Below are positions 1-64,000 of a stretch of DNA of 64,000 nt, one piece after another (positions within the stretch are counted from its first letter, which is position 1; each line of letters begins with the position of its first letter). The DNA is from Chiloscyllium plagiosum (Eukaryota), in contig NC_057757.1 of assembly GCF_004010195.1 (NCBI RefSeq), positions 4,203,111-4,267,110 on the forward strand, in the 5' to 3' direction. Position numbers and translations under genes: made by a program. The notes beneath the pieces were generated by a model. The model ran no database searches and was not told where the DNA came from. It worked only from the letters and a program-made list of their open reading frames with translations.

Positions 1-4
1 CTCT

Positions 5-700
5 ATGACTGTATTTAAAATTCAGGCTTTTGATGGTGTTGTAGTACAGAGAGACCAAGAGATTCAGGTACATAATTCTTTGAAGTTTGCACTACATATA
101 GACAGGGTGGTTAAGAAGGCATTTCACACAGATGCATTCATTGCTGAATGCTTTGAGTATAGGAGTCATGTTGAGGTTTTACAGATGTTGGTGAGGCCTC
201 TTCTGCAGTACTGTGTCCAGTTCTGGCCGCTCTGTTATAGGAAGGATATTATTAAGCTGAAGAGGATACAGGAGAGATTTAGCAGGATGATGCTGGGTAC
301 GGAAGGTTTGAATATCAAAGAAAAGCCGGATAGGCTGGGACTTTTCTCGTTGGAATGGAGGGGTTCGAGAGGTGCTATTATAAAATCATGACGGGTATGG
401 ATAAAGTGGGAGATTTCAAGACTAGGGGGCATAGTTTTATGGTGAGAGGAGAAAGATTCGAAAAGGACTTGAGGGGCCAATGTTTTAAACAGAGGATGGT
501 TCATGTGTAGAATTAACTTCCTGAGAAAGTGGTGGATGCGGACACAGTTACGTTGAGGAGATGTTTGTATAAGTACATGAATAGGAAAGGTTTGGAGGGA
601 TATGGGCCAGGAGCAAGCAGGTGGGACTGGTTTGGTTTGGGATTATGTTCGGCATGGACTGGTTGCACCGAAGAGTTGCTTCCGTGCTGTATGTCTCTGA
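5..700 (+). mobile_element. CR1/HER1-type LINE 3' fragment
   Basis: ORF motifs LVRPLLQYCVQFW..RKDIIKL..IQERF, plus the characteristic 3'UTR (GGATATGGGCCAGGAGCAAGCAGGTGGGAC). Confidence 0.8.
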
Positions 701-2147
701 GAAGCGACACAGCAGGTGAAACCTGACACACACAGTGATGAAACAGAGGGATCTGGGTGTCCCTGTGCAGGAATCTCCGAATGTTAGTATGCAGGGACAA
801 CAAATAAGCAGGGAAAACCCTTCGAATTCTATGTGTTATTGGGAAGACGAGTGAACGCAAGAGATTAGTGAGGTAATGCCTCACTGATATGTAGCATCAG
901 TGAGATTACAGTACTGTGTACATCACTGGTCCCCCATATTCAGGGAGGGATGTTAATGTGTTGGAAGGGGTCAGAGAAGGTTTGCTACCTGAAAAGAGTG
1001 GTTAGCCTGATGAAGGAATGGCTAGAGAGGCCAGGGGTCTCTATCCTCTCGGATGTGGAGGAGCAGAGGTGACTTAAATTCAACTTATAAGATTCTGAGG
1101 GGACTTGACCAGGCAGATGTGGGAAGGATGGTCCATCTTCTGGAAGAATCTAGATCTAGAGGGGTCAGAGTTCAAACATTCAGAGCCACCCATTTAAAAC
1201 AGAGATGAAGGAACCATCTTTACTTTTCACAAGGTTGTGGGTCTTTGCAATTTCCTTCCTGCAAAGGCTGAAGCTTTAGTTTTGTTTTTTAAGGTGGAGG
1301 TAAATAGGGGGTGAAAGATTATTAGGGCTAAAAGTCAGATCGGCCCACCATCTTATGGAATGCCCGACTCTTGCTCATGGAGCATGGAGAGAGCTGCATT
1401 TTGATAGCACTGTTTGCGACCGGAGGGCATCCCATCGCCCAAAACGGGCTTCTAAAGCTGTCAGGACGTTGGCAGTGTGGATTAACTTGGGATGGGGAGG
1501 GTCTGCTTCACTTGGATTAGGGGGTTGGAGTATTGGCGTTATTGTAGAGTTCAGGGCAATAGAATGGGTCCACACATTCTCCCTCTCTCTCTATGGGTTT
1601 CCTTTCTGCCAGGGGGTTATACAATTCTCAGTGGGGTTGTGAGGGAGGAGCAGGGGACAGCAGCAACAGAGAGGGGAGGAATGGCCGTTTCTCATTGCCT
1701 GTGGCAATCCTTTACTTGGACCAGTTGTAGGGTGGTCACTTCGGGACCACTCTTGACAACAGTGACCATGGTGACGATGGTCCATTGTCATTAAAAACCC
1801 AACCGAATCCCTTCTCAGGATGGGAATCCACTGTCATGACCTGGCCTGGCCTACACGTGACTTCAGTTTTGCTTTCTCTTTTGGACCATAATTCGGGTTC
1901 TGTTCAGTTTGAGCGACAGACTGTGATCGATTTCCCTCTTTGGCCAAGATACGCAATCATCAAACTTGCCTTGAGATGTGGAAGAGGTAAAAGCAATGAC
2001 TGCAGATGCTGGAAATCAGATTCTGGATCAGTGGTGCTTGAAGAGCACAGCAGTTCAGACAGCATCCGAGGACAGGCAAAATCGACGTTTCGGGATCAGT
2101 GGTGCTGGAAGAGCACAGCAATTCAGGCAGCATCTGACGAGCAGCAA

Positions 2148-2184
2148 AATCGACGTTTCAGGCAAAAGCTCTTCATCAGGAATA
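2148..2184 (-). ncRNA. Minimal hammerhead-ribozyme core (Penelope-type), stem II mismatched
   Basis: Minus strand ATTC-CTGATGA-A-GAGC-TTTT-GCCT-GAAACGTC-GAT, inside the Penelope-end repeat ~1990-2200. Confidence 0.4.
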
Positions 2185-2673
2185 AAGGCAGAGAGCCTGA
2201 AGCATGGAGAGATAGCTTCAGGGCAGAGGAAATGATGTGGAAGCCTACATTGCCACAGGATGTGGAGACACTGCAGGGGCATTGATATTTATTGATGAGC
2301 TGTGGACATCACTATTGTCCATCCCTAATTGCTCCATTTCAGAAAGCAGTTGAGAGTCAACTGAATTGGCCGTGGGTCTGGAGTCACATTTAGGCCAGAC
2401 CGGGTAAGGATGGCAGATTTCCTTCCTGAATGGGCAAGAGGAATTTTATTACAATAGACAGTGTTTGCCATTAGGTCAGCTTCTGAGTCCAGCATTTATT
2501 GAGTTCCAATTGCACCACCTGTCCTGGTGAGATTTGAACCCAAATCTCAAGCACATTAGACTGGACACTGACATTAACACACCACACCATCTAACTAGTT
2601 GCTGTACGGAAGCGAATCTCTGGGGAACATCAGCAGCGATCGGTAGGGGATCAATTCGTTGTGACAGACTCAC

Positions 2674-2713
2674 CTCCAGCAAAGGGATCCTCCTTCTCTC
2701 GGGTTTCCACATC
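2674..2713 (-). CDS. NAIP: Candidate NAIP-like acidic linker exon before the NACHT exon
   Basis: tcttgaacag|GAT...GAG|gtgagt; 40 nt, phase 0 to 1; [13 protein letters not shown]. Supported only by splice signals and phase. Confidence 0.5.
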
Positions 2714-5700
2714 CTGTTCAAGAGACAAGATTTACGTCACACAGAGATCCAGGAGTCCTGACCCAATTGTACAACAAGCTAAGATCCTCCGGGGAGCACC
2801 GTGAGAAATGCCTTCAAGCTGCACAAATCTGACTCGAGAGCATTAAGATATAGTAAGTTTCAGTCGGCCTTTCAGCCCTCGAGCCTATTCCGCCATTCAG
2901 CCCCTTGGGCCTGTTCTGCCAGTCAGAATAATCACGGACTGATCACCCAACTCAGTCCCATGTTCTCAATTTCTCACCCATAACCTTTGGTCTCTTTAGA
3001 TCTGGGAGTCTCTCTCTCACGGTTTCTTTCTGACACAGACACACGCACAGAGTCAGGGCCAACAAGTCTGTTGCTGTGCTGGATATTCTAGTGAATAACG
3101 CATTGAATATCGGAGGTGGGATGTGCACTGAGTACAGGGCTTTGGACACGACATTGGTTTGGCCGCTTTTGGAATACTGCATTCAATTCTGGTCTCCCTG
3201 CTATAGGAAGGACGTTGTGAAACTTGAAAGGGTTCAGAATAGATTCACAAGGACGCTGCCAGGATTTGGAGGGTTTGAGCTGTAGGGAGAGGCTGAATAG
3301 GCTGGGGCTGTTTTCCCTGGAGCGTCAGAGGCTGAGAGGTGAACCTACAGAGGTTTATAAAATCATGAGCGGTGTGGATAGGGTGAATAGACAGGGTCTT
3401 TTCCCGTGCGGTGGGGAACCCAAAACTAGAAGGCATAGGTTTAGGATGAGTGGGGAAAGATTTAAAGGGGACGTAAGGGGCAACATTTTCACGCAGAGGG
3501 TGTATGGAATGAGCTGTCAGAGGAAGTGATGGAGGCTGATATAATTAGAGCATTTAAAAGGCATCTGGATGATTAGATGGATAGGAAGGGTTTAGAGGGA
3601 TATAGGCCAAGTGCTGGCAAATGAGTCTGGATTAGTTTAGGATATCTGATCATCGTAGACGGGTTGGACTGAAGGGTCTGTTTCTGTGCTGTACATCTGA
3701 ATCTATAACTACATCCACATCCTTCTCGGAAACATTCAATATTTTGGTCTCAACCACGTTCTGTGATAGAGAATTCCACAGGCTCCCCACTCGCTGGGTG
3801 AAGACATTTCTATCCATTTTAGTCCTACCCCGTCTCCCTCAGAGTGTGCCCCCCTGGTTCTAGACTCCTCGGTGATTGGGAACATCCTTCCTGCCTTTAC
3901 CCTGTCTTTGAGAAATCCCTCTGACTATTCTGAACTCCAGCAAATAGAGAGTGAACAGAGGGCTTGTGTGGCCCAGTGGTAATGTTTGGGTTCAAGTCCC
4001 ACCTACTCCTGAGGTATGCTATCCATGGACCACTCGGTGAGAAGTTATCTAATCATGCTAGCTGCTCCTCATTCTGTATGTGTCAGGCTAAGAACATTAA
4101 GCAAACTTGTACCTCATCCAGCGCTCTTAGCTCTGTCTCCACCCCTTCAATAGTTTGGGTGTGTATTAGGTTTTCTGGAATTGTACCTAGGCCATTATTG
4201 GTACTGCGGGAAAAGGTGTTCGGATATAGAAGAGCGACAGGGTGGAAGCATGCCGTTTGGCCCATCAAGTTCAAACCGCACCTCTGAACAGCATTCCACC
4301 ACCTCAGCCCCAACCCTGTAGCCCTGCATTTCCCATGGCTAACCAACCTAGTGTGCACATCTTTGACACTGTGGGGAAATATAGCATGGCCAATCCACCC
4401 TTTGGGTCTGCACATCTTTGTACTGTGGGAGGAAACCCACACAGGCACGGGCACGGGAAGATCACGCAAACTCCACACAGTTGCCCAAGGGTGGGATCGA
4501 ATCTGGGTCCCTGGTGCCACGAGACAGGAGTACCAACCACTGTGCCACCTTTGGCCTAGATAGTACAAGACCTGTCCCAACACTACAACATGGAACCAGG
4601 GCTGACACTGTCTGAGGAAGAGGTTTGGGGGATTCCTCCCAGTGCAGTGTTGAATTAAGGGCCCTCTTGAGTAGGTTAACAACATAAGGCAGTCCAAAAG
4701 GCCAGTCTCATTGACCCAGCCAGCCTCGTCAACAACATTGGCACCCAACTAATGGCCAACAAATGTCGTCCTTGCTAACCATTTGCATGTGGCTGGAGTA
4801 TGCTTGGCAAAGATCGATTGCGGTCAGGGTCACTCTGGGCAAAAGTGAGTACTGCAGATGCTGGAAACCAGAGTCTAGATTAGAGGGGTGCTGGAAAAGC
4901 ACAGCAGGTCAGGCAGCATCTGAGGAGCAGGAAAATCAACATTTTGGGTCACTCTCACGTGCCCCTGGCGGCTTTTGTCAGGGTCAAAGGGGAAGAACTG
5001 GTGGTTGAGTGGGCTTTGTGGGGGGGGGGGGGGCGTGGGTGCTGTCAGCATCTAGCTGCCAACAAGCCCCTGAAAGACACTGCCCCCTTCTGGGGGCAAA
5101 GGGACTGGTCCACTTTACCGGCATGTTGGGGGATGATTCCTGAATCCGTGCCCGACCCACATCTCCGCCGTCCTTGTTTCTCGCCTGAAGGTACGGGCAC
5201 CTGGAATGCAAAATCAGAATTGGTTTGAGCTGGAATCTCTTGCTTTCGTCAACAACTTGAGAGGGAGAACTGGAAAGAAGCCGTCCTTTGTATAGAGCGC
5301 TCTGTGGACCAGAATCTCAGGCCTCGGGTACATTGGATTACCCATCCTGCATTGGTGTCCGAGGAAGAGAATTCCAAAAAGTGACAGGTTTGGATGGATA
5401 TGGGCCAGGAGCAGGCAGGTGGGGACTAGTTTAATTTGGGATTACGTTCACCATGGACTGAAGGGTCTGTTTCTGTGCAGTAGGACTGTCTTACTTTACG
5501 ATGCTTTCACACCCTTAAAAAGCCCTGTTCAAAACCAACAACTAAAAGGTTGGTTAGAAAAATTGTTTAAGATAAAAGCAGACACAGGAAAAATCCAGTG
5601 GAAAATAATAGAAAATATTCAGGGCATTTACTCAGGACTTTGGTAGCACAGTGGTAGTGGTTCAAGACTCACTAGCTCCAAAGGTGTTTCATGAGAGGAT

Positions 5701-8700
5701 TCTGGGTAATCCAAGATGGAGGACGGAAAAAAGTTTTGGTTGTAACGGCTAATCCTTTTTTTGAGATCTTTTAGGTGTTGGAGATGATATCCTCGAATTC
5801 CAGGAGCAGCAATTACTGTTTTATATGCTATTGCATTGTTTTGAAACTTTGCGGAAAAAAAGTCAAAACAATAGCTGTTTTAAAAGTAAGAAGAACAGAC
5901 AAAGGAAGCACATGGTGCGGTCAGTGCAGGAGAGAGAGAGAAAAAAAACTGACACCATGGTGTATGTGTGTGGAATGAGTTGCCAGAGGAAGCGGTGGAG
6001 GCTGGTACAATTGCAACATTTAAAAGGCATTTGGATGGGTAAATGAATAGGAAGGGTTTGGAGGGGATATGGGCCGGGTGCTGGCAGGTGGGAATGGATT
6101 GGGTTGGGATATCTGGGCGGCATCGACGGATTGGACCGAAGGGTCTGTTTCCATGCTGTACATCTCTATGACTCTATATGTTGGAGCAGTTTGATTGAGA
6201 AAACGTTCAGAGAGTTAACCAGCTGCACTTAAAAAAAATTCCTTCCTTCGTGTGAAATCTGAATTGAGATTGCTGAGGGTCTTTCAGCACAGTCTAAGAC
6301 CCCTTGGCCTGAGTGCCCCCCCTCAAACTAATCCCACTTCCAGCAGGAAGACACTGGTTCTGGAGTGGGTGTTTATAACTGATTGCTCTGTCTGAAAGCT
6401 GGGACTGTGCACGTGTGGTGGGGCATGTGCACGTGTGGTGGCCTAAACAAGCGCAGCTTCGTGTTTCTCCTTACTGGGGCGAGTGTCTCTGGTGTTCCGT
6501 CCAAGCGTTATCCCCTTCCTCCCATTTGTGTAGATGAACTCCGCAGCAGAAACACTGAATTCTGTCCCCCAAACCTGGAGATGCAAAGAGAGAAGCTATG
6601 AGACGGTGTCCTGTTCCCTGCACAAACGATGCAAGTGCCCACTTCATCTGGCCCACTTTGCCCTGCCAGCCCTACTTCACCCCACAGCAGCCCCTCCTTG
6701 GCCAGTGCCATGAATTTCAGCCAAGATCAGGGCACTGACCTCCTGCTGCATGGGAGACAGGGGAGAGACTCAGGAATACTGGGAGGAAGGAGAGCCAGGG
6801 ATGGTGGGAGGGGGCGGGGATTTCAGCCCACACTGCCACCTTGGGCTGGCATTTATCCCACAGCAAAGGCTGATCGGGTCACAATCGCATGGCTGATCTC
6901 AACCGGGTGCAGCGAGGTTCGCTGACCAGTTACCCGGAAGGCTCTACAGAAATGCAAACCTTTCTCTCTTGCACCCCCACCCCACTCCCTGACCCCCACC
7001 AATCCTTTGTGGCTCCCAGCAGTGATGATGCCCACCAGCTTGGAATCCCTCTGACCTTCGTAGAAGAATCCAGCTTCTGCCAACTCAGCTGGGCTGGTGC
7101 TGCACCATGATGGCCAGGTGTGGAACGACTCCAGCCGGGTCCTCTCAGCCACGAAAATATTCCAACCCCAGCCTGGGTCTGGCCCTAGTCACACATGAAG
7201 AAGAGAGGAAAACCGTTATAAGCTAAGGAGGGTCTGGGCTGAGATCACAGTGTCCAAGCTTTGGCCTTTGGATGACAGACTCAATGATGGTGCGACGATG
7301 TGTGGGGAATGTACCTCAGAATGAGCCCTTCCCGAGCTGGTGATGGGACTCTGTGAGGATCACAGAGTTGTTTCCACTGGGGAATGGATGGACAAGTGTA
7401 ACTCTGTATATCTCAGTGAGCGGTTTATGGAACCTACAGAAAGTTGGAAAGGTGTCACTCTGAGTTGGCCTAATTTCTGCTCCAAAGTTTTGTGGTCTTT
7501 ATCAGGAAGAAAGCAGGAGAATGGTGTGGCGAAACATATCAGCCATGATTGATTGGCAGAGCAGACCTGATGGGCTGAATGGCCTAATTTCTGCTCTGAT
7601 GTTTTCAAGGTCTTTATAGATGAAATGAAAACAGAGTTAGAGCAGATTCAGAGCAGGAACATTCAAGATCAGGGAGAACTGATGGCTTTGTGGTATTAGC
7701 ACTGGATTGTTACTCCAAAGACCCTGATGATGTTCGGGCAGAGGGGAGGTGGGTGCAGGTTCAAATCCTGCCACAGCAGATAAAGCCATTCAGTGTGGAA
7801 GCAGACCCTTTGGTTCAACCAATCCATACTGACCACAATCCCAAACTAAACTAGTCTCACCTACCTGCACTTGACCCACATCCTGCTAAACCTTTCTTAT
7901 TCATCTTACCTCAATACCTTTGAAGAGTTGTAACTGTACCTGCATCAGTTCATTCCACACATGAACAGCTTTCTGAATATAAAAGTTGCCCCTCGTGTCT
8001 TTTTAAAAATGTTTTTCTCTCACCCTAAACTATGTCCCCTTCATCTTGAGATCTCCCTCCGAAATAAGGTTTTCTTAAAATTTCAAGGGTGAAATACAAA
8101 TGTTCTCCTGAAGGTGGCCCTCTCATGCAACATGACAGTGTTTGCACAATTCCTCATCAACTCTTAACTCATTCACAGGATTTATTGCCCTGAGTAAAGT
8201 TAAGAGTCAACCACATTGGGTTGTGGGTTTGGAATCACGTGTAGGCCCTGACCAGACAAAGACAGTAGTTTCCTTCCCGAAAGGATATTAACGAGTCAGA
8301 TGGATTTTTCCCAACAATTGACTTTTCGTCATGTTAATAAAATCATGACGGGATAGACGGTAAATAGATAAGGCTTTTTCCCCAGGGTAGCAGAGTCCAA
8401 AACTACTGGGAAAAAGATTTAAGGTGAGAGGGGAAAGATTTAAAAGGGACCAAAGGGGCAACTTTTTCACACAGAGGGTGGTGTGTTTGTGGAATAGACA
8501 TTGACCCATATCCCTCTAAACATTCACTATTCATGTACCCACCCGGATACCTTTCAAATGTTGTAATTGTCCCAGCCTCCACCATTACCTCTGGCAGCTT
8601 ATTCAATACTCGCACCACCCTCTATGTGAAAACGTTGCCCCTCAGGTCCCTTTTAAACCTCTCCTCTCACTCTAAGCCTATGACCCTCTAGACCTTGTCT

Positions 8701-11700
8701 ATTCACCCTATCCACACCCCTCATGATTTTATAAACCTGTATAAGGTCACCCCTCAGCCTCTGGCATTCTGGGGAAAATAGCCCCATCCTATTCAGTCTC
8801 TCCCTGTAGAGGCGTCATCACATTCAAGGCGGGTGTGGGAAAGTGGGACTTGGGTAGGTCGGATGGACCAAACGGTCTCCTCTGTGAAGTGTGATTCCAT
8901 GAGGGGACCAAATTTGGTTGGCGTGAGGATGAGTATCTCAGAGTGTCGTGAGGGTGCTCCCTTCACTGCCGATGTCCCCCCACTCTCAAAAGAACACCCC
9001 CTCCTCTGGGTTGCGGAGGGTGAGTGGACTGGCCCCCACCCCACCATCTTCCCCCATCCCCCTGCCCAAAGGACTTGAAGCCAACTCACGTGATACCGGA
9101 TCATCGCTGCGAGTCAATGGCGATGGGGGAAGGTCGTCCAATGCCGGGAGGCTCAGAAAGTGGGCAGCCTGCGGAAACAGAAAGAAGCTCCTCAGGAAAT
9201 CTGGGAGAAGGGGAGCCCCATTAGCTCTCGGGCACCCTCCCCCCCCCACCCTTAACCGTCGGATCTGTGTCAGGATTGGCACCTGGGGAGACACCCAATG
9301 GGTCCCATAGAAGAAGGTGGGATTCCTTCTGTGGAATTGGGGATTGCCGGCTGGGACAGCATCGATGGGCTCCCCAGAATGGTCTCAGCTCCCACCCTAC
9401 CTCTTGAAAAGGCTCTGGCGAACAGATGTCCAGTTCTGGCCACTGTGGGTAGTGCCCCCACCTCTGAGCTGGGGGCGTGTCTCTGCGATGGAGTTCCACT
9501 CCATGCCGAGTGCGGAGCACCCATGGTGCACCCAACTAGTTGGAGGGCACCAACCTGTGATGTCATCTGGCGCATGCTAGCAGGGAGAACAGGAGAGATT
9601 CACAGTTAGCCACACACGTGCGCAGCCAAGCCTCTCCTGTCACGCTACATCTGTGTCAGACTCCAGGAGTGAAATGTAACTCCTCGCCACCTAGCGCTTC
9701 GTCACTTTTGCCTCATCTGACTGGAGGAGAACCCTTCTCTCTTCTGTGGGTCCCATCTCAAACAGATTGGGGCATCCAATTCACCTGAGGAGCTCTCCCA
9801 GGATTTACTGAGGCCAGCTCTGGCACCATTGGGCTGAGTGGCCTCGTCTGTGCTTCAGTGAAACTCTCACCATGACCCCAGGAAATCCGATGTAGCTCCG
9901 GCAGTACTGGTCCCTTTCTTCCTCGGATTTCTGTCCCTGCAGATACTCGCACCTTGGAAAAACAACAGAGCCATTGGACTGTGGGATCAGGCCATAGAAT
10001 TAGAAATCAATCCCCGAGCTGGGATTTCACCACATCGCTGTCACTCTGGGAAGGAACACTCCCTGTGTCCAGGAATCATACTGTGCTACCTCTCCTGTGT
10101 CCACCAAACACACAGAATCATCACACTCCCATGTCCAGGGAGCACATGCAACCCTCACTCTCCCATGTCCAAGGAACACACATAACCCTCACTCTCCCAT
10201 GTCCAGGGAACAGACGTAACCCTCACAGTCCCGTGTCCAGGGAACACACAGAATCCTATCTCTCCCATGTCCAGGAAACACACAGAACTGTTGCTCTCCC
10301 GTGTTCAGGAAACACGTAACCCTCACAGTCCCGTGTCCAGGGAACACACAGAACCCTCACTGCCTCATGTCCAAGGGACCCACGGTGTTGACACCCCATG
10401 CCCGGGCAGTGCATGAAGCTGTTGGCCTGATGTTCACCAAATCTGTGGCCAATATCTGCTGCGCCCGGCATCGGGTGCGGTTTGAGAGGGCACCGCCTCT
10501 TCCTGTGGGCCGAGGAGCCTGACGCTCAGGTCTCCATTGGGATAGTGCCTCGCTCTAATGGAAAAGTGTGCTCCGGAAAGACGCAGAGGATCCGAGAGGA
10601 AAGGAAGAGTCCACTTACTGAGGGAACCACTTGGCGTGTTCCTGCCATGGGTCGTCCCCTTCCTCCCAGTTGGCAAGGCTGCCATCACAGGAGAAACACT
10701 GCACTTGGTCCTTGCTGCCTGTCGGGGAGGGGAGATAAGGAGCAGTCATGGCCTGGGCACTTGAAAGCGATATCATGCTGACCCCTCGCTCTGGCCCTCC
10801 CAGATTGTCTTCCCTGAGCTCTCCCACAATCCCGAGATTCCCCATCCCTCTGCAACCTCCTCCAAAAGCTCCCACTACAAAATGCTTAGCCCTCCCCACC
10901 TCCTCCCCTTCTCCATAGGTGAGGGACACTGTCAGCACCTCAGTCTAGAATGCGGTTGGGGATGTCCCGAGCTGGAGTGACATTAAAAACCCCAACTGAT
11001 TCACCAAAAAGGGCGAGGGAATTTTAATTTGTTGAACAGCAGGTCCAACATTTATTGCCGAGAAGGGCAGTTTAGAGTAAACCACATTGGGCTGTGGGTC
11101 TGGAGTTACCTGTAGGCCAGACCGGATAAGGATGGTAGTTTCTTTCCCTCAAGGGCATGAGGGGTTCTTTCCAATAATGGTCCCATGGTCATCTTTTGGT
11201 TTTTAATCCCAGATTTTTAACATCAAATTCAAATCCCACCAAGGTGGGAATCAAACCTGGGTCCCCAAGAGATAACCGCAGTCTCTGGATGGTCAGTCCA
11301 GCAACGATAGCAGCGGGCTGTCACTTCCCCTTGCCCGGTTGGGGCCTACATGTGACCCTGAGAACCACGGCAATTGGTCCCTAATCAGCCACTCTCTGAA
11401 ATGGCCCAATGGAGTCACTCATCTGGGTTCAAGAAGGTGTTGCGCCAACCCCCTCCCTCAGCTTCACGAGGGGCAATTAGGGACCGACAATGTCAGGCCA
11501 GCCAGTGATGCCTATACAACCGGAGAGGGACGTGTGATTCTAACGGCCAATTCCCGTATGTTTCTATCCCACCAGCGGTCACCTGTGTAGAAAAACCCAG
11601 CTCCCGCCAACAGAGCGGGCTCCGTTGGAGCGTAGAAAGGCCAGCTCCCGAAGCTCTCGAGCCGGCTCCTCTCCTCCACTAGCTGCTGCCGTTGGCTCTG

Positions 11701-12174
11701 CAGGATCTTGCCGGGTGGCTGGACCCGCACGGCATACTTGGGAACATCACCAACGTCCAGTGCCTTGACCAAGCCGCAGTCGGGCTCGAACTGCCTGTGT
11801 TCCAACCACGGGGTCTTGGTGAGGCTGGTGCTGGAGAGGACTCCCCCACAGCAGAAACACTGCATGTAGGTCTTGGTGCCCGTGTAGTAGAAACCCGCGT
11901 CCGCCATCTCCTCGGGACTCCAGGTGGAGAACGACGGGTAGCTCTCGAAGCTCTTCAGCCTCCTCAGTTCGCTCCTCATCCGAGCATTGTAGCCCCTCAC
12001 CCTCTGCCGACAGAAGGCTGCGTCTTCCTCCTCTACCTGCGCCACAAACTCCGCCATGTTGAAGTTCATCAAGGGCATGATGGACTGGAGTTCATTAGGA
12101 TCCAGCTGCCGGTGGAGGGTGGCGGTGCCCTGCGTTGCGCCTTCCGGTGGTGGTGCCAGCTCTTGCGTCGCCAT
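2674..12174 (-). CDS. NAIP: NAIP/BIRC1-like NLR family apoptosis inhibitory protein, 5' part (BIR1-BIR3); spliced gene continuing beyond window start
   Basis: Phase-compatible GT-AG exons 12174-11583, 10718-10619, 9952-9871, 9168-9090, 7184-7056, 6574-6475, 5200-5119, 2713-2674 encode three BIR domains with CxxC..H..C Zn ligands. NAIP-type motifs [28 protein letters not shown] and [23 protein letters not shown] are present. No NACHT exon is seen inside the window. Confidence 0.85.
3140..3710 (+). mobile_element. CR1/HER1-type LINE 3' fragment
   Basis: [43 protein letters not shown], 3'UTR. Confidence 0.85.
4230..4552 (-). mobile_element. HE1/V-SINE-type tRNA-derived SINE
   Basis: Minus-strand head GGCACAGTGGTTGG..GGGACCCAGATTCGATCCC and central TGTGGAGTTTGC..TTTCCTCCCACAGT..AAAGATGTGCAG. 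Further copies at about 24890-25065, 36130-36410, 39790-40100, 40260-40520, 44155-44400, 50695-50960, 52710-53020, 55588-55910, 56075-56355, 58795-59240, 59800-60340. Confidence 0.75.
5119..5200 (-). CDS. NAIP: NAIP-like exon, end of BIR3 / linker
   Basis: ttccag|G...CCG|gtaaag; 82 nt, same size and phase as the 9871-9952 exon; [27 protein letters not shown] supplies the last BIR3 Cys. Confidence 0.8.
6475..6574 (-). CDS. NAIP: NAIP-like exon, C-half of BIR3
   Basis: ctccag|GT...CA|gtaagg; 100 nt; (G)[32 protein letters not shown](Q). Confidence 0.9.
7056..7184 (-). CDS. NAIP: NAIP-like exon, N-half of BIR3
   Basis: gactag|GG...GAAG|gtcaga; 129 nt; [35 protein letters not shown]. Confidence 0.88.
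9090..9168 (-). CDS. NAIP: NAIP-like BIR2-BIR3 linker exon
   Basis: Strong acceptor ttctttctgtttccgcag| and donor C|gtgagt. 79 nt, phase 0 to 1, which is what is needed to join the flanking exons; [26 protein letters not shown]. Confidence 0.7.
9871..9952 (-). CDS. NAIP: NAIP-like exon, end of BIR2 / linker
   Basis: tttccaag|G...ATG|gtgaga; 82 nt; [27 protein letters not shown] supplies the last BIR2 Zn-ligand Cys. Confidence 0.85.
10060..10380. repeat. Minisatellite, ~36-bp unit (ctcccatgtccagggaacacacagaaccctcaca-like)
   Basis: About 8-9 imperfect tandem copies visible in a NAIP intron. Confidence 0.8.
10619..10718 (-). CDS. NAIP: NAIP-like exon, C-half of BIR2
   Basis: gacag|GC...CA|gtaagt; 100 nt; (G)[32 protein letters not shown](Q). 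Confidence 0.92.
11583..12174 (-). CDS. NAIP: NAIP-like first coding exon (BIR1 + N-half of BIR2)
   Basis: ORF 11512-12174. Acceptor ctag 3 nt before the ATG; donor ACAG|gtgacc after GFFYT; 592 nt, phase 1. BIR1 reads [26 protein letters not shown]. Confidence 0.92.
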
Positions 12175-12589
12175 GATCTAGATGTCAACAAATCAGCGGG
12201 TTAGCTTTCAGTTAGCCGTTCAGCCCATCCCGACAGTACCATGCTGCGTAACTCTCTGTGCCAACCTCCATTTCCCCCTGCACACCCCTCCTACCCTAAT
12301 AACCATTGTCCCCTCTTCAGTTGAACCTGCTCCACACCCCCCACCTAATTGCCCATCAAGACCCTAACCACTTGCTGGGTGGTAATGTCTCCTCTTGCAT
12401 CATCCTTCATTTGTTCATCTGTCCCCTTCCCCTCTCATAGAGTCCTACAGCCCGGATACTGACCCTTCAGTCCAACTCGGTCAAATATCCTCAATCAATC
12501 TAGTCCCAGTTGGCAGCGTTTGGTCCATATCCCTCTGAACCTGCCCCACAACTATCTTGACTCCACCTCCTTTCACCCACCTGCCTGCA

Positions 12590-13345
12590 AAATGGGAGCC
12601 CATATTCCTAATTCCTCTGCCCCATCTGGATGAGGCATTCCACTCCAGGACATCCCAGACATCATCCTACTTTAGGGACCACAGTTTCCCTTCCTCAGTA
12701 ATTGAGGATGGCCTCATCCTCAGATCTCCTGCACTCTTGCCCCAAACCCTCCTACCCCCTCTGCCCACAACGACAATAAGGATTGAGAGTCCCCTTCGTC
12801 CTGTATCGGGTGGAGACCAAAGGCAGACCCGCTGAGCATCTGCACTCTGCACCAACCAACCTGACCTTCTGGTTGCCATCTGCTTTAATTCCCCCTCTTC
12901 TCCTTCTCCGGTGCCCTGTCCAGCCCACAGTCTGCTGAGCAAGGACTCTGACGCTGGAAAAAGCACAGCTGGTCAGGCAGCTTCTAAGGAGCAGGGGGAC
13001 CACCGTTTCGGGCATAAGCTCAGTGGCCTCAGCATTGACTTCAGCAGCTTCAGAATTCCCCCACCCTCCCCCTGCAGCCTAATTCCATGTCTAGCCTTCC
13101 CCCTCTTCCTTGCCTCCCTGACCTGACCTATCCTATCCTGCTCAGCTGTCCACCTTTCCCACTGCTTCCATCTACCATCATCCCATCTACCTTACTCCCA
13201 GAACAAATCCCCTCCTTCTATAGACTTCTGGGCTCCCCCTCCCCAGCCCTGATGAAGGCTTTCGGACGGTTGATCTTCCTGTTCCTTGGATGCTGTCTAA
13301 CCTGCTGTGCTCTTCCAGCCTCACATCTACTGACCCTAACTTTCA
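12590..13345 (+). mobile_element. Decayed Penelope-like element (RT C-terminus, GIY-YIG remnant, 3' end) in NAIP intron 1
   Basis: Remnants DEAFHSRTSQ..SYFRDHSFP; GAGACCAAA..GAGCATCTG (ETK..EHL, GIY-YIG-like); GLSIDFSSF C-terminus. These are followed by CTGATGAAGG and the same terminal repeat seen elsewhere in the window. Confidence 0.6.
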
Positions 13346-13779
13346 GCCCCTGCGCCCCTTCCTGTCCACTTGGGCAAGAGTGGTCTATGGTTCTCGACTT
13401 GAGCCAAAGAGGTAGTTGGGGGGAGGGAGGGGGCGAATGGCTATCTCTATTGTTGACCCCTTCCACCCCTCCCCAACCCCACATTCACTCCAGCGCGTCA
13501 GGGAGAGAGATGAATGACACTACCTTAATGTCAAACCCAACCAATGTGCTGATCCCTTGCCTCAGTGGGGTCCCAGATCGGTTCACTCTCTGTCGGTGCA
13601 CGGTCCTTCAGCTTCTCAGTCAGTTCCTCCCGTCCTTCTGCTCAAAGGGGTGATCTCTCCCTGCGGTCGACCTCCCAGAGCCAGCTATGAATATTGACGG
13701 GCAATGTGTTTTGGCCTTTCTCCGAGCGACCAGGACCGGATCTTGCTTCATCAGAGTTCAGATGATTTCTATCACTTAC

Positions 13780-13835
13780 CGTCCGACCGGCCCACTTCTT
13801 GTTGCACAACTTCCTGTGTGAATTGCGGAACACAC
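13780..13835 (-). promoter_or_regulatory. Candidate NAIP 5'UTR exon / promoter with ETS and C/EBP motifs
   Basis: Perfect donor G|GTAAGT at 13779 on the minus strand. CAGGAAGT (ETS/PU.1 core) is flanked by TTGCACAA and TTGCGGAA (C/EBP-like) within 13801-13830. Confidence 0.45.
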
Positions 13836-15896
13836 ACACACATCAACAATGTGTCTGTGTGTGGAGACAGTGAAAGAGAGAGAGAAACGGGAAGGTGGTA
13901 GAGACAGAGTGACGGGAGTGGAGAGAGACGAGGAGGGGGAGGGGAGAAGGGAAATGGGAAGAAGGGAAAGAGAGGGAAGGAGAGGATGTTTGGGGAGAAT
14001 AGGAAGAGGGTAGTGGATGGAAAGGGGAGGTTNNNNNNNNNNNNNNNNNNNNNNNNNNNNNNNNNNNNNNNNNNNNNNNNNNNNNNNNNNNNNNNNNNNN
14101 NNNNNNNNNNNNNNNNNNNNNNNNNNNNNNNNNNNNNNNNNNNNNNNNNNNNNNNNNNNNNNNNNNNNNNNNNNNNNNNNNNNNNNNNNNNNNNNNNNNN
14201 NNNNNNNNNNNNNNNNNNNNNNNNNNNNNNNNNNNNNNNNNNNNNNNNNNNNNNNNNNNNNNNNNNNNNNNNNNNNNNNNNNNNNNNNNNNNNNNNNNNN
14301 NNNNNNNNNNNNNNNNNNNNNNNNNNNNNNNNNNNNNNNNNNNNNNNNNNNNNNNNNNNNNNNNNNNNNNNNNNNNNNNNNNNNNNNNNNNNNNNNNNNN
14401 NNNNNNNNNNNNNNNNNNNNNNNNNNNNNNNNNNNNNNNNNNNNNNNNNNNNNNNNNNNNNNNNNNNNNNNNNNNNNNNNNNNNNNNNNNNNNNNNNNNN
14501 NNNNNNNNNNNNNNNNNNNNNNNNNNNNNNNNNNNNNNNNNNNNNNNNNNNNNNNNNNNNNNNNNNNNNNNNNNNNNNNNNNNNNNNNNNNNNNNNNNNN
14601 NNNNNNNNNNNNNNNNNNNNNNNNNNNNNNNNNNNNNNNNNNNNNNNNNNNNNNNNNNNNNNNNNNNNNNNNNNNNNNNNNNNNNNNNNNNNNNNNNNNN
14701 NNNNNNNNNNNNNNNNNNNNNNNNNNNNNNNNNNNNNNNNNNNNNNNNNNNNNNNNNNGGGGAGAGGAGCAGGGAATGGGGAGGGGAAAGAGGAAAGCGG
14801 AGGTGCACGGTGAAAATGAAGTGAGGGGGAGGGAGGGGTTAGGGAGAAGGTACAGAGAGGGAGGAGGGGGAGAGAGTAACTGAAGGAGAGAGGAGAAAGG
14901 GGGGATTGCGTACATTGACAGGAAATCATGTGAGTTCAGTGAAATGCCTGGCTCATGCCCAGGGCAGCCATTTTAATAACCTTTTATGATCCAGTTGCGA
15001 TGACGATCAGATTAAAATAAGCCTTGCTAGCACAGAATATTGTTACAGAAACGCTCTAAAATGATCAAAGGTTTGGGGCAATTCTGGATGCTTCAGGACC
15101 TATTCATTGCAAACTTCCAGCCTGTTTAAGGAAACCTATTCTGCTTTTTGCAGTCTCATCTGAACTTTAAATCCTCAATCGGGGAACAAGCCCTGAGAAT
15201 TGGTTGATGCAGTTTCACTTCCTAATTTGACGGGGTTGCTCCATGCAATAAAGTTGAAAATAGTTGTTTCAGTGTCCTTGAGATTGTTTAATAAGTTAAA
15301 GTTAGCTTCTGGTAACTTAGGCCACAATAGCAAGAAAGTGGAGTTGAGGGTGATCAGATCAGCCATGATCTCATTGCGGGGCAGAGCAGATTGGATGGGC
15401 TGAATGGCCTACTCCTACATCTTATGGTCATTAATCGGGAAAGAGCTGATTGAGAAACTCAGAGAATTCCTGTAATTAAGAGCCTGACTGGATGCCTCGG
15501 TCCCAGAGTTGGGCTCCACACTTTAAGGAAAGGGACTGAGGAGAGGGAGTGAATTCAGGGATAGTGAATGGCAATGGGCTCAGGAATGCAGGACCTCAAT
15601 TCCACAAAGAGCCTGGAGAAGTGAGGATCACCCAGAATCCAGCACCTTCAGTGAATGCATGAAATCAGGACGACTTGGTAAGCTGACGAGAAATTGATGA
15701 CCTGAGAGCTAATGAATTATTGGACTCTGCCGTGAAACTTATACACCAACTTATAGTGATGCTGTAGAACAGAGGGACCTAGGGGTTCAAGTACATAACT
15801 TCTTGAAGCTTACGTCCCATGTAGACAGGGTGGTGAAAAAGGCATTTAGCCCGGTTGCCTTCATTGCTCAGTCCTTTGAGTATAGGTGTTGAGAAG

Positions 15897-16081
15897 GAGA
15901 AAGTGAGGACTGCAGATGCTGGAGATCTGAGTTGACAATGTGGTGCTGGAAAAGCACAGCAGGTCAGGCAGCATCTGAGGAACAAGAGAATCGATGTTTC
16001 GTGCATAAGCCCTTAGTCCAAAATATCGAGTCTCCTGCTGCCTGACCTGCTGTGCTTTTCCAGCACCACACTCTCAACATG
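15897..16081. mobile_element. Fold-back Penelope-end insertion with target-site duplication, inside a CR1 fragment
   Basis: Inverted arms GTGGTGCTGGAAAAGCACAGCAGGTCAGGCAGCA / TGCTGCCTGACCTGCTGTGCTTTTCCAGCACCAC. Direct repeat GGTGTTGAGAAG at 15885-15896 and 16082-16093. Confidence 0.7.
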
Positions 16082-17649
16082 GGTGTTGAGAAGTCAGGTT
16101 GAGATTGTACAGGACATTGGTGAGGCTTCTTCTGGAGTAAGATTAAAACTCACACAACACCAGGTTATAGATCAATAGGTTTGATGAAGAAAAGGCGCTC
16201 CAAAAGCTCAAGCCTCCAAATAAACCTGTTGGACTATAACCTGGTGTTGTATGATTTTTAACTTTGTATACCCCAGTTCAACACTGGCATCTCCAAATCA
16301 TGACATTTTCTGGAATACAGCGTCCAGTTGTAGTACCAAGTGAAAGGAATGATGTTATTAAGCTGGAGAGGGTTCAGCAGAGATTTATCAGGATGGAAGG
16401 TTTGAATTATAAAGAAAGGCTGGAACCTTTTTCACTGGAGATTGAGAGGTGACCCTATCAAGGTTTAAAATCTCATGAGGGGTCTAGATAAGGATAGTGG
16501 TTGGTGTCTTTTCCCTAAGGTGGGGGATTTCAAGACTGGGGGCAGAATGTGAGAGCAGAGATTTTAAAAAGACATGAGGGGCAAACTTTTTTACACAGAG
16601 GATGGTTCACACGTGGAATGAATTTCCTGAGGAAGAGGTGGATGCAGGCACAGTTACAATATTTAAAAGACATTTGGATAAGAGCATAAACTGGAAAGGT
16701 TTGGAGGGATATGGGTCAGGAGCAGGCAGGTGGGACTAATTTAGTTTGGGATAATGTTCGACATGGACTGGTTGGACTGAGGGGTCTGTTTCTGTGCCCT
16801 TTGACTCTATGACTCTATGACAATTACATCTCAATTCCTATGTTGCCCCAATGGGCACAAAGTGCTGGGATGGTAATATCCCAGCTGGCTCATCCAGTGG
16901 GACCACACTGATAATGTAAGGCATTGGTTCAAATCCCATCATTGCACTCAAAATGGGATTTTAAGACAATGAATAAACCTGGAGTTGAAAACTGGGATTG
17001 GTAACGGTGACTATGACAACAGTTATTACTCACTGTAAAACTGCACCAGGCACACTCAGAGGGAAGTGAAGTTTGCTATTGTTATAAAGTCTGGCTTGTG
17101 TGTAACTCTAGGAGTAAGATACAAGAGAAGTGGACCATTCAGCCCATCGACACTGCAGCGCCATCCAATGAGATGGCACCGGACCTTACAAACCTTCACT
17201 CCCATGCTGGGTTCCTTGTCGTCGACTCTGCACTGAAAAAGCACCAGCAAGCCACTCAGTTCAAGGGAAAATTAGGGATGGGTAACACCCTCTGGCCTCG
17301 CCAGGCGACGCCCCATCCCATGAACTATCACCAACCTGGGTTGTAAGGTCCCCTTGTAAGGTCAGGTATCCACATGTGCCCTCCAGGAGTCCACTCTCTG
17401 TGAACTTGCAGATATCTGACTCTCTGCTGCTCCTGTCTGGGAGCCTGGGTACAAATCCCAAACCGAACATTAACTTTTCTCTGAATAAAAAATGATTGAC
17501 CAGATCTCAGTTTGTTACAGCCTGTGAACTTGCCCAAACACAGCCCTTTCTTGTGAAGGCACTGCTCCAATCAAACACACTGCACTGACAAACCACAAAT
17601 ACCTGCAGCAGCTTAACCTGCAGTTTCTATTTGAAAAATGTCTTTCTAG

Positions 17650-20255
17650 TCAAAGAGATGTACAGCATGGAAACAGACCCTTCTGTCCAACCTGTCCATG
17701 GCAACTAGATATCCCAACCCAATCTAGTCCCACCTGCCAGCACCCGGCCCATATCCCTCCAAACCCTTCCTATTCATATACCCATCCAAATACCACTTAA
17801 ATGTTGCAATTGTGCCAGCCTCCACCACTTCATCTGGCAGCTCATTCCATACACGTACCATCCTGTAGGTAAAAAAAGTTGCACCAGCCCCAGGGAAAAG
17901 ACTTTGTCTATTTACCCTGTCCATGCCCCTCATAATTTTGTAAACCTCTATAAGGTCACCCCTCAGTCTCCAACACTCCAGGGAAAACAGCCCCAGCCTG
18001 TCCCTACAGCTCAAATCCTCCAACCCTGGCAACATTCTTGTAAATCTTTTCTGAACCCTTTCAAGTTTCACAACATCTTTCTAAAAGGAAGGAGACCAGA
18101 ATTGCACGCAATTTTCCAACAGTGGCTTAACCAATGTCCTGTATAACTGCAACATGACTTCCCAACTCCTGTACTCAATACTCTGACCAATAAAAGAAAG
18201 CAGACCAAACACCTTCTTCACTGTCCTAACTACCTGCGACTTCACTTTCAAGGAGCTATGAACCTGCACTCCAATGTCTCTTTGTTCAGCAACACTCCCT
18301 AGGACCTTACCATTAAGTAGATAAGTCCTACCCTGATTTGCTTTCCCAAAATGCAGCCCCTCACATTTATCTAAATTAAACTCCATCTGCCACTTCTCAG
18401 CCCATTGGCCCATCTGGTCCAGATCCTGTTGTAATCTGAGGTCACCCTCTTCGCTGTCCACTACACCTCCAATTTTGGTGTCATCTGCAAACTTACTAAC
18501 TGTACCTCTTATGCTCACATCCAAATCATTTATGTAAATGACAAAAAGTAGAGGACCAGCACCGATCCTTGTGGCACTCCACTGTTCACAGGCCTCCAGT
18601 GTGAAAAACAACCCTCCACCATCACCCTCTGTTTTCTACCTCTGAGCCAGTTCTGTATCCAAATGGTTACTTCTCCCTGTCTTCCATGAGATCTAATCTT
18701 GCTAATCAGTCTCCCATGGGGAACCTTGTCAAATGCCTTAATGAAGTCCGTATAGATCACATCTACTGCTCTGCCCTCATCAATACTCTTTGTTACTTTT
18801 TCAAACAACTCAATCAAGTTTGTGAGACATGATTTCCCATGCACAAAGCCATGTTGACTATCCCTAATCCGTCCTTGTCTTTCCAAATACATGTACATCC
18901 TGTCCCTCAGGATTCCCTCCAACAACTTGCCCACCACTGACATCAGGCTCACTGATCAATAGTTCCCTGGCTTGTCCTTACCACCCTTCTTAAACAGTGG
19001 CACAATGCTAGCCAACCTCCAGTCTTTTGGCACCTCACCTGTGACTATCGATGATGCAAATATCTCAGCAAGAGGCCCAGCAATCACTTCTCTAGCTTCC
19101 CACAGAGTTCAAGGGTACACCTGATCAGGTCACGGGGATTTATCCACCTTTACCCGTTTCAAGATATCCAGCACTTCCTCCTCTGTAATCTGGACATTTT
19201 GCAAGATATCACCATCTATTTCCCTACAGTCTACATCTTCCATATTCTTTTCTACAATAAATACTGATGCAAAATACTCGTTTAGTATCTCCCCCATTTT
19301 CTGTGGCTCCACACAAAGGCCACCTTGCTGATCTTTGAGGGGTCCTATTCTCTCCCTCGTTACCTTTTTGTCCTTAATGTATTTGTAAAAACCGTTTGGA
19401 TTTGCCTTAATTCTATTTGCCAAAGCTATCTCATGTCCCTTTTTGCCCTCCTGATTTCCCTCTTAAGTATACCCATACTTCCTTTATACTCTTTCTAAAG
19501 ATTCACTCGATCTATCCTGTCTATACCTGACATATGCATTCTTCTTTTTATTAACTAAACCCTCAATTTTTTTCATCATCCAGCATTCCCGATACCTACC
19601 AGCCTTTCCTTTCACCCAAACAGGAATATACTTTCTCTGGATTTTCATTTCTGAAGGCTTCCGATTTTTCAGCCGTCCCTTTACCTGCGAACATCTGCCT
19701 CCAATCAGCTTTCGAAAGTTCTTGCCTAATACCGTCAAAATTGACCTTTCTCCAATTTAGAACTTCAACTTTTATATCTGGTCTATCCTTTTCCATCACT
19801 ATTTAAAATCTAATAGAATTATGGTTGCTGGCCCCAAAGTGCTCCCCCACTGACACCTCAGTCACCTACCCTGCCTTATTTCCCAAGAGAAGGTTAGGTT
19901 TTGCACCTTCTCTAGTAGGTACATCCACATATTGAATCAGAAAATTTTCTTGTACACACTTTGCAAATTCCTCTCCATCTAAACCTTTAACACTATGGCA
20001 GTCTCAGTCTATGTTTGGAAAGTTAAAATCCCCTACCATAACCACCCTATTATTCTTACAGATAGCTGAGATCTGCTTACAAGTTTGTTTCTCAATTTCC
20101 CTCTGACGATTTGGGGATCTATAATACAATCCCACTAAGGTTTCTTATTTCTTTTTTATTTCTCAGTTCCACCCAAATAACTTCTGTGGATGTATTTCCA
20201 GGAATATCCTCCCTCAGCACAGCTGTAATGCTATCCCTTACCAAGAACGCCACTT
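17650..20255 (-). mobile_element. CR1/HER1-type LINE, ~2.6 kb 5'-truncated, frameshifted ORF2 (reverse transcriptase)
   Basis: Overlapping ORFs with QHGFVHGKSCLTNL, DFIKAFDKVPH, SGVPQGSVL, KFADDTK, LGLFSLE; intact 3'UTR at ~17650. Confidence 0.92.
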
Positions 20256-20495
20256 GAGACACAGCACAGACCTCACTGGGTATGGAGGATGAATGCAGTT
20301 GTCAAAGCAGCTGGGAGGAAGTGAAATGCTGTATGTATCTGCCTGTGATGACTCAAAAGAGAAAAGTCTGCCTCTTTCACAAGTGAAGTCAAGAGGAGTG
20401 TCACAGCTCCTTTCCAGAGATACCATCCATTCACAGTGAATGAGGGAGTGCCCCAGGCAAGAGGGAACATGTACAAAAGCATACGTTATTGTAAA

Positions 20496-20568
20496 GTTTC
20501 CATAGTGTAGTGGTTATCACGTTCGCCTCACACGCGAAAGGTCCCCAGTTCGATCCTGGGTGGGAACA
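20496..20568 (+). tRNA. tRNA-Val(CAC)
   Basis: 73-nt cloverleaf GTTTCCATAGTGTAGTGGTTATCACGTTCGCCT-CAC-ACGCGAAAGGTCCCCAGTTCGATCCTGGGTGGGAACA. Stems pair, A and B boxes are present, and a T5 terminator lies at 20579-20583. Confidence 0.88.
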
Positions 20569-22792
20569 TTATGCTGCCTTTTTAATATCTTTCTTCTCCC
20601 TCAGGGAACTGACCCAAACTCTCACACCTCATTCTGTTTTGTCCCGACTGTTCCATCCAGAACTGGGACAGTGCAAGGTGTCAAAGGAGAGAAGAGCTGT
20701 GGATGACCTCTCACGGGAAGCTGAGGATTGATTCCTGAGAGCAGGAGATGTGGAGATAGGGTCAGTGAGAGGTCAGGGGAGATTGCAGAGTGGGACAGAG
20801 AGCTGATGGAAAGAGGGTGTGTGTTTCAAAAGACGTCAGTCACCCAACATGGGCCTTGGAGCCACATTGCTGAGATCATGGCTCTCTCACATTGTCACCA
20901 ACTGAGCCAACCAGAGATGATGCTGGGTGCGACCTCATCAGTTGCTGTCGTGATGTAGTCCCAGTGATTTCCCCAGCGATCATTTCGAGTTTTAAAAAAA
21001 TGTTGGTAATCTCCAGTTCAAGCCCAGAGTGCTGGCAATGCTGTAATAGAATCAACTCATTGATCCCGACCCCCCTCCAAATGAGGTCTTTGCACTCTCC
21101 ATTGGGAGGGGAGCTCCTTGTATTTATAGATGAGACCATTCCGCCCGTTTAATCTGTGCTGGCGGAGGGGGGGGGGGGGGGAGGGGTTCTCGCTGAAAGG
21201 ATAGATATGTGAGAACGGACAGCAACATAAGCCATTGGGAGGTGTGTAAAGGCAGTGCTGATTGAGTAAGAAGCCCCGTCTGTGTGTGTATCTGTGTGTG
21301 TCGAGGGGTGGGGTAGAGGACTGTGTGAGTGAGCCGGCCCCCCCAGAGTGTCCTGGATGGGAAAGGCACTTTGTTCAAGCGTCCAGGGCCGCTGCCGCGA
21401 GATTTGATGGAAGAGACGGTGGTTTCCAAAGGGCACACAGAGGCAAAAAATAATTGTTTGAGAATCTTGTGCCCCGGGGCTGACAAAGCAACAGGCTGTA
21501 AAATGCATGACAGAGAGAAAATTTGATAGACATGCGTGAATAGATGCCTGAAACGTCGATTTTTCCTGCTCCTTGGATGCTGTCTGACCGGCTGTGCTTT
21601 TCCAGCACCACTCTATTCTCCAGCATATACAGTACCCATTTTGCCATGTATGAAGAAATGTTGGCTGGATTAGGGTATTTGTAAAATCCCTTTGGATTCT
21701 CCTTAATTCTATTTGCTTAAGCAATCTCATACCCCCTTTTTGCCCTCCTGATTTCCCTCTTAAGTATACTCCTACTTCCTTTATACTCTTCTAAAGATTC
21801 ACTCGATCGATCCTGTCTATACCTGACATATGCTTCCTTCTTTTTCTTAACTAAACCCTCAATTTCTTTAGTCATCCCAGCATTCCCTATACCTACCAGC
21901 CTTTCCTTTCACCCAAACAGGAGTATATTTTCTCTGGATTTTTATTTCTGAATGCTTCCCATTTTTCAGCCGTCCCTTCACCTGCGAACGTCTGCCCCCA
22001 ATCAGCTTTCGAAAGTTCTTGCCTAATACCGTCAAAATTGGCCTTTCTCCAATTTAGAACTTCAACTTTTAGATCTGGTCTATCCTTTTCCATCACTATT
22101 TTAAATCTAATAGAATTATGGTCTCTGGCCCCAAAGTGCTCCCCCACTGACACCTCAGTCACCTACCCTGCCTTATTTCCCAAGAGAAGGTTAGGTTTTG
22201 CACCTTCTCTAGTAGGTACATCCACATATTGAATCAGAAAATTTTCTTGTACACACTTTGCAAATTCCTCTCCATCTAAACCTTTAACACTATGGCAGTC
22301 TCAGTCTATGTTTGGAAAGTTAAAATCCCCTACCATAACCACCCTATTATTCTTACAGATAGCTGAGATCTGCTTACAAGTTTGTTTCTCAATTTCCCTC
22401 TGACGATTTGGGGATCTATAATACAATCCCACTAAGGTTTCTTATTTCTTTTTTATTTCTCAGTTCCACCCAAATAACTTCTGTGGATGTATTTCCAGGA
22501 ATATCCTCCCTCAGCACAGCTGTAATGCTATCCCTTACCAAGAACGCCACTTGAGACACAGCACAGACCTCACTGGGTATGGAGGATGAATGCAGTTGTC
22601 AAAGCAGCTGGGAGGAAGTGAAATGCTGTATGTATCTGCCTGTGATGACTCAAAAGAGAAAAGTCTGCCTCTTTCACGAGTGAAGTCAAGAGGAGTGTCA
22701 CAGCTCCTTTCCAGAGATACCATCCATTCACAGTGAATGAGGGAGTGCCCCAGGCAAGAGGGAACATGTACAAAAGCGTACGTTATTGTAAA

Positions 22793-22865
22793 GTTTCCAT
22801 AGTGTAGTGGTTATCACGTTCGCCTCACACGCGAAAGGTCCCCAGTTCGATCCTGGGTGGGAACA
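22793..22865 (+). tRNA. tRNA-Val(CAC), duplicate
   Basis: Same sequence as 20496-20568, 2297 bp downstream. Confidence 0.88.
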
Positions 22866-23302
22866 TTATGCTGCCTTTTTAATATCTTTCTTCTCCCTCA
22901 GGGAACTGACCCAAACTCTCACACCTCATTCTGTTTTGTCCCGACTGTTCCATCCAGAACTGGGACAGTGCAAGGTGTCAAAGGAGAGAAGAGCTGTGGA
23001 TGACCTCTCACGGGAAGATGAGGATTGATTCCTGAGAGCAGGAGACGTGGGGATAGGGTCAGTGAGAGGTCAGGGTAGATTGCAGAGCGGGTCAGAGAGC
23101 TGATGGAAAGAGGGTGTGTGTTTCAAAAGACGTCAGTCACCCAACATGGGCCTTGGAGCCACATTGCTGAGATCCAGGCTCTCTCACATTGTCACCAACT
23201 GAGCCAACCAGAGATGATGCTGGGTGCTACCTCATCAGTTGTTGTAGTGAGGTAGTTCCCAGTGATTTCCCTAGCGATCATTTCGGGTTTTTAAAAAATG
23301 TT

Positions 23303-23360
23303 GGTCTTAGGCGCTGCGTTGAGGTTGTAGTTCCTGTGGGTTCGAGTCCCACTTCTGACA
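23303..23360 (+). pseudogene. tRNA-Leu(CAG)-derived pseudogene, 5'-truncated
   Basis: GGTCTTAGGCGCTGCGTTGAGGTTGTAGT..TGTGGGTTCGAGTCCCACTTCTGACA resembles the 3' two-thirds of Leu-CAG; the 5' acceptor strand and most of the variable arm are missing. Confidence 0.7.
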
Positions 23361-23599
23361 GTCATATTTTACTTTGAAGTCATGAATGCAGCATCCCTTC
23401 AAAGCTTTTTGTTCAGTACTTCCAAATAAACCTGTTTGACTTTCACCTAGTGTGGTGTGACGTTTAACTTTGCACTCCATTAGACTGCAGGGAAAATTGA
23501 GCCCCTTGATTCACTCAGAGCAGTTAACGATCAGGGAGAGTGACCAAATTGGTGCGTGCTGTTGTTAAGGTGCGTCTTTTTAGAATAAAATAAACACAA

Positions 23600-23672
23600 C
23601 GCCCAACGTGGGGCTCGAACCCACGACCCTGAGATTAAGAGTCTCATGCTCTACCGACTGAGCTAGCCGGGC
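23600..23672 (-). tRNA. tRNA-Lys(CTT)
   Basis: GCCCGGCTAGCTCAGTCGGTAGAGCATGAGACT-CTT-AATCTCAGGGTCGTGGGTTCGAGCCCCACGTTGGGCG is the canonical vertebrate sequence; T-run downstream. Confidence 0.96.
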
Positions 23673-24009
23673 TTCACAGTACGCTGTAGCTACTGCCTTA
23701 TCCCTTGTTGTAGTCAATTTGTTTCGCTTTTTTATTCCAAATCAGTGACTTCTTCTCCCTCTGTTTTAAATGTAAAATTGCAGCTACTGCTGCTGGGAAT
23801 CGGAAATTAAAACCAACATAATTTACAACCCACAGTTTGGATTGGACAAAACTCATCCAGGCTCCTCCTCCTCCTCCTGCTGCTGCTGTCGGGGGAACCT
23901 GCAATAACCTCCCTCCCACACACACTGCAAACACTCACAACCTGCAGCTTTCACATCCAGCTCTCAGCGGGAGATACACATACAGAGAGAGAGAGAGAAC
24001 TTACGCACA

Positions 24010-24280
24010 ATTCTCCCTACCTCTGTCACCTTCTCCAGCCACTACACCTCTCCCTACCTCTGTCACCTCCTCCAGCCCCTACACTCCTCCCTATCATTAT
24101 AACCTCATCCAGCCCCTACATCCCTCCCTATCTCTGTCATGGCTCCAGTCCTGACACCCCTCCCTATCTCTGTCACCGTCTCCAGCCTCAACACCCCTCC
24201 CTATCTCTGTCACCGTCTCCAGCCTCTACACGTCTCCCTATCTCTGTAACCTCCTCCAGCCCCTACACCCCCTATGTCTG
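24010..24280. repeat. Minisatellite, ~36-bp unit (ctccctatctctgtcacctcctccagcccctaca)
   Basis: About 7 imperfect tandem copies. Confidence 0.75.
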
Positions 24281-25069
24281 CCTCCATCTCCCACCAATCC
24301 TTGATTTCTGCACCCCTCCAATTCTGGTTCATTTATCTATCACTCTTTGAATCACAGAAGTCAACAGCACAGAAAACGGCCATTCAGCATTTTCAATTTA
24401 TGCTGGTCCAAAACAACCACTCAAACGTTTGTCGGAGAAATTAGCCCAATACAGCAGAGATCACAAAACACAGATTGAAGTAAAATGAACAAACATTTTC
24501 TTAGCACGACGATATCATGAAAGAGAAATTGGCTAAGTTGAAGCAGCACAGTCTGTCTGGGTAGCAGAAACTCTCTTCCTTGAGCTGAAAATGTTCCCAC
24601 AACTTTCTAACCCCAATTTCCCTCACCTCTTTTGATCTGTCTACCTGCCTGCCTGTCTGCCTGCCTACCTATCAATCTACCTATCTATCTGTCTGTCCAT
24701 CTCTGTAAATGTATATCTATCTGTCTATGCTTTGCTGAACTATTTGACATAATATGTCTCCAGGATGTGGCATTGCATGCTAGTCTGGTGACATGCCCCT
24801 GTCATTCGTGATACTCGTGTTATTTCCTGTGATGTAAAGATGAGATCACTTTGTACTGAATTATGCAGCAAACTCCCACCTCGGGCAACTGTCTGTGTGG
24901 AGTTTGCACAATCTCCCCGTGTCTGGGTGGGTTTCCTCCGGGTGCTCCGGTTTCCTCCCACCATCCAAAAGATGTGCTGGCCAAGTGAATTGGCCATGCT
25001 AAATTGTCCATAGTGTTAGGTGCATTAGTCAGGGGTAAATATTTGGTAGGGGAATGGGTCTGGGCAGGT

Positions 25070-26015
25070 TTTGAGGATGTAACTCTGAAGATGAATGAGG
25101 GAGATCCAGTAGATGTAGTGTACCTGGACTTTCAGAAAGCTTTTGATAAAGTCCCACATAGGAGGTTAGTCAGCAAAATTAGGGCACATGGTATTGGGGG
25201 CAAAGTACTAACTTGGATTGAAAGTTGGTTGGCTGATAGGAAACAAAGAGTAGTGATAAACAGCTCCATTTCGGAATGGCAGGCAGTGACCAGTGGGGTA
25301 CCGCAGCTTTTTACAATTTATGTTAATGATGTAGAAGATGGTATTAGTAATAACATTAGCAAATTTGCTGATGATACTAAGCTGGGTGGCAGGGTGAAAT
25401 GTGATGAGGATGTTAGGAGATTACAGGGTGACCTGGACAAGTTAGGTGAGTGGTCAGATGCAGTTTAATGTGGATAAATGTATGGTTATCCACTTTGGTG
25501 GCAAGAACAGGAAGGCAGATTACTACCTAAATGGAATCAATTTAGGTAAAGGGGCAGTACAAAGAGATCTGGGTGTTCTTGTACACCAATCAATGAAGGT
25601 AAGCATGACCCTTGAGTTTAGAAGACTGAGAGGGGATCTGATTGAGACATATAAGATTATTAAAGGATTGGACACTCTGGAGGCAGGAAACATGTTTCTG
25701 CTGATGGGTGAGTGCCAAACCAGAGGACACAGCTTAAAAATACGGGGTAGACCATTTAGGACAGAGATGAGGAGAAACTTCTTCACCCAGAGAGTGGTGG
25801 CTGTGTGGAATGCTCTGCCCAGAGGGCAGTGGAGGCCCAGTCTCTGGATTCATTTAAGAAAGAGTTGGATAGAGCTCTCAAGGATAGTGGAATCAAAGGT
25901 TATGATGATAAGGCAGGAACAGGATACTGATTAAGGATGATCAGCCATGATCATATTGAATGGTGGTGCAGGCTTGAAGGGCAGAATTGCCTACTCCTGC
26001 ATCTATTGTCTATTG
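25070..26015 (+). mobile_element. CR1-type LINE RT fragment with internal deletions
   Basis: VDVVYLDFQKAFDKVPH, TSGVP, KFADDTK, RRLRGDLIETYKI; (CTATTGT)n-like tail. Confidence 0.85.
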
Positions 26016-26509
26016 TCTTCGGAGGGTCCGTGTGGACTTATTAGGCTGAAGGACCTGTTTCCACACTGTAGGGAATCTAATCTAATCTAATCAAATATTT
26101 TTGACACCAACTAGTATATCCAATAAAATCACTCACACTCATGCATCTGGGTTCACCCTAAGCCATTTGGATAAATTGCATGTCCTGCAGCAAGAGGGCA
26201 GAGCTCAGTAAGACTGAGACCAAAATCTTTATATCATCAGGGTAACGGCACAGTGATCAAATCAGAAGTATCTTCCTCAATGAAATATTGCATATCTGCT
26301 GTGAGATATAACTCACTGTCTGTCATCATCTGTCAGGTCCATTAACCTAGCTTTTTGTCTGTTATTGATCCACCCACTTATCTTCCATTTCTCCACCCCT
26401 GCTGCTATTCACATTTATAACTAAACCTAATTGCTGATGTCAGTACAGTGTTTCAGTTGAGGGCAGGGATCCTCTGGGAGAGTAAATTGGTGAATTGTGA
26501 CCATCTGGA

Positions 26510-26620
26510 ACAATCTTTGACCTTTGACCAAGCCAATAAAGGTCAGGGGGCGACATGTGAAGGCTGATTGTGGCCAATCTCTAGTTTGTTTGTTGACTGG
26601 AGTGCAAACATTGCAATACA
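26510..26620 (+). promoter_or_regulatory. Putative liver-type promoter of the C1s-like gene (DR1/HNF4 site, CCAAT boxes, forkhead-like site)
   Basis: TGACCTTTGACCA (DR1) at 26518-26530; CCAAT at 26533 and ~26574; TTTGTTTGTT; all 70-170 bp upstream of ATGTG|GTGAGT. Confidence 0.5.
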
Positions 26621-26688
26621 GGGGAAAAGTACGAGATTTGGTCTTTAATAATAATTAAACTGTCCCTGGACAAGTCGAAACGGGAAAC

Positions 26689-26693
26689 ATGTG
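26689..26693 (+). CDS. C1S: C1s-like coding exon 1 (ATG TG)
   Basis: aaacATGTG|GTGAGT. The 5-nt phase-2 start is typical of this family and completes MW with the next exon. Confidence 0.7.
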
Positions 26694-29600
26694 GTGAGTT
26701 GGAAAGAATTCCTCATATAATAGATATGCTTAATGCGTTTGCAATGCTGCAAGTGTAGCATTTCAGTCCTAAGTATGTTCTTCTTTATTTGAAGTAAACA
26801 TAGGCACAAAGCAACATAAGAAATGGGAGCAGGAGTAGGCCATTCGGCCCTTCGAGCCTGCTCTGCCATTCAATAAGATGGTGGCTGATCTCTCTGTGGC
26901 CTTAGCTCCACTTACCCATCCTCTCGCTGTAACCCTTCATTCCTTTATTGATTAAAAAAAAACTATCTTAGCTTTAAAAAACATTGACTGAAGGAGCATC
27001 AACTACTTCACTGGGCAAGGAATTCCATTGATTCACAACCCTCTGTGTGAAGGAGTTCCTTTTTAACTCAGTCCTAAATCTGCTCCTGCTAATTTTGAGG
27101 CTACACCGTCTTGCCCTAGTTTCACCTGCCAATGGAAACATCCTCTCTACATCTATCTTATCTATTCCCTTCATAATTTTGTATGTTTCTGTTAGATTCC
27201 CCCCCCCCCCCCCATTCTTCTGAATTCCAAGGAAAATCATCACAACCTACTCATAAGCCAATCCCCTCAACTCCGGAATCAACCCAGTGAACCTCCTCTG
27301 CACCCCCTCCAGTGCCAGTACATCCTTTCTCAAGTAAGGAGACCAAAACTGCACACAGTACTCCAGCAGTGGAACCTGCAGTGCTGGCCCCAATGTAGTG
27401 CTGCATTCAGTCAGTCTGCAGAGAAAACAGAGGCTCTTGATTCACTCAGACTAGTGAACGAACAGGGAGAGTGTCCAAATGAGAGTAAACTGTTGGTAAG
27501 AAGGTGTGTGTTTTTAAAATGAAGCACATCACCCAATGTGGGGTTGGAACACATAACTCTGAAACTCATGCTCAACCGACTGAGCTAACCAAGCCCGCAT
27601 ACTATCTCTCACTGCTGCCTTGGTGTAGTCAATTTGTTTCCCCTATTTTCCCCAGTGATTTTTTTTTCTTGTTTCAAATGTAAAAGTGCTGCTGCTTGAA
27701 ATCGGAAATTAAAACCATCATTAAAACTCATTCAGGCTCCTCCTCCTGCTGCTGTTGGGGAACCTGCAATTAACCTCCCTCCCACACACTCACTGCAAAC
27801 ACTCACAACCTGCAGCATTCACACGCAGCTTTCAGCACCGCCCCACTGGCTAAACTCTCTCTCTCTCGCACACACACATACACACACAGAAACAGAGAGA
27901 GGCAGACACGCACACATACAGAGAAACAGAGAGAAAAAGAAAGACAGAGAGGGGTCCGGGGGTGATACACAGAGAGAACAGGGACAGAGAGTGGGAGAAA
28001 GATACAGAGAAAGAGACTCTCATTGTCTATACAAAAGAGTTGCTTCAATGTTGTTTCCGTAGTGTAGTGGTAATTATGTTGCTTCACATGTCAAAGGTCC
28101 CCTAGGTGGGAATATTAAGCCTTGCTTCCTTCTTCCTCAGGATTCTGGTCAAAGTTCACATACTGTATTGTTACTCATTGTCCTGACAACCAGCCGTTCA
28201 ATCCAGAATTGTCATGGAATGCTTCCCACTTGATGGGGGCAATCCAACAGCACTCAAGAAGCTCGACACCATCCAGCTCTCACTTGATTGGCACCACATC
28301 CACAAACATCCACTCCCTCCACCACCAAAGCTCAGTAGCAGCAGCGTGTACCATTTACAAGAGACACTGCGGAAATTCACCAAAGATCCTCAGACAGCAT
28401 CTTTGAATGTATCATCTAGGAGGAGAAGGGCAACAAACACATCATCCCCTGCAGGTTCCCCTCTGAGCCACTCCCACCTGACTTGGAAATATAAGCAAGG
28501 AACAGGAGAATCGATGTTTCGGGCATAAGCCCTTCATCAGGAATGAGGAAAGTGTGTCCAGCAGGCTAAGATAAAAGGTAGGGAGGAGGGACTTGGGGGA
28601 GGGGCGTTGGAAATGCGATAGGTGGAAGGAGGTCAAGGTGAGGGTGATAGGCTGGAGTGGGGTGGGGGCGGAGAGGTCAGGAAGAAGCCGGAGTGGGGTG
28701 GACCTCTCCGCCCCCACCCCACTCCGGCCTATCACCCTCACCTTGACCTCCCTCCACCTATCGCATTTCCAAAGCCCCTCCCCCAAGTCCCTCTTCCCTA
28801 CCTTTTATCTTAGCCTGCTGGACACACTTTCCTCATTCCTGAAGAAGGGCTTATGCCTGAAATGCCGATTCTCCTGTTCCTTGGATGCTGCCTGACCTGC
28901 TGCGCTTTTCCAGCAACACATTTTCAGCTCTGATCTCCAGCATCTGCAGTCCTCACTTTCCCCCTGGAAGTATATCCGCCATTCTTTCAGTGTCGCTGGG
29001 TCAGAATCCAGTAACTCCATCTCTAACTGTACTGTGTGGGCGTCCCTACACCATATGGATTGCAGCAGTTCAAGAAGGCAGCTTACGTCTACCGTCGCAG
29101 GGGACAACTAGGGATGAGCAATCAATACGGGGCGCAGCCAGCGATGGCCACTTCCCATGAGTAAATAATAAGAACATATTGGGTGGCCTGGGACCAGAAT
29201 TGCACTGGAACCAATACATCACCAGGGCTAGTGTTGCACTGAGGGTCAGTACTGCATTGGGGTTATTGTTGCACTGAGGGTCAGTATTTCACTGGAGTTA
29301 GTGTTGCACTGAGGGTCAGTATTTCACTGGGGTTAGTGTTGCACTGAGGATCAGTATTTCACTGGGGTTAGTGTTGCTCTGAGGGTCAGTATTTCACTGG
29401 GGCTAGTGTTGCACTGAGGGTCAGTATTTCACTGGGGTTAGTTGCACTGTGGGTCAGTATTTCACTGGAGCTAGTGTTGCTCTGAGAGTCAGTATTTCAC
29501 TGGGGTTAGTGTTGCACTGAGGCTCAGTATTTCACTGGTGTTACTGTTGCACTGCGGGTCAGTATTTCACTGGAGCTAGCGTTGTACTGCGGGTCAGTAT

Positions 29601-32600
29601 TTCACTGGTGTTACTATTGCACTGTGGGTCAGTATTTCACTGGGGTTAGTATTTCACTGGAGCTTGTGTTGCTCTCAGGGTCAGTATTTCACTGGGGCTA
29701 GTGTTGCACTGATGGTCAATATTTCACTGAGGTTAGTGTTGCACTGAGGGTCAGTATTTCACTGGGGTTAGTGTTGCACTAAGGTCAGTATTTCACTGGG
29801 GTTAGTGTTGCACTGAGGGTCAGTATTTCACTGGGGTTAGTTTTGCACTGAGGGTCAGTATTTCACTGGGGTTAGTGTTGCACTGAGGGTCAGTATTTCA
29901 CTGCGATTAGTGTTGCACTGAGGATCAGTATTTCACTGGAGCTGGTGTTGCACTGACGGTCAGTATTTCACTGGTATTTGTATTGCACTGAGGGTCAGTA
30001 TTTCACTGGGGTTAGTGTTGCACTGAGGGTCAGTATTGAACTGGGAAGAATTGACTTTAATTTCTGTGCTCAGGCTCTGGAGAGGGCATGGGGAATGGTG
30101 TGTGTTGGGGGAGCATGACCTAGGAACCCTGGGGTTCTGAGATATGAGATGTAGCAGTGACGAATATTAATGGAGAGTCATGGTGTTTGCGAATCTTTTC
30201 TAATAATTCACCATTTTCAAAATGCCGGTTACTGGAGTCAGAACATTTGCTGGACCAAATATTCGGACTTCCAAAAAACATATATGTGCATATGTTAGTT
30301 TCTTTCATGGAATTGATGAGTCCTGTGACATCAGTCCTGTGAAGATGATTATCACGGGCCTATGTTATGAGGAGAGATTAAGCAGTTTACGCCTACACTC
30401 TCTGGAAATTAGTAAAATAAGAGATCTAACTGAGGTCTATAAGATGCGAAAGGCAATTGACAAAGTAGACATAGAAGGGATGTTTTCTCATGTGGAGCAA
30501 TTTAGAACGAGAGGTCACAGTTTTAGGATAATGGGCAGCAGATTTCAAACAGAGATGAGGAGGAACTGCTTCTCTCAAAGAGTTGGAGTATATGGAATTC
30601 ACTCCCCCAGAGTGTGACTGACACTGAGTAAATTTATGGAGGAGATAAAGCGGATTTTTAATTCGCAAAGGATTGAAGGGTTATGGAGAGAGAGCAAGTG
30701 GAGTTGGTTCTGAGATTCGATCAGCCATGATCATATTAAATGGTCAGAGAGTGTCAAGGGGGCAAGAATGAACTAAAGTGACATAAAGCCAGAAAGGGTA
30801 GTATTAAACCAGACAGAAAGTCTCCTCTGGGTTGCTCAGTTATTTACAGAACAGAGGATTCCAATGTCTGCCTCCTGTATTATAAACCAAGTATGCTGGC
30901 AGTCTCTCTTTACAAGTGCTCTTGTAAACAATACTTTGGCATCATAAGAATGACGTTTATTGTCACAGGCAGAAAAAAGATTGTAATGTTGCCGCTAATG
31001 GCGTTATCTTAGCGCCAAGATGCCTAGGTACAGATACTTACGTATTTGGTATAAAATTGAAAGAATAATAATTAAAAGTCCAACGTAAGAATAAAAAGGA
31101 CTGACAGTCTTTCCCATCCCAGTCTGCGCCAGCACCAAGCCTCCAGACTGCACTGGGCCAGGTCTCCGGACCATGCCAGGGTTCACGACCTCACTTCCAA
31201 ACCACAAGGGAATTGTCTCCCCGTGCAGGTCTCCAGTCCAGGACCTGTCTCCCCGCACCAGCCTCCAGTCCAGGACCTGTCCCCCCGCACCCGTCTCCAG
31301 TCCAGGACCCGTCTCCCAGCACCAGCCTCCAGTCCAGGACACCCTTCCCCACACCGACCTCCAGTCCGGGACTCCTCTCCCCACACCAGCCTCCAGACCG
31401 AGAATCCCCTCCCCCACACCAGCCTTTAGTCCGGGACTCCCCTCCCCCACACCAGCCTCCAGTCGGAGACTCCCCTCCCCCACACCAGTCTATGCGTTCT
31501 CCAAATAATCCAATTCATATGTAATTTGAGCATCAGAGGCTGAGTGGTGACCTTACGGAGGTTTATAAAATCATGTGGGGCATGGATAGAATAAATAGAC
31601 AGTGTCTTTTCCCTGCGGTGGGAGAGTCCAGAACTAGAGGGTATAGGTTTAGATTGAGAATGGAAAGATATAAAAGGGACCTAAGGAGCAACTCTTTCAT
31701 GCACAGGGTGGTACGTGTATGGAATGAGCTGTCAGAGGATGTGGTGGAGGCTGGTACAATTACAGCATTTAAGAGGCATGTGAATGGGTATATGAATAGG
31801 AAGGATTTAGAGGGATATAGGCCAAGTGCTAACAAATGGGCGTAGATTAGTTTAGGATATCTGGTCAGCATGGATGAGTTCGACTGAAGGGTCTGTTTCC
31901 GTGCTGTACATCTCTATGACTCTATGACTCCAACTGATTGGCCACAGGTCATCTGCTTTGATCTTGCTGGTAATTCCTGCATCCTGCGCCATTCAGCTGG
32001 AGCAACCTTCCGGAGAGTTCTTTTCCCCGAATCACCCTCTGCAATATCCAGCGTTCAGCAATAAGACCTGGGACATCTCTGCACCACAAGGTTACGTCGT
32101 GAAAGTTTATATCCCTTACTTGGACATTGAGCGATCGGAAGGATGTCAGAGCAGCTACTTACAGGTACAGTGAGACACAGAAACAATTGGCCAAGATTAC
32201 ACTGGGCCTGCTAAGCTTGTAATATCACAAACTACCATATATTGCTAAGCCTTGTATGGTGCAGAAGTAATGTCTCTAACTCTGAGCCACAAGAGCTGTG
32301 TTCAAATCCCACCTGCTCCAAAGTGTGCTAAAGCATCTCTACTGTGTTTTGCTCTGAGGTAGGTTAAGTTTTGTTGAGCTGTGAGATATGGACCATAGGC
32401 ATGTAGATGGAATTAAGCCACAGATTATCTCACTGAAAGATGGAACAGATTCTGAATGGCCTACTCCCATCATGTTTCCTTGAAAATGGAGTCGCAGGTA
32501 AATAGGATAGTGAAGAAGGCATTTAGTATGCTTTCCTTTATTGGTCAGAGCATTGAGTATTGGAGTTGGGAGGTCATGTTGCAGCTGTACAGGACATTCA

Positions 32601-35600
32601 TTAGGCTACTTTTGGAATATTGTGCTCACTTCTGGTCTCCTTCCTATCGGAAGGATGTTGTGAAGCTTGAAATGGTTCAGAAAAGATTTACCAGGATGTT
32701 GCCAGGGTTGGAGGATTTGAGCTATAGGGAGAGGTTGAATAGCCTGGGGCTAATTTCCCTGGAATGTTGAAGGCTGAAGGGTGACATTATAGAGGTTTAT
32801 AAAATCATGAGGCGCATGGATAGACTAAATAGACAAGGTCTTTGCCCTGGGGTGGGGGAGTCCAGAAGTAAGGGCATAGGTTTAGGGTGGGAGGGGAAAT
32901 ATTTAAAAGGGACCTAAAGGGCAACATTTTCATGCACAGGTTGGTGCATGTATGGAATGAGCTGCCAGAGCAAGTGGTGAAGCCTGGTACAATTACCGCA
33001 TTTAAAAGACATCTGGATGGGTATATGAATAGGAAAGGTTTAGAGGGGTATGGGCCAAGTGCTGGCAAATGGGAGTAGACTAGATTAGGATATCTGGTCG
33101 GCATGGATGAGTTGGGCCAAATTGTCTGTTTCCATGACTCTCTATGACTCTCTGACTCTAATTACCAGATATTTACCTCTTCCCTTTAGAATAGAGAAAG
33201 TTAAGAAGTTACCTCATGGAGACAATTAAGATCGGATGACAACGCGGGTTAGGCTTAAAAATGATGTTCTGTTTGTGTAAGAGACCCGAACTGAGGGGTC
33301 CTCTATAAAAGTCAGTCCCGAATTAATCCGCTGGGGAATTTGAACAAGAATCCTTCAATTCAGGGAGCCCAGCCTGTGTGGGAATGTAAATGTCAGTGTA
33401 GGCCATTTGGGCTGAATGGCCTGGTACACTGCTGTAAATAAGATGTAACCCGATATACCTTCATGGATTATTGTTCGTGCTGCAAAGGTTGATGTTCTGA
33501 GTACCATGGGGCCAAGATTTATCACTTGGGGACGACATTATGAACAAACTGCAGAGACGTTAAGTAGCTGATTTTTTTGTGTCATAATGTCATACAGCAC
33601 AGAAACAGGCCCTTTGGTCCTGCCAGTCCATGCCAAACATAATCCCAGACTAAATCAATCCTATCTGTCTGTGCTTGGTGCGTGTGCTTCCAAACATTTC
33701 CTTTCATGTACTTATCTAAATGTCTTTTAAATGTTGTAACTGTTGTAAATCCCCAAGACCTGATCAGGTGTACCCTAGAACTCTGTGAGAAACTATGGAA
33801 GTGATTGCTGGGCCCCTTGCTGAGATATTTATATCATCGATAGTGACAGGTGAGGTGCTAGAAGACTGGAGGTTGGCTAAAGTGGAACCACTGTTTAAGA
33901 AGGGTGGTAAAGACAAGCCAGGGAGCTAGAGACCGGTGAGCCTGACCTTGGTGGTGGGCAAGTTGTTGGAGGGAATCGTGAGGGACAGAATGTATATGTA
34001 TTTGGAAAGGCAAGGACTGATTAGGGATAGTCAACATGGATTTGTGCGTGGGCAGTCATGTCTCACAAACTTGATTGAGTTTTTTGAAGAAGTAACAAAG
34101 AGGATTGATGAGNNNNNNNNNNNNNNNNNNNNNNNNNNNNNNNNNNNNNNNNNNNNNNNNNNNNNNNNNNNNNNNNNNNNNNNNNNNNNNNNNNNNNNNN
34201 NNNNNNNNNNNNNNNNNNNNNNNNNNNNNNNNNNNNNNNNNNNNNNNNNNNNNNNNNNNNNNNNNNNNNNNNNNNNNNNNNNNNNNNNNNNNNNNNNNNN
34301 NNNNNNNNNNNNNNNNNNNNNNNNNNNNNNNNNNNNNNNNNNNNNNNNNNNNNNNNNNNNNNNNNNNNNNNNNNNNNNNNNNNNNNNNNNNNNNNNNNNN
34401 NNNNNNNNNNNNNNNNNNNNNNNNNNNNNNNNNNNNNNNNNNNNNNNNNNNNNNNNNNNNNNNNNNNNNNNNNNNNNNNNNNNNNNNNNNNNNNNNNNNN
34501 NNNNNNNNNNNNNNNNNNNNNNNNNNNNNNNNNNNNNNNNNNNNNNNNNNNNNNNNNNNNNNNNNNNNNNNNNNNNNNNNNNNNNNNNNNNNNNNNNNNN
34601 NNNNNNNNNNNNNNNNNNNNNNNNNNNNNNNNNNNNNNNNNNNNNNNNNNNNNNNNNNNNNNNNNNNNNNNNNNNNNNNNNNNNNNNNNNNNNNNNNNNN
34701 NNNNNNNNNNNNNNNNNNNNNNNNNNNNNNNNNNNNNNNNNNNNNNNNNNNNNNNNNNNNNNNNNNNNNNNNNNNNNNNNNNNNNNNNNNNNNNNNNNNN
34801 NNNNNNNNNNNNNNNNNNNNNNNNNNNNNNNNNNNGGAAAGATATAAAAGAGACCTAAGGGGCAATTCTTTCATGCAGAGGGTGGTATGTGTATGGAATA
34901 AGCTGCCAAAGGAAGTGGTGGAGGCTGGTACAATTGCAACATTTTAGAGGCATTTGGATGGGTATATGAATAAGAAGGGTTTGGAGGGATATGGGCTGGG
35001 TGCTGGCAGGTGGGACTAGATTGAGTTGGGATATCTGGTCGGTATGGACGGGTTTGACTGAAGGGAATGTTTCCGCACAGTACATCTCTATAACTCTATG
35101 ACTAAGAGGCCTCACCAATGTCCTGGACAACCTCAACATGACTTCCCAAAGCCAATACTCAAAGGACTGAGCAATGAAGGCAAACGTGCTAAACGCCTTC
35201 TTAACCACCTTGTTGCAATCTTCAAAGAATTATGTACTTGAGCCCCTAGGTCTCTCTATTCTACCAAACAACCCAAGGCCCAACTTTTAATTGTATATGT
35301 CTCACCCTTGTCTGTTTTACCAAAATGCAGCAGCTCACATTTATCTACATTGACCTCTGCAATTTTTCACCCATTGACCAAGACTCCTTTGTAACCTTAG
35401 ATAACCTTCTTCACTGTCCACTATGCCACCAGTTTTTTTTTTGTCTTCTGCAAACCTATTAACCAGGCCTTTTCTCTCTTCTCGTCCAAATAATTTCTGT
35501 AAATCATCCGTAACCTCTGTATTTACTTCCCTTGTGGCATTATGAATTGGAAGATTGGATTTTAAAAGCACCCAAGGCAAAGTGATAGGAACTTATCACC

Positions 35601-38600
35601 CATCTTTAATTGTCCAGAGGGGGTTGACAGTCAGGAAGCCAGAATAGCTGCTGTCCTTGCCCATCCCTGAGCACTCAGCAATGTGATGAACAGGAACAAG
35701 TTGTTAGTTGAATTCTACTATCTGCTAGTGGTGGGATGTGAACCGGCCACCACAAGTGGCCCCCTGGATTAATATCCCAGTGACAATGCCATTAGGCCAG
35801 TGCTGAACAGCTGCTGTGCTTAGGTCTTGTAATGCTTTAGGACTAATGCTCCAACACCAACCAACAGATCCTTTCGGAGGGAAGGGAACTGGCCAAGCTG
35901 TGTGGCAGGTGGGAAGATGATGGTAGCAATCTGAAACAGTATGAATACTATTCCACCAGCAACACACTGAGTGCCTTGTTCACATCCAAGAATCTTGAAT
36001 CCAAGCCGTTCACTGGATTTCTCGCCCTCTACTCCCGTGTCGGTAAGTCACCAAAATGTGCAGAGTCCAGAACCGTTTTCTCTTTGTTGGATTACTCCAT
36101 CGAGACCAGGCCATGGCAGCTCAAACCCAATGGCTCACGCAGCACAGGGTCCCAGGTTTGATTCCAGCCTTGGGCGACTGTCTGTGTGGAGCTTGCACAT
36201 CCTCCCCGTGTTTGCGTGGGTTTTCCCCGGGTACTCTGGTTTCCTCCCATGTGATATGCAGTTTAAGTGAACTGGCCATGCTAAATTTCCCAAAGTGTTA
36301 GGTGCATCATTCAGAGGGAAATGGGACTGGATGCATTACTCTTTGGAGGGTCGGTGTGGACTTGTTGGGCTGAAGGGCCTGTTTACACACTGTAGGGACT
36401 CTATCTAAATCTGCAATATTTGGCTTTTGAAAGTGCAGTTGTTGTTGTAATTCAGCGATATCCCCCTGCCCCTTAAAGACGAGATAATTCCCTTTTCCCT
36501 TTTCTCTGTCTGACTTTAATGACTGGGCCCTGTCTCCACCCAGATATCAATGAGTGTGCTGTCGATGACCATGGGTGCAGCCATTACTGCGGGAACACCA
36601 TTGGTAGCTACCACTGCTACTGCCCACGTGGTTTTGTCATTCAGAGCGATGCACGCACCTGCAAGAGTGAGTTTGCAACTGTTCAATATTTGCTTGAGAT
36701 GTCTCCACAATGGCGTCGCGTCAATGTCTGGTCTGGTTCGGTCCTTTGTATCAACAGATAGCATCCAATGTTGACAATTCCATGACATGAAGTTGGGACG
36801 GTTCGCGGTATTTGTCACATCCTCAGTTTTTCATCGGTGCTCCGACCCAATGATGACGGGGAATTGTCAGAGGAAGTGTCAAGTTCCCCTCCCAGCCTTT
36901 CCCCCGGCTTGGAAATATATCAGACATTCTTTCAGTGTTGTTGTATCAGAATCATGGAACTCCGTCTCTAAAGGCCCTGAATCTGGGTGTCCCTGCACCG
37001 CATGGGACTGCGGCGTTTCCAGAGGTCAGCTCACTCCGGCTTTCTTGAGGGGGCAGTTAGGGACGGGCGGCAAATGCTAGCCCAGTTAGTGATGCCTGGG
37101 TCTAAATAAAAGAAGTTTAAGCCAGCCCATGGGTGTGTAATTCATCGGAAGGAGGCAACACTAGCCTTGTACTTGACTACCGGTTTCTCAGCTAGAAGCT
37201 AAAACGGAGTGCAAAGCATTTCCAGGACAAAAGGAGGCCATTCAGCCCCTTCCTTACAATTCCCCCCTCCTCCATGTCTTCCTCCTTGGAATGAACCAAT
37301 GCTATTAACCCCTACGACGCCCTGTCGTGTTCTCACCTCTCACTGAGTGACAAGACTTCTGTTTGATGTTGTGCTGAGTTTGTTGTTAATGTCGCTGGAG
37401 AAACTGTGTGTAAAAAAGTGGGGGAGGGGGTGAGGTGGGCAAATTTTCTCCTTCCTGCCCCGCAGCTCAAGGCGCTGGCAGTCTCTCCTAGTCCAGCAAA
37501 TGAGCTGGATACATCCTGACGTTATGGAGCGAACTAGGGGCCAAGTTTCATTCATACCCCCAACCTCCTCCTTTCTCCTTCACTGACCTACCCCAAAACC
37601 CATCCACCCATGAGGCCAGCTCGTCCCACCTCACAAAAACCCTGCATCCAATGAGGCCATTCAACCCAGCAAATCCAACTACCCAGCAATCCAGTCAGTC
37701 CCATTTCCACCCTCCTCCTCCCTAATTCCAGGATCATACCCCTCAACTGTCCATCCAATTTCCCTTAAATTGATCCCGCCTCATGCCTCCATTTCTCCGC
37801 ATTAATGTCTTTTTACTCTTACAAAGGCTTCTAGCAATTGGATTTTCGTTTGTTGTCTTGAGTAAATGCTTCAATTATAGAGTCGAAAAGCATGGAAACA
37901 GATCCTTTGATCCAACTTGTCCATGCCAACCAGGCACCCCAACCTGACCATTTTGTCCATATCCCTCTCAACCCTTCCTATTCATATACTCATCCAGATG
38001 CCTTTTAAATGTTGTCATTGTACCAGCCTCCATCACTTCCAATGGCAGCTCGTGCCATACACGCACCACCCTCTGTGTGGAAAAAGTTGCCCCTTAAGTC
38101 ACTTTTGAATCTTACCCTCTCACCTTAAACCTATGCCCTGTAGTTTTGGATTCCCCCAACCCACCGTAAAGACTGGGGCTATTTACCCTATCCATGCCCC
38201 TCATGATTTTATAAACTTCCATAAGTTCACCCCTCAGTCTCTGATGCTCCAGGGAAAACATTCCCAGCCTTTGACCTCTCTCTCATGACCTTACAGAGGT
38301 TTATAAAATCATGAGGGGCATGGATAGGGTGAATAGCCAAAGTCTTTTCCCCAGGGTAGGGGAGTCCCAAACTAGAGGGCATAGGTTTAAGGTGAAAGTG
38401 TAAAGATTTAAAAGGGACCTGAGGGGCAGTTTTTTTCACACAGAGGGTAGTTTGCACAGAGGAAGTGGTAGATGCAGATACAGTTGCAACATTGAAAAGA
38501 CATTTGGATGGGTACATGAATAGGAAAGGTTTAGAGGGATATGGGCCAAATACAGACAAATTGGGCTAGATTCGTTTGGGAAATCTGGTTGGCATAGACG

Positions 38601-41600
38601 AGTTGGACCGAAGGGTCTGTTTTAATATTGCAGACTCAATGACTCTATTCAGCTCTCCCTGTAACTCAAGTCCTCCGGTCCTGGTAACATCCTTGTAAAT
38701 CTTTTCTGCACTTTCTCAAGTTTAACAATATCCCTTATATTGAAGGGAGAGTAGAATTGAACACAGAATTCCAAAAGTGGCCTAACCAATGTCCTGCACG
38801 GTCGCAACATGACCTCCCAACTCCTATACTCAATGCACTGACCAAAAAAGGCAAGAGTACCAAATGCCTTCTTCACTATCCTATCTACCTGTGACTCCAC
38901 CTTCTAGGATCTATGAACCTGCACCTCAAGGTCTCTTTGTTCGGCAACATGCCCCAGGACCATACCGTTAAGTGTATACGCCACTTCCTGATTGGCCTTA
39001 CCAAAATGCAACACCTCACATTTATCCATCTGCCACTCCTCGGCCCATCGGCCCATCTGATCAAGGCCCCGTTGTACTCTGAGGTAGCCTTCTTCACTAC
39101 GCCCCCAATTCTGTTTCAATATTTTCAGCTCCGTTTCTTCAGTTCCATTTCTCCAGTGACTCTGGCTCCAGCAGCGTGACTTTTTAAAACATGGACGGAC
39201 GGCCTTGTGTTTCTACCTACAACTTCTTGTCATGTTTCGTCCACAGAAGTACACGTGTTTTGCCCCAATCGGGTTCTACAGAACAGTATCCTGGACCCCT
39301 CCTGGCCAAGGTTCGATGTTCGAGACACCGTGAAGGTGACCTGTGAACCAGGATATGAAATAGTCAAGGTGAGGGTCTAATATTGCCATCTGAAATATAG
39401 AAAGCAGGTGCAGGAGTAGGCCATTCGGCCCTTCAAGCCTGTACCACTTATTCCTGGTTGACCGTGCAAACTCAGTATCCCATTCCCATTTTCCCTCCAT
39501 TACCCCTCGATCTCTCTACCTGCAAGAGTCACGTCCAGTTCCCGTTTCAATATATGGAATGAACCAGCCCCGACGGCTTTCTGCGTGAGAGAATTCCATA
39601 GGTTCCCAACTCCCCGAGTGAAGAAATTCTCCCTCATCTCAATCTGGTCATTTACTGAGGGATGCCTCCATATCCGTCCATTCACTCCTCTCCAATTATC
39701 TGCCAAAATGCCTCTTAAATGTTGCTATTGTATACCCCTCCACCATCCCTTCTAGCAGCATATTTGAGGCACTTAATTTGCCTCTCATAGGGCAGCTCAG
39801 TGATCAGCACTGCTGCCTCATGGCACCAGGGACCTGTGTTTGATGCCAGCCTCGGAGCGACTGTCTGCGTGGAGTTTGCATATTCGCCCCCTGTCTGCGT
39901 GGGGGTTTCCTCCGGGTGCTCTGGTTTCCTCCCACAGTCCAAAGATGTGCAGGTTAGGTGGACTGTCTGTGCTAAATTGCTGTAATATGGGGAATGCTGG
40001 GATAGACCAGGGAGTGGGCCTGGATGGCATGCTGTTTGAAGGTTTGATGTGGACTTGTTGGGCCGAATGGCCTGTCCCCACACAGTAACGATTCTATGAC
40101 ATAAACTTGCCCCCTCTTACCTTAAACCCATGTCCCTTAATAATTGCCATGTCTACCCCAGAAAAAAAAGACATGATTATCTAGGCCTCTTGTAATTTTG
40201 TAAACTTTTATCAGGTCACCCCTCAACCTCCAATATTCAAGCAAAAACAAACCAGTACCTCAGGGTCCCAGGTTCGATCCCAGCCTCAGGTGTGGAGTTT
40301 GCACATTCTCCCCGTGTCTGTGAGCGTTTCCTCCCACAGTTCAGAGATGTACAGGTTAGGGTCCATTGGCCACGCTAAATTGTCCCATAGTGTTCAGGGA
40401 TATGTAAGTTAGGTGCAGAGGAAATGTAGGGGAATGGGTCTGGGTAGGTTACTCTTCAGAGGGTCAGTGTGGACTTGTTGGGCCAATATGACTTATTTAT
40501 ACACTGTAGGGATTCTGTGGAACAACATAGCTAATACTCTCTCCAAAGACTCCACATCCTTCTGGTAATGTGGCAACCAGAGCTGTACACAATATTCCAA
40601 ATGTGGCCCAACTAACGTGCTTATACAGCTGCAAGGTGACTTGTCAGCTTTTGTACTCAATACCCTGATTAAGGAATGCAAGTATGGCCTCCTTGACCAC
40701 CTTATCCACTAGACATGTTCAAGGAATTGTGGATCTGTATACACGGATCACCCAGTATGTTAAATCTGAGTCTGAGATCTTAATCCTACTGTCGTGCAGA
40801 TTGATGCAATGATGATATCACGAGGATGTCTGTTAATGGTACACTGTATACAAACAGTGACAACAAAGTGGAAAGGTTCAGGGAAGGGATTCTGAAGACT
40901 AGGGCCCAAACAGCTCAAGGCTCAGGCGCCATTGGTGGAGCGATGGGAAGCGAGGACCCACAAAAGGCCAGAAGAGGAGGAGTGTGGAGATCTCGGAGGG
41001 TCGTGGGTCTTGTGCCGGAGGAAGAGGATGGGAACATGAGTTAATGTACAAACAAATGAACAAAATTAGGCCATTTGGCCCTTCAAGCCTGCAACCCCCT
41101 CTCCCGAGCCATTCCATGTGATCATGGCTTATCTGACTTTAATCTCACCTCTACGCTGTTAAATTTTCCAATGAAGTTAAGTTATACCAATTTATTCTTT
41201 CTTTTGTTGTATTTTACCTGATGTGTTTGAGTAAAGTGGGTTTTATTTCAATTCTGGTAGTTTGACCAAACAAATTGCATTCGGAACGTAACACCTTACA
41301 CTTACCTTTAAAATAAGAAAAAGTTAGGGTCCAGACTATTTTCTGAATATGTCTTGAGGAGGTTTGGACTAGTCAATAACAATTACTCGGGGGGAAATGT
41401 AGACTAATAGGGTATAGGGGAATGGGTCTGGGTGGGATACTCTTTGGAGGATCAGTGTGGACTTGTTGGGCCAAATGGCCTGTTTCAACACTGTAGGGAT
41501 TCTATGATTAATTAACATCTTTGCACAAGTATGACCAATGCCATCAAAAAAATGCAAAGATGGTTTTAGACTCAAAGCTAATGCGTTGTTATAATAATCT

Positions 41601-44600
41601 CTCTTAGGGATATCAGACAATCCCACACTTTTACGCAGAATGTCACGAAGATGGGACTTGGAAGACTCCAGATTACAGCTGCCAGCGTGAGTGGGCTTCC
41701 ACATGAGTGAGAATGTCTTCCGTTTTATGCCATACCATCCAACCTATTAGCTGGCACTGTGAGAAACGTCAAAACTGCATTCAGCTTAGTGACGATCATC
41801 AAGACACCAGCAATGGGAAGCCATCTCGTTCACTTATGTCCACCTTTGCCCTGTCCCAACCTTCCCAAATCAGTTGGTAAAGAATAAGACCAGTGCTGTG
41901 TCTTCTAGCCCCACATTGGGCGGCTGACCCATGATTGGCAAAGTAGGCATCCTCCAAGTGACTCCAGACTTACACACAACAATGTAGTTGGCTTTGGACT
42001 GCCCTAGTGAGCCACAGACTTCAACAGTCGTAAAATTCCTACGGTGTGGAAACAGGCCATTTGACCCATCCCAATCCTCCAAAGAGCATCCCACACAACT
42101 CCAACCCCCGACCTTAACCCTGTGACCCTGCATTTTCCATGGCTAACCCACACATTCCTAGACACTTTGGGACAATGTAGCACAGCCAATGCACCCTAAC
42201 CTGCACATCCCTGGGCACTATGGGACAATTTGCAATGGCCAATCCACCCTAACCTGCACATCCCTCGGCACTATGGGGCAATTTACAATGGCCAATTCAC
42301 CCGAACCTGCACATCCCTGAACACAATGGGACAATTTAGCATGGCCAATCAACCCTAAACTGCACATCCCTGGGCACTATGTGACCATTTAGCATGGCCA
42401 ATCCACCCTAACCTGCACATCCCTGGGCACTATGTGACAATTTGCAATGGCCAATCCACCGTAACCTGCACATCCCTGGACACTATGGGACAATTTAGCA
42501 TGGCCAATCAACCCTAAACTGCGTCCTTTTCCAGCAACACATTTTCAGCTCTGATCTCCAGCATCTGCAGTCCTCACATTCTCCTCGACAATTTAGCATG
42601 GCTAATCCACCTTAAACTGCACATCCCTGGACACTATGGGACAATTTAGCATGGCCAATCCACCCTAATCTACACATCTCAGGACACTTTGGGACAATTT
42701 AGCATGGCCGATCCACCCTAACATGCATGTACCTGGACACTATGGGACAACATAGCACAGCCAATCCACCCTAACCTGCACATCCCTGGACACTACGGGA
42801 CAACTTAGCATGGCCAACCCACCCTAAACTGCACATCCCTGGACACTATGGTACAATTCAGCATGGCCAATCCACCCTTCCCTTTGGAGAACTATAGATC
42901 AGCAGAAATTGCTGGAAAAGCATCAGCAGGTCTGTGGAGAGAAATCAGAGTTACCATTTCAGGTTGAGTGACCCTTCCTCAGGACCGCAGCTGTGTATGA
43001 GCCAGACGTAAATATTTTCCCGATCACACCTGCTTGGGGATATAGCACCTTTTGAGCAGGTGGGGCTTGAATGCAGGTCTTGTGTTTGAGGGGGACACTA
43101 TCACTGCACCACATGAGCAGGCAACATAAGTCAGCGGGCATTGTGAGAGATAAAAGTTGAGGTTCTGTATTGAAACACAACTAGCTAATCCAATAGCTCT
43201 GTTATATTTTCTGTTTACAGTTGTGGATTGTTCAGTTCCACCTTCAATTGAGAACGGGCAGTTTGCGTTTATTACGAAAGCCGCTGTGACCACCTACAAA
43301 GCTACAATTCGGTACCAGTGTGATGAGCCTTATTATCAGCTGCAGATAGACCATCATCGTGAGTCAAATCATTTTCAGGAGGAGTGGGTTGTTTTTATTT
43401 GAAAAGAGAGGAAATATTTTGAATGCCACTGAAATAATATTGAGTTTCATCCTAGAATAACATTTGCTATTGTTTAGTGTGAAGTTACAAGTTGTTGACA
43501 GCAGTGGCCATTCTGCCCACTGCTCCTGTGCTAGCTCTCTGTGACAGCAACTCTGCGCGTCACTCTTACCCCCTCCCCCACCTCATCCCCTGCGTCATCT
43601 TCCTCCTGATTTGATTTTATTTATTACTGTCACATGTGCCGGGTTACAGTGCAAAGTATTGTTCTGCGTGCTAAGCAGACAGATCCTACCTGATAGAGGT
43701 GCATAAGATTCTGAGGGACACGGACAGGGTGGATAAAAAGGGTCAATAACCAGGGGGCAAAATGTTAAAATGAAAGGCAGAAGGGGGTTTCAGGAAGTGG
43801 TTTCTCACCCAGAGGGTGTGCCTGTGAAAGGGTTCCATGATGCACATTGTACAAGGGGCTCAAATTAAAACCAAATCTGGCAGAATGGTGTGGGACTACA
43901 ATCCTTGACTCCGTCATTGACAAATGTGTACAATCTCTTGGCAGGAGACTTCCACTGCACAGCTGAAGCAACGTGGGAAAATAATGCGACAGGTCAAGAT
44001 CTGCCGAAATGCACCCCAGGTAACCGAGGGGAGTGAATCCGTGGAATGCTTCACCACAGAGAGCTGTCGAAGCTGGGCATTCGAGGCTGAGATAGATTTT
44101 TAATCAGGAAGGGGATCAAGGGTTACTTCTGAAGAAGGGTCACCAAACTCTGTCCGCGAGGAGTTTGCATGTTCTCCCCGTGTCTGCCTGGGCTCTGTCC
44201 GGTTTCCTCCCACAGCCCAAAGGTGTGCAGATTGGGTGGATTGGCTGTCCAGGGGTGTGCAGACTAGGTGGGTTAACCATGTTTAAAAACCCCACATTAG
44301 GTTACATGGAGGCGCTGGGTCAGTGTGGGATGCTTTTTAGTGAGTTGGTGCAGACTTAATGGGCCGAATGGTCTCTTTCTGCACCATAGGGATTCTATGA
44401 TTCCATAATTCCATGTTTCTAGGATTGCATGATTCCAAGATTCTATGATTCCATCATTCTATGATTCCATGATTCTTTCTAAGATTCTATGATTTCATTA
44501 TTCTAAGATTCCATAGTTCTCTAATTCCATCATTCTATGATTCCATAGTTCTATCATTCTATGATTCCATGATTCTGTGATTCTATTACTCTACAATTCC

Positions 44601-47065
44601 ATGATTCTATAATTCCATGCATCTATAATTGTACAGCTCCATGATTCTGTCATTCTACTATTCCATAATTCTATCATTTTGTGATTCTACGACATCATGA
44701 CTCCATGATTCTACAATTCTACAATTCCACGATTCTATCATTCGATGATTCCATAATTCTATGATTTGGTAATTCTATGACACGAAACGTTAGCGCTGCA
44801 TTCTCTCTTTCTTCACAGATGCTACCAGAGCCCGCAGAGTTTCTCTGGCAGTTTCAGTTTTCCCCTTGAGATTTCCAGTGTTGGTTTTAATCATAGGGAA
44901 GTCGAGGGTGGCGGGAGAAAGGAGGCAGGGAGGTGGAGCTGGGGATGACCAGATGAGTCACTGGCTCTGACAATGGAGCAAATAGCCTGCTCTCATTCTC
45001 ACGGCTTCCTGATGAAGAGTCTTATCTTTTCTCTCTCTCCTCCCTGTGTGTGTGTCTGTGTATCTGTGTGTGTGTGTCTGTGTATCTGTATCTGTGTGTG
45101 TCTGTGTATGTGTGTGTCACTGTATATATATGTGTGCCATTGTGTCTGTGTATCTCTGTGTGTGTATATGTGTGCCTCTGCATCTGTAAGTAGGGGGATG
45201 GTGCTGGAAAAGCACAACAGGTCAGGCAGCATCCCAGGAGCGGGNNNNNNNNNNNNNNNNNNNNNNNNNNNNNNNNNNNNNNNNNNNNNNNNNNNNNNNN
45301 NNNNNNNNNNNNNNNNNNNNNNNNNNNNNNNNNNNNNNNNNNNNNNNNNNNNNNNNNNNNNNNNNNNNNNNNNNNNNNNNNNNNNNNNNNNNNNNNNNNN
45401 NNNNNNNNNNNNNNNNNNNNNNNNNNNNNNNNNNNNNNNNNNNNNNNNNNNNNNNNNNNNNNNNNNNNNNNNNNNNNNNNNNNNNNNNNNNNNNNNNNNN
45501 NNNNNNNNNNNNNNNNNNNNNNNNNNNNNNNNNNNNNNNNNNNNNNNNNNNNNNNNNNNNNNNNNNNNNNNNNNNNNNNNNNNNNNNNNNNNNNNNNNNN
45601 NNNNNNNNNNNNNNNNNNNNNNNNNNNNNNNNNNNNNNNNNNNNNNNNNNNNNNNNNNNNNNNNNNNNNNNNNNNNNNNNNNNNNNNNNNNNNNNNNNNN
45701 NNNNNNNNNNNNNNNNNNNNNNNNNNNNNNNNNNNNNNNNNNNNNNNNNNNNNNNNNNNNNNNNNNNNNNNNNNNNNNNNNNNNNNNNNNNNNNNNNNNN
45801 NNNNNNNNNNNNNNNNNNNNNNNNNNNNNNNNNNNNNNNNNNNNNNNNNNNNNNNNNNNNNNNNNNNNNNNNNNNNNNNNNNNNNNNNNNNNNNNNNNNN
45901 NNNNNNNNNNNNNNNNNNNNNNNNNNNNNNNNNNNNNNNNNNNNNNNNNNNNNNNNNNNNNNNNNNNNNNNNNNNNNNNNNNNNNNNNNNNNNNNNNNNN
46001 NNNNNNNNNNNNNNNNNNNNNNNNNTGCCTGAGACTGTGTGTGTGAGAGAGCGTGTGTGTGAGAGTGAGTGTGTATGAGAGAAAGTGAGTGTGTGTGTGT
46101 TTGTGTGTGCATCTGTGTATCTGTGTCTGTGTACCTATGTGTGTGTGTGTATCTATGTGTGTGTGTGCATGTGCGTCTGTGTATCTGTGTGTGTGCCTGC
46201 ATGCGTGTGTCTGTGTGTGTGCGTGTGTGTATCTGTGTCTGTGTGCCTATGTGTGTGTGTGTGTGTGTGTGTTGCAGTGTGTGGGAAGCCCAGTAACCCA
46301 CTGGTCTTCGGTGAGAGGATCCTGAAGGGCTCGGTGGCGAAGAGGGGCAACTTCCCGTGGCAGGTGCTGTTCCAGAAACCCCGGGGGGCTGGGGCACTCA
46401 TCTCAGACCAGTGGGTGCTGACAGCTGCCCATGTGGTCCACAGGATGTCGGGATTGTCCATGATCGCGGGTATCACCGACACCAGGAAGGCGAGCGAGGG
46501 CACGCGGCTATTCGCCGACGGGGTCTTCGTCCACCCGGGCTACCACCCCCCGCAGGACGACGCCTACGACTACAACAACGACGTGGCCCTTGTCCGCCTG
46601 AGGTCCAAGCTCCGGCTGGGAGCCGACCTGTCGCCCATCTGTCTGCCCGGCCGCGATGCCCGCCACGCCCTGCCCACCGGCAAGGTGGGGCTGGTCTCCG
46701 GCTGGGGGGTGACCGAGAACGACACGCTGCCCGAGCAGCTCATGTACGTCCGGCTGCCGGTCAGGGAGCTGAGCGAGTGCCGCGAAAAGACGGCCGGGCT
46801 CCGCGTCACCGTCACCGACAACATGATCTGCGCCGGCGACCAGTCGGGGGCGGACAGCTGCCAGGGTGACAGCGGGGGGGCCTTTGTCTTTGCCCGCCCC
46901 AAGCCCCGACGCAACGAGTTCTTCGTGGGCGGGGTGGTCTCATGGGGGGTCAACTGCGGCACGTTTGGCTTCTACACCAAGGTGGCCAACTACCTGGACT
47001 GGATCGAGAAAACGATGAGGGAGAATGAACCTCTTCCCTCGCCTAGCGCCGGGTCACTGCCCTGA
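26689..47065 (+). CDS. C1S: Complement C1s-like serine protease (CUB-EGF-CCP-CCP-SP; no CUB2), 9 coding exons, 573 aa
   Basis: Exons 26689-26693, 31948-32164, 35868-36042, 36544-36666, 39247-39368, 41608-41686, 43221-43358, 43945-44019, 46278-47065 total 1722 nt, are all GT-AG and in phase, and contain no internal stop. The protease domain resembles C1s. Confidence 0.88.
27530..27594 (-). pseudogene. tRNA-Lys pseudogene
   Basis: Degenerate copy of 23600-23672 with the anticodon arm deleted; flanks ~27410-27900 are homologous to ~23480-23990. Confidence 0.75.
28053..28114 (+). pseudogene. tRNA-Val pseudogene
   Basis: GTTTCCGTAGTGTAGTGGT..GCTTCACATGTCAAAGGTCCCC..GGTGGGAAT; T-arm/B box deleted. 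Confidence 0.7.
28496..28960. mobile_element. Penelope-end fold-back (~183-bp inverted arms, 22-nt loop)
   Basis: 28496-28678 is the reverse complement of 28701-28883; approximate TSD TGGAAATATA / TGGAAGTATA. Confidence 0.8.
28509..28544 (-). ncRNA. Minimal hammerhead-ribozyme core (Penelope-type)
   Basis: Minus strand ATTC-CTGATGA-A-GGGC-TTAT-GCCC-GAAAC-ATC-GATT: catalytic core boxes with a perfect stem II. Confidence 0.5.
29225..30045. repeat. Minisatellite, 35-bp unit (gtgttgcactgagggtca-gtatttcactggggtta)
   Basis: More than 20 tandem copies; the unit is a dimer of related 18- and 17-bp halves. Confidence 0.92.
31225..31490. repeat. C-rich minisatellite (cagcctccagtccaggac..ccccacac)
   Basis: About 8 imperfect copies; explains the Pro-rich ORFs 31173-31524. 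Confidence 0.8.
31948..32164 (+). CDS. C1S: C1s-like exon: signal peptide + CUB1 N-half
   Basis: ccacag|G..CAG|gtacag; [52 protein letters not shown]. Confidence 0.88.
33750..35105 (+). mobile_element. CR1/HER1 LINE fragment spanning an assembly gap
   Basis: [32 protein letters not shown] before the gap; 3'UTR after the gap. Confidence 0.8.
35868..36042 (+). CDS. C1S: C1s-like exon: CUB1 C-half
   Basis: caacag|ATC..G|gtaagt; [36 protein letters not shown]. Confidence 0.85.
36544..36666 (+). CDS. C1S: C1s-like exon: Ca-binding EGF
   Basis: cccag|AT..A|gtgagt; [41 protein letters not shown]. Confidence 0.92.
39247..39368 (+). CDS. C1S: C1s-like exon: CCP1 N-half
   Basis: ccacag|AA..AAG|gtgagg; [40 protein letters not shown]. 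Confidence 0.85.
41608..41686 (+). CDS. C1S: C1s-like exon: CCP1 C-half
   Basis: ctcttag|GGA..C|gtgagt; [26 protein letters not shown]. Confidence 0.85.
42170..42880. repeat. SINE-derived tandem repeat, ~54-bp unit
   Basis: gggacaatttagcatggccaatccaccctaacctgcacatccctggacactat repeated ~12 times, interrupted by a Penelope-end piece at ~42525-42585. Confidence 0.85.
43221..43358 (+). CDS. C1S: C1s-like exon: CCP2 N-half
   Basis: tttacag|TT..C|gtgagt; [30 protein letters not shown]. Confidence 0.9.
43945..44019 (+). CDS. C1S: C1s-like exon: CCP2 C-half
   Basis: ggcag|GA..G|gtaacc; [24 protein letters not shown]. Confidence 0.85.
44390..44780. repeat. (GATTCYAT)n 8-mer expansion of a SINE tail
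   Basis: Continuous degenerate GATTCTAT/GATTCCAT array directly after the SINE 3' end. Confidence 0.85.
46035..46272. repeat. (TG)n-rich microsatellite abutting the protease-exon acceptor
   Basis: Degenerate TG repeat running directly into ttgcag|. Confidence 0.9.
46278..47065 (+). CDS. C1S: C1s-like exon: single-exon trypsin-like serine protease domain
   Basis: VCGKP..ER|ILKG activation site, [21 protein letters not shown] (Ser codon AGC), VSWG, no histidine-loop Cys; ATTAAA at 47091. Confidence 0.95.
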
Positions 47066-49099
47066 AATCATGCTTCGGGGCCCGCGGTGAATTAAAACCT
47101 AAATGGCGTGCTCTCTGTGTGTGTGTGTGTGTGTGTGTGTGTCATCCCATGCTCCGCACACATTCGCGGTTTGGGGTGTGACCTGCCTGCACTGCATTCC
47201 TCTCTGGCCACTCTGTCCAAGTCCTCCTGCCACCTCCCCGCTTCCTGCACACTGCCCACCCCTCTGCCGAAAGTCATACAACACAGAAACAGACCCTTCA
47301 GTCCAACCAGTCCATACCGCAAATTAAACTAGCCCCACCTGCCTGTTCCTGGTCCATAGCCTTCCTGTCCAAATGTCTCTTAAACATTGCAGTTGTAACC
47401 CACTGATTCCTCTGAAAGCTCATTCCACACACGGAGCACTCTCTAAAACCTTGCCCTTTATGTCTTTCTAAAATCTTTCTCCGCTCACCTTAAAAATATC
47501 CCCTACCATAGAGACAAGATAACCACAATTTTATCTTCTCGTTGCTTTACAAACTTCTACTAGGTTGCCTCTCCACTCCCTAAGCTCAAGTGATAAAGGT
47601 CCCAGCCTATCCAGCCCTTCCTTATAACTCAAACCTTCCATGCTTGGCAACATCCTGGTGAATCTCTTCTGAACCCCCTCTCCAGCTTAATAATATCCTT
47701 CCTATTAGCAGGGTGACCTTTCTTAGTCTCATCTGCAGACTTCGTAACAATGCCTTCAGTTCCTTTATCCCAAATCTTTAATATAAACGTGAATAGTTGT
47801 GGTCCCAACACGGACCCTTGTGGAACCCCACTAGTCACTGCTGCCATCCTGAAAAAGACCTCTTCATACTTACTCTCTGTCTTCTGCCAGTCAGCCAATC
47901 CTCTATCCATGCCAGGACCTTGCCCAAAACACTATAGGCTCTTGTCTTATTTAGCATCCTACTATGTGGCACCTTGTCAAAGACCTTCTGGAAATCCAAA
48001 CACATCACATCCACTAGCTCTCCTTTTGTCTAACTTGCTCATTACCACCTCAAAGAAGACTAATAGATTTGACAGGCATGATCTGCCCTTGATGAAGCTG
48101 TGCTCACTCTGCCCTATTATACCATGTACTTCAAGTACTTTGTAATCTCATCCTTATAAATGGGCTCTAAATTTTTACCAATGACTGAGGTTAAACTAAT
48201 GGTCCTATGATTTCCTGTCTTCTGCCTCCATTCCTTCTTAAGCACATAGACATGTGTACACACACTCTCACTCACTCACATTCACACATAAACATAGACG
48301 CATACACATAGAGACATACATACATCCGCACACATTCACACATCCACACACATACACACACGGACATAAATCTCACAGACTCACATTCAATCTCACTTGC
48401 AAACATACACACCATTCTGATTTGGAAATACATCACTTCACTTTCAGTGTCTCTGTGTCAAAATCCTGGAACCCCCTCCATCATGGCACTGTGTGGGTGT
48501 CCCCACACCACACCGGACTACAGCGGTTCAAGAAGGCAGCTCACTCCCGATCTTCTCCAGGGGGCACTGTTGAATTAATCTTTATTGGTCTCTCTCTTTT
48601 TCACACACACACTCACACACAAATTCACAAACGTACATTCACGTGCACACTCACACAGACAGCACATATATACACACATACACACAGATAAACACACACA
48701 CACATAAGCACACACATACACACAGAGATACACATTCCCACACGCACACAGATTCTCACACACACAGGTACATATACACACACGCACCCTTTCTCTCTCT
48801 CTCTCACACACACACACAGATATACACACACTCCCACATGGGAGCACATACACAATCCCTCTTTCCCAATAACTCTGCTTTTTTATATATATATTACTCC
48901 CAGGTATCTGTCAAACACCTTGCTAAAGTGTGCCTCTCAAACCGTTTCCAGCACCTTATCCAATGGGTGGGGTGGGGGTTGGGAGGTCAGTCTGACTGAA
49001 AGGTGGTGGGGTGGGGGGGTGGGAGGTCAGTCCATTTCACTCTCGATGTAACCAAAGCTGTGCTATCGACCTGACTGTGTTGACCTAAAGACTGACGGA

Positions 49100-49170
49100 C
49101 CCATCAGAATAAATATGTGTGCAATCCCGGAAGAATTCTGGCTGATGTTGTTTGGACATTGACCTCGGGG
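49100..49170 (+). promoter_or_regulatory. Putative promoter of the second protease gene (HNF4/DR1, C/EBP, STAT-like)
   Basis: TGGACATTGACCT at 49153-49165 (= AGGTCAATGTCCA), TGTGCAAT, ATCCCGGAA, AATAAATA, all 100-160 bp upstream of ATG 49269. Confidence 0.45.
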
Positions 49171-49268
49171 GAGGATGGGGGTTTTTGCTCTCGAAGCTGC
49201 GGTCTGGTCGGTGTTTTTGCAGCTGACTGGAATCTCCGCCAAGCCAGGCTGAGCTCTCACGCTTTCTC

Positions 49269-49300
49269 ATGTGCCGTGCAGCTGGCAGTGTGGTGCTGTG
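49269..49300 (+). CDS. Gene B coding exon 1
   Basis: ATG TGC CGT GCA GCT GGC AGT GTG GTG CTG TG|gtgagt; phase 2, giving signal peptide MCRAAGSVVLWALLVLWGLGDGALA. Confidence 0.65.
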
Positions 49301-52300
49301 GTGAGTAAGGCTGCTCAGTGTTGATGCCGGAGTAACTGGTCCCTGGGCTTTACCGGCTGCGTCAATGGACGTAGTGACCGCCTTCCTTTGTAATGGGATC
49401 GAATCCGTCGACCCGGAAAATTGCGCCCCCAGCTTCTACCCTGTTGTGGCTTTTCCCTCACTCTTGGGACATGGACGTCACTGGCTGGATCTTGATTTGT
49501 TGCCCGTCCCCAGTTGCCCCCTGAGAAGGTGGAGGAAGAGCTGAACAGTCTCCTTGAACCTATTCCAAGTCCAGATTGTCAGCTAGAAACCAATTCTGTT
49601 CTTGGGTGAAAAGGGAAAGATATAAAAGGGACCTAAGGGGCAACCTTTTCATGCAAAGGGTGGTGCGTGTAGGGGATGAGCTGCCAGAGGAGGTGGTGGA
49701 GGCTGGTACAATGACAACATTGAAAAGGCATCTGGATGGGTATATGAATAGGAAGGGATTGGAGGGATATGGGCTGGGTGCTGGCAGGTGGGATTAGATT
49801 GGGTTGGGATATCTGGTCGGCATGGACGGGTTGGACCGAAGGGTCTGTTTCCATGCTGTACATCTCGATGACTCTTGACTCTATGATTACAGAACACAGT
49901 CTTATGTGTATGCTTTCTACCTATCTCTCTCAGACTATTGACAATCTCTACTCTTAAGTGCTCTAGGTAGTGAGCTAAATACCACTGTATCTTAGGAGCA
50001 GGATTAGGCCATTCAGCCCCTCAAGTCTGTTCCGCCATTCAGTGAGATCATGGCTGATTTGTGGCTGAACTCCATACATACCTGACTTTGGCCCATATCC
50101 CCTTATACTGCCACTTGACAAAAACATATTGATCTCAGATTTAAAATGAACAACTGAACCAGTATCCACTGCTGTTTGTGGGAGAGATTTCCAAATGCCT
50201 ACCACTCTATCAGTGCCATAGAGTCATAGAGATGTACAGCATGGAAACAGACCCCTCGGTCCAATTCGTCCATGCCGACCAGATATCCCAACCCAAACTA
50301 GTCCCACCTGCCAGCACCCGGCCCATTTCCCTCCAAACCCTTCTTATTCATATACCCATCCAAATGCCTCTTAAATGCTGTAATTGTACCAGCCTCCACC
50401 ACTTCCTCTGGCAGCTCATTCCATACATGTACCACCCTCTGTGTGAAAAAGTTGCCCTGTCGGTCTCTTTTATATCTTTCCCCTCTCACCCTAAACCTAT
50501 GCCCTTTAGTTCTGAATTCCCCAACCCCAGGGAAAAGACTTTGCCTATTTGTCCTATTCATGCCCCTCATAATTTTGTAAACCTCTATAAGGTCACCCCT
50601 CAGCCTCCGAGGCTCCAGAGAAAACAGTCCCAGCCCGTTCAGCCTTTCCCTATAGCTCAAACCCTCCAACCCTGGCAACATCCTTGTGAATCTTTTAGAT
50701 TAGATTACTTTACAGTGTGGAAACAGGCCCTTCGGCCCAACAAGTCCACACCGATCCGCCATACCCCTAACCTAACACTATGGACAATTTAGCATGGCCA
50801 ATTCACCTGACCTGCACATCTTTCGACTGTGGGAGGAAACCAGAGCACACCCACAGGGAAAATGTGCAAACGCCACACAGTCAGTCGCCTGAGGCGGGAA
50901 TTGAACCCGTGTCTCTGGCACTGTGAGGCAGCAGTGCTAACCACTGTGTCACCCGTGCCACTCCACATAACTTTCCTGAACCCTTTCAAGTTTCACCACA
51001 TCTTTCCGATAGGAAGGAGACCAGAATTGCACGCAGTATTCCAACAGTGGCCTAACCAATGTCCTGTACAGCCGCAACATGACCTCCAAACTCCTGGACT
51101 CAATACTCTGACCAATAAAAGAAAGCATAAGAAATGCCTTCTTCACTACCCTACCTACCTGTGTCAAAGTGCTTCCTAACATCTCTCCTGACCCGAATTC
51201 TCAAACGATGTCCCCTGAGATCTAGAATCCCAAAGCAGTAGAAGTAATTTATTTTTAGCTACCCTGTCTTTTCCTGTTCATTTCTTTCAGGCGTCTATCG
51301 CATTATTTCTTAAACGTCTAAATTCTGGGGAAAGTAGGCTGAAATTTGTATCATCTCTCCACATAACTTAATCCTTGAAATCCAGAAATCCGTCCTGTAA
51401 ACCTCTGCTGTATTCTCTCTCAGGCCAATGTATCCTTCCTCAGATGTAGTGTCCAGATTTGTTCACCATACTCCCAAGTGGGGTTCAACCAGGCCATAAC
51501 TGCAGCATAACTTCAATAGAGTCATGTGCAGTCATAGAAATACACAACATGGACCTTTGATCCAACTCGTCCATGCCAACCAGATATCCCCACATAATCT
51601 AGTTCCATTTGCCAGCACTTGGCCCAGATTCCTCTGAACCCTTCCTATTCATATACCTATTCAGATGCTTTTAAATGCTGTAATTGTACCAGCCTCCACC
51701 ACTTTCTCTGGCAGCTCATTCCATGCATGCACCACCCTCTGTTGAAAAAAGGTGCCCCTTAGGTCCCTTTTATATCTTTCCCCTCTCACCCTGAACCTAT
51801 GTCCTCTAGTTCTGGACTCCCCCACCCCAGAGAAAAGACCTTGTTTATTTACCCCATCCATGCCCCTCATGATTTTATAAACCTCAATAAGGTCACCCCT
51901 CAGCCTCTGATGCTCCAGGGAAAACAGCCTCAGCCTATTCAGCCTCACCCTATAGCTCAAACCCTCCAACCCTGGTAACATTCTTGTAAATCTCTTCTGA
52001 ACCCTTTCAAGTTTCACAACATCCTTCCGATAGGAAGGAGACCAGAATTGCGTGCAATATTCCAAAAGTGGCCTAACCGATGTCCTGAACAGCCACAACA
52101 GTCTCAACTCCTATACTCAATACTCTGGTCAATAAAGGAAAGCATACTAAATGCCTTCTTCACTCTCCTATCTCCCTGTGACTCCATATCCTTGTGTTTG
52201 AGTCCTTTAGGTATAAAGACCAGCCTTCTGTAGGCTTTCTCAATTATTTCCTGCAGCTATTTATGCCTCTTTAAAGATTCACGGACTTTAACTTCACACC

Positions 52301-55300
52301 ATCTCAAAATTTCATTTATGGATGTCTTGTGAAAATGGGGTCAGGGATCAGCAGTGACCTTCATTCCTCACTGTCAATAGTTTGTAACATTTGTCAAAGA
52401 GGGAGTGTCTGGAAGGCCTGGAGAACTTTCAACCTTGGGTTGGTGAGCAGTGAGGAACATGCTTACAACGCCGTTGTCAAACAGTCACTACCACCAGTCA
52501 ACGAGAGACGAGGCTCCCACCCCCGCGATGGTCAATGGAGTCACCGTCATTGAGAAGCTCCATCCTTGAGAGTCCGCCATTGACCAGGCAGCGAACAGAA
52601 CCAATGGCTATTGGTTCAGTGGTTGACTCAAAGGAAGTTCTCCTACCTCTAAGCCAACCAGTCTTCGTTCAAGACCACCCTCAGGAAGTGATGGCCAGCA
52701 ATGAGGGGCTGTACGGTGGCTCAGTGGTTAGCACTGCTGCCTGTCAGCACTAGGGGACCCAGGTTCAATTCCAGCCTCAGTGTGGGGAGTTTGCAAGTTC
52801 TCCCTGTGTCTGCATGGGTTTCCTCCAGGTGCTCCAGTGTCTGCCCACAGTCCAAAGATATGCAAGTCAGGTGAATTGGCCATGGTAAATTCACCATAGC
52901 GTTAGGTGCATTAATCAGGGTTAATTGTAGGGGAATGGGTCTGGGTGGGTTGCTCTTCGGAGGGTTGATATGCACTTGGGCCAAAGGGCCTGCTTCCGCA
53001 CTGTAGGGAATCTAATCTAATCGTCCAATCAAGTAATTATAAATGGCCATCTTGCAGAGGTGCCAGTGTTGGACTGGGGTGGACAAGGTCAGAAGTCACA
53101 ATGTTATAGTCCAACACTTTCATTTGAAATCACAAGCTTTTGGAGCGCTGCTCCTTGGTCAGGTGACCTCTCACAAAAAAAAAGGTTACAGAGGCTAGGA
53201 ATCTTGATAGAGGTGTACAACATGACGAAACGCATATGTAGAGTGGATAATCAGGTGGAATTGGCTATCATGAGGGGGCATAATTTTTACGATGATTTGA
53301 GGAAGGTTTTGGGGAGATATCAGAAGTAGGTTCTTTACACAGAGAGTGGTGGGTGTGTGGAATGCACAGCCAGTGGTAGTAGTAGTAGAGGCAGGTATAT
53401 TAGAGACTTTCAGCAACTCTTGGATAGGCACATGGAAGTTAGTATAATGAAGGGTATGGAGGTTAGTTTGATCTCAGAACAAGATGAAAGTTCAGCACAA
53501 CATCGAGGGCTGAAGAGCCTGTACTGTGCTGTACTGTTCTATGTTCTAAGTTCTAGGTAATTCACCTTCCTGACTGCCCAAGGTTGATCCACCATTAACA
53601 AGGCACGAGTCAAGAGTGTGAGGGACTACTCCCCACTTGCCCCAGATGGGGGCAGCTCCAACAACACTCAAGAAGCTTGACACAAATCAAGGACAAAGCA
53701 GTACCCAGCTTGATTGGCACCACATCCACTCCCTCCACCGCAAATCCCTAAGACCATAGGAAATTGGAACAGGAGTAGGCCATTTGGGTCTGCTCCACCA
53801 TTCAATAGGATAATGGCTGATCCGACATTCCTCATATCCACGATTCCCTGACTGACCAAGAGTCTATCTCAACCTTAGAACAGGACTCTGCCCCCACAGG
53901 TCTCTGTGGCAAGGAGTTCCAAAGACTCAGAAACCCTCTAAGGGAAGAACTCCTTCCTCATCTCAGTCTTAAATCGGCTCCCCTTTATTCTGAGACTGTG
54001 CCCTCTGGTTAGGGGATTCACTCTCTCAGCATTGATCCTGTCAAGCTCCTTATGAGTCCTGCATGTCCGAATGAGATCACCTCTCATTTTTCTAAACGCC
54101 AATAAGTAGAGTCCCAACCTGTTTAGTCTTTGCTCACAAACAATCCCTCCACATCCTGGTCTCTATCGAGTCAACCTTCTCCAGCGAGCTCAGGAGCAGC
54201 AGTGTGTACCAACTACAAGATGCAGTGTAGAAACTCACCTACAAAAGCCTGATGTTGGAGGATGGAGATTTCTCAACAAGGTGGACATTTAAAGGAATAC
54301 ATGCGGGGGAGTCCCATCGCTGGTCATTGAGATGTCTTAACATCGGAAGTTTTGGTCAAAGATGCGGAACGTGATCTCAGCGAGTGCCTGTTCATTGTTG
54401 GCTCCAACAAGAGAAAACCCTGAACCCTGGAGAGAATTTCTGAGTCAACCACATCAGATGGATGTATCACTACCTGGTATGGCAACTGTACCATTCAACA
54501 TCGGAGACAGTTACAGAGAGTGGTAAACTCGGCCTGTGCAATCACAAAGGCCGACATCCCATCCACAGAATCCATCTCCCAGGCCCGCTGTCAAGGAAAG
54601 GCCGCCAGCATTCTCAAAGATCCATCCCACCCTGGCAATAACCATCGGGGAGAAGGTACAGAAGCCTGAACACACGCACCAGCTGGTTTCACAACAGTTC
54701 CTACCCTACTGTTGGTAGAATACTGAATGGACTCACAAACTTTAACATTCGCCTGTACCTGTGTCTTTGTTTTTGCTACTGTTTACCTATTATTTACTTA
54801 TCTATGTTACTTAACTTTGTGATCTGCCTGTATTGCTCGCAAAACAATGCTTTTCACTGTGCCTCTGTACATGTGACAATAAATTCAATTCAATTCAGAA
54901 TGGATCCCTTTAATTCTGCCCCTTTATCTCCTTGTTCCACCCAGGGCTCTGCTCGTACTGTGGGGTTTAGGTGACGGGGCGTTGGCCGAAGCTAACCACT
55001 CTGGCGTTTATGGTGAGATTTATTTGACAAATTACCAACATGACGATGCTCGGGCGTGGGACATTGAGGTCCCACCGGGATTTGCTGTGGGATTTCACTT
55101 CCGCCACTTTGATTTGTCAGCATCTCCGTCATGTAAGCGGCACTATTTGGAGGTACCTCAACTATTTGTCCTGTTATATAGAGATGATGTTCCACTGTGT
55201 AGCTTATGGGCAAGTGCTGGCATAGTGGGCGCGTCACTGAGCTCGGAAATCCATGCCAATGTCTTGGAGGGCCAAGCGTTTGCAACTCCACCACAGTATA

Positions 55301-58300
55301 TTGTGGAACTTGAATTCAATAAAAAGGAAATGGGGAATTAAAGCAAGACACAGTCAGCCCAGATGTTGTAAAAGCCCAGATAATAAAATCTGGGATTGAA
55401 ATCGAGCATCAGTGATGTCGACCCAGATGATGTTATGTCGTCACATGGCCATCACTTCCTGAGGGTGGTCTTGAGGCCAGACTCATTGGCTCAGCGGTAG
55501 CAGAACTTGCATTGAGTCAATAGCTGAACCCAATAGCCATTGGTCCTGTTCATTGTCTGGTCAATGGCGGACTCTCAATGATGAAGTGGCATGGTGGCTC
55601 AGTGGTTGGCATCGCTGCATCACAGTGCCAGGGACCCGGGTTCAATTCTACCCTTAGGCGACCATCTGTGTGGAGTTTGCACATTCAACCCCGTATCTGC
55701 GTGTGTTTCCTCCAGGTGCTCTGGTCCACAGTCCAAAGATGTGCAGGCTAGAGTGGATTGCCCATGCTAAATTGCCCATAGTGTTCAGGGATGTACAGGT
55801 TAGGTGCATTAATCAGGGGTAAGTGTACAGTAACGGGGACTGGGTCTGGGTGGGATACTCTTCAGAGGTTCTTGCTGGGCTGAAGGGCCTATTTCCACAC
55901 TGTGGGGATTCTCACTGATGGTGGCTTTCATTGGCCATGGTTGTAAAAGGTTTTGCTTTCCAAAGAGTAGGAGATGAGGACAAATGTCACACTCCCAGAG
56001 AGTGTGGAATTCTCTGCCACAGAAAGCAGTTGAGGCCAAAACATTGAATGTTATCAATTAGGAGGTGGATATAGTTTAGATTAGATTACTTACAGTGTGG
56101 AAACAGGCCCTTCGGCCCAACAAGTCCACACTGACCCGCCGAAGCGCAACCCACCCAGACCCACTCCTTTACATTTACCCCTTCACCTAACACTACGGGC
56201 AATTTAGCATGGCCAATTCACCTAACCTGCACATTTTTGGATTGTGGGAGGAAACCGGAGCACCCGGAGGAAACCCACGTAGACACGGGAAGAATGTGCA
56301 AACTCCACACAGAGAGTCACCTGAGGCGGGAATTGAACCTGGGTCTCTGGCACTGAGAGTTCAAGGGATCAAAGGGTATGGAGAGAACGTGGGAATGGGG
56401 GCTGAGTTGGATGGTCAACCATGATCCTGTTGAATGGTGAGGATCAGGGCTGAATAGCCTGCTTCCTTTCCTGTTTTCTGTTCCTCAACCCACTAGGGCT
56501 AATGTCTGACGCCCTTCCCTGGCCTCCACGTGACTCCAGGCCTGATATGAGCGACATTGAACAGCCTTCTGTGGGCCAAGAAATGCTGGCCCACCCAGGG
56601 ACGCCGTCCAGCTCGTTAAAAACCGCCATAACGCTGACCACATGTCTCAACCTTCCTTGGTCTCCATCACTCCACCATTGGAGGCAGCCATTTCTTGGGA
56701 AAGCATGAGAAGTAGGAGCAGGACAAAGGCCATTTAGCCCCTTGAGAGTGCTCTGCCTTCAGCTTCCATGCCTGCTCATCTCTGGAATACCTACTAGAAA
56801 CAGAGAATCAGACAACAGCACAAGAAATAAGAGATGGATTAGGCTATTCAGCCTCTTGGGCCTGCTATGTCATTCAAATTGATTGCTGCCAATCCTGAGT
56901 TTGGATTCTACTTCTCTGCCCATTCTCACATCCCTTAATTTCTCCCAAAAAGTTCCAGCTTTACATAGATTCAGCGATCAAGTATCGACAACACTCCGAA
57001 AGCTCGCCACCTTCTGAGGGAAGACATTTCTTCCTATCTCAGTCCAAAATGATCAGCCCCTTGTCCTGAGACTATGCTGCCCACCCTTCCATGATTTCGA
57101 TTCCCCAATCAGTAGAGACAACCCCAATGCCATCTCAACATCTGCCGTGTCCAACCCCTTCGGAATATTGTGGGTTTCAATGAGATCACCTCCCTAGGAC
57201 TATTAAACAGACTGTTAACTTAGCTCACTATTACTCCTGAACATGGGGTCCTTTTATTCAGAGCCTTGTAAGATAGTTTCCTCTCTGGCACCTCCATTCC
57301 TTTCAACTTCTGGAATTCACTTCAAAACAAGTCATGACTTCATGGTCAGTCATCGAGTCCTAGAGTTAACAGCATGGAAACAGATCCTTTGGTCCAACTT
57401 ATCCATGCCAACCAGATATCCCAAATTAATCTAGCCCCATTTGCAAGCACTTGGCCCATATCTCCCCAAACCTTTCCTATCCATATACCCATCCAGATGC
57501 CTTTTAAATGTTGTAATTGTACCAGCCTCCACCACTTCCACCGGCAGCTCATTCCATACACACATCACCCTCTGTGTGAAAAAGTTACCCCTCAGGTCTA
57601 CCTCTCCCTTCCCAATGTATCAGAGTGTTTCAATACACATTTCAACTCATCGAGTCTGTGCCAGAAAGATTTAAGATGAATACAACTATTGGAGAAGTGT
57701 TCATGCACACTCTAGACTGCGTTCGCATATACAGGTAGACGATCTTTTATCCGAAATTGCCAGGCCCGGCTGGGTTAACTGTATGCACGCCAAACAACCT
57801 TGTTAATGGGAAAAAAACTTCACAAAAAAATTTTTGGATTTCGGAGCTTTTAGGATTTTGGAACTTCAGATAACGGACCGTCTACCTGTACTAACTGCAA
57901 CATACGACTGTTGTGGATACTGTTATTCACAGTACATGCGTTGCTATAGCGCCTCTCACTCAAGGAACTTGTTTTCCTTTCCCTCTCCCTCTCTCTCTGT
58001 CTGAGTTAGAAAACCCAAGTCGGCTGATATTTGACCAAGTCGCTCCCTGGGAATAGCTACCCATGTGCGGAGCCACTCCAAGGTTTTGTGCATGACAAAC
58101 CATGGCCTGACCTCCCATTCTGGAAGTCACTACCACACACCAGACCACAGATGCCTATACAGAGAGAGAAGAAATAAGAGGGAACACTGCCTGGGAATGG
58201 CAGGGGGAGGAAATTGCTTGTCACTTAACTTCTTGGTCATGTTCACTGTTCAAGAAAACTTTCTGACCTTCATTATCCTTTTTGTTTTGAAAAGCCAGAC

Positions 58301-61293
58301 CTTCACAGGATAAGACGTTAAAATCCACTTTTTCTCTACCTAAGATTCCAAACAGTACTAATCGATTTTGAGACTTCACAAAGAGATTGATAGCTGGGAG
58401 TGAATGAGAAGCTCCAGCTGACATTAAGCGAGTGTTTTACCCGTCTTCTCCATGCTTTATACCAGGCTTTCGCTGGGAGACAACGGCTGGGCAGACTTTG
58501 CGGCAACAGAACCTTAATCCAACTGCACCTTCCAAGCTCAAAATTGACAACCTCCGGTAACCACATTGTCAAATTGCGCGTGCGTTGCAGGTCGACCAAT
58601 CAGAAGAGCAGACGGGGATTTACCCTGTTTTATGAAACTGTTGGTAAGGTGATATTAAGGCAGCATGGTTTTAATATACTGGATGCAATTCCCAATTTGT
58701 TGGGTCGAAGCATGAGAGGCAGGTGTCTTTAAGGACTGGGAAATTCACCCGTCCAACCCCAGAGGCAAGCCCGCTTTTGAAGAGCCATAGCATACCTACA
58801 ATGTAGAAGCAGGCCAGTTGGCCCAACAAGTCCACACTGACCCTCTGAAGAGTATCCCATCCCGACCCCTTCCACTACCCTATTACCCCACAAGTCCCAT
58901 GAATAATGCACCTAACTGACAACCCTGAACACTATGGGCAATATAGCTTGGCCAATTCACCCTAACCTGCGCATCTTTGGACTGTGAGAGGAGGCTGGAG
59001 CACCTGGAGGAAACCCACGCAGACACAGGGAGAATGTTGCTAGAAAAGCACAGCAAGTCAGGCAGCATTCGAGGAGCAGGGAAATTGACATTTCGGACAA
59101 AAACCCTTCATCAGCTGCCTGACCTGCTGTGCTTTTCCAACACCACTCTAATCTCCAGCACTCATTTTCATCAAATGGAGCACGTGCAAACTCTGCACAG
59201 ACCGAGGCTGGAATTGAACCCAGGTCCCTGGCACTGTGAGGCTTAGCATCAAGTGTCAATCGACCTCTTAAATGGCCACCCAACTGGCCAATCACACTCA
59301 GCCCCCATTCCTCCATAGGGCTGTGATCCAACCCCACCTACAGCTGCCACCCAATCAGAGGGTGACGGAAAGGGGTGTTCTTGACAGTGCACCGGAGCGC
59401 CCACATGTAAGGCTCAGGTTGCTAGTGGAACTGCAGCGTTGGAGATGCACGTATTTGGTGATGAGGGTTGTGGGCGTGGGTGGGGGTGGGTGGGGTCTTA
59501 AGAGAGATGGATGGAGTCAGAGGCAAGCCGAAGTGGCAAACCTCCCCACCACCCCCTCCCACCCCCCCACCCCCACCCCTTCCAATTCCATGGTGAGGAT
59601 TTCCCTCGTCCCCTCACAAGAGCTCAAGGGTATCGCCCCTGGGTCGGCCCACCCAATTATTTGCCCCATCAGCCTCACCCCTCCCCCACCACAAACCCCT
59701 CTCCCCTGCCCCCACCACCACTACTTATGTTGTTGTTCTCTTATCCTGATAGGGTCAGAGTTGGACACTGTAATTAATATTGCTACCTCATGTCTCTGGT
59801 GACTGGCTTCGATTCTACCCTAGGGCAATGACCTGTGTGGAGATCGTATGGTCTCTGCATGGGTTTTCTCCAGGTGCTCCAGTTTCCTCCCAGGATCCAA
59901 ACATATGCAGGTTAGGGTGGATTGGTTGTGCTTAAATGTCCCATAGTGTCCAGGGTTTTGCAGGGGGTGGGGGCTGGATTGGCAGTGCCAAATTGTCCCA
60001 TAGTGTCCAGGGATGTGCAGGTTAGGGTGGATTTGCCATGCCAAATTGTCCCATAGTGTCCAGGGATGTGCAAGTTAGGGTGGTTTGGTCATGCTAAATG
60101 TCCCATAGTGTCCAGGGTTTTGCGGGGGGGAGGTGGATTGGCAGTGCCAAATTGTCCCATAGTGTCCAGGAATGTGCAGGTTAGGGTGGATTGGCCGTGC
60201 TAAATTGTCCCATAGTACCCAGGGATGTGCAAGTTAGGTGGGTTAGCAATGAGGGTGACAGGGTCTGGATGGGATGCTCTTTGGAGGGTTGGTGTGGACT
60301 TGAGGGGCCCAATGGCTGCTTCCACACTGTAAGGATTCATAGAATTCTCTTGGGAAGATTCTGAGTGCTCCCTACTCAAAATCTGAACTGCCTGGGCTGT
60401 TAAAAGATGGATTTCTTTCTGGTCCATCAGGACTCCCTCTGCTGGTACAAATGGGTGGCAGCCTTAAGTGGGCTAGTTCTCAATCCACCATAACTGGGGA
60501 AGGACTGAGAACGAGATGGCACAGATTTGAGGTGATTGGCAAACCAGACGGTGACGAGACAGCGAGAATTGTTTCTTCACCTTGATGAATGGTTAAGATC
60601 TGTAATGAATGGGAGGTAGAATTGAATCTTTGAGGATGGAATCAGATTAGTATGTGAAATGAAGAAATGTGCAGTGTTGCAGGGAGAATGGCATTATGTC
60701 AATAGTTCCTGCAGAGAGTCAGCACAGGGGAGTCGATGGTCTTGTGGTGTTATTATTGTTAATCCAGAGACCCAGGTAACACTCTGGGGATCCAAGTTCA
60801 AATCCTGCCATGGTAGATGGTCAGGATATGTGGAATTAAGAAGCTAATGATGATTATGAATCCATTGCTGATTGTTGGAAAAACCCACCTGGTTGACTAA
60901 TGTTCTTCAAGGAAGGAATCTGCCATCCTTACCAGGTCTGGCCTACATGTGATTCCGGACCCACAGCAATGTGGTTGACTCTCAACTGCCCTCTGGGGCA
61001 ATGAGGGGATGGGCAATAAATGCTACCTGGCCAGCGACACCCTCATCCTGTGAACTAATAAAGGAAAATAAAAACAAGTTAAATAGCCTCTATCCTGGTA
61101 ACCGCATTCTGAAATGGATTGTTAATGGAGAAACATGCCAACTTTTCCCCCTTTCAACCAGATATTGATGAATGTGGCTTTCGTTCAAAAGTGGAGTCGG
61201 TATGTGACCATGTTTGCCACAATTATATTGGAGGATATCGGTGTTACTGTCATCATGGATACAGTCTTCAGAGCGACAAGAAGACATGCAAAG
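49269..61293 (+). CDS. Second C1r/C1s/MASP-family gene, 5' part (signal peptide-CUB1-EGF); probably continues beyond window end
   Basis: Phase-compatible exons 49269-49300, 54945-55152, 58466-58643, 61162-61293. Confidence 0.82.
54440..54897 (+). mobile_element. Rex1/Babar-like LINE 3' fragment
   Basis: GCITTWYGNCT..LQRVVNSA motif; AATAAA followed by (TTCAA)n tail. Confidence 0.55.
54945..55152 (+). CDS. Gene B exon: signal peptide + CUB1 N-half
   Basis: cccag|G..GAG|gtacct; YGEIYLTNY..WDIEVPPGFAVGFHFRHFDLSASPSC. Confidence 0.82.
57732..57888. mobile_element. Tc1/mariner-pogo (Tigger-like) MITE, 157 bp
   Basis: TIRs CAGGTAGACGATCTTTTATCCGAAAT and (reverse complement) CAGGTAGACGGTCCGTTATCTGAAGT; TA on both flanks. 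Confidence 0.8.
58466..58643 (+). CDS. Gene B exon: CUB1 C-half
   Basis: accag|GCT..G|gtaagg; AFAGRQRLGRLCG..RGFTLFYETV. Confidence 0.8.
61162..61293 (+). CDS. Gene B exon: Ca-binding EGF
   Basis: aaccag|AT..G|gtaatg; DIDECGFRSKVESVCDHVCHNYIGGYRCYCHHGYSLQSDKKTCK. Confidence 0.92.
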
Positions 61294-61444
61294 GTAATGT
61301 GGACATTAAGTGATGTCTCACAATTTCAATACGGTACACCCTTTAGAAGACACAGTTGTGAAGGTGTGATGGTCCCCACCTTAACTGAGACAAGTTGAAG
61401 CATAGTGTGCCAAAGGGAATGTCTTGAAGAGGGCATTCAGCCAT

Positions 61445-63665
61445 AGAGAGTCATCGAGTCATCGAGATGTACGGCACAGAAACAGACCCTTCGGTCCAGC
61501 CCATCCATGCCGACCAGATATCCCATCCCAATCTAGTCCCATTTGCCAGCACTTGGCCCATATCCTTCCAAATCCTTCCTATTCATATACCCATCCAGAT
61601 GCCTTTTAAATTTTGCAATTGTACCAGCCTCCACCACTTCCTCTGGCAGCTCATTCCATACATGCACCACCCTCTGCGTGAAAAAGTCGTCCCTTCGGTC
61701 TCTTTTATATCTACCCCCCTCCCAACCCTAAACCTATGCATCCACACCAGGGAAAAGACCTTGTCCATCTATCCTATCTATGCACTTCATGATTTTATAA
61801 ACCTCTATAAGGTCTCCCCTCAGCCTTCAACGTTCCAGGGAAAACAGCCCCAGCCTATTCAATCTCTCCCTGTAGCTCAAATCCTCCAACCCTGGCAACA
61901 TCCTTGTAAATCTTTTCTAAACCTGTTCAAGTTTCACAACATCCTTCTGACAGGAAGGAGACCAGAATTGCACGCAATATTCCAACAGTGGCCTAACCAA
62001 TGTCCTGTACAGCTGCAACATGACCTCCCAACTCCTGTACTCAATACTCTGACCAATAAAGGAAAACATACCAAACGCTTTCTTCACTATCCTATCTACC
62101 TGGGACTCCACTTTCAAGGAGCTATGAACCTGCACTCCAAGGTCTCTTTGTTCAGCAACACTCCCTATGACCTTATTATTAAGTATATAAATCTGCTAAG
62201 ATATGCTTTCTCAAAATGCAGCACCTTGTATTTATCTGAATTAAACTCCATCTGCCAATCATCAGTCCATTGGCCCATCTGATCAAGATCCCATTGTAAT
62301 CTGAGGTAATCTTCTTTGCTATCCATTACACCTCCAATGTTTGTATCATCTGCAAACTTACGAACGATTCTTTCTATGTTCACATCAAAATCATTTATGT
62401 AAATGATGAAAAGTAGTGGACCCAGCACCGATCTTTGTGGCACTCCACTGGTCACAGGCCTCCAGTCTGAAAAACAACCCTCCACCACCACCCTCTGTCT
62501 TCTACCTTTGAGCCAGTTCTGTATCCAAATGGCTAGTTCTACCTATTTTTCATGAGACCTAACCTTGCAACCAGCCTTCCATGGGGAACCTTGTTGAACG
62601 CCTTACTTAAGTCCATATAGATCACATCCACCGCTCTGCACTCATCAATCCTCTTTGTTACTTCTTCAAAAAACTCAATCAAGTTTGTGAGACATGACTG
62701 CCCACGCACAAATCCATGTTGACTATCCCTAATCAGTCCTTGCCTTTCCAAATACATGTACATCCTGTCCCTCAGGTTTCCCTCCAACAACTTGCCTACC
62801 ACCGAGGTCAGGCTCACTGGTCTCGAGCTCCCTGGCTCGTCTTTACCACCCTTCTTAAACAGTGGTTCCACGTTTGCCAACCTCCAGTCTTCTAGCACCT
62901 CACCTGTCACTATCGATGATATAAATATCTCAGCAAGGGGCCCAGCAATCACTTCCATTGTTTCTCACAGAGTTCTAGGGTACACCTGATCAGGTCTTGG
63001 GGATTTATCCACCTTTCTGCATTTAAAGACATCCAGCATTTCCTCCTCAGTAATATGGACATTTTTCAAGATGTCAACATCTATTTCCCCACATTCTATA
63101 TCTTCCATGTCCTTCTCCACAGTAAATACTGATGCAAAATACTCGTTTAGTATCTCCCCCATCTCCTGCGGCTCCACACAAAAGTCACCTTTCTGATCAT
63201 TGTAGGACACTATTGTTTCCCTAGTTACCCTTTTGTCCATAATGTATTTGTAAAATCGCTTTGAATTCTCCTTAAATCTATTTGCCAAAGCTATCTCATG
63301 TCCCATTTTTGCCCTCCTGATTTCCCTCTTCTAAGGATTCACTCGATCTATCCTGTCTATACCTGACATATGCTTCCTTCTTTTTCTGAACCTAGCCCTC
63401 AATTTCTCTTGTCATCCAGCATTCCCAACACCTACCAGCCTTTCCTTTCACCCTGACAGGAATATACTGTCTCTGGATTCTCGTTAGCTCATTTCCCATT
63501 TTCCAGCCGTCCCTTTACCGGCAAACATTTGCGCCCAATCAGTTTTTGAAAGTTCTTGCCTAATACCGTCAAAAGCCTTCCTCCAATTTAGAACTTCAGC
63601 TTTTAGATCTGGTCTATCTTTTTCCATCACTATTTTAAAACGAATAGAATTATGGTCGCTGGCCC
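61445..63665 (-). mobile_element. CR1/HER1 LINE, ~2.2 kb 5'-truncated ORF2
   Basis: ORFs with [43 protein letters not shown]; 3'UTR at ~61450. Confidence 0.92.
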
Positions 63666-63667
63666 CC

Positions 63668-64000
63668 AAGTCCTTGGGCCTCTACTGTTTGTAATTTTTA
63701 TTAATAACTTGGATGAGGGGATTGAAGGATGGGTCAGCAAGTTTGCAGACGACACAAAGGTTGGAGGTGTCGTTGACAGTATAGACGGCTGTTGTAGGCT
63801 GCAGCGGGACATTGACAGGATGCAGAGATGTGGCAGATGGAGTTCAACCTGGCTAAATGCGAGGTGATGCATTTTGGAATGTCGAATTTGAAAGCCGAGT
63901 ACAGGATTAAGGATAGGATTCTTGGCAGTGTGGAGGAACAGAGGGATCTTGGTGTGCAGCTACATAGATCCCTTAAAATGGCCACCCAAGTGGACAGGGT
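63668..64000 (+). mobile_element. CR1-type LINE RT fragment (opposite orientation)
   Basis: VLGPLLFVIFINNLD..KFADDTKVGG. Confidence 0.8.

Follow-up and report, generated by a model that had tools for sequence, protein, structure and literature searches.

The window, a stretch of 64,000 nucleotides from Chiloscyllium plagiosum, contains a gene (gene 1) that is probably best explained as an intact C1s/C1r-family gene of cartilaginous fishes without the exons of the second CUB domain (CUB2), encoding a predicted secreted, arginine-cleaving CUB1-EGF-CCP1-CCP2-protease zymogen that likely functions outside the C1q complex. To our knowledge, active C1r, C1s, and MASP enzymes are all taken to share one unvarying six-domain order, with CUB2 between EGF and CCP1. 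Domain loss, lost C1q-docking residues, and a lost C4 exosite coincide in gene 1, making it a natural test of the purpose of CUB2 and of the collagen sites. Among the lineages that have antibodies and a classical pathway, cartilaginous fishes branched off first, and gene 1 suggests that a C1s-type protease has a C1q-independent role in these animals.

Gene Structure and Domain Architecture

Gene 1 consists of nine exons on the forward strand, whose GT-AG splicing yields a 1722-nt coding sequence for 573 amino acids plus stop, with zero internal stops. Exon 1 (26689..26693) comprises only the ATG plus 2 nt in front of a phase 2 donor (GTGAGT) and is supported by the orthologue N-termini MWS, MWA, and MWL (Cetorhinus, Narcine, Sphyrna). 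The signal peptide and the first half of a CUB domain are encoded by exon 2 (31948..32164; Pfam CUB E 9e-10), the second half by exon 3 (35868..36042), and HMM scores identified this domain as CUB1 (45 bits vs 15 bits). Two serines in exon 2 stand at the positions of Tyr52 and Asp53 of the calcium and collagen site, and a lysine in exon 3 occupies that of Asp98. Exon 4 (36544..36666; phase 1/1) encodes a calcium-binding EGF domain (EGF_CA E 2e-9) that retains Asp116, Glu119, and Asn134. The two halves of CCP1 are encoded by exons 5 (39247..39368; phase 1 start) and 6 (41608..41686), those of CCP2 by exons 7 (43221..43358) and 8 (43945..44019). Exon 9 (46278..47065) carries a linker, the activation site R/ILKG, an intronless trypsin-type protease domain (Trypsin E 2e-52) with His57, Asp102, Ser195, and Asp189, an N-D-T sequon at the position of the C1s anion-binding exosite, and the stop codon (47063-47065). 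The product thus has the order CUB1-EGF-CCP1-CCP2-SP and lacks CUB2. The exon phases confirm the in-frame phase-1/phase-1 join of EGF and CCP1 (spliced reading ..RTCK-KVHVFCP) that had been proposed in a preliminary description of this DNA, and the gene model and residue check likewise agree with its open 1722-nt reading frame with catalytic triad, S1 aspartate, and Arg-Ile activation site. When the Cetorhinus orthologue was modelled with AlphaFold (pLDDT 74.8, pTM 0.55), the domain folds were confirmed; the EGF domain was poorly resolved, and the EGF-CCP1 geometry was left unconfirmed by this model.

In six-domain relatives, CUB2 is located at the position of the EGF-CCP1 intron (36667..39246, forward strand), which in gene 1 spans 2580 nt and was found to be free of N, as described earlier. 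HMMs for CUB1, CUB2, and half-CUB2, built from 14 six-domain C1s proteins, scored no higher than 0.4 bits in this intron and revealed no CUB trace. As positive control, the CUB2 exons of two six-domain genes in the same genome (G000:C41) scored 66-70 bits with the CUB2 HMM and 40-79 bits with the half-domain HMMs. Tblastn searches of the intron with 10 CUB2 domains gave a best E of 0.016 (1/10 below 0.1), and a blastn search with two C41 CUB2 exons a best E of 0.53. The earlier observation of a CUB-free intron therefore holds. Its description as containing only LINE/SINE remnants was slightly overstated, because 1419 of the 2580 bases (55%) match repeats elsewhere in the DNA searched and 1160 nt, in three stretches of which none is CUB-like, are unique.

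Conservation and Age of the Five-Domain Form

A search of other cartilaginous fish genomes recovered the same distinct architecture: CUB2 is absent from the orthologues in 15/15 informative chondrichthyan genera, which include sharks, rays, and Callorhinchus (the count was made without the Carcharodon and Hypanus models, in which the N-terminal half is missing). The orthologues share 52-86% identity with the window protein, and their alignments to it contain 0-5 gap positions; for five six-domain relatives, the number of gap positions is 69-92. Two skate contigs from Logan (1878 and 1774 nt), which cluster with Leucoraja and are CUB2-less, encode 560 amino acids each; this leaves no room for eight introns, and the contigs thus represent the spliced form. 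The Sphyrna zygaena sequence BAU69614 (“C1s2”) is an orthologue of gene 1 in which both CUB2 and EGF are absent. All chondrichthyan CUB2-less orthologues form one clade, with a support of 100/99 in both halves of the protein. A six-domain C1s is present elsewhere in the same genome (G000:C41) and in other chondrichthyans, and the exon phases of the C41 paralogue (EGF end 1, CUB2a start 1, CUB2b end 1, CCP1a start 1) bear out the loss of CUB2 as a phase-1/phase-1 module. We consider it virtually certain that gene 1 is a real and ancient CUB2-less gene. The loss of CUB2 predates the split of chimaeras and elasmobranchs and is neither recent nor species-specific; the five-domain form has been conserved for roughly 400 million years.

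The order CUB-EGF-CCP-CCP-SP was also found in a lungfish (Protopterus, XP_043935627), a salamander (Pleurodeles, KAJ1122377), and a piranha (Pygocentrus, XP_017555935). A single origin of all CUB2-less forms was rejected (p-AU 0.001); CUB2 loss is independent in these paralogues and not unique to chondrichthyans. Each of the bony-vertebrate paralogues is known from one lineage only, and His57 and Ser195, which gene 1 retains, are missing in the lungfish and piranha copies. These repeated independent losses show that derivatives resembling C1RL and haptoglobin arise recurrently by way of the 1-1 CUB2 cassette.

Phylogenetic Affiliation

Phylogenetic trees were calculated from 50 selected sequences (LG+G4) separately for the N-terminal and C-terminal halves. 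In the N-terminal tree, the gene 1 clade joins C1s (93/96). The C-terminal half, which contains the protease domain whose phylogeny had been suggested as a check, again yielded one chondrichthyan clade, placed in a polytomy outside the C1r clade (99/98). A grouping with C1r was weakly rejected for the C-terminal half (p-AU 0.036) and not rejected for the N-terminal half (p-AU 0.17). Some C1r-like motifs had raised the idea of a C1r/C1s chimaera, which is conceivable but unsupported, the N-terminal half grouping with C1s.

Gene 1 shares the CUB1-EGF N-terminus, the CCP-CCP-SP C-terminus, and the exon phases of the C1r/C1s/MASP family, and departs from it in the six-domain order. Its likeness to C1s extends to the best match in the PDB (C1s zymogen 4j1y, E 4e-106 by sequence, and also by fold), the intronless protease exon, the same exon phases, the triad, Asp189, the Arg-Ile activation site, and the EGF calcium site. 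It differs from C1s (G000:C41; Squalus H9LDW9; Callorhinchus V9KLY1) by its location on a separate chromosome, an identity of only 34-37%, the absence of CUB2, the loss of the CUB1 calcium/collagen residues, and the replacement of the exosite by an N-x-T sequon; two sites of a functional C1s, the collagen site and the basic C4 exosite, are thus lacking. Similarity to C1r is seen in the CCP2-linker motif VCGKP-NP, the GFYTKV motif, and an exosite loop that is non-basic as in Stegostoma C1r, but the C-terminal tree, in which gene 1 does not fall within the C1r clade, and the absence of CUB2 and collagen sites argue against an identification as C1r. C1RL (C1r-LP), with the architecture CUB-CCP-SP, is another domain-reduced member and a model for arginine-specific processing of a related pseudo-protease. 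Gene 1 differs from it by keeping EGF and both CCPs, by Asp189 instead of Ser189, and by belonging to a different clade, since C1RL is a member of the C1r clade; unnamed CUB-CCP2-SP proteins also group inside the latter. Gene 1 did not cluster with MASP orthologues in either tree, and the MASP-1/3-like and MASP-2-like loci sit elsewhere (G000:C13, C34), so that it was not assigned to MASP-1/2/3.

Functional Residues

The catalytic triad, Asp189, and the activation arginine are present in 18/18 orthologues, and the EGF calcium ligands in all 13 orthologues having EGF. We consider it very likely, judging from these residues, that the protease is catalytically active. In PMC4222235, E45, Y52, D53, D98, and S100 are named as residues for collagen binding, and dimer formation is ascribed to the EGF calcium site. 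Tyr52, Asp53, and Asp98 of CUB1 were found in 0/14 orthologues vs 7/7 six-domain chondrichthyan C1s. Glu45 is retained in 12/14 orthologues, and the Callorhinchus orthologue carries a Glu at both 53 and 98 as well as Ser100 and Asn101; a weak collagen site is thus possible in Callorhinchus. With respect to the C4 exosite residues K575, R576, R581, and K583 (PMC9637899), none of the 18 orthologues has Lys or Arg at the equivalents of 575, 576, and 583, two have it at 581, and all 18 carry an N-x-T sequon at this anion exosite. Six-domain shark C1s has Lys or Arg at 575 or 576 in 8/11 cases and mostly non-basic residues at 581 and 583. Even the six-domain C1s of sharks thus retains the human exosite only in part, which weakens the argument regarding C4. 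The conservation of the triad, Asp189, activation arginine, and EGF ligands, the lost CUB1 collagen residues, the exosite sequon, and a pseudo-protease gene located downstream are newly recognised features.

The Adjacent Pseudo-Protease

Directly downstream of gene 1, and on the same strand, lies a conserved CUB-EGF-CCP-pseudo-protease gene (gene 2). The window contains its exons for signal peptide and CUB first half (54945..55152), CUB second half (58466..58643), and a calcium-binding EGF domain (61162..61293); its single CCP and the protease exon follow about 3.5-9.4 kb past the window end. In 11/11 species His57 is absent and Ser195 is replaced by Gly, and the R/I site is kept in all 11. 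Constraining genes 1 and 2 to be sisters gave a slightly better fit than the unconstrained tree (+4.7 lnL, p-AU 0.61). The tandem position by itself does not imply partnership, and a partnership of the two products is possible but rather doubtful.

Functional Interpretation

Based on its conserved and lost residues, gene 1 likely codes for a C1q-independent, arginine-cleaving, dimeric protease. It may have originated by duplication of a C1s-like ancestor and subsequent in-frame deletion of the symmetric 1-1 CUB2 exon pair. Because CUB2 is gone and the CUB1 site is degenerate, a collagen-stem docking site would be lacking, and C1q, MBL, and collectins would not recruit the product; the cartilaginous-fish lineage has been reported to be without MBL and ficolins. 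With the C1q-docking residues lost, the product likely acts outside the classical C1 complex, and we regard it as fairly probable that it works independently of collagen stems. The EGF calcium site would still permit head-to-tail CUB1-EGF dimers, either homodimers or with the gene 2 product. Since the exosite is lost, C4 is unlikely to be the main substrate. By analogy to mammalian C1r-LP, which cuts pro-haptoglobin (PMC5856381), the enzyme may narrowly process Arg-Ile/Val bonds in family zymogens, the leading candidate for a substrate or partner being the catalysis-incapable gene 2 product with its invariant R/I site. A wider and more tentative extension, which we consider somewhat unlikely, is a two-gene module of cartilaginous fishes dating from before the chimaera-shark split, in which an active CUB2-less C1s-type protease and the CUB-EGF-CCP pseudo-protease encoded beside it would pair via CUB1-EGF independently of C1q and the first would process the second, forming a complement-derived plasma system apart from the classical and lectin pathways.

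The closeness to C1s in the solved structures (sequence and fold) and in the N-terminal tree, together with the kept EGF ligands, would also fit an alternative C1s subunit that joins C1 by a CUB1-EGF heterodimer with C1r, which gives the C1q contacts, and cleaves a shark C4 or C2/B isoform with a shorter arm. Several C3/C4 isoforms exist in some cartilaginous fishes, no residue in the CUB2 of C1s is among those that PMC4222235 lists for C1q binding, and a heterodimer with C1r could still bring the gene 1 product into C1. However, this explanation is unlikely: the collagen site of CUB1 has been lost, the exosite has become a sequon in every orthologue, and the same animals also possess a six-domain C1s whose CUB1 site is intact. 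A fluid-phase regulator or decoy, whose CUB1-EGF would pair with C1r, C1s, or MASPs to form poorly stem-binding dimers that damp activation, with proteolysis being secondary, is consistent with a kept dimer module and a lost docking site and with the catalytically dead CUB2-less paralogues of bony vertebrates (lungfish, piranha). Yet none of the 18 orthologues of gene 1 deviates in its catalytic, S1, or activation residues, which points to selection on proteolysis, and we regard such a role as quite improbable.

Read-through from gene 1 into gene 2, giving a natural fusion protein with two protease domains, is suggested by joined models in nine genera (Rhincodon, Stegostoma, Heterodontus, Heptranchias, Mustelus, Mobula, Hypanus, Pristis, Narcine), with a short join in Rhincodon and Pristis. 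Gene 1 has its own stop codon, however, and gene 2 its own signal-peptide exon, some joined models have no linker and others up to about 800 low-complexity residues, models or transcripts that stand alone are available from Cetorhinus, Callorhinchus, skates, and Sphyrna, and tandem teleost C1s/C1r genes are likewise fused in models; a natural fusion is hence very improbable. An assembly artefact that dropped the CUB2 exons is effectively refuted. Gene 1 does contain two N-runs, but these lie in introns 2 and 8 and none in the EGF-CCP1 intron, and the same EGF-CCP1 junction is found in 14 genera with independently made assemblies as well as in the spliced skate contigs. As the orthologues in all informative genera are CUB2-less and form one clade, dropped exons do not account for the architecture.

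Database Models and Published Interpretations

No description of the CUB1-EGF-CCP-CCP-SP form was found in the literature covered, which did not include a 2016 paper on hammerhead complement. In RefSeq, orthologues of gene 1 are annotated as “C1s-like” or “calcium-dependent serine proteinase-like” and are often wrongly fused to their neighbour. The present analysis corrects these models as well as a published reading in which shark sequences that are fused or truncated are regarded as primitive forms of C1s or C1r. The Hypanus SP-CUB-EGF-CCP-SP model, which was interpreted as primitive in PMC11312191, matches a fusion of genes 1 and 2 by species and architecture.

Gene model and absence of the CUB2 domain

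Gene 1, the C1s-like gene with the order CUB1-EGF-CCP1-CCP2-SP (26689–47065, plus strand), is located in the window G000:C48:4203111-4267110 of the 3.56-Gb Chiloscyllium plagiosum genome. Its nine exons have AG/GT ends and yield a coding sequence of 1722 nt (573 aa) with 0 internal stops and with Pfam matches to CUB, EGF_CA, Sushi, and Trypsin; the nearest named relatives of the protein are from carpet sharks. In agreement with the preliminary description, the EGF exon (36544–36666) ends in phase 1 and joins in frame to exon CCP1a, which opens in phase 1 at 39247, and the intervening intron of 2580 nt is gap-free (0 N). Scanning of this intron with HMMs of CUB1, CUB2, and each half of CUB2, derived from 14 six-domain C1s proteins, revealed no CUB-like match (top score 0.4 bits), as had been claimed from inspection of its reading frames. 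The same HMMs scored 66–70 bits for CUB2 and 40–79 bits for its halves on two six-domain (CUB1-EGF-CUB2-CCP1-CCP2-SP) C1s-like paralogues on contig C41, which served as positive controls. Nothing meaningful was found in the intron by tblastn with 10 CUB2 domains (best E 0.016) or by blastn with the C41 CUB2 exons (best E 0.53). Over the entire gene only exons 2–3 scored as CUB, and these are of the CUB1 type (45 vs. 15 bits). The view that the intron holds only LINE/SINE remnants stands for the 1419 of 2580 bases covered by repeats and not for the remainder. Intronic minisatellites occur in the window at 29225–30045 (35 bp), 31229–31491 (32/64 bp), 42143–42878 (53 bp), and 44391–44766 (8/24 bp).

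Orthologues and age of the loss

Searches recovered gene 1 orthologues from 17 chondrichthyan genera. The architecture recurred, with CUB2 absent in all 15 genera whose N-terminal half is represented (Rhincodon, Stegostoma, Heterodontus, Heptranchias, Pristiophorus, Cetorhinus, Scyliorhinus, Mustelus, Sphyrna, Mobula, Pristis, Narcine, Leucoraja, Rhinoraja, and Callorhinchus); the 5′-truncated Carcharodon and Hypanus models were left out of this count. Seven orthologues shared 52–86% identity with the window protein at 0–5 gap positions. Two skate Logan contigs (1878 and 1774 nt), each coding for a 560-aa protein that clusters with Leucoraja, must be spliced transcripts, and in both the EGF domain runs straight into CCP1. 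The Sphyrna protein "C1s2" (BAU69614) lacks both CUB2 and EGF.

Trees were calculated with IQ-TREE from 50 selected rows, separately for CUB1-EGF and CCP2-SP, and in both the gene 1 orthologues formed a single clade (100/99). Within this CUB2-less clade Callorhinchus was the sister of the elasmobranchs, and the loss of CUB2 is therefore older than the chimaera/elasmobranch split. The five-domain gene is real, ancient, and conserved, and not an artefact.

Sequences of gene 1 already have RefSeq and UniProt entries, which bear generic names. In the papers covered by a targeted literature search, which did not include the 2016 hammerhead paper that is the likely source of "C1s2" and may mention the protein, the five-domain form was nowhere described. 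The consulted portions of PMC9207270, PMC6015906, and PMC7768046 contained nothing further on architecture.

Phylogenetic placement and origin

The N-terminal half of gene 1 clustered with C1s (93/96), and the C-terminal half fell into a polytomy outside C1r (99/98). A grouping with C1r received p-AU values of 0.036 (C-terminal half) and 0.17 (N-terminal half), a sister position to six-domain shark C1s 0.35, and one to the downstream neighbour (gene 2) 0.61. "C1s-like" is used as the best label, not as a firm assignment, for a product that is a CUB2-less variant within a known protease family.

In a six-domain C41 gene, the exons for EGF and CUB2b both end, and those for CUB2a and CCP1a both start, in phase 1. 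Since all four boundaries share this phase, the frame survives removal of the CUB2 exon pair; these phases match the phase-1/phase-1 cassette postulated previously, whose deletion we infer. A six-domain C1s coexists with gene 1 in the same animals, Callorhinchus included. Non-classical chondrichthyan C1sL and C1rL architectures have been called primitive in the available text of PMC11312191; the presence of six-domain MASPs in hagfish and a hemichordate shows that the short form is a derived state and not a primitive one. The model behind the Stegostoma C1rL accession from that text is partial and of low quality, with a CUB of the CUB2 type by score, and the Hypanus C1sL, compared by architecture and not by accession, agrees with a truncated gene 1 fused to gene 2.

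The five-domain order was also seen in database models from lungfish, Pleurodeles, and piranha, and CUB-EGF-CCP-SP forms were found in bichirs, salamanders, a frog, and milkfish. Cassette loss thus recurs in duplicated paralogues of several lineages, among which shark gene 1 is distinguished by its breadth and intact catalysis. A shared origin of the shark gene with the lungfish, Pleurodeles, and piranha forms was rejected (p-AU 0.001). Another rearranged family member is the Polypterus model P0100 (CUB-EGF-CUB-EGF-CCP-CCP-SP).

Functional residues and proposed role

The catalytic set (His57, Asp102, Ser195, Asp189, and the Arg-Ile/Val site) is kept in 18/18 orthologues, and the EGF calcium ligands Asp116, Glu119, and Asn134 in 13/13. 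This calcium site is reported to control the CUB1-EGF head-to-tail dimer, and collagen binding by C1s to proceed via Glu45, Asp98, and Ser100, with Asp53 and Tyr52 being essential (PMC4222235, in part). Tyr52, Asp53, and Asp98 occur in none of 14 gene 1 orthologues, compared with 7/7 six-domain chondrichthyan C1s and 5/5 other six-domain proteins; Glu45 is retained in 12/14, and Callorhinchus has Glu at positions 53 and 98. With these CUB1 residues lost and CUB2 absent, gene 1 is predicted from its sequence to be left with no collagen site. The C4 exosite of C1s is described as K575, R576, R581, and K583 (PMC9637899, in part). Lys/Arg is lacking at 575, 576, and 583 in 18/18 gene 1 orthologues and present at 581 in 2/18, and all 18 carry an N-x-T sequon beginning at 575; as a caveat, six-domain shark C1s themselves have a basic exosite loop but agree with the human residues only in part (8/11 at 575 or 576).

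Most likely, the product would be a secreted zymogen that forms CUB1-EGF dimers, could not attach to the stems of C1q, MBL, or collectins, and would cut selected Arg-Ile/Val bonds without being specialised for C4, which suggests a C1q-independent function. The main rival explanation is that it represents an alternative C1s brought into C1 by C1r, the collagen sites of which are placed in CUB1 and CUB2 (PMC4222235, in part). This role appears rather unlikely to us; the clustering of the N-terminal half with C1s speaks for it, and the lost CUB1 collagen residues, the altered exosite, and the coexisting six-domain C1s speak against it.

Under the C1q-independent reading, the most evident candidate for a partner or substrate would be gene 2. 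Encoded on the same strand ~8 kb downstream of gene 1, it begins at 54945 and its exons continue until ~9.4 kb beyond the window (54945–61293 in the window, the rest in the adjoining stretch L001, ending at ~G000:C48:4276500). Its product is a conserved chondrichthyan pseudo-protease with the order CUB-EGF-CCP-SP; no CUB trace was found between its EGF and CCP. The catalytic residues are disrupted in 11/11 species (His57 absent, Ser195 replaced by Gly), all of which nevertheless keep Asp189 and the R|I site. The CUB collagen residues are found in 0/8 and the EGF ligands in 8/8. Its N-terminal half leans weakly towards C1r and its C-terminal half towards C1s. Both genes are joined in database models of 9 genera, so their adjacency is conserved; the fusions themselves are probably artefacts because of a stop codon, a second signal peptide, and variable low-complexity linkers. 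A model system is the cleavage of the pseudo-protease pro-haptoglobin by C1r-LP, as described in parts of PMC5856381 and PMC7914634.

Other loci

Upstream of gene 1 and in opposite orientation, a BIR-domain gene (~6850–12180, minus strand; Pfam BIR E 2e-23 at 11515–12177), which we take to be NAIP-like, was observed. A probable tRNA gene, recognized by its six-frame translation pattern, is located at ~22790–22870. The two C41 genes, near-identical and on opposite strands, are separated by ~0.63 Mb; Ser195Ala is present in one of them, and the protease exon of the other is broken or gapped. At G000:C34:11351600-11357060, MASP-2-like CUB1-EGF exons were detected, and no CUB2, CCP, or protease was found within ~36 kb downstream. 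This fits the reported protease-less shark MASP-2; in cartilaginous fish, MBL and ficolin are described as absent and MASP-2 as truncated or missing (PMC6795676, in part). An intronless C1r-clade protease domain with Ser195Thr (G000:C10:14142371-14143201) had no CUB, EGF, or CCP exon in the ~52 kb upstream and is possibly a retrocopy or orphan. The 1-kb contig G000:C426 carries a pseudo-protease domain, presumably haptoglobin-like as labelled by its motifs.

Follow-up and report, generated by a model that had tools for sequence, protein, structure and literature searches.

To our knowledge, all well-studied C1r/C1s/MASP proteases are aimed by way of a collagenous sensor, to which their CUB domains dock. 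A gene (gene A) in the 64,000-nucleotide stretch of Chiloscyllium plagiosum DNA analysed here (the window) raises the question of how such a protease is aimed when the docking site has gone: it is conserved and predicted active across chondrichthyans without that site, and so must be aimed in another way. An earlier sequence-only reading held that CUB1 of this gene had lost its acidic calcium and collagen residues and that the enzyme, lacking CUB2 as well, may still dimerise but not dock on C1q or collectins. On its + strand the window carries a complete gene A, encoding a 573-aa CUB-EGF-CCP-CCP-protease with an intact catalytic triad. Its features are as follows.

26689..26693, + strand: first coding exon (start codon and two bases), placed by donor phase and N-terminus match
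31948..32164, + strand: signal peptide and first half of the CUB (Pfam CUB; best PDB match C1s CUB1)
35868..36042, + strand: second half of the CUB (alignment; top PDB match MAp19)
36544..36666, + strand: calcium-binding EGF, ligands intact (Pfam EGF_CA above cut-off)
39247..39368, + strand: first half of CCP1, joined straight to the EGF exon, with no CUB2
41608..41686, + strand: second half of CCP1
43221..43358, + strand: first half of CCP2
43945..44019, + strand: second half of CCP2
46278..47065, + strand: serine protease, a single exon with its own stop codon
46316, 46430, 46580 and 46871, + strand: activation Arg, His, Asp and Ser (AGC codon) of the protease
47091..47096, + strand: possible poly(A) signal ATTAAA, of presumed function

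By its order of CUB, calcium-binding EGF, CCP and trypsin-like domains, and by homology, gene A belongs to the C1r/C1s/MASP family; the six-domain layout with CUB2 is not found. The CUB1 stretches and the EGF motif quoted in the sequence-only reading were all located in the window, on the + strand, and the exons at 31948-32164, 35868-36042 and 36544-36666 are bounded by canonical AG/GT. The short first exon was the only Met-Trp phase-2 donor candidate out of 10 listed upstream, and the translation flanking it agrees with the N-termini of whale-shark and zebra-shark models. The absence of CUB2 was borne out: the EGF exon splices in frame to CCP1 within the 573-aa open frame, and an unfiltered CUB2 profile run over six frames gave only a weak cross-match on the CUB1 exon. 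A CUB2 hidden in an assembly gap was rejected on the same scan and because the window's three N gaps lie elsewhere. The possible poly(A) signal stands 26 bases after the stop codon. A second ATTAAA copy stands at 47323.

The CUB ligands were checked in a MAFFT alignment of the window protein with six canonical C1s proteins, using the residue numbering and roles given for C1s in PMC4222235. That paper terms Asp53 essential for the CUB calcium site, gives Tyr52, Asp98 and Ser100 as determinants of C1q and lysine binding, and describes strong impairment of C1q binding when Glu45 or Tyr52 of C1s is mutated. Gene A retains Glu45 (codon 32129-32131) but carries Tyr52→Ser (32150), Asp53→Ser (32153), Asp98→Lys (35988), Ser100→Leu (35994) and Asn101→Glu (35997), so that two of the three acidic ligands are lost. 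The claim that the acidic residues had gone therefore stood for Asp53 and Asp98 and was slightly overstated in its wording, as Glu45 is kept. Because both ligand loops align to C1s without a gap, the ligands are not shifted, and the refutation that the reading itself had foreseen, conservation at displaced positions, did not materialise. Glu45, Asp53 and Asp98 are present together in 11/11 C1s, 7/7 C1r and 8/8 MASP rows, and in none of the 10 gene A rows; with the ligands kept in 26/26 canonical rows against 0/10, the loss is not a matter of chance. Not one of Asp53, Asp98 and Tyr52 survives in any gene A row. The EGF, as had been claimed, is intact: Asp116, Glu119 and Asn134 are kept in all 10 rows, and in 17/17 when the rows of the neighbouring gene B are added. 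For the basking-shark orthologue, an AlphaFold model (pLDDT 86) and a Foldseek search with it confirmed the expected domains at the level of the fold. Loss of direct, calcium-dependent collagen docking by gene A is well supported as a prediction from these comparisons. CUB2, which the sequence-only reading had joined to this loss, bears on it differently: since CUB2 of C1s has no C1q site (PMC5789954), its removal takes away no docking site, and the predicted failure to dock would come from the changes at Asp53, Tyr52, Asp98 and Ser100.

It might be argued that the remodelled CUB still binds lysine or metal through Glu45 and an acidic residue 101, and so continues to dock on a basic ligand, whether collagen-like or of another kind. 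Glu45 is kept in 8/10 orthologue rows, the window included, Glu stands at position 101 in 4/10, and the CUB is net acidic in 9/10. We consider this very unlikely, given that Asp53 and Asp98 are lost in 10/10, position 101 is variable, with E, K, G, S or N, and the loop that follows Ser97 belongs to the less conserved stretches of gene A. The chimaera gene has Glu at positions 53 and 98 and Lys at 45. That the CUB is simply decaying was rejected, for its chimaera-elasmobranch identity is 43-44%, against 43% for C1s CUB1; for the CCP2-protease part the identities are 56-57% in gene A and 41% in C1s.

The sequence-only reading had treated the loss as that of one gene, which proved too narrow. Orthologues of gene A, none of which keeps the site (0/10), span chimaera to rays and form one clade (100/100), inside the C1r/C1s group (98/98) and separate from chondrichthyan C1s (98/89), in trees drawn without haptoglobin and C1r-like protein. 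The branch joining gene A to canonical C1s has 94/85, just under the star mark. Gene A stands apart from the canonical C1s of the animals that carry it, with which a C1s orthologue should group; the whale shark carries both, on different contigs. Canonical C1s was recovered from whale shark, bamboo sharks, horn shark, basking shark, catshark, dogfish, sawshark, devil ray and chimaera. Of the chondrichthyan sequences, 13/13 carry Glu45 and Asp53, and Asp98 is matched in 12/13. The idea that gene A is the only shark C1s, raised by the absence of canonical forms among the best 120 matches, was rejected on these finds. Judged from the trees and alignments, gene A is an ancient chondrichthyan paralogue of C1s that stands beside ordinary C1s. 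Bony vertebrates, too, gained CUB2-less and often dead C1r/C1s copies on several occasions. A single origin for every CUB2-less form is not supported, because the newt, frog, bichir and teleost forms group with local C1r or C1s in the catalytic tree; gene conversion could hide a shared origin.

The protease of gene A has the His-Asp-Ser triad, an Asp189-type pocket and an Arg activation site, as expected of an active trypsin-like enzyme, and gene A is thus predicted to encode a C1s-derived zymogen of trypsin-like type that is secreted and active. The AGY lineage is marked by a single-exon protease domain, an AGY codon for the active Ser and the absence of the histidine-loop cysteines. Gene A has the single exon and the AGC codon, and Cys42/Cys58 are absent in 10/10 rows; the lineage comprises C1r, C1s, MASP-2 and MASP-3 (names from PMC8605247). 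The basic C4-binding exosite of C1s proper (residues from bioRxiv 2022.08.17.504303) is not found: in 10/10 gene A rows the loop has no Lys or Arg, and an N-x-T glycosylation sequon stands there instead. Matched chondrichthyan C1s rows have at least one Lys or Arg in this loop in 10/11 cases, but with a range of 0-4 in shark C1s itself the contrast is modest.

A second gene of the family, gene B, starts 8 kb downstream of gene A on the same (+) strand, and the following parts of it lie in the window.

54945..55152, + strand: signal-peptide-like stretch and first half of the CUB; Glu45, Tyr52 and Asp53 all changed
58466..58643, + strand: second half of the CUB; Asp98→Arg, in a basic loop
61162..61293, + strand: calcium-binding EGF, ligands intact

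For its first exon four candidates were considered, the best of them in a repeat-like stretch, and none was established. The CCP and dead-protease exons lie outside the window, and the architecture is read from relatives, in which gene B is a CUB-EGF-CCP-dead protease without the CUB calcium site; none of seven gene B rows keeps Glu45, Asp53 and Asp98 together, and the protease has gained a Cys42/Cys58 pair. An atlas search with the CUB-EGF of gene B returned only C1s, MASP and tolloid clusters. In the tree gene B falls inside C1r (95/87). By profile its CUB-EGF leans to C1r and its catalytic part to C1s, and a grouping with C1r on the catalytic part was not rejected (p 0.31).

The order A-then-B occurs in the window, in ten fused database models and in consecutive catshark loci on one contig; in the chimaera the adjacency is unproven, as A and B lie there on different contigs. 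Databases often merge the two into one model, and the ten fusions across genera, with one more long catshark model, could be taken to mean a single read-through gene for a double protease of 1,050-1,100 residues. This is extremely unlikely, for gene A in the window has its own stop and possible poly(A) signal, the fusion joints differ in every model, gene B retains a signal-peptide-like start, and stand-alone forms exist of both A (560 aa; also short Logan contigs of 1.8-1.9 kb) and B (504-535 aa). The fused models conceal two genes, and the finding corrects the annotation. One fused model, XP_059832311.1, was taken for the most primitive C1s (PMC11312191); against that reading, sharks, rays and chimaera have an ordinary C1s of six domains. 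No description of the A-B pair was found in the open literature searched; a mention of either gene may stand in Goshima 2016, Redmond 2018 or the nurse-shark plasma proteome. Of the collagenous sensors, MBL, ficolin, C1qA and C1qC are given as not found in cartilaginous fishes in one review (PMC6795676); shark and ray MBL accessions are given in PMC11312191.

If A is not aimed by its own CUB, its dead neighbour is a concrete candidate for aiming it. We tentatively favour the reading that A is a C1q-independent, C1s-derived protease which dimerises through CUB-EGF, probably with B. By CUB-EGF profiles A is nearer C1s in 10/10 rows and B nearer C1r in 7/7, with margins of 10-34 bits, against 45-99 bits for canonical controls; the controls were correct in 23/23 held-out and 14/14 leave-one-out cases. 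With an EGF-only profile, 4/10 gene A rows, that of the window among them, lean to C1r, but a C1r-type N-terminus of A, suggested by the EGF hairpin, is not supported by the CUB or by the whole unit. AU tests rejected neither a single CUB-EGF clade of A and B (p 0.065) nor a tree in which C1r forms a clade that leaves out B (p 0.22). That A still dimerises is plausible. According to PMC4222235, CUB1-EGF of C1s forms calcium-dependent dimers by itself; C1r fragments without CUB2 are reported as monomeric, and CUB2 contacts favour the heterodimer (PMC5789954). Several residues of the dimer region of A depart from the family pattern (Thr40→Pro, His41→Tyr, Phe135→Thr), and the EGF is absent from the hammerhead C1s2 record and from one skate isoform. 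A complex prediction designed as a competition between A-A and A-B, with two whale-shark A CUB-EGF units, one B unit and calcium, scored 0.24 and 0.00 against a mark of 0.34, and was run without alignments or folded controls.

Since C1s CUB1-EGF homodimerises without CUB2, A may alternatively act alone, as a calcium-dependent homodimer or monomer free in plasma or tissue, with B a tandem paralogue doing a separate job such as haptoglobin-like binding. An EGF-less A form is on record (hammerhead C1s2), the tandem position may be mere duplication history, and the repeated origin of CUB2-less copies in bony vertebrates indicates that the design needs no fixed partner. We hold it somewhat unlikely, because A and B share the losses of CUB2 and of the CUB calcium site as well as an intact EGF site, occur alike from chimaera to rays with N-termini that lean complementary, and have the same unusual EGF Tyr (10/10 in A, 6/7 in B) where 23/26 canonical rows have Ser.

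A further possibility is that A is an alternative C1s subunit: joined to C1r through CUB1-EGF, it would be brought into C1 by the four C1q sites of its partner, be activated by C1r, and divert or dampen the classical pathway. Of the six C1q sites C1r supplies four, and the heterodimer has the CUB1-EGF contacts as its conserved core (PMC5789954). A C1s could enter C1 carried by C1r without C1q binding of its own; the N-terminus of A is nearer C1s by profile, its activation site is an Arg, and the CUB site of shark C1r is intact. This too is decidedly unlikely. The extra CUB2 contacts that make C1s prefer C1r (PMC5789954) are missing from A, so that ordinary C1s should outcompete it; mutation of Glu45 or Tyr52 alone severely harms C1q binding of C1s (PMC4222235); and the catalytic arm would be shorter without CUB2.

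In the reading that we favour, A, without Asp53, Asp98, Tyr52 and Ser100, would very probably be unable to use the calcium-lysine site for docking on C1q or collectin collagen, and calcium bound to the EGF would probably still support a head-to-tail CUB-EGF dimer. Given dimerisation, there is an even chance that the preferred partner would be B, a C1s-type CUB-EGF facing a C1r-type one. The A-B pair would be a reduced heterodimer on the C1r/C1s pattern, in which one protease domain is live and the other dead. B, its protease dead, could not activate A, so that cleavage at the activation Arg would fall to another protease or to A itself. B might serve as a targeting or regulatory subunit, with a basic CUB loop in place of the acidic collagen site. 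As a sequon replaces the basic C4-binding loop, the main substrate of A is probably not C4 cut in the manner of C1s, a step weakened by the few basic residues (0-4) of the shark C1s loop. Going further, cartilaginous fishes might have had, since the chimaera-shark split, a second initiation module independent of C1q, in which a live C1s-type A is obligately paired with a chimeric pseudoprotease B, its histidine-loop disulfide regained; the basic CUB loop of B would bind a polyanionic or surface trigger and target A without a collagenous sensor. A bichir pair, an active CUB-EGF-CUB-EGF form and a dead CUB-EGF-CCP form, would perhaps be the same module, ancestral to jawed vertebrates. We regard this extension as unlikely.

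Among known systems, C1s is the best PDB match of gene A both by sequence (4J1Y) and by fold of the orthologue model. The two are alike by profile in CUB1-EGF and CCP2-protease, and in the single-exon AGY protease, the Arg activation site and Asp189; unlike C1s, A has no CUB2, no CUB1 calcium/collagen site, a sequon for the basic C4 exosite loop, and a basic residue at the third position after the activation site. The hammerhead "C1s2" (A0A146GEF4, BAU69614.1) is an orthologue of gene A, with 72% identity in the protease exon and a place in the same clade; it has the same CUB changes and no CUB2, and differs in a record without the EGF. Its source is presumably Goshima et al. 2016, a link made from the species. 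Haptoglobin consists of a CCP and a dead protease domain and, like C1r-like protein, is a shortened offshoot of the C1r/C1s/MASP family. It resembles the C-terminal half of B, which differs in its CUB-EGF and in the gained Cys42/Cys58; A, unlike either offshoot, is predicted active and has an EGF and both CCPs. MAp19 and MAp44 share the dimerising CUB1-EGF unit with A and B, lack a protease domain and retain the collagen site, the reverse of A and B. The model for a head-to-tail A-B pair of CUB1-EGF units around EGF-bound calcium is the C1r-C1s heterodimer (6F1C; PMC5789954), from which A and B differ in having neither CUB2 nor the CUB calcium site, and B in being dead and having one CCP.

Gene A, the CUB2-less C1s-like protease gene, was traced in the window together with these features.

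26689-47065, + strand: gene A, nine exons, single open frame, 573 residues
46316-46330, + strand: residues after the gene A activation site, the new N-terminus
26518-26537, + strand: direct repeat of TGACC(T), with a CCAAT box, 150-170 bases 5' of the gene A first exon
14033-14758, 34113-34835 and 45245-46025: assembly gaps, two within gene A introns, neither separating EGF from CCP1

The domain order is signal peptide, CUB, Ca-EGF, CCP1, CCP2 and protease, the last a single exon that encodes His, Asp and Ser (AGC codon) together with Asp189 and an activation Arg. The loss of CUB2, claimed in a sequence-only reading, was borne out: a six-frame scan of the window found no CUB2 remnant, and the EGF-CCP1 interval contains no N gap. 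The closest solved structure by sequence is the C1s zymogen, also the nearest to the predicted fold of the basking-shark orthologue; the nearest relative found is from whale shark (85% identity), which points to a carpet shark as the probable source of the window. The TGACC(T) repeat resembles a liver-type HNF4 site.

The CUB1 and EGF motifs cited in that reading were located in three exons with canonical splice ends. According to PMC4222235, whose C1s numbering is used here for CUB/EGF ligands, Glu45, Asp98 and Ser100 of C1s contact the collagen lysine, Asp53 is essential at the Ca site, and C1q binding changes strongly when Glu45, Tyr52 or Asp98 is mutated. In a gap-free alignment of gene A to C1s, YD is indeed replaced by SS (Tyr52 and Asp53 both Ser) and SDFSN is altered by Asp98 to Lys, Ser100 to Leu and Asn101 to Glu; as to Ca ligands at shifted positions, the ligand positions are substituted in place. 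The claim that the acidic ligands were lost holds for Asp53 and Asp98 but not for Glu45, which is retained. Glu45, Asp53 and Asp98 are complete in all aligned rows of C1s (11/11), C1r (7/7) and MASP-like proteins (8/8) and in 0/10 rows of the gene A clade, all ten of which keep the EGF Ca ligands, in agreement with the intact Ca-EGF reported earlier. The window supplies one of the ten rows, and orthologues whose CUB-EGF is complete supply the other nine; omitted were records that are partial or lack the EGF (hammerhead, catshark, sawshark, Rhinoraja), as well as near-duplicates (zebra shark and further isoforms). The loss of the CUB site is real and conserved. EGF-less forms occur in hammerhead (P0016, deposited as C1s2) and as a Rhinoraja isoform (P0034); forms without the EGF exon would not be expected to make a Ca-mediated dimer.

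Five-domain orthologues were found in sharks, rays, skates and chimaera, the hammerhead C1s2 deposit among them. In a CCP2-protease tree of 54 rows, with deeper order lacking resolution and the bootstrap not fully settled, they form one clade (branch supports 100/100); canonical chondrichthyan C1s forms another (98/89), and the gene A clade falls outside C1r (100/98). Whale shark, two bamboo sharks and other species also have a canonical C1s of six domains whose CUB1 site is intact. On these comparisons gene A is an ancient paralogue, distinct from shark C1s proper. Between chimaera and elasmobranchs, CUB identity is 43-44% for gene A and 43% for C1s CUB1; for the catalytic part it is 56-57% and 41%, respectively. 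Judged by such identities the gene A CUB remains under constraint, and since it is conserved as well as C1s CUB1, the Ca/collagen site was lost within a constrained domain. That this CUB carries a remodelled binding site is a reading we consider quite improbable.

Further features surround gene A.

54945-61293, + strand: gene B CUB-EGF, found by tblastn with a whale-shark model, 8 kb 3' of gene A
11515-12177, - strand: NAIP-like exon with two BIR stretches; best PDB matches NAIP proteins, E about 1e-59
18084-18955, - strand, and 24989-25465, + strand: LINE-type reverse-transcriptase fragments

The NAIP-like gene, of which one exon was traced, is oriented head to head with gene A and starts the upstream side of the pair at a distance of about 14.5 kb. 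Introns are packed with LINE-like fragments and tandem arrays of 35-, 53- and 8-base units.

In relatives, from which the C-terminal exons beyond the window are known, the CUB-EGF of gene B is followed by one CCP and a protease domain. In 6/6 of their rows His57 is Ser, Thr or Ala and Ser195 is Gly, while the activation Arg and Asp189 are kept. All six gene B rows (including P0125, P0126 and P0129) have a Cys42/Cys58 histidine-loop pair, absent from the C1r, C1s and MASP-2 rows and apparently regained. In the 54-row tree gene B, with its chimaera orthologue, makes up a separate clade (100/99). Glu45, Asp53 and Asp98 occur together in 0/7 gene B rows; the CUB is net basic in six of the seven, with conserved arginines close to the former Ca loop.

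Gene B follows gene A in the window, in ten database models that fuse the two and in catshark, where their loci are consecutive; in chimaera the two sit on different contigs. The ten fused models would speak for a true A-B gene, but gene A of the window ends in a stop codon with a possible poly(A) signal, the joint varies from model to model, and both genes also occur as stand-alone forms. On these grounds the fusions look like annotation artefacts, and a genuine fused gene is highly improbable. Stingray XP_059832311.1 (P0011), presented in PMC11312191 as the most primitive C1s layout, is such a model, one of ten with nine similar ones in public annotation.

CUB1-EGF profiles built from seven C1r and seven C1s units placed gene A closer to C1s (10/10) and gene B closer to C1r (7/7); controls were assigned correctly (23/23 held-out, 14/14 leave-one-out), with margins far larger than for genes A and B. 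In the CUB-EGF tree gene A joined C1s (94/85) and gene B fell within C1r (95/87). The EGF of gene A scored alone leaned to C1r in 4/10 rows, which counts against the N-terminus assignment. Because the catalytic part of gene B is nearer C1s by profile (6/6), its C1r-like CUB-EGF suggests a C1r-C1s chimera; three AU tests (p 0.065, 0.31, 0.22) rejected no alternative and count against that reading.

For gene A the domain layout, the catalytic residues, the loss of the CUB site, the retention of the EGF site and a conserved neighbour are demonstrated; beyond these, a mode of action can be proposed. The gene A product would not dock directly on collagen and may dimerise via EGF-bound calcium, by analogy with C1s CUB1-EGF, which does so according to PMC4222235. 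The gene B product would be the favoured partner, and we put the heterodimer forward tentatively, at somewhat under an even chance. PMC5789954 describes C1r fragments lacking CUB2 as monomeric, which weakens gene B as dimer partner. A gene A product that is free, without partner B, is rather unlikely. Entry of gene A into C1 via C1r is more doubtful again; PMC5789954 explains the C1r-C1s pairing preference by CUB2 contacts, which weakens this idea, and in the same paper CUB2 of C1s is not a C1q site. For the favoured A-B pair, activation of gene A would come from an outside protease, and its substrate would be something other than C4. A C1s protease loop bears an anion-binding exosite for C4 (bioRxiv 2022.08.17.504303). 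The equivalent loop, mapped via alignment to 4J1Y, has no Lys/Arg and carries an N-x-T sequon in 10/10 gene A rows; in canonical chondrichthyan C1s it has 0-4 basic residues, with at least one in 10 of the 11 rows matched (of 13). The third position of the activated N-terminus is Lys, Arg or His in 10/10 gene A rows and Gly in most of the family.

The gene A sequence was already deposited and named; a search of the open-access literature, with some key papers outside its scope, turned up nothing on the missing site or on the A-B pair. Among bony vertebrates, bichirs, lungfish, newts, frogs and some teleosts likewise carry CUB2-less C1r/C1s copies, often catalytically dead (database proteins by row handle).

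Bichirs: P0159/P0467, P0238/P0067
Newts: P0237, P0379, P0178, P0182
Lungfish: P0377
Teleosts: P0128, P0329, P0332

The CUB site is kept in one of seven rows of these bony-vertebrate copies. In the catalytic tree they group with the local C1r or C1s, so repeated origin appears the simpler reading. Of the two bichir forms, one is active and has the layout CUB-EGF-CUB-EGF, the other is dead and has CUB-EGF-CCP; in the CUB-EGF tree, with weak support and long branches, they join gene B and gene A, so that a shared origin is possible.
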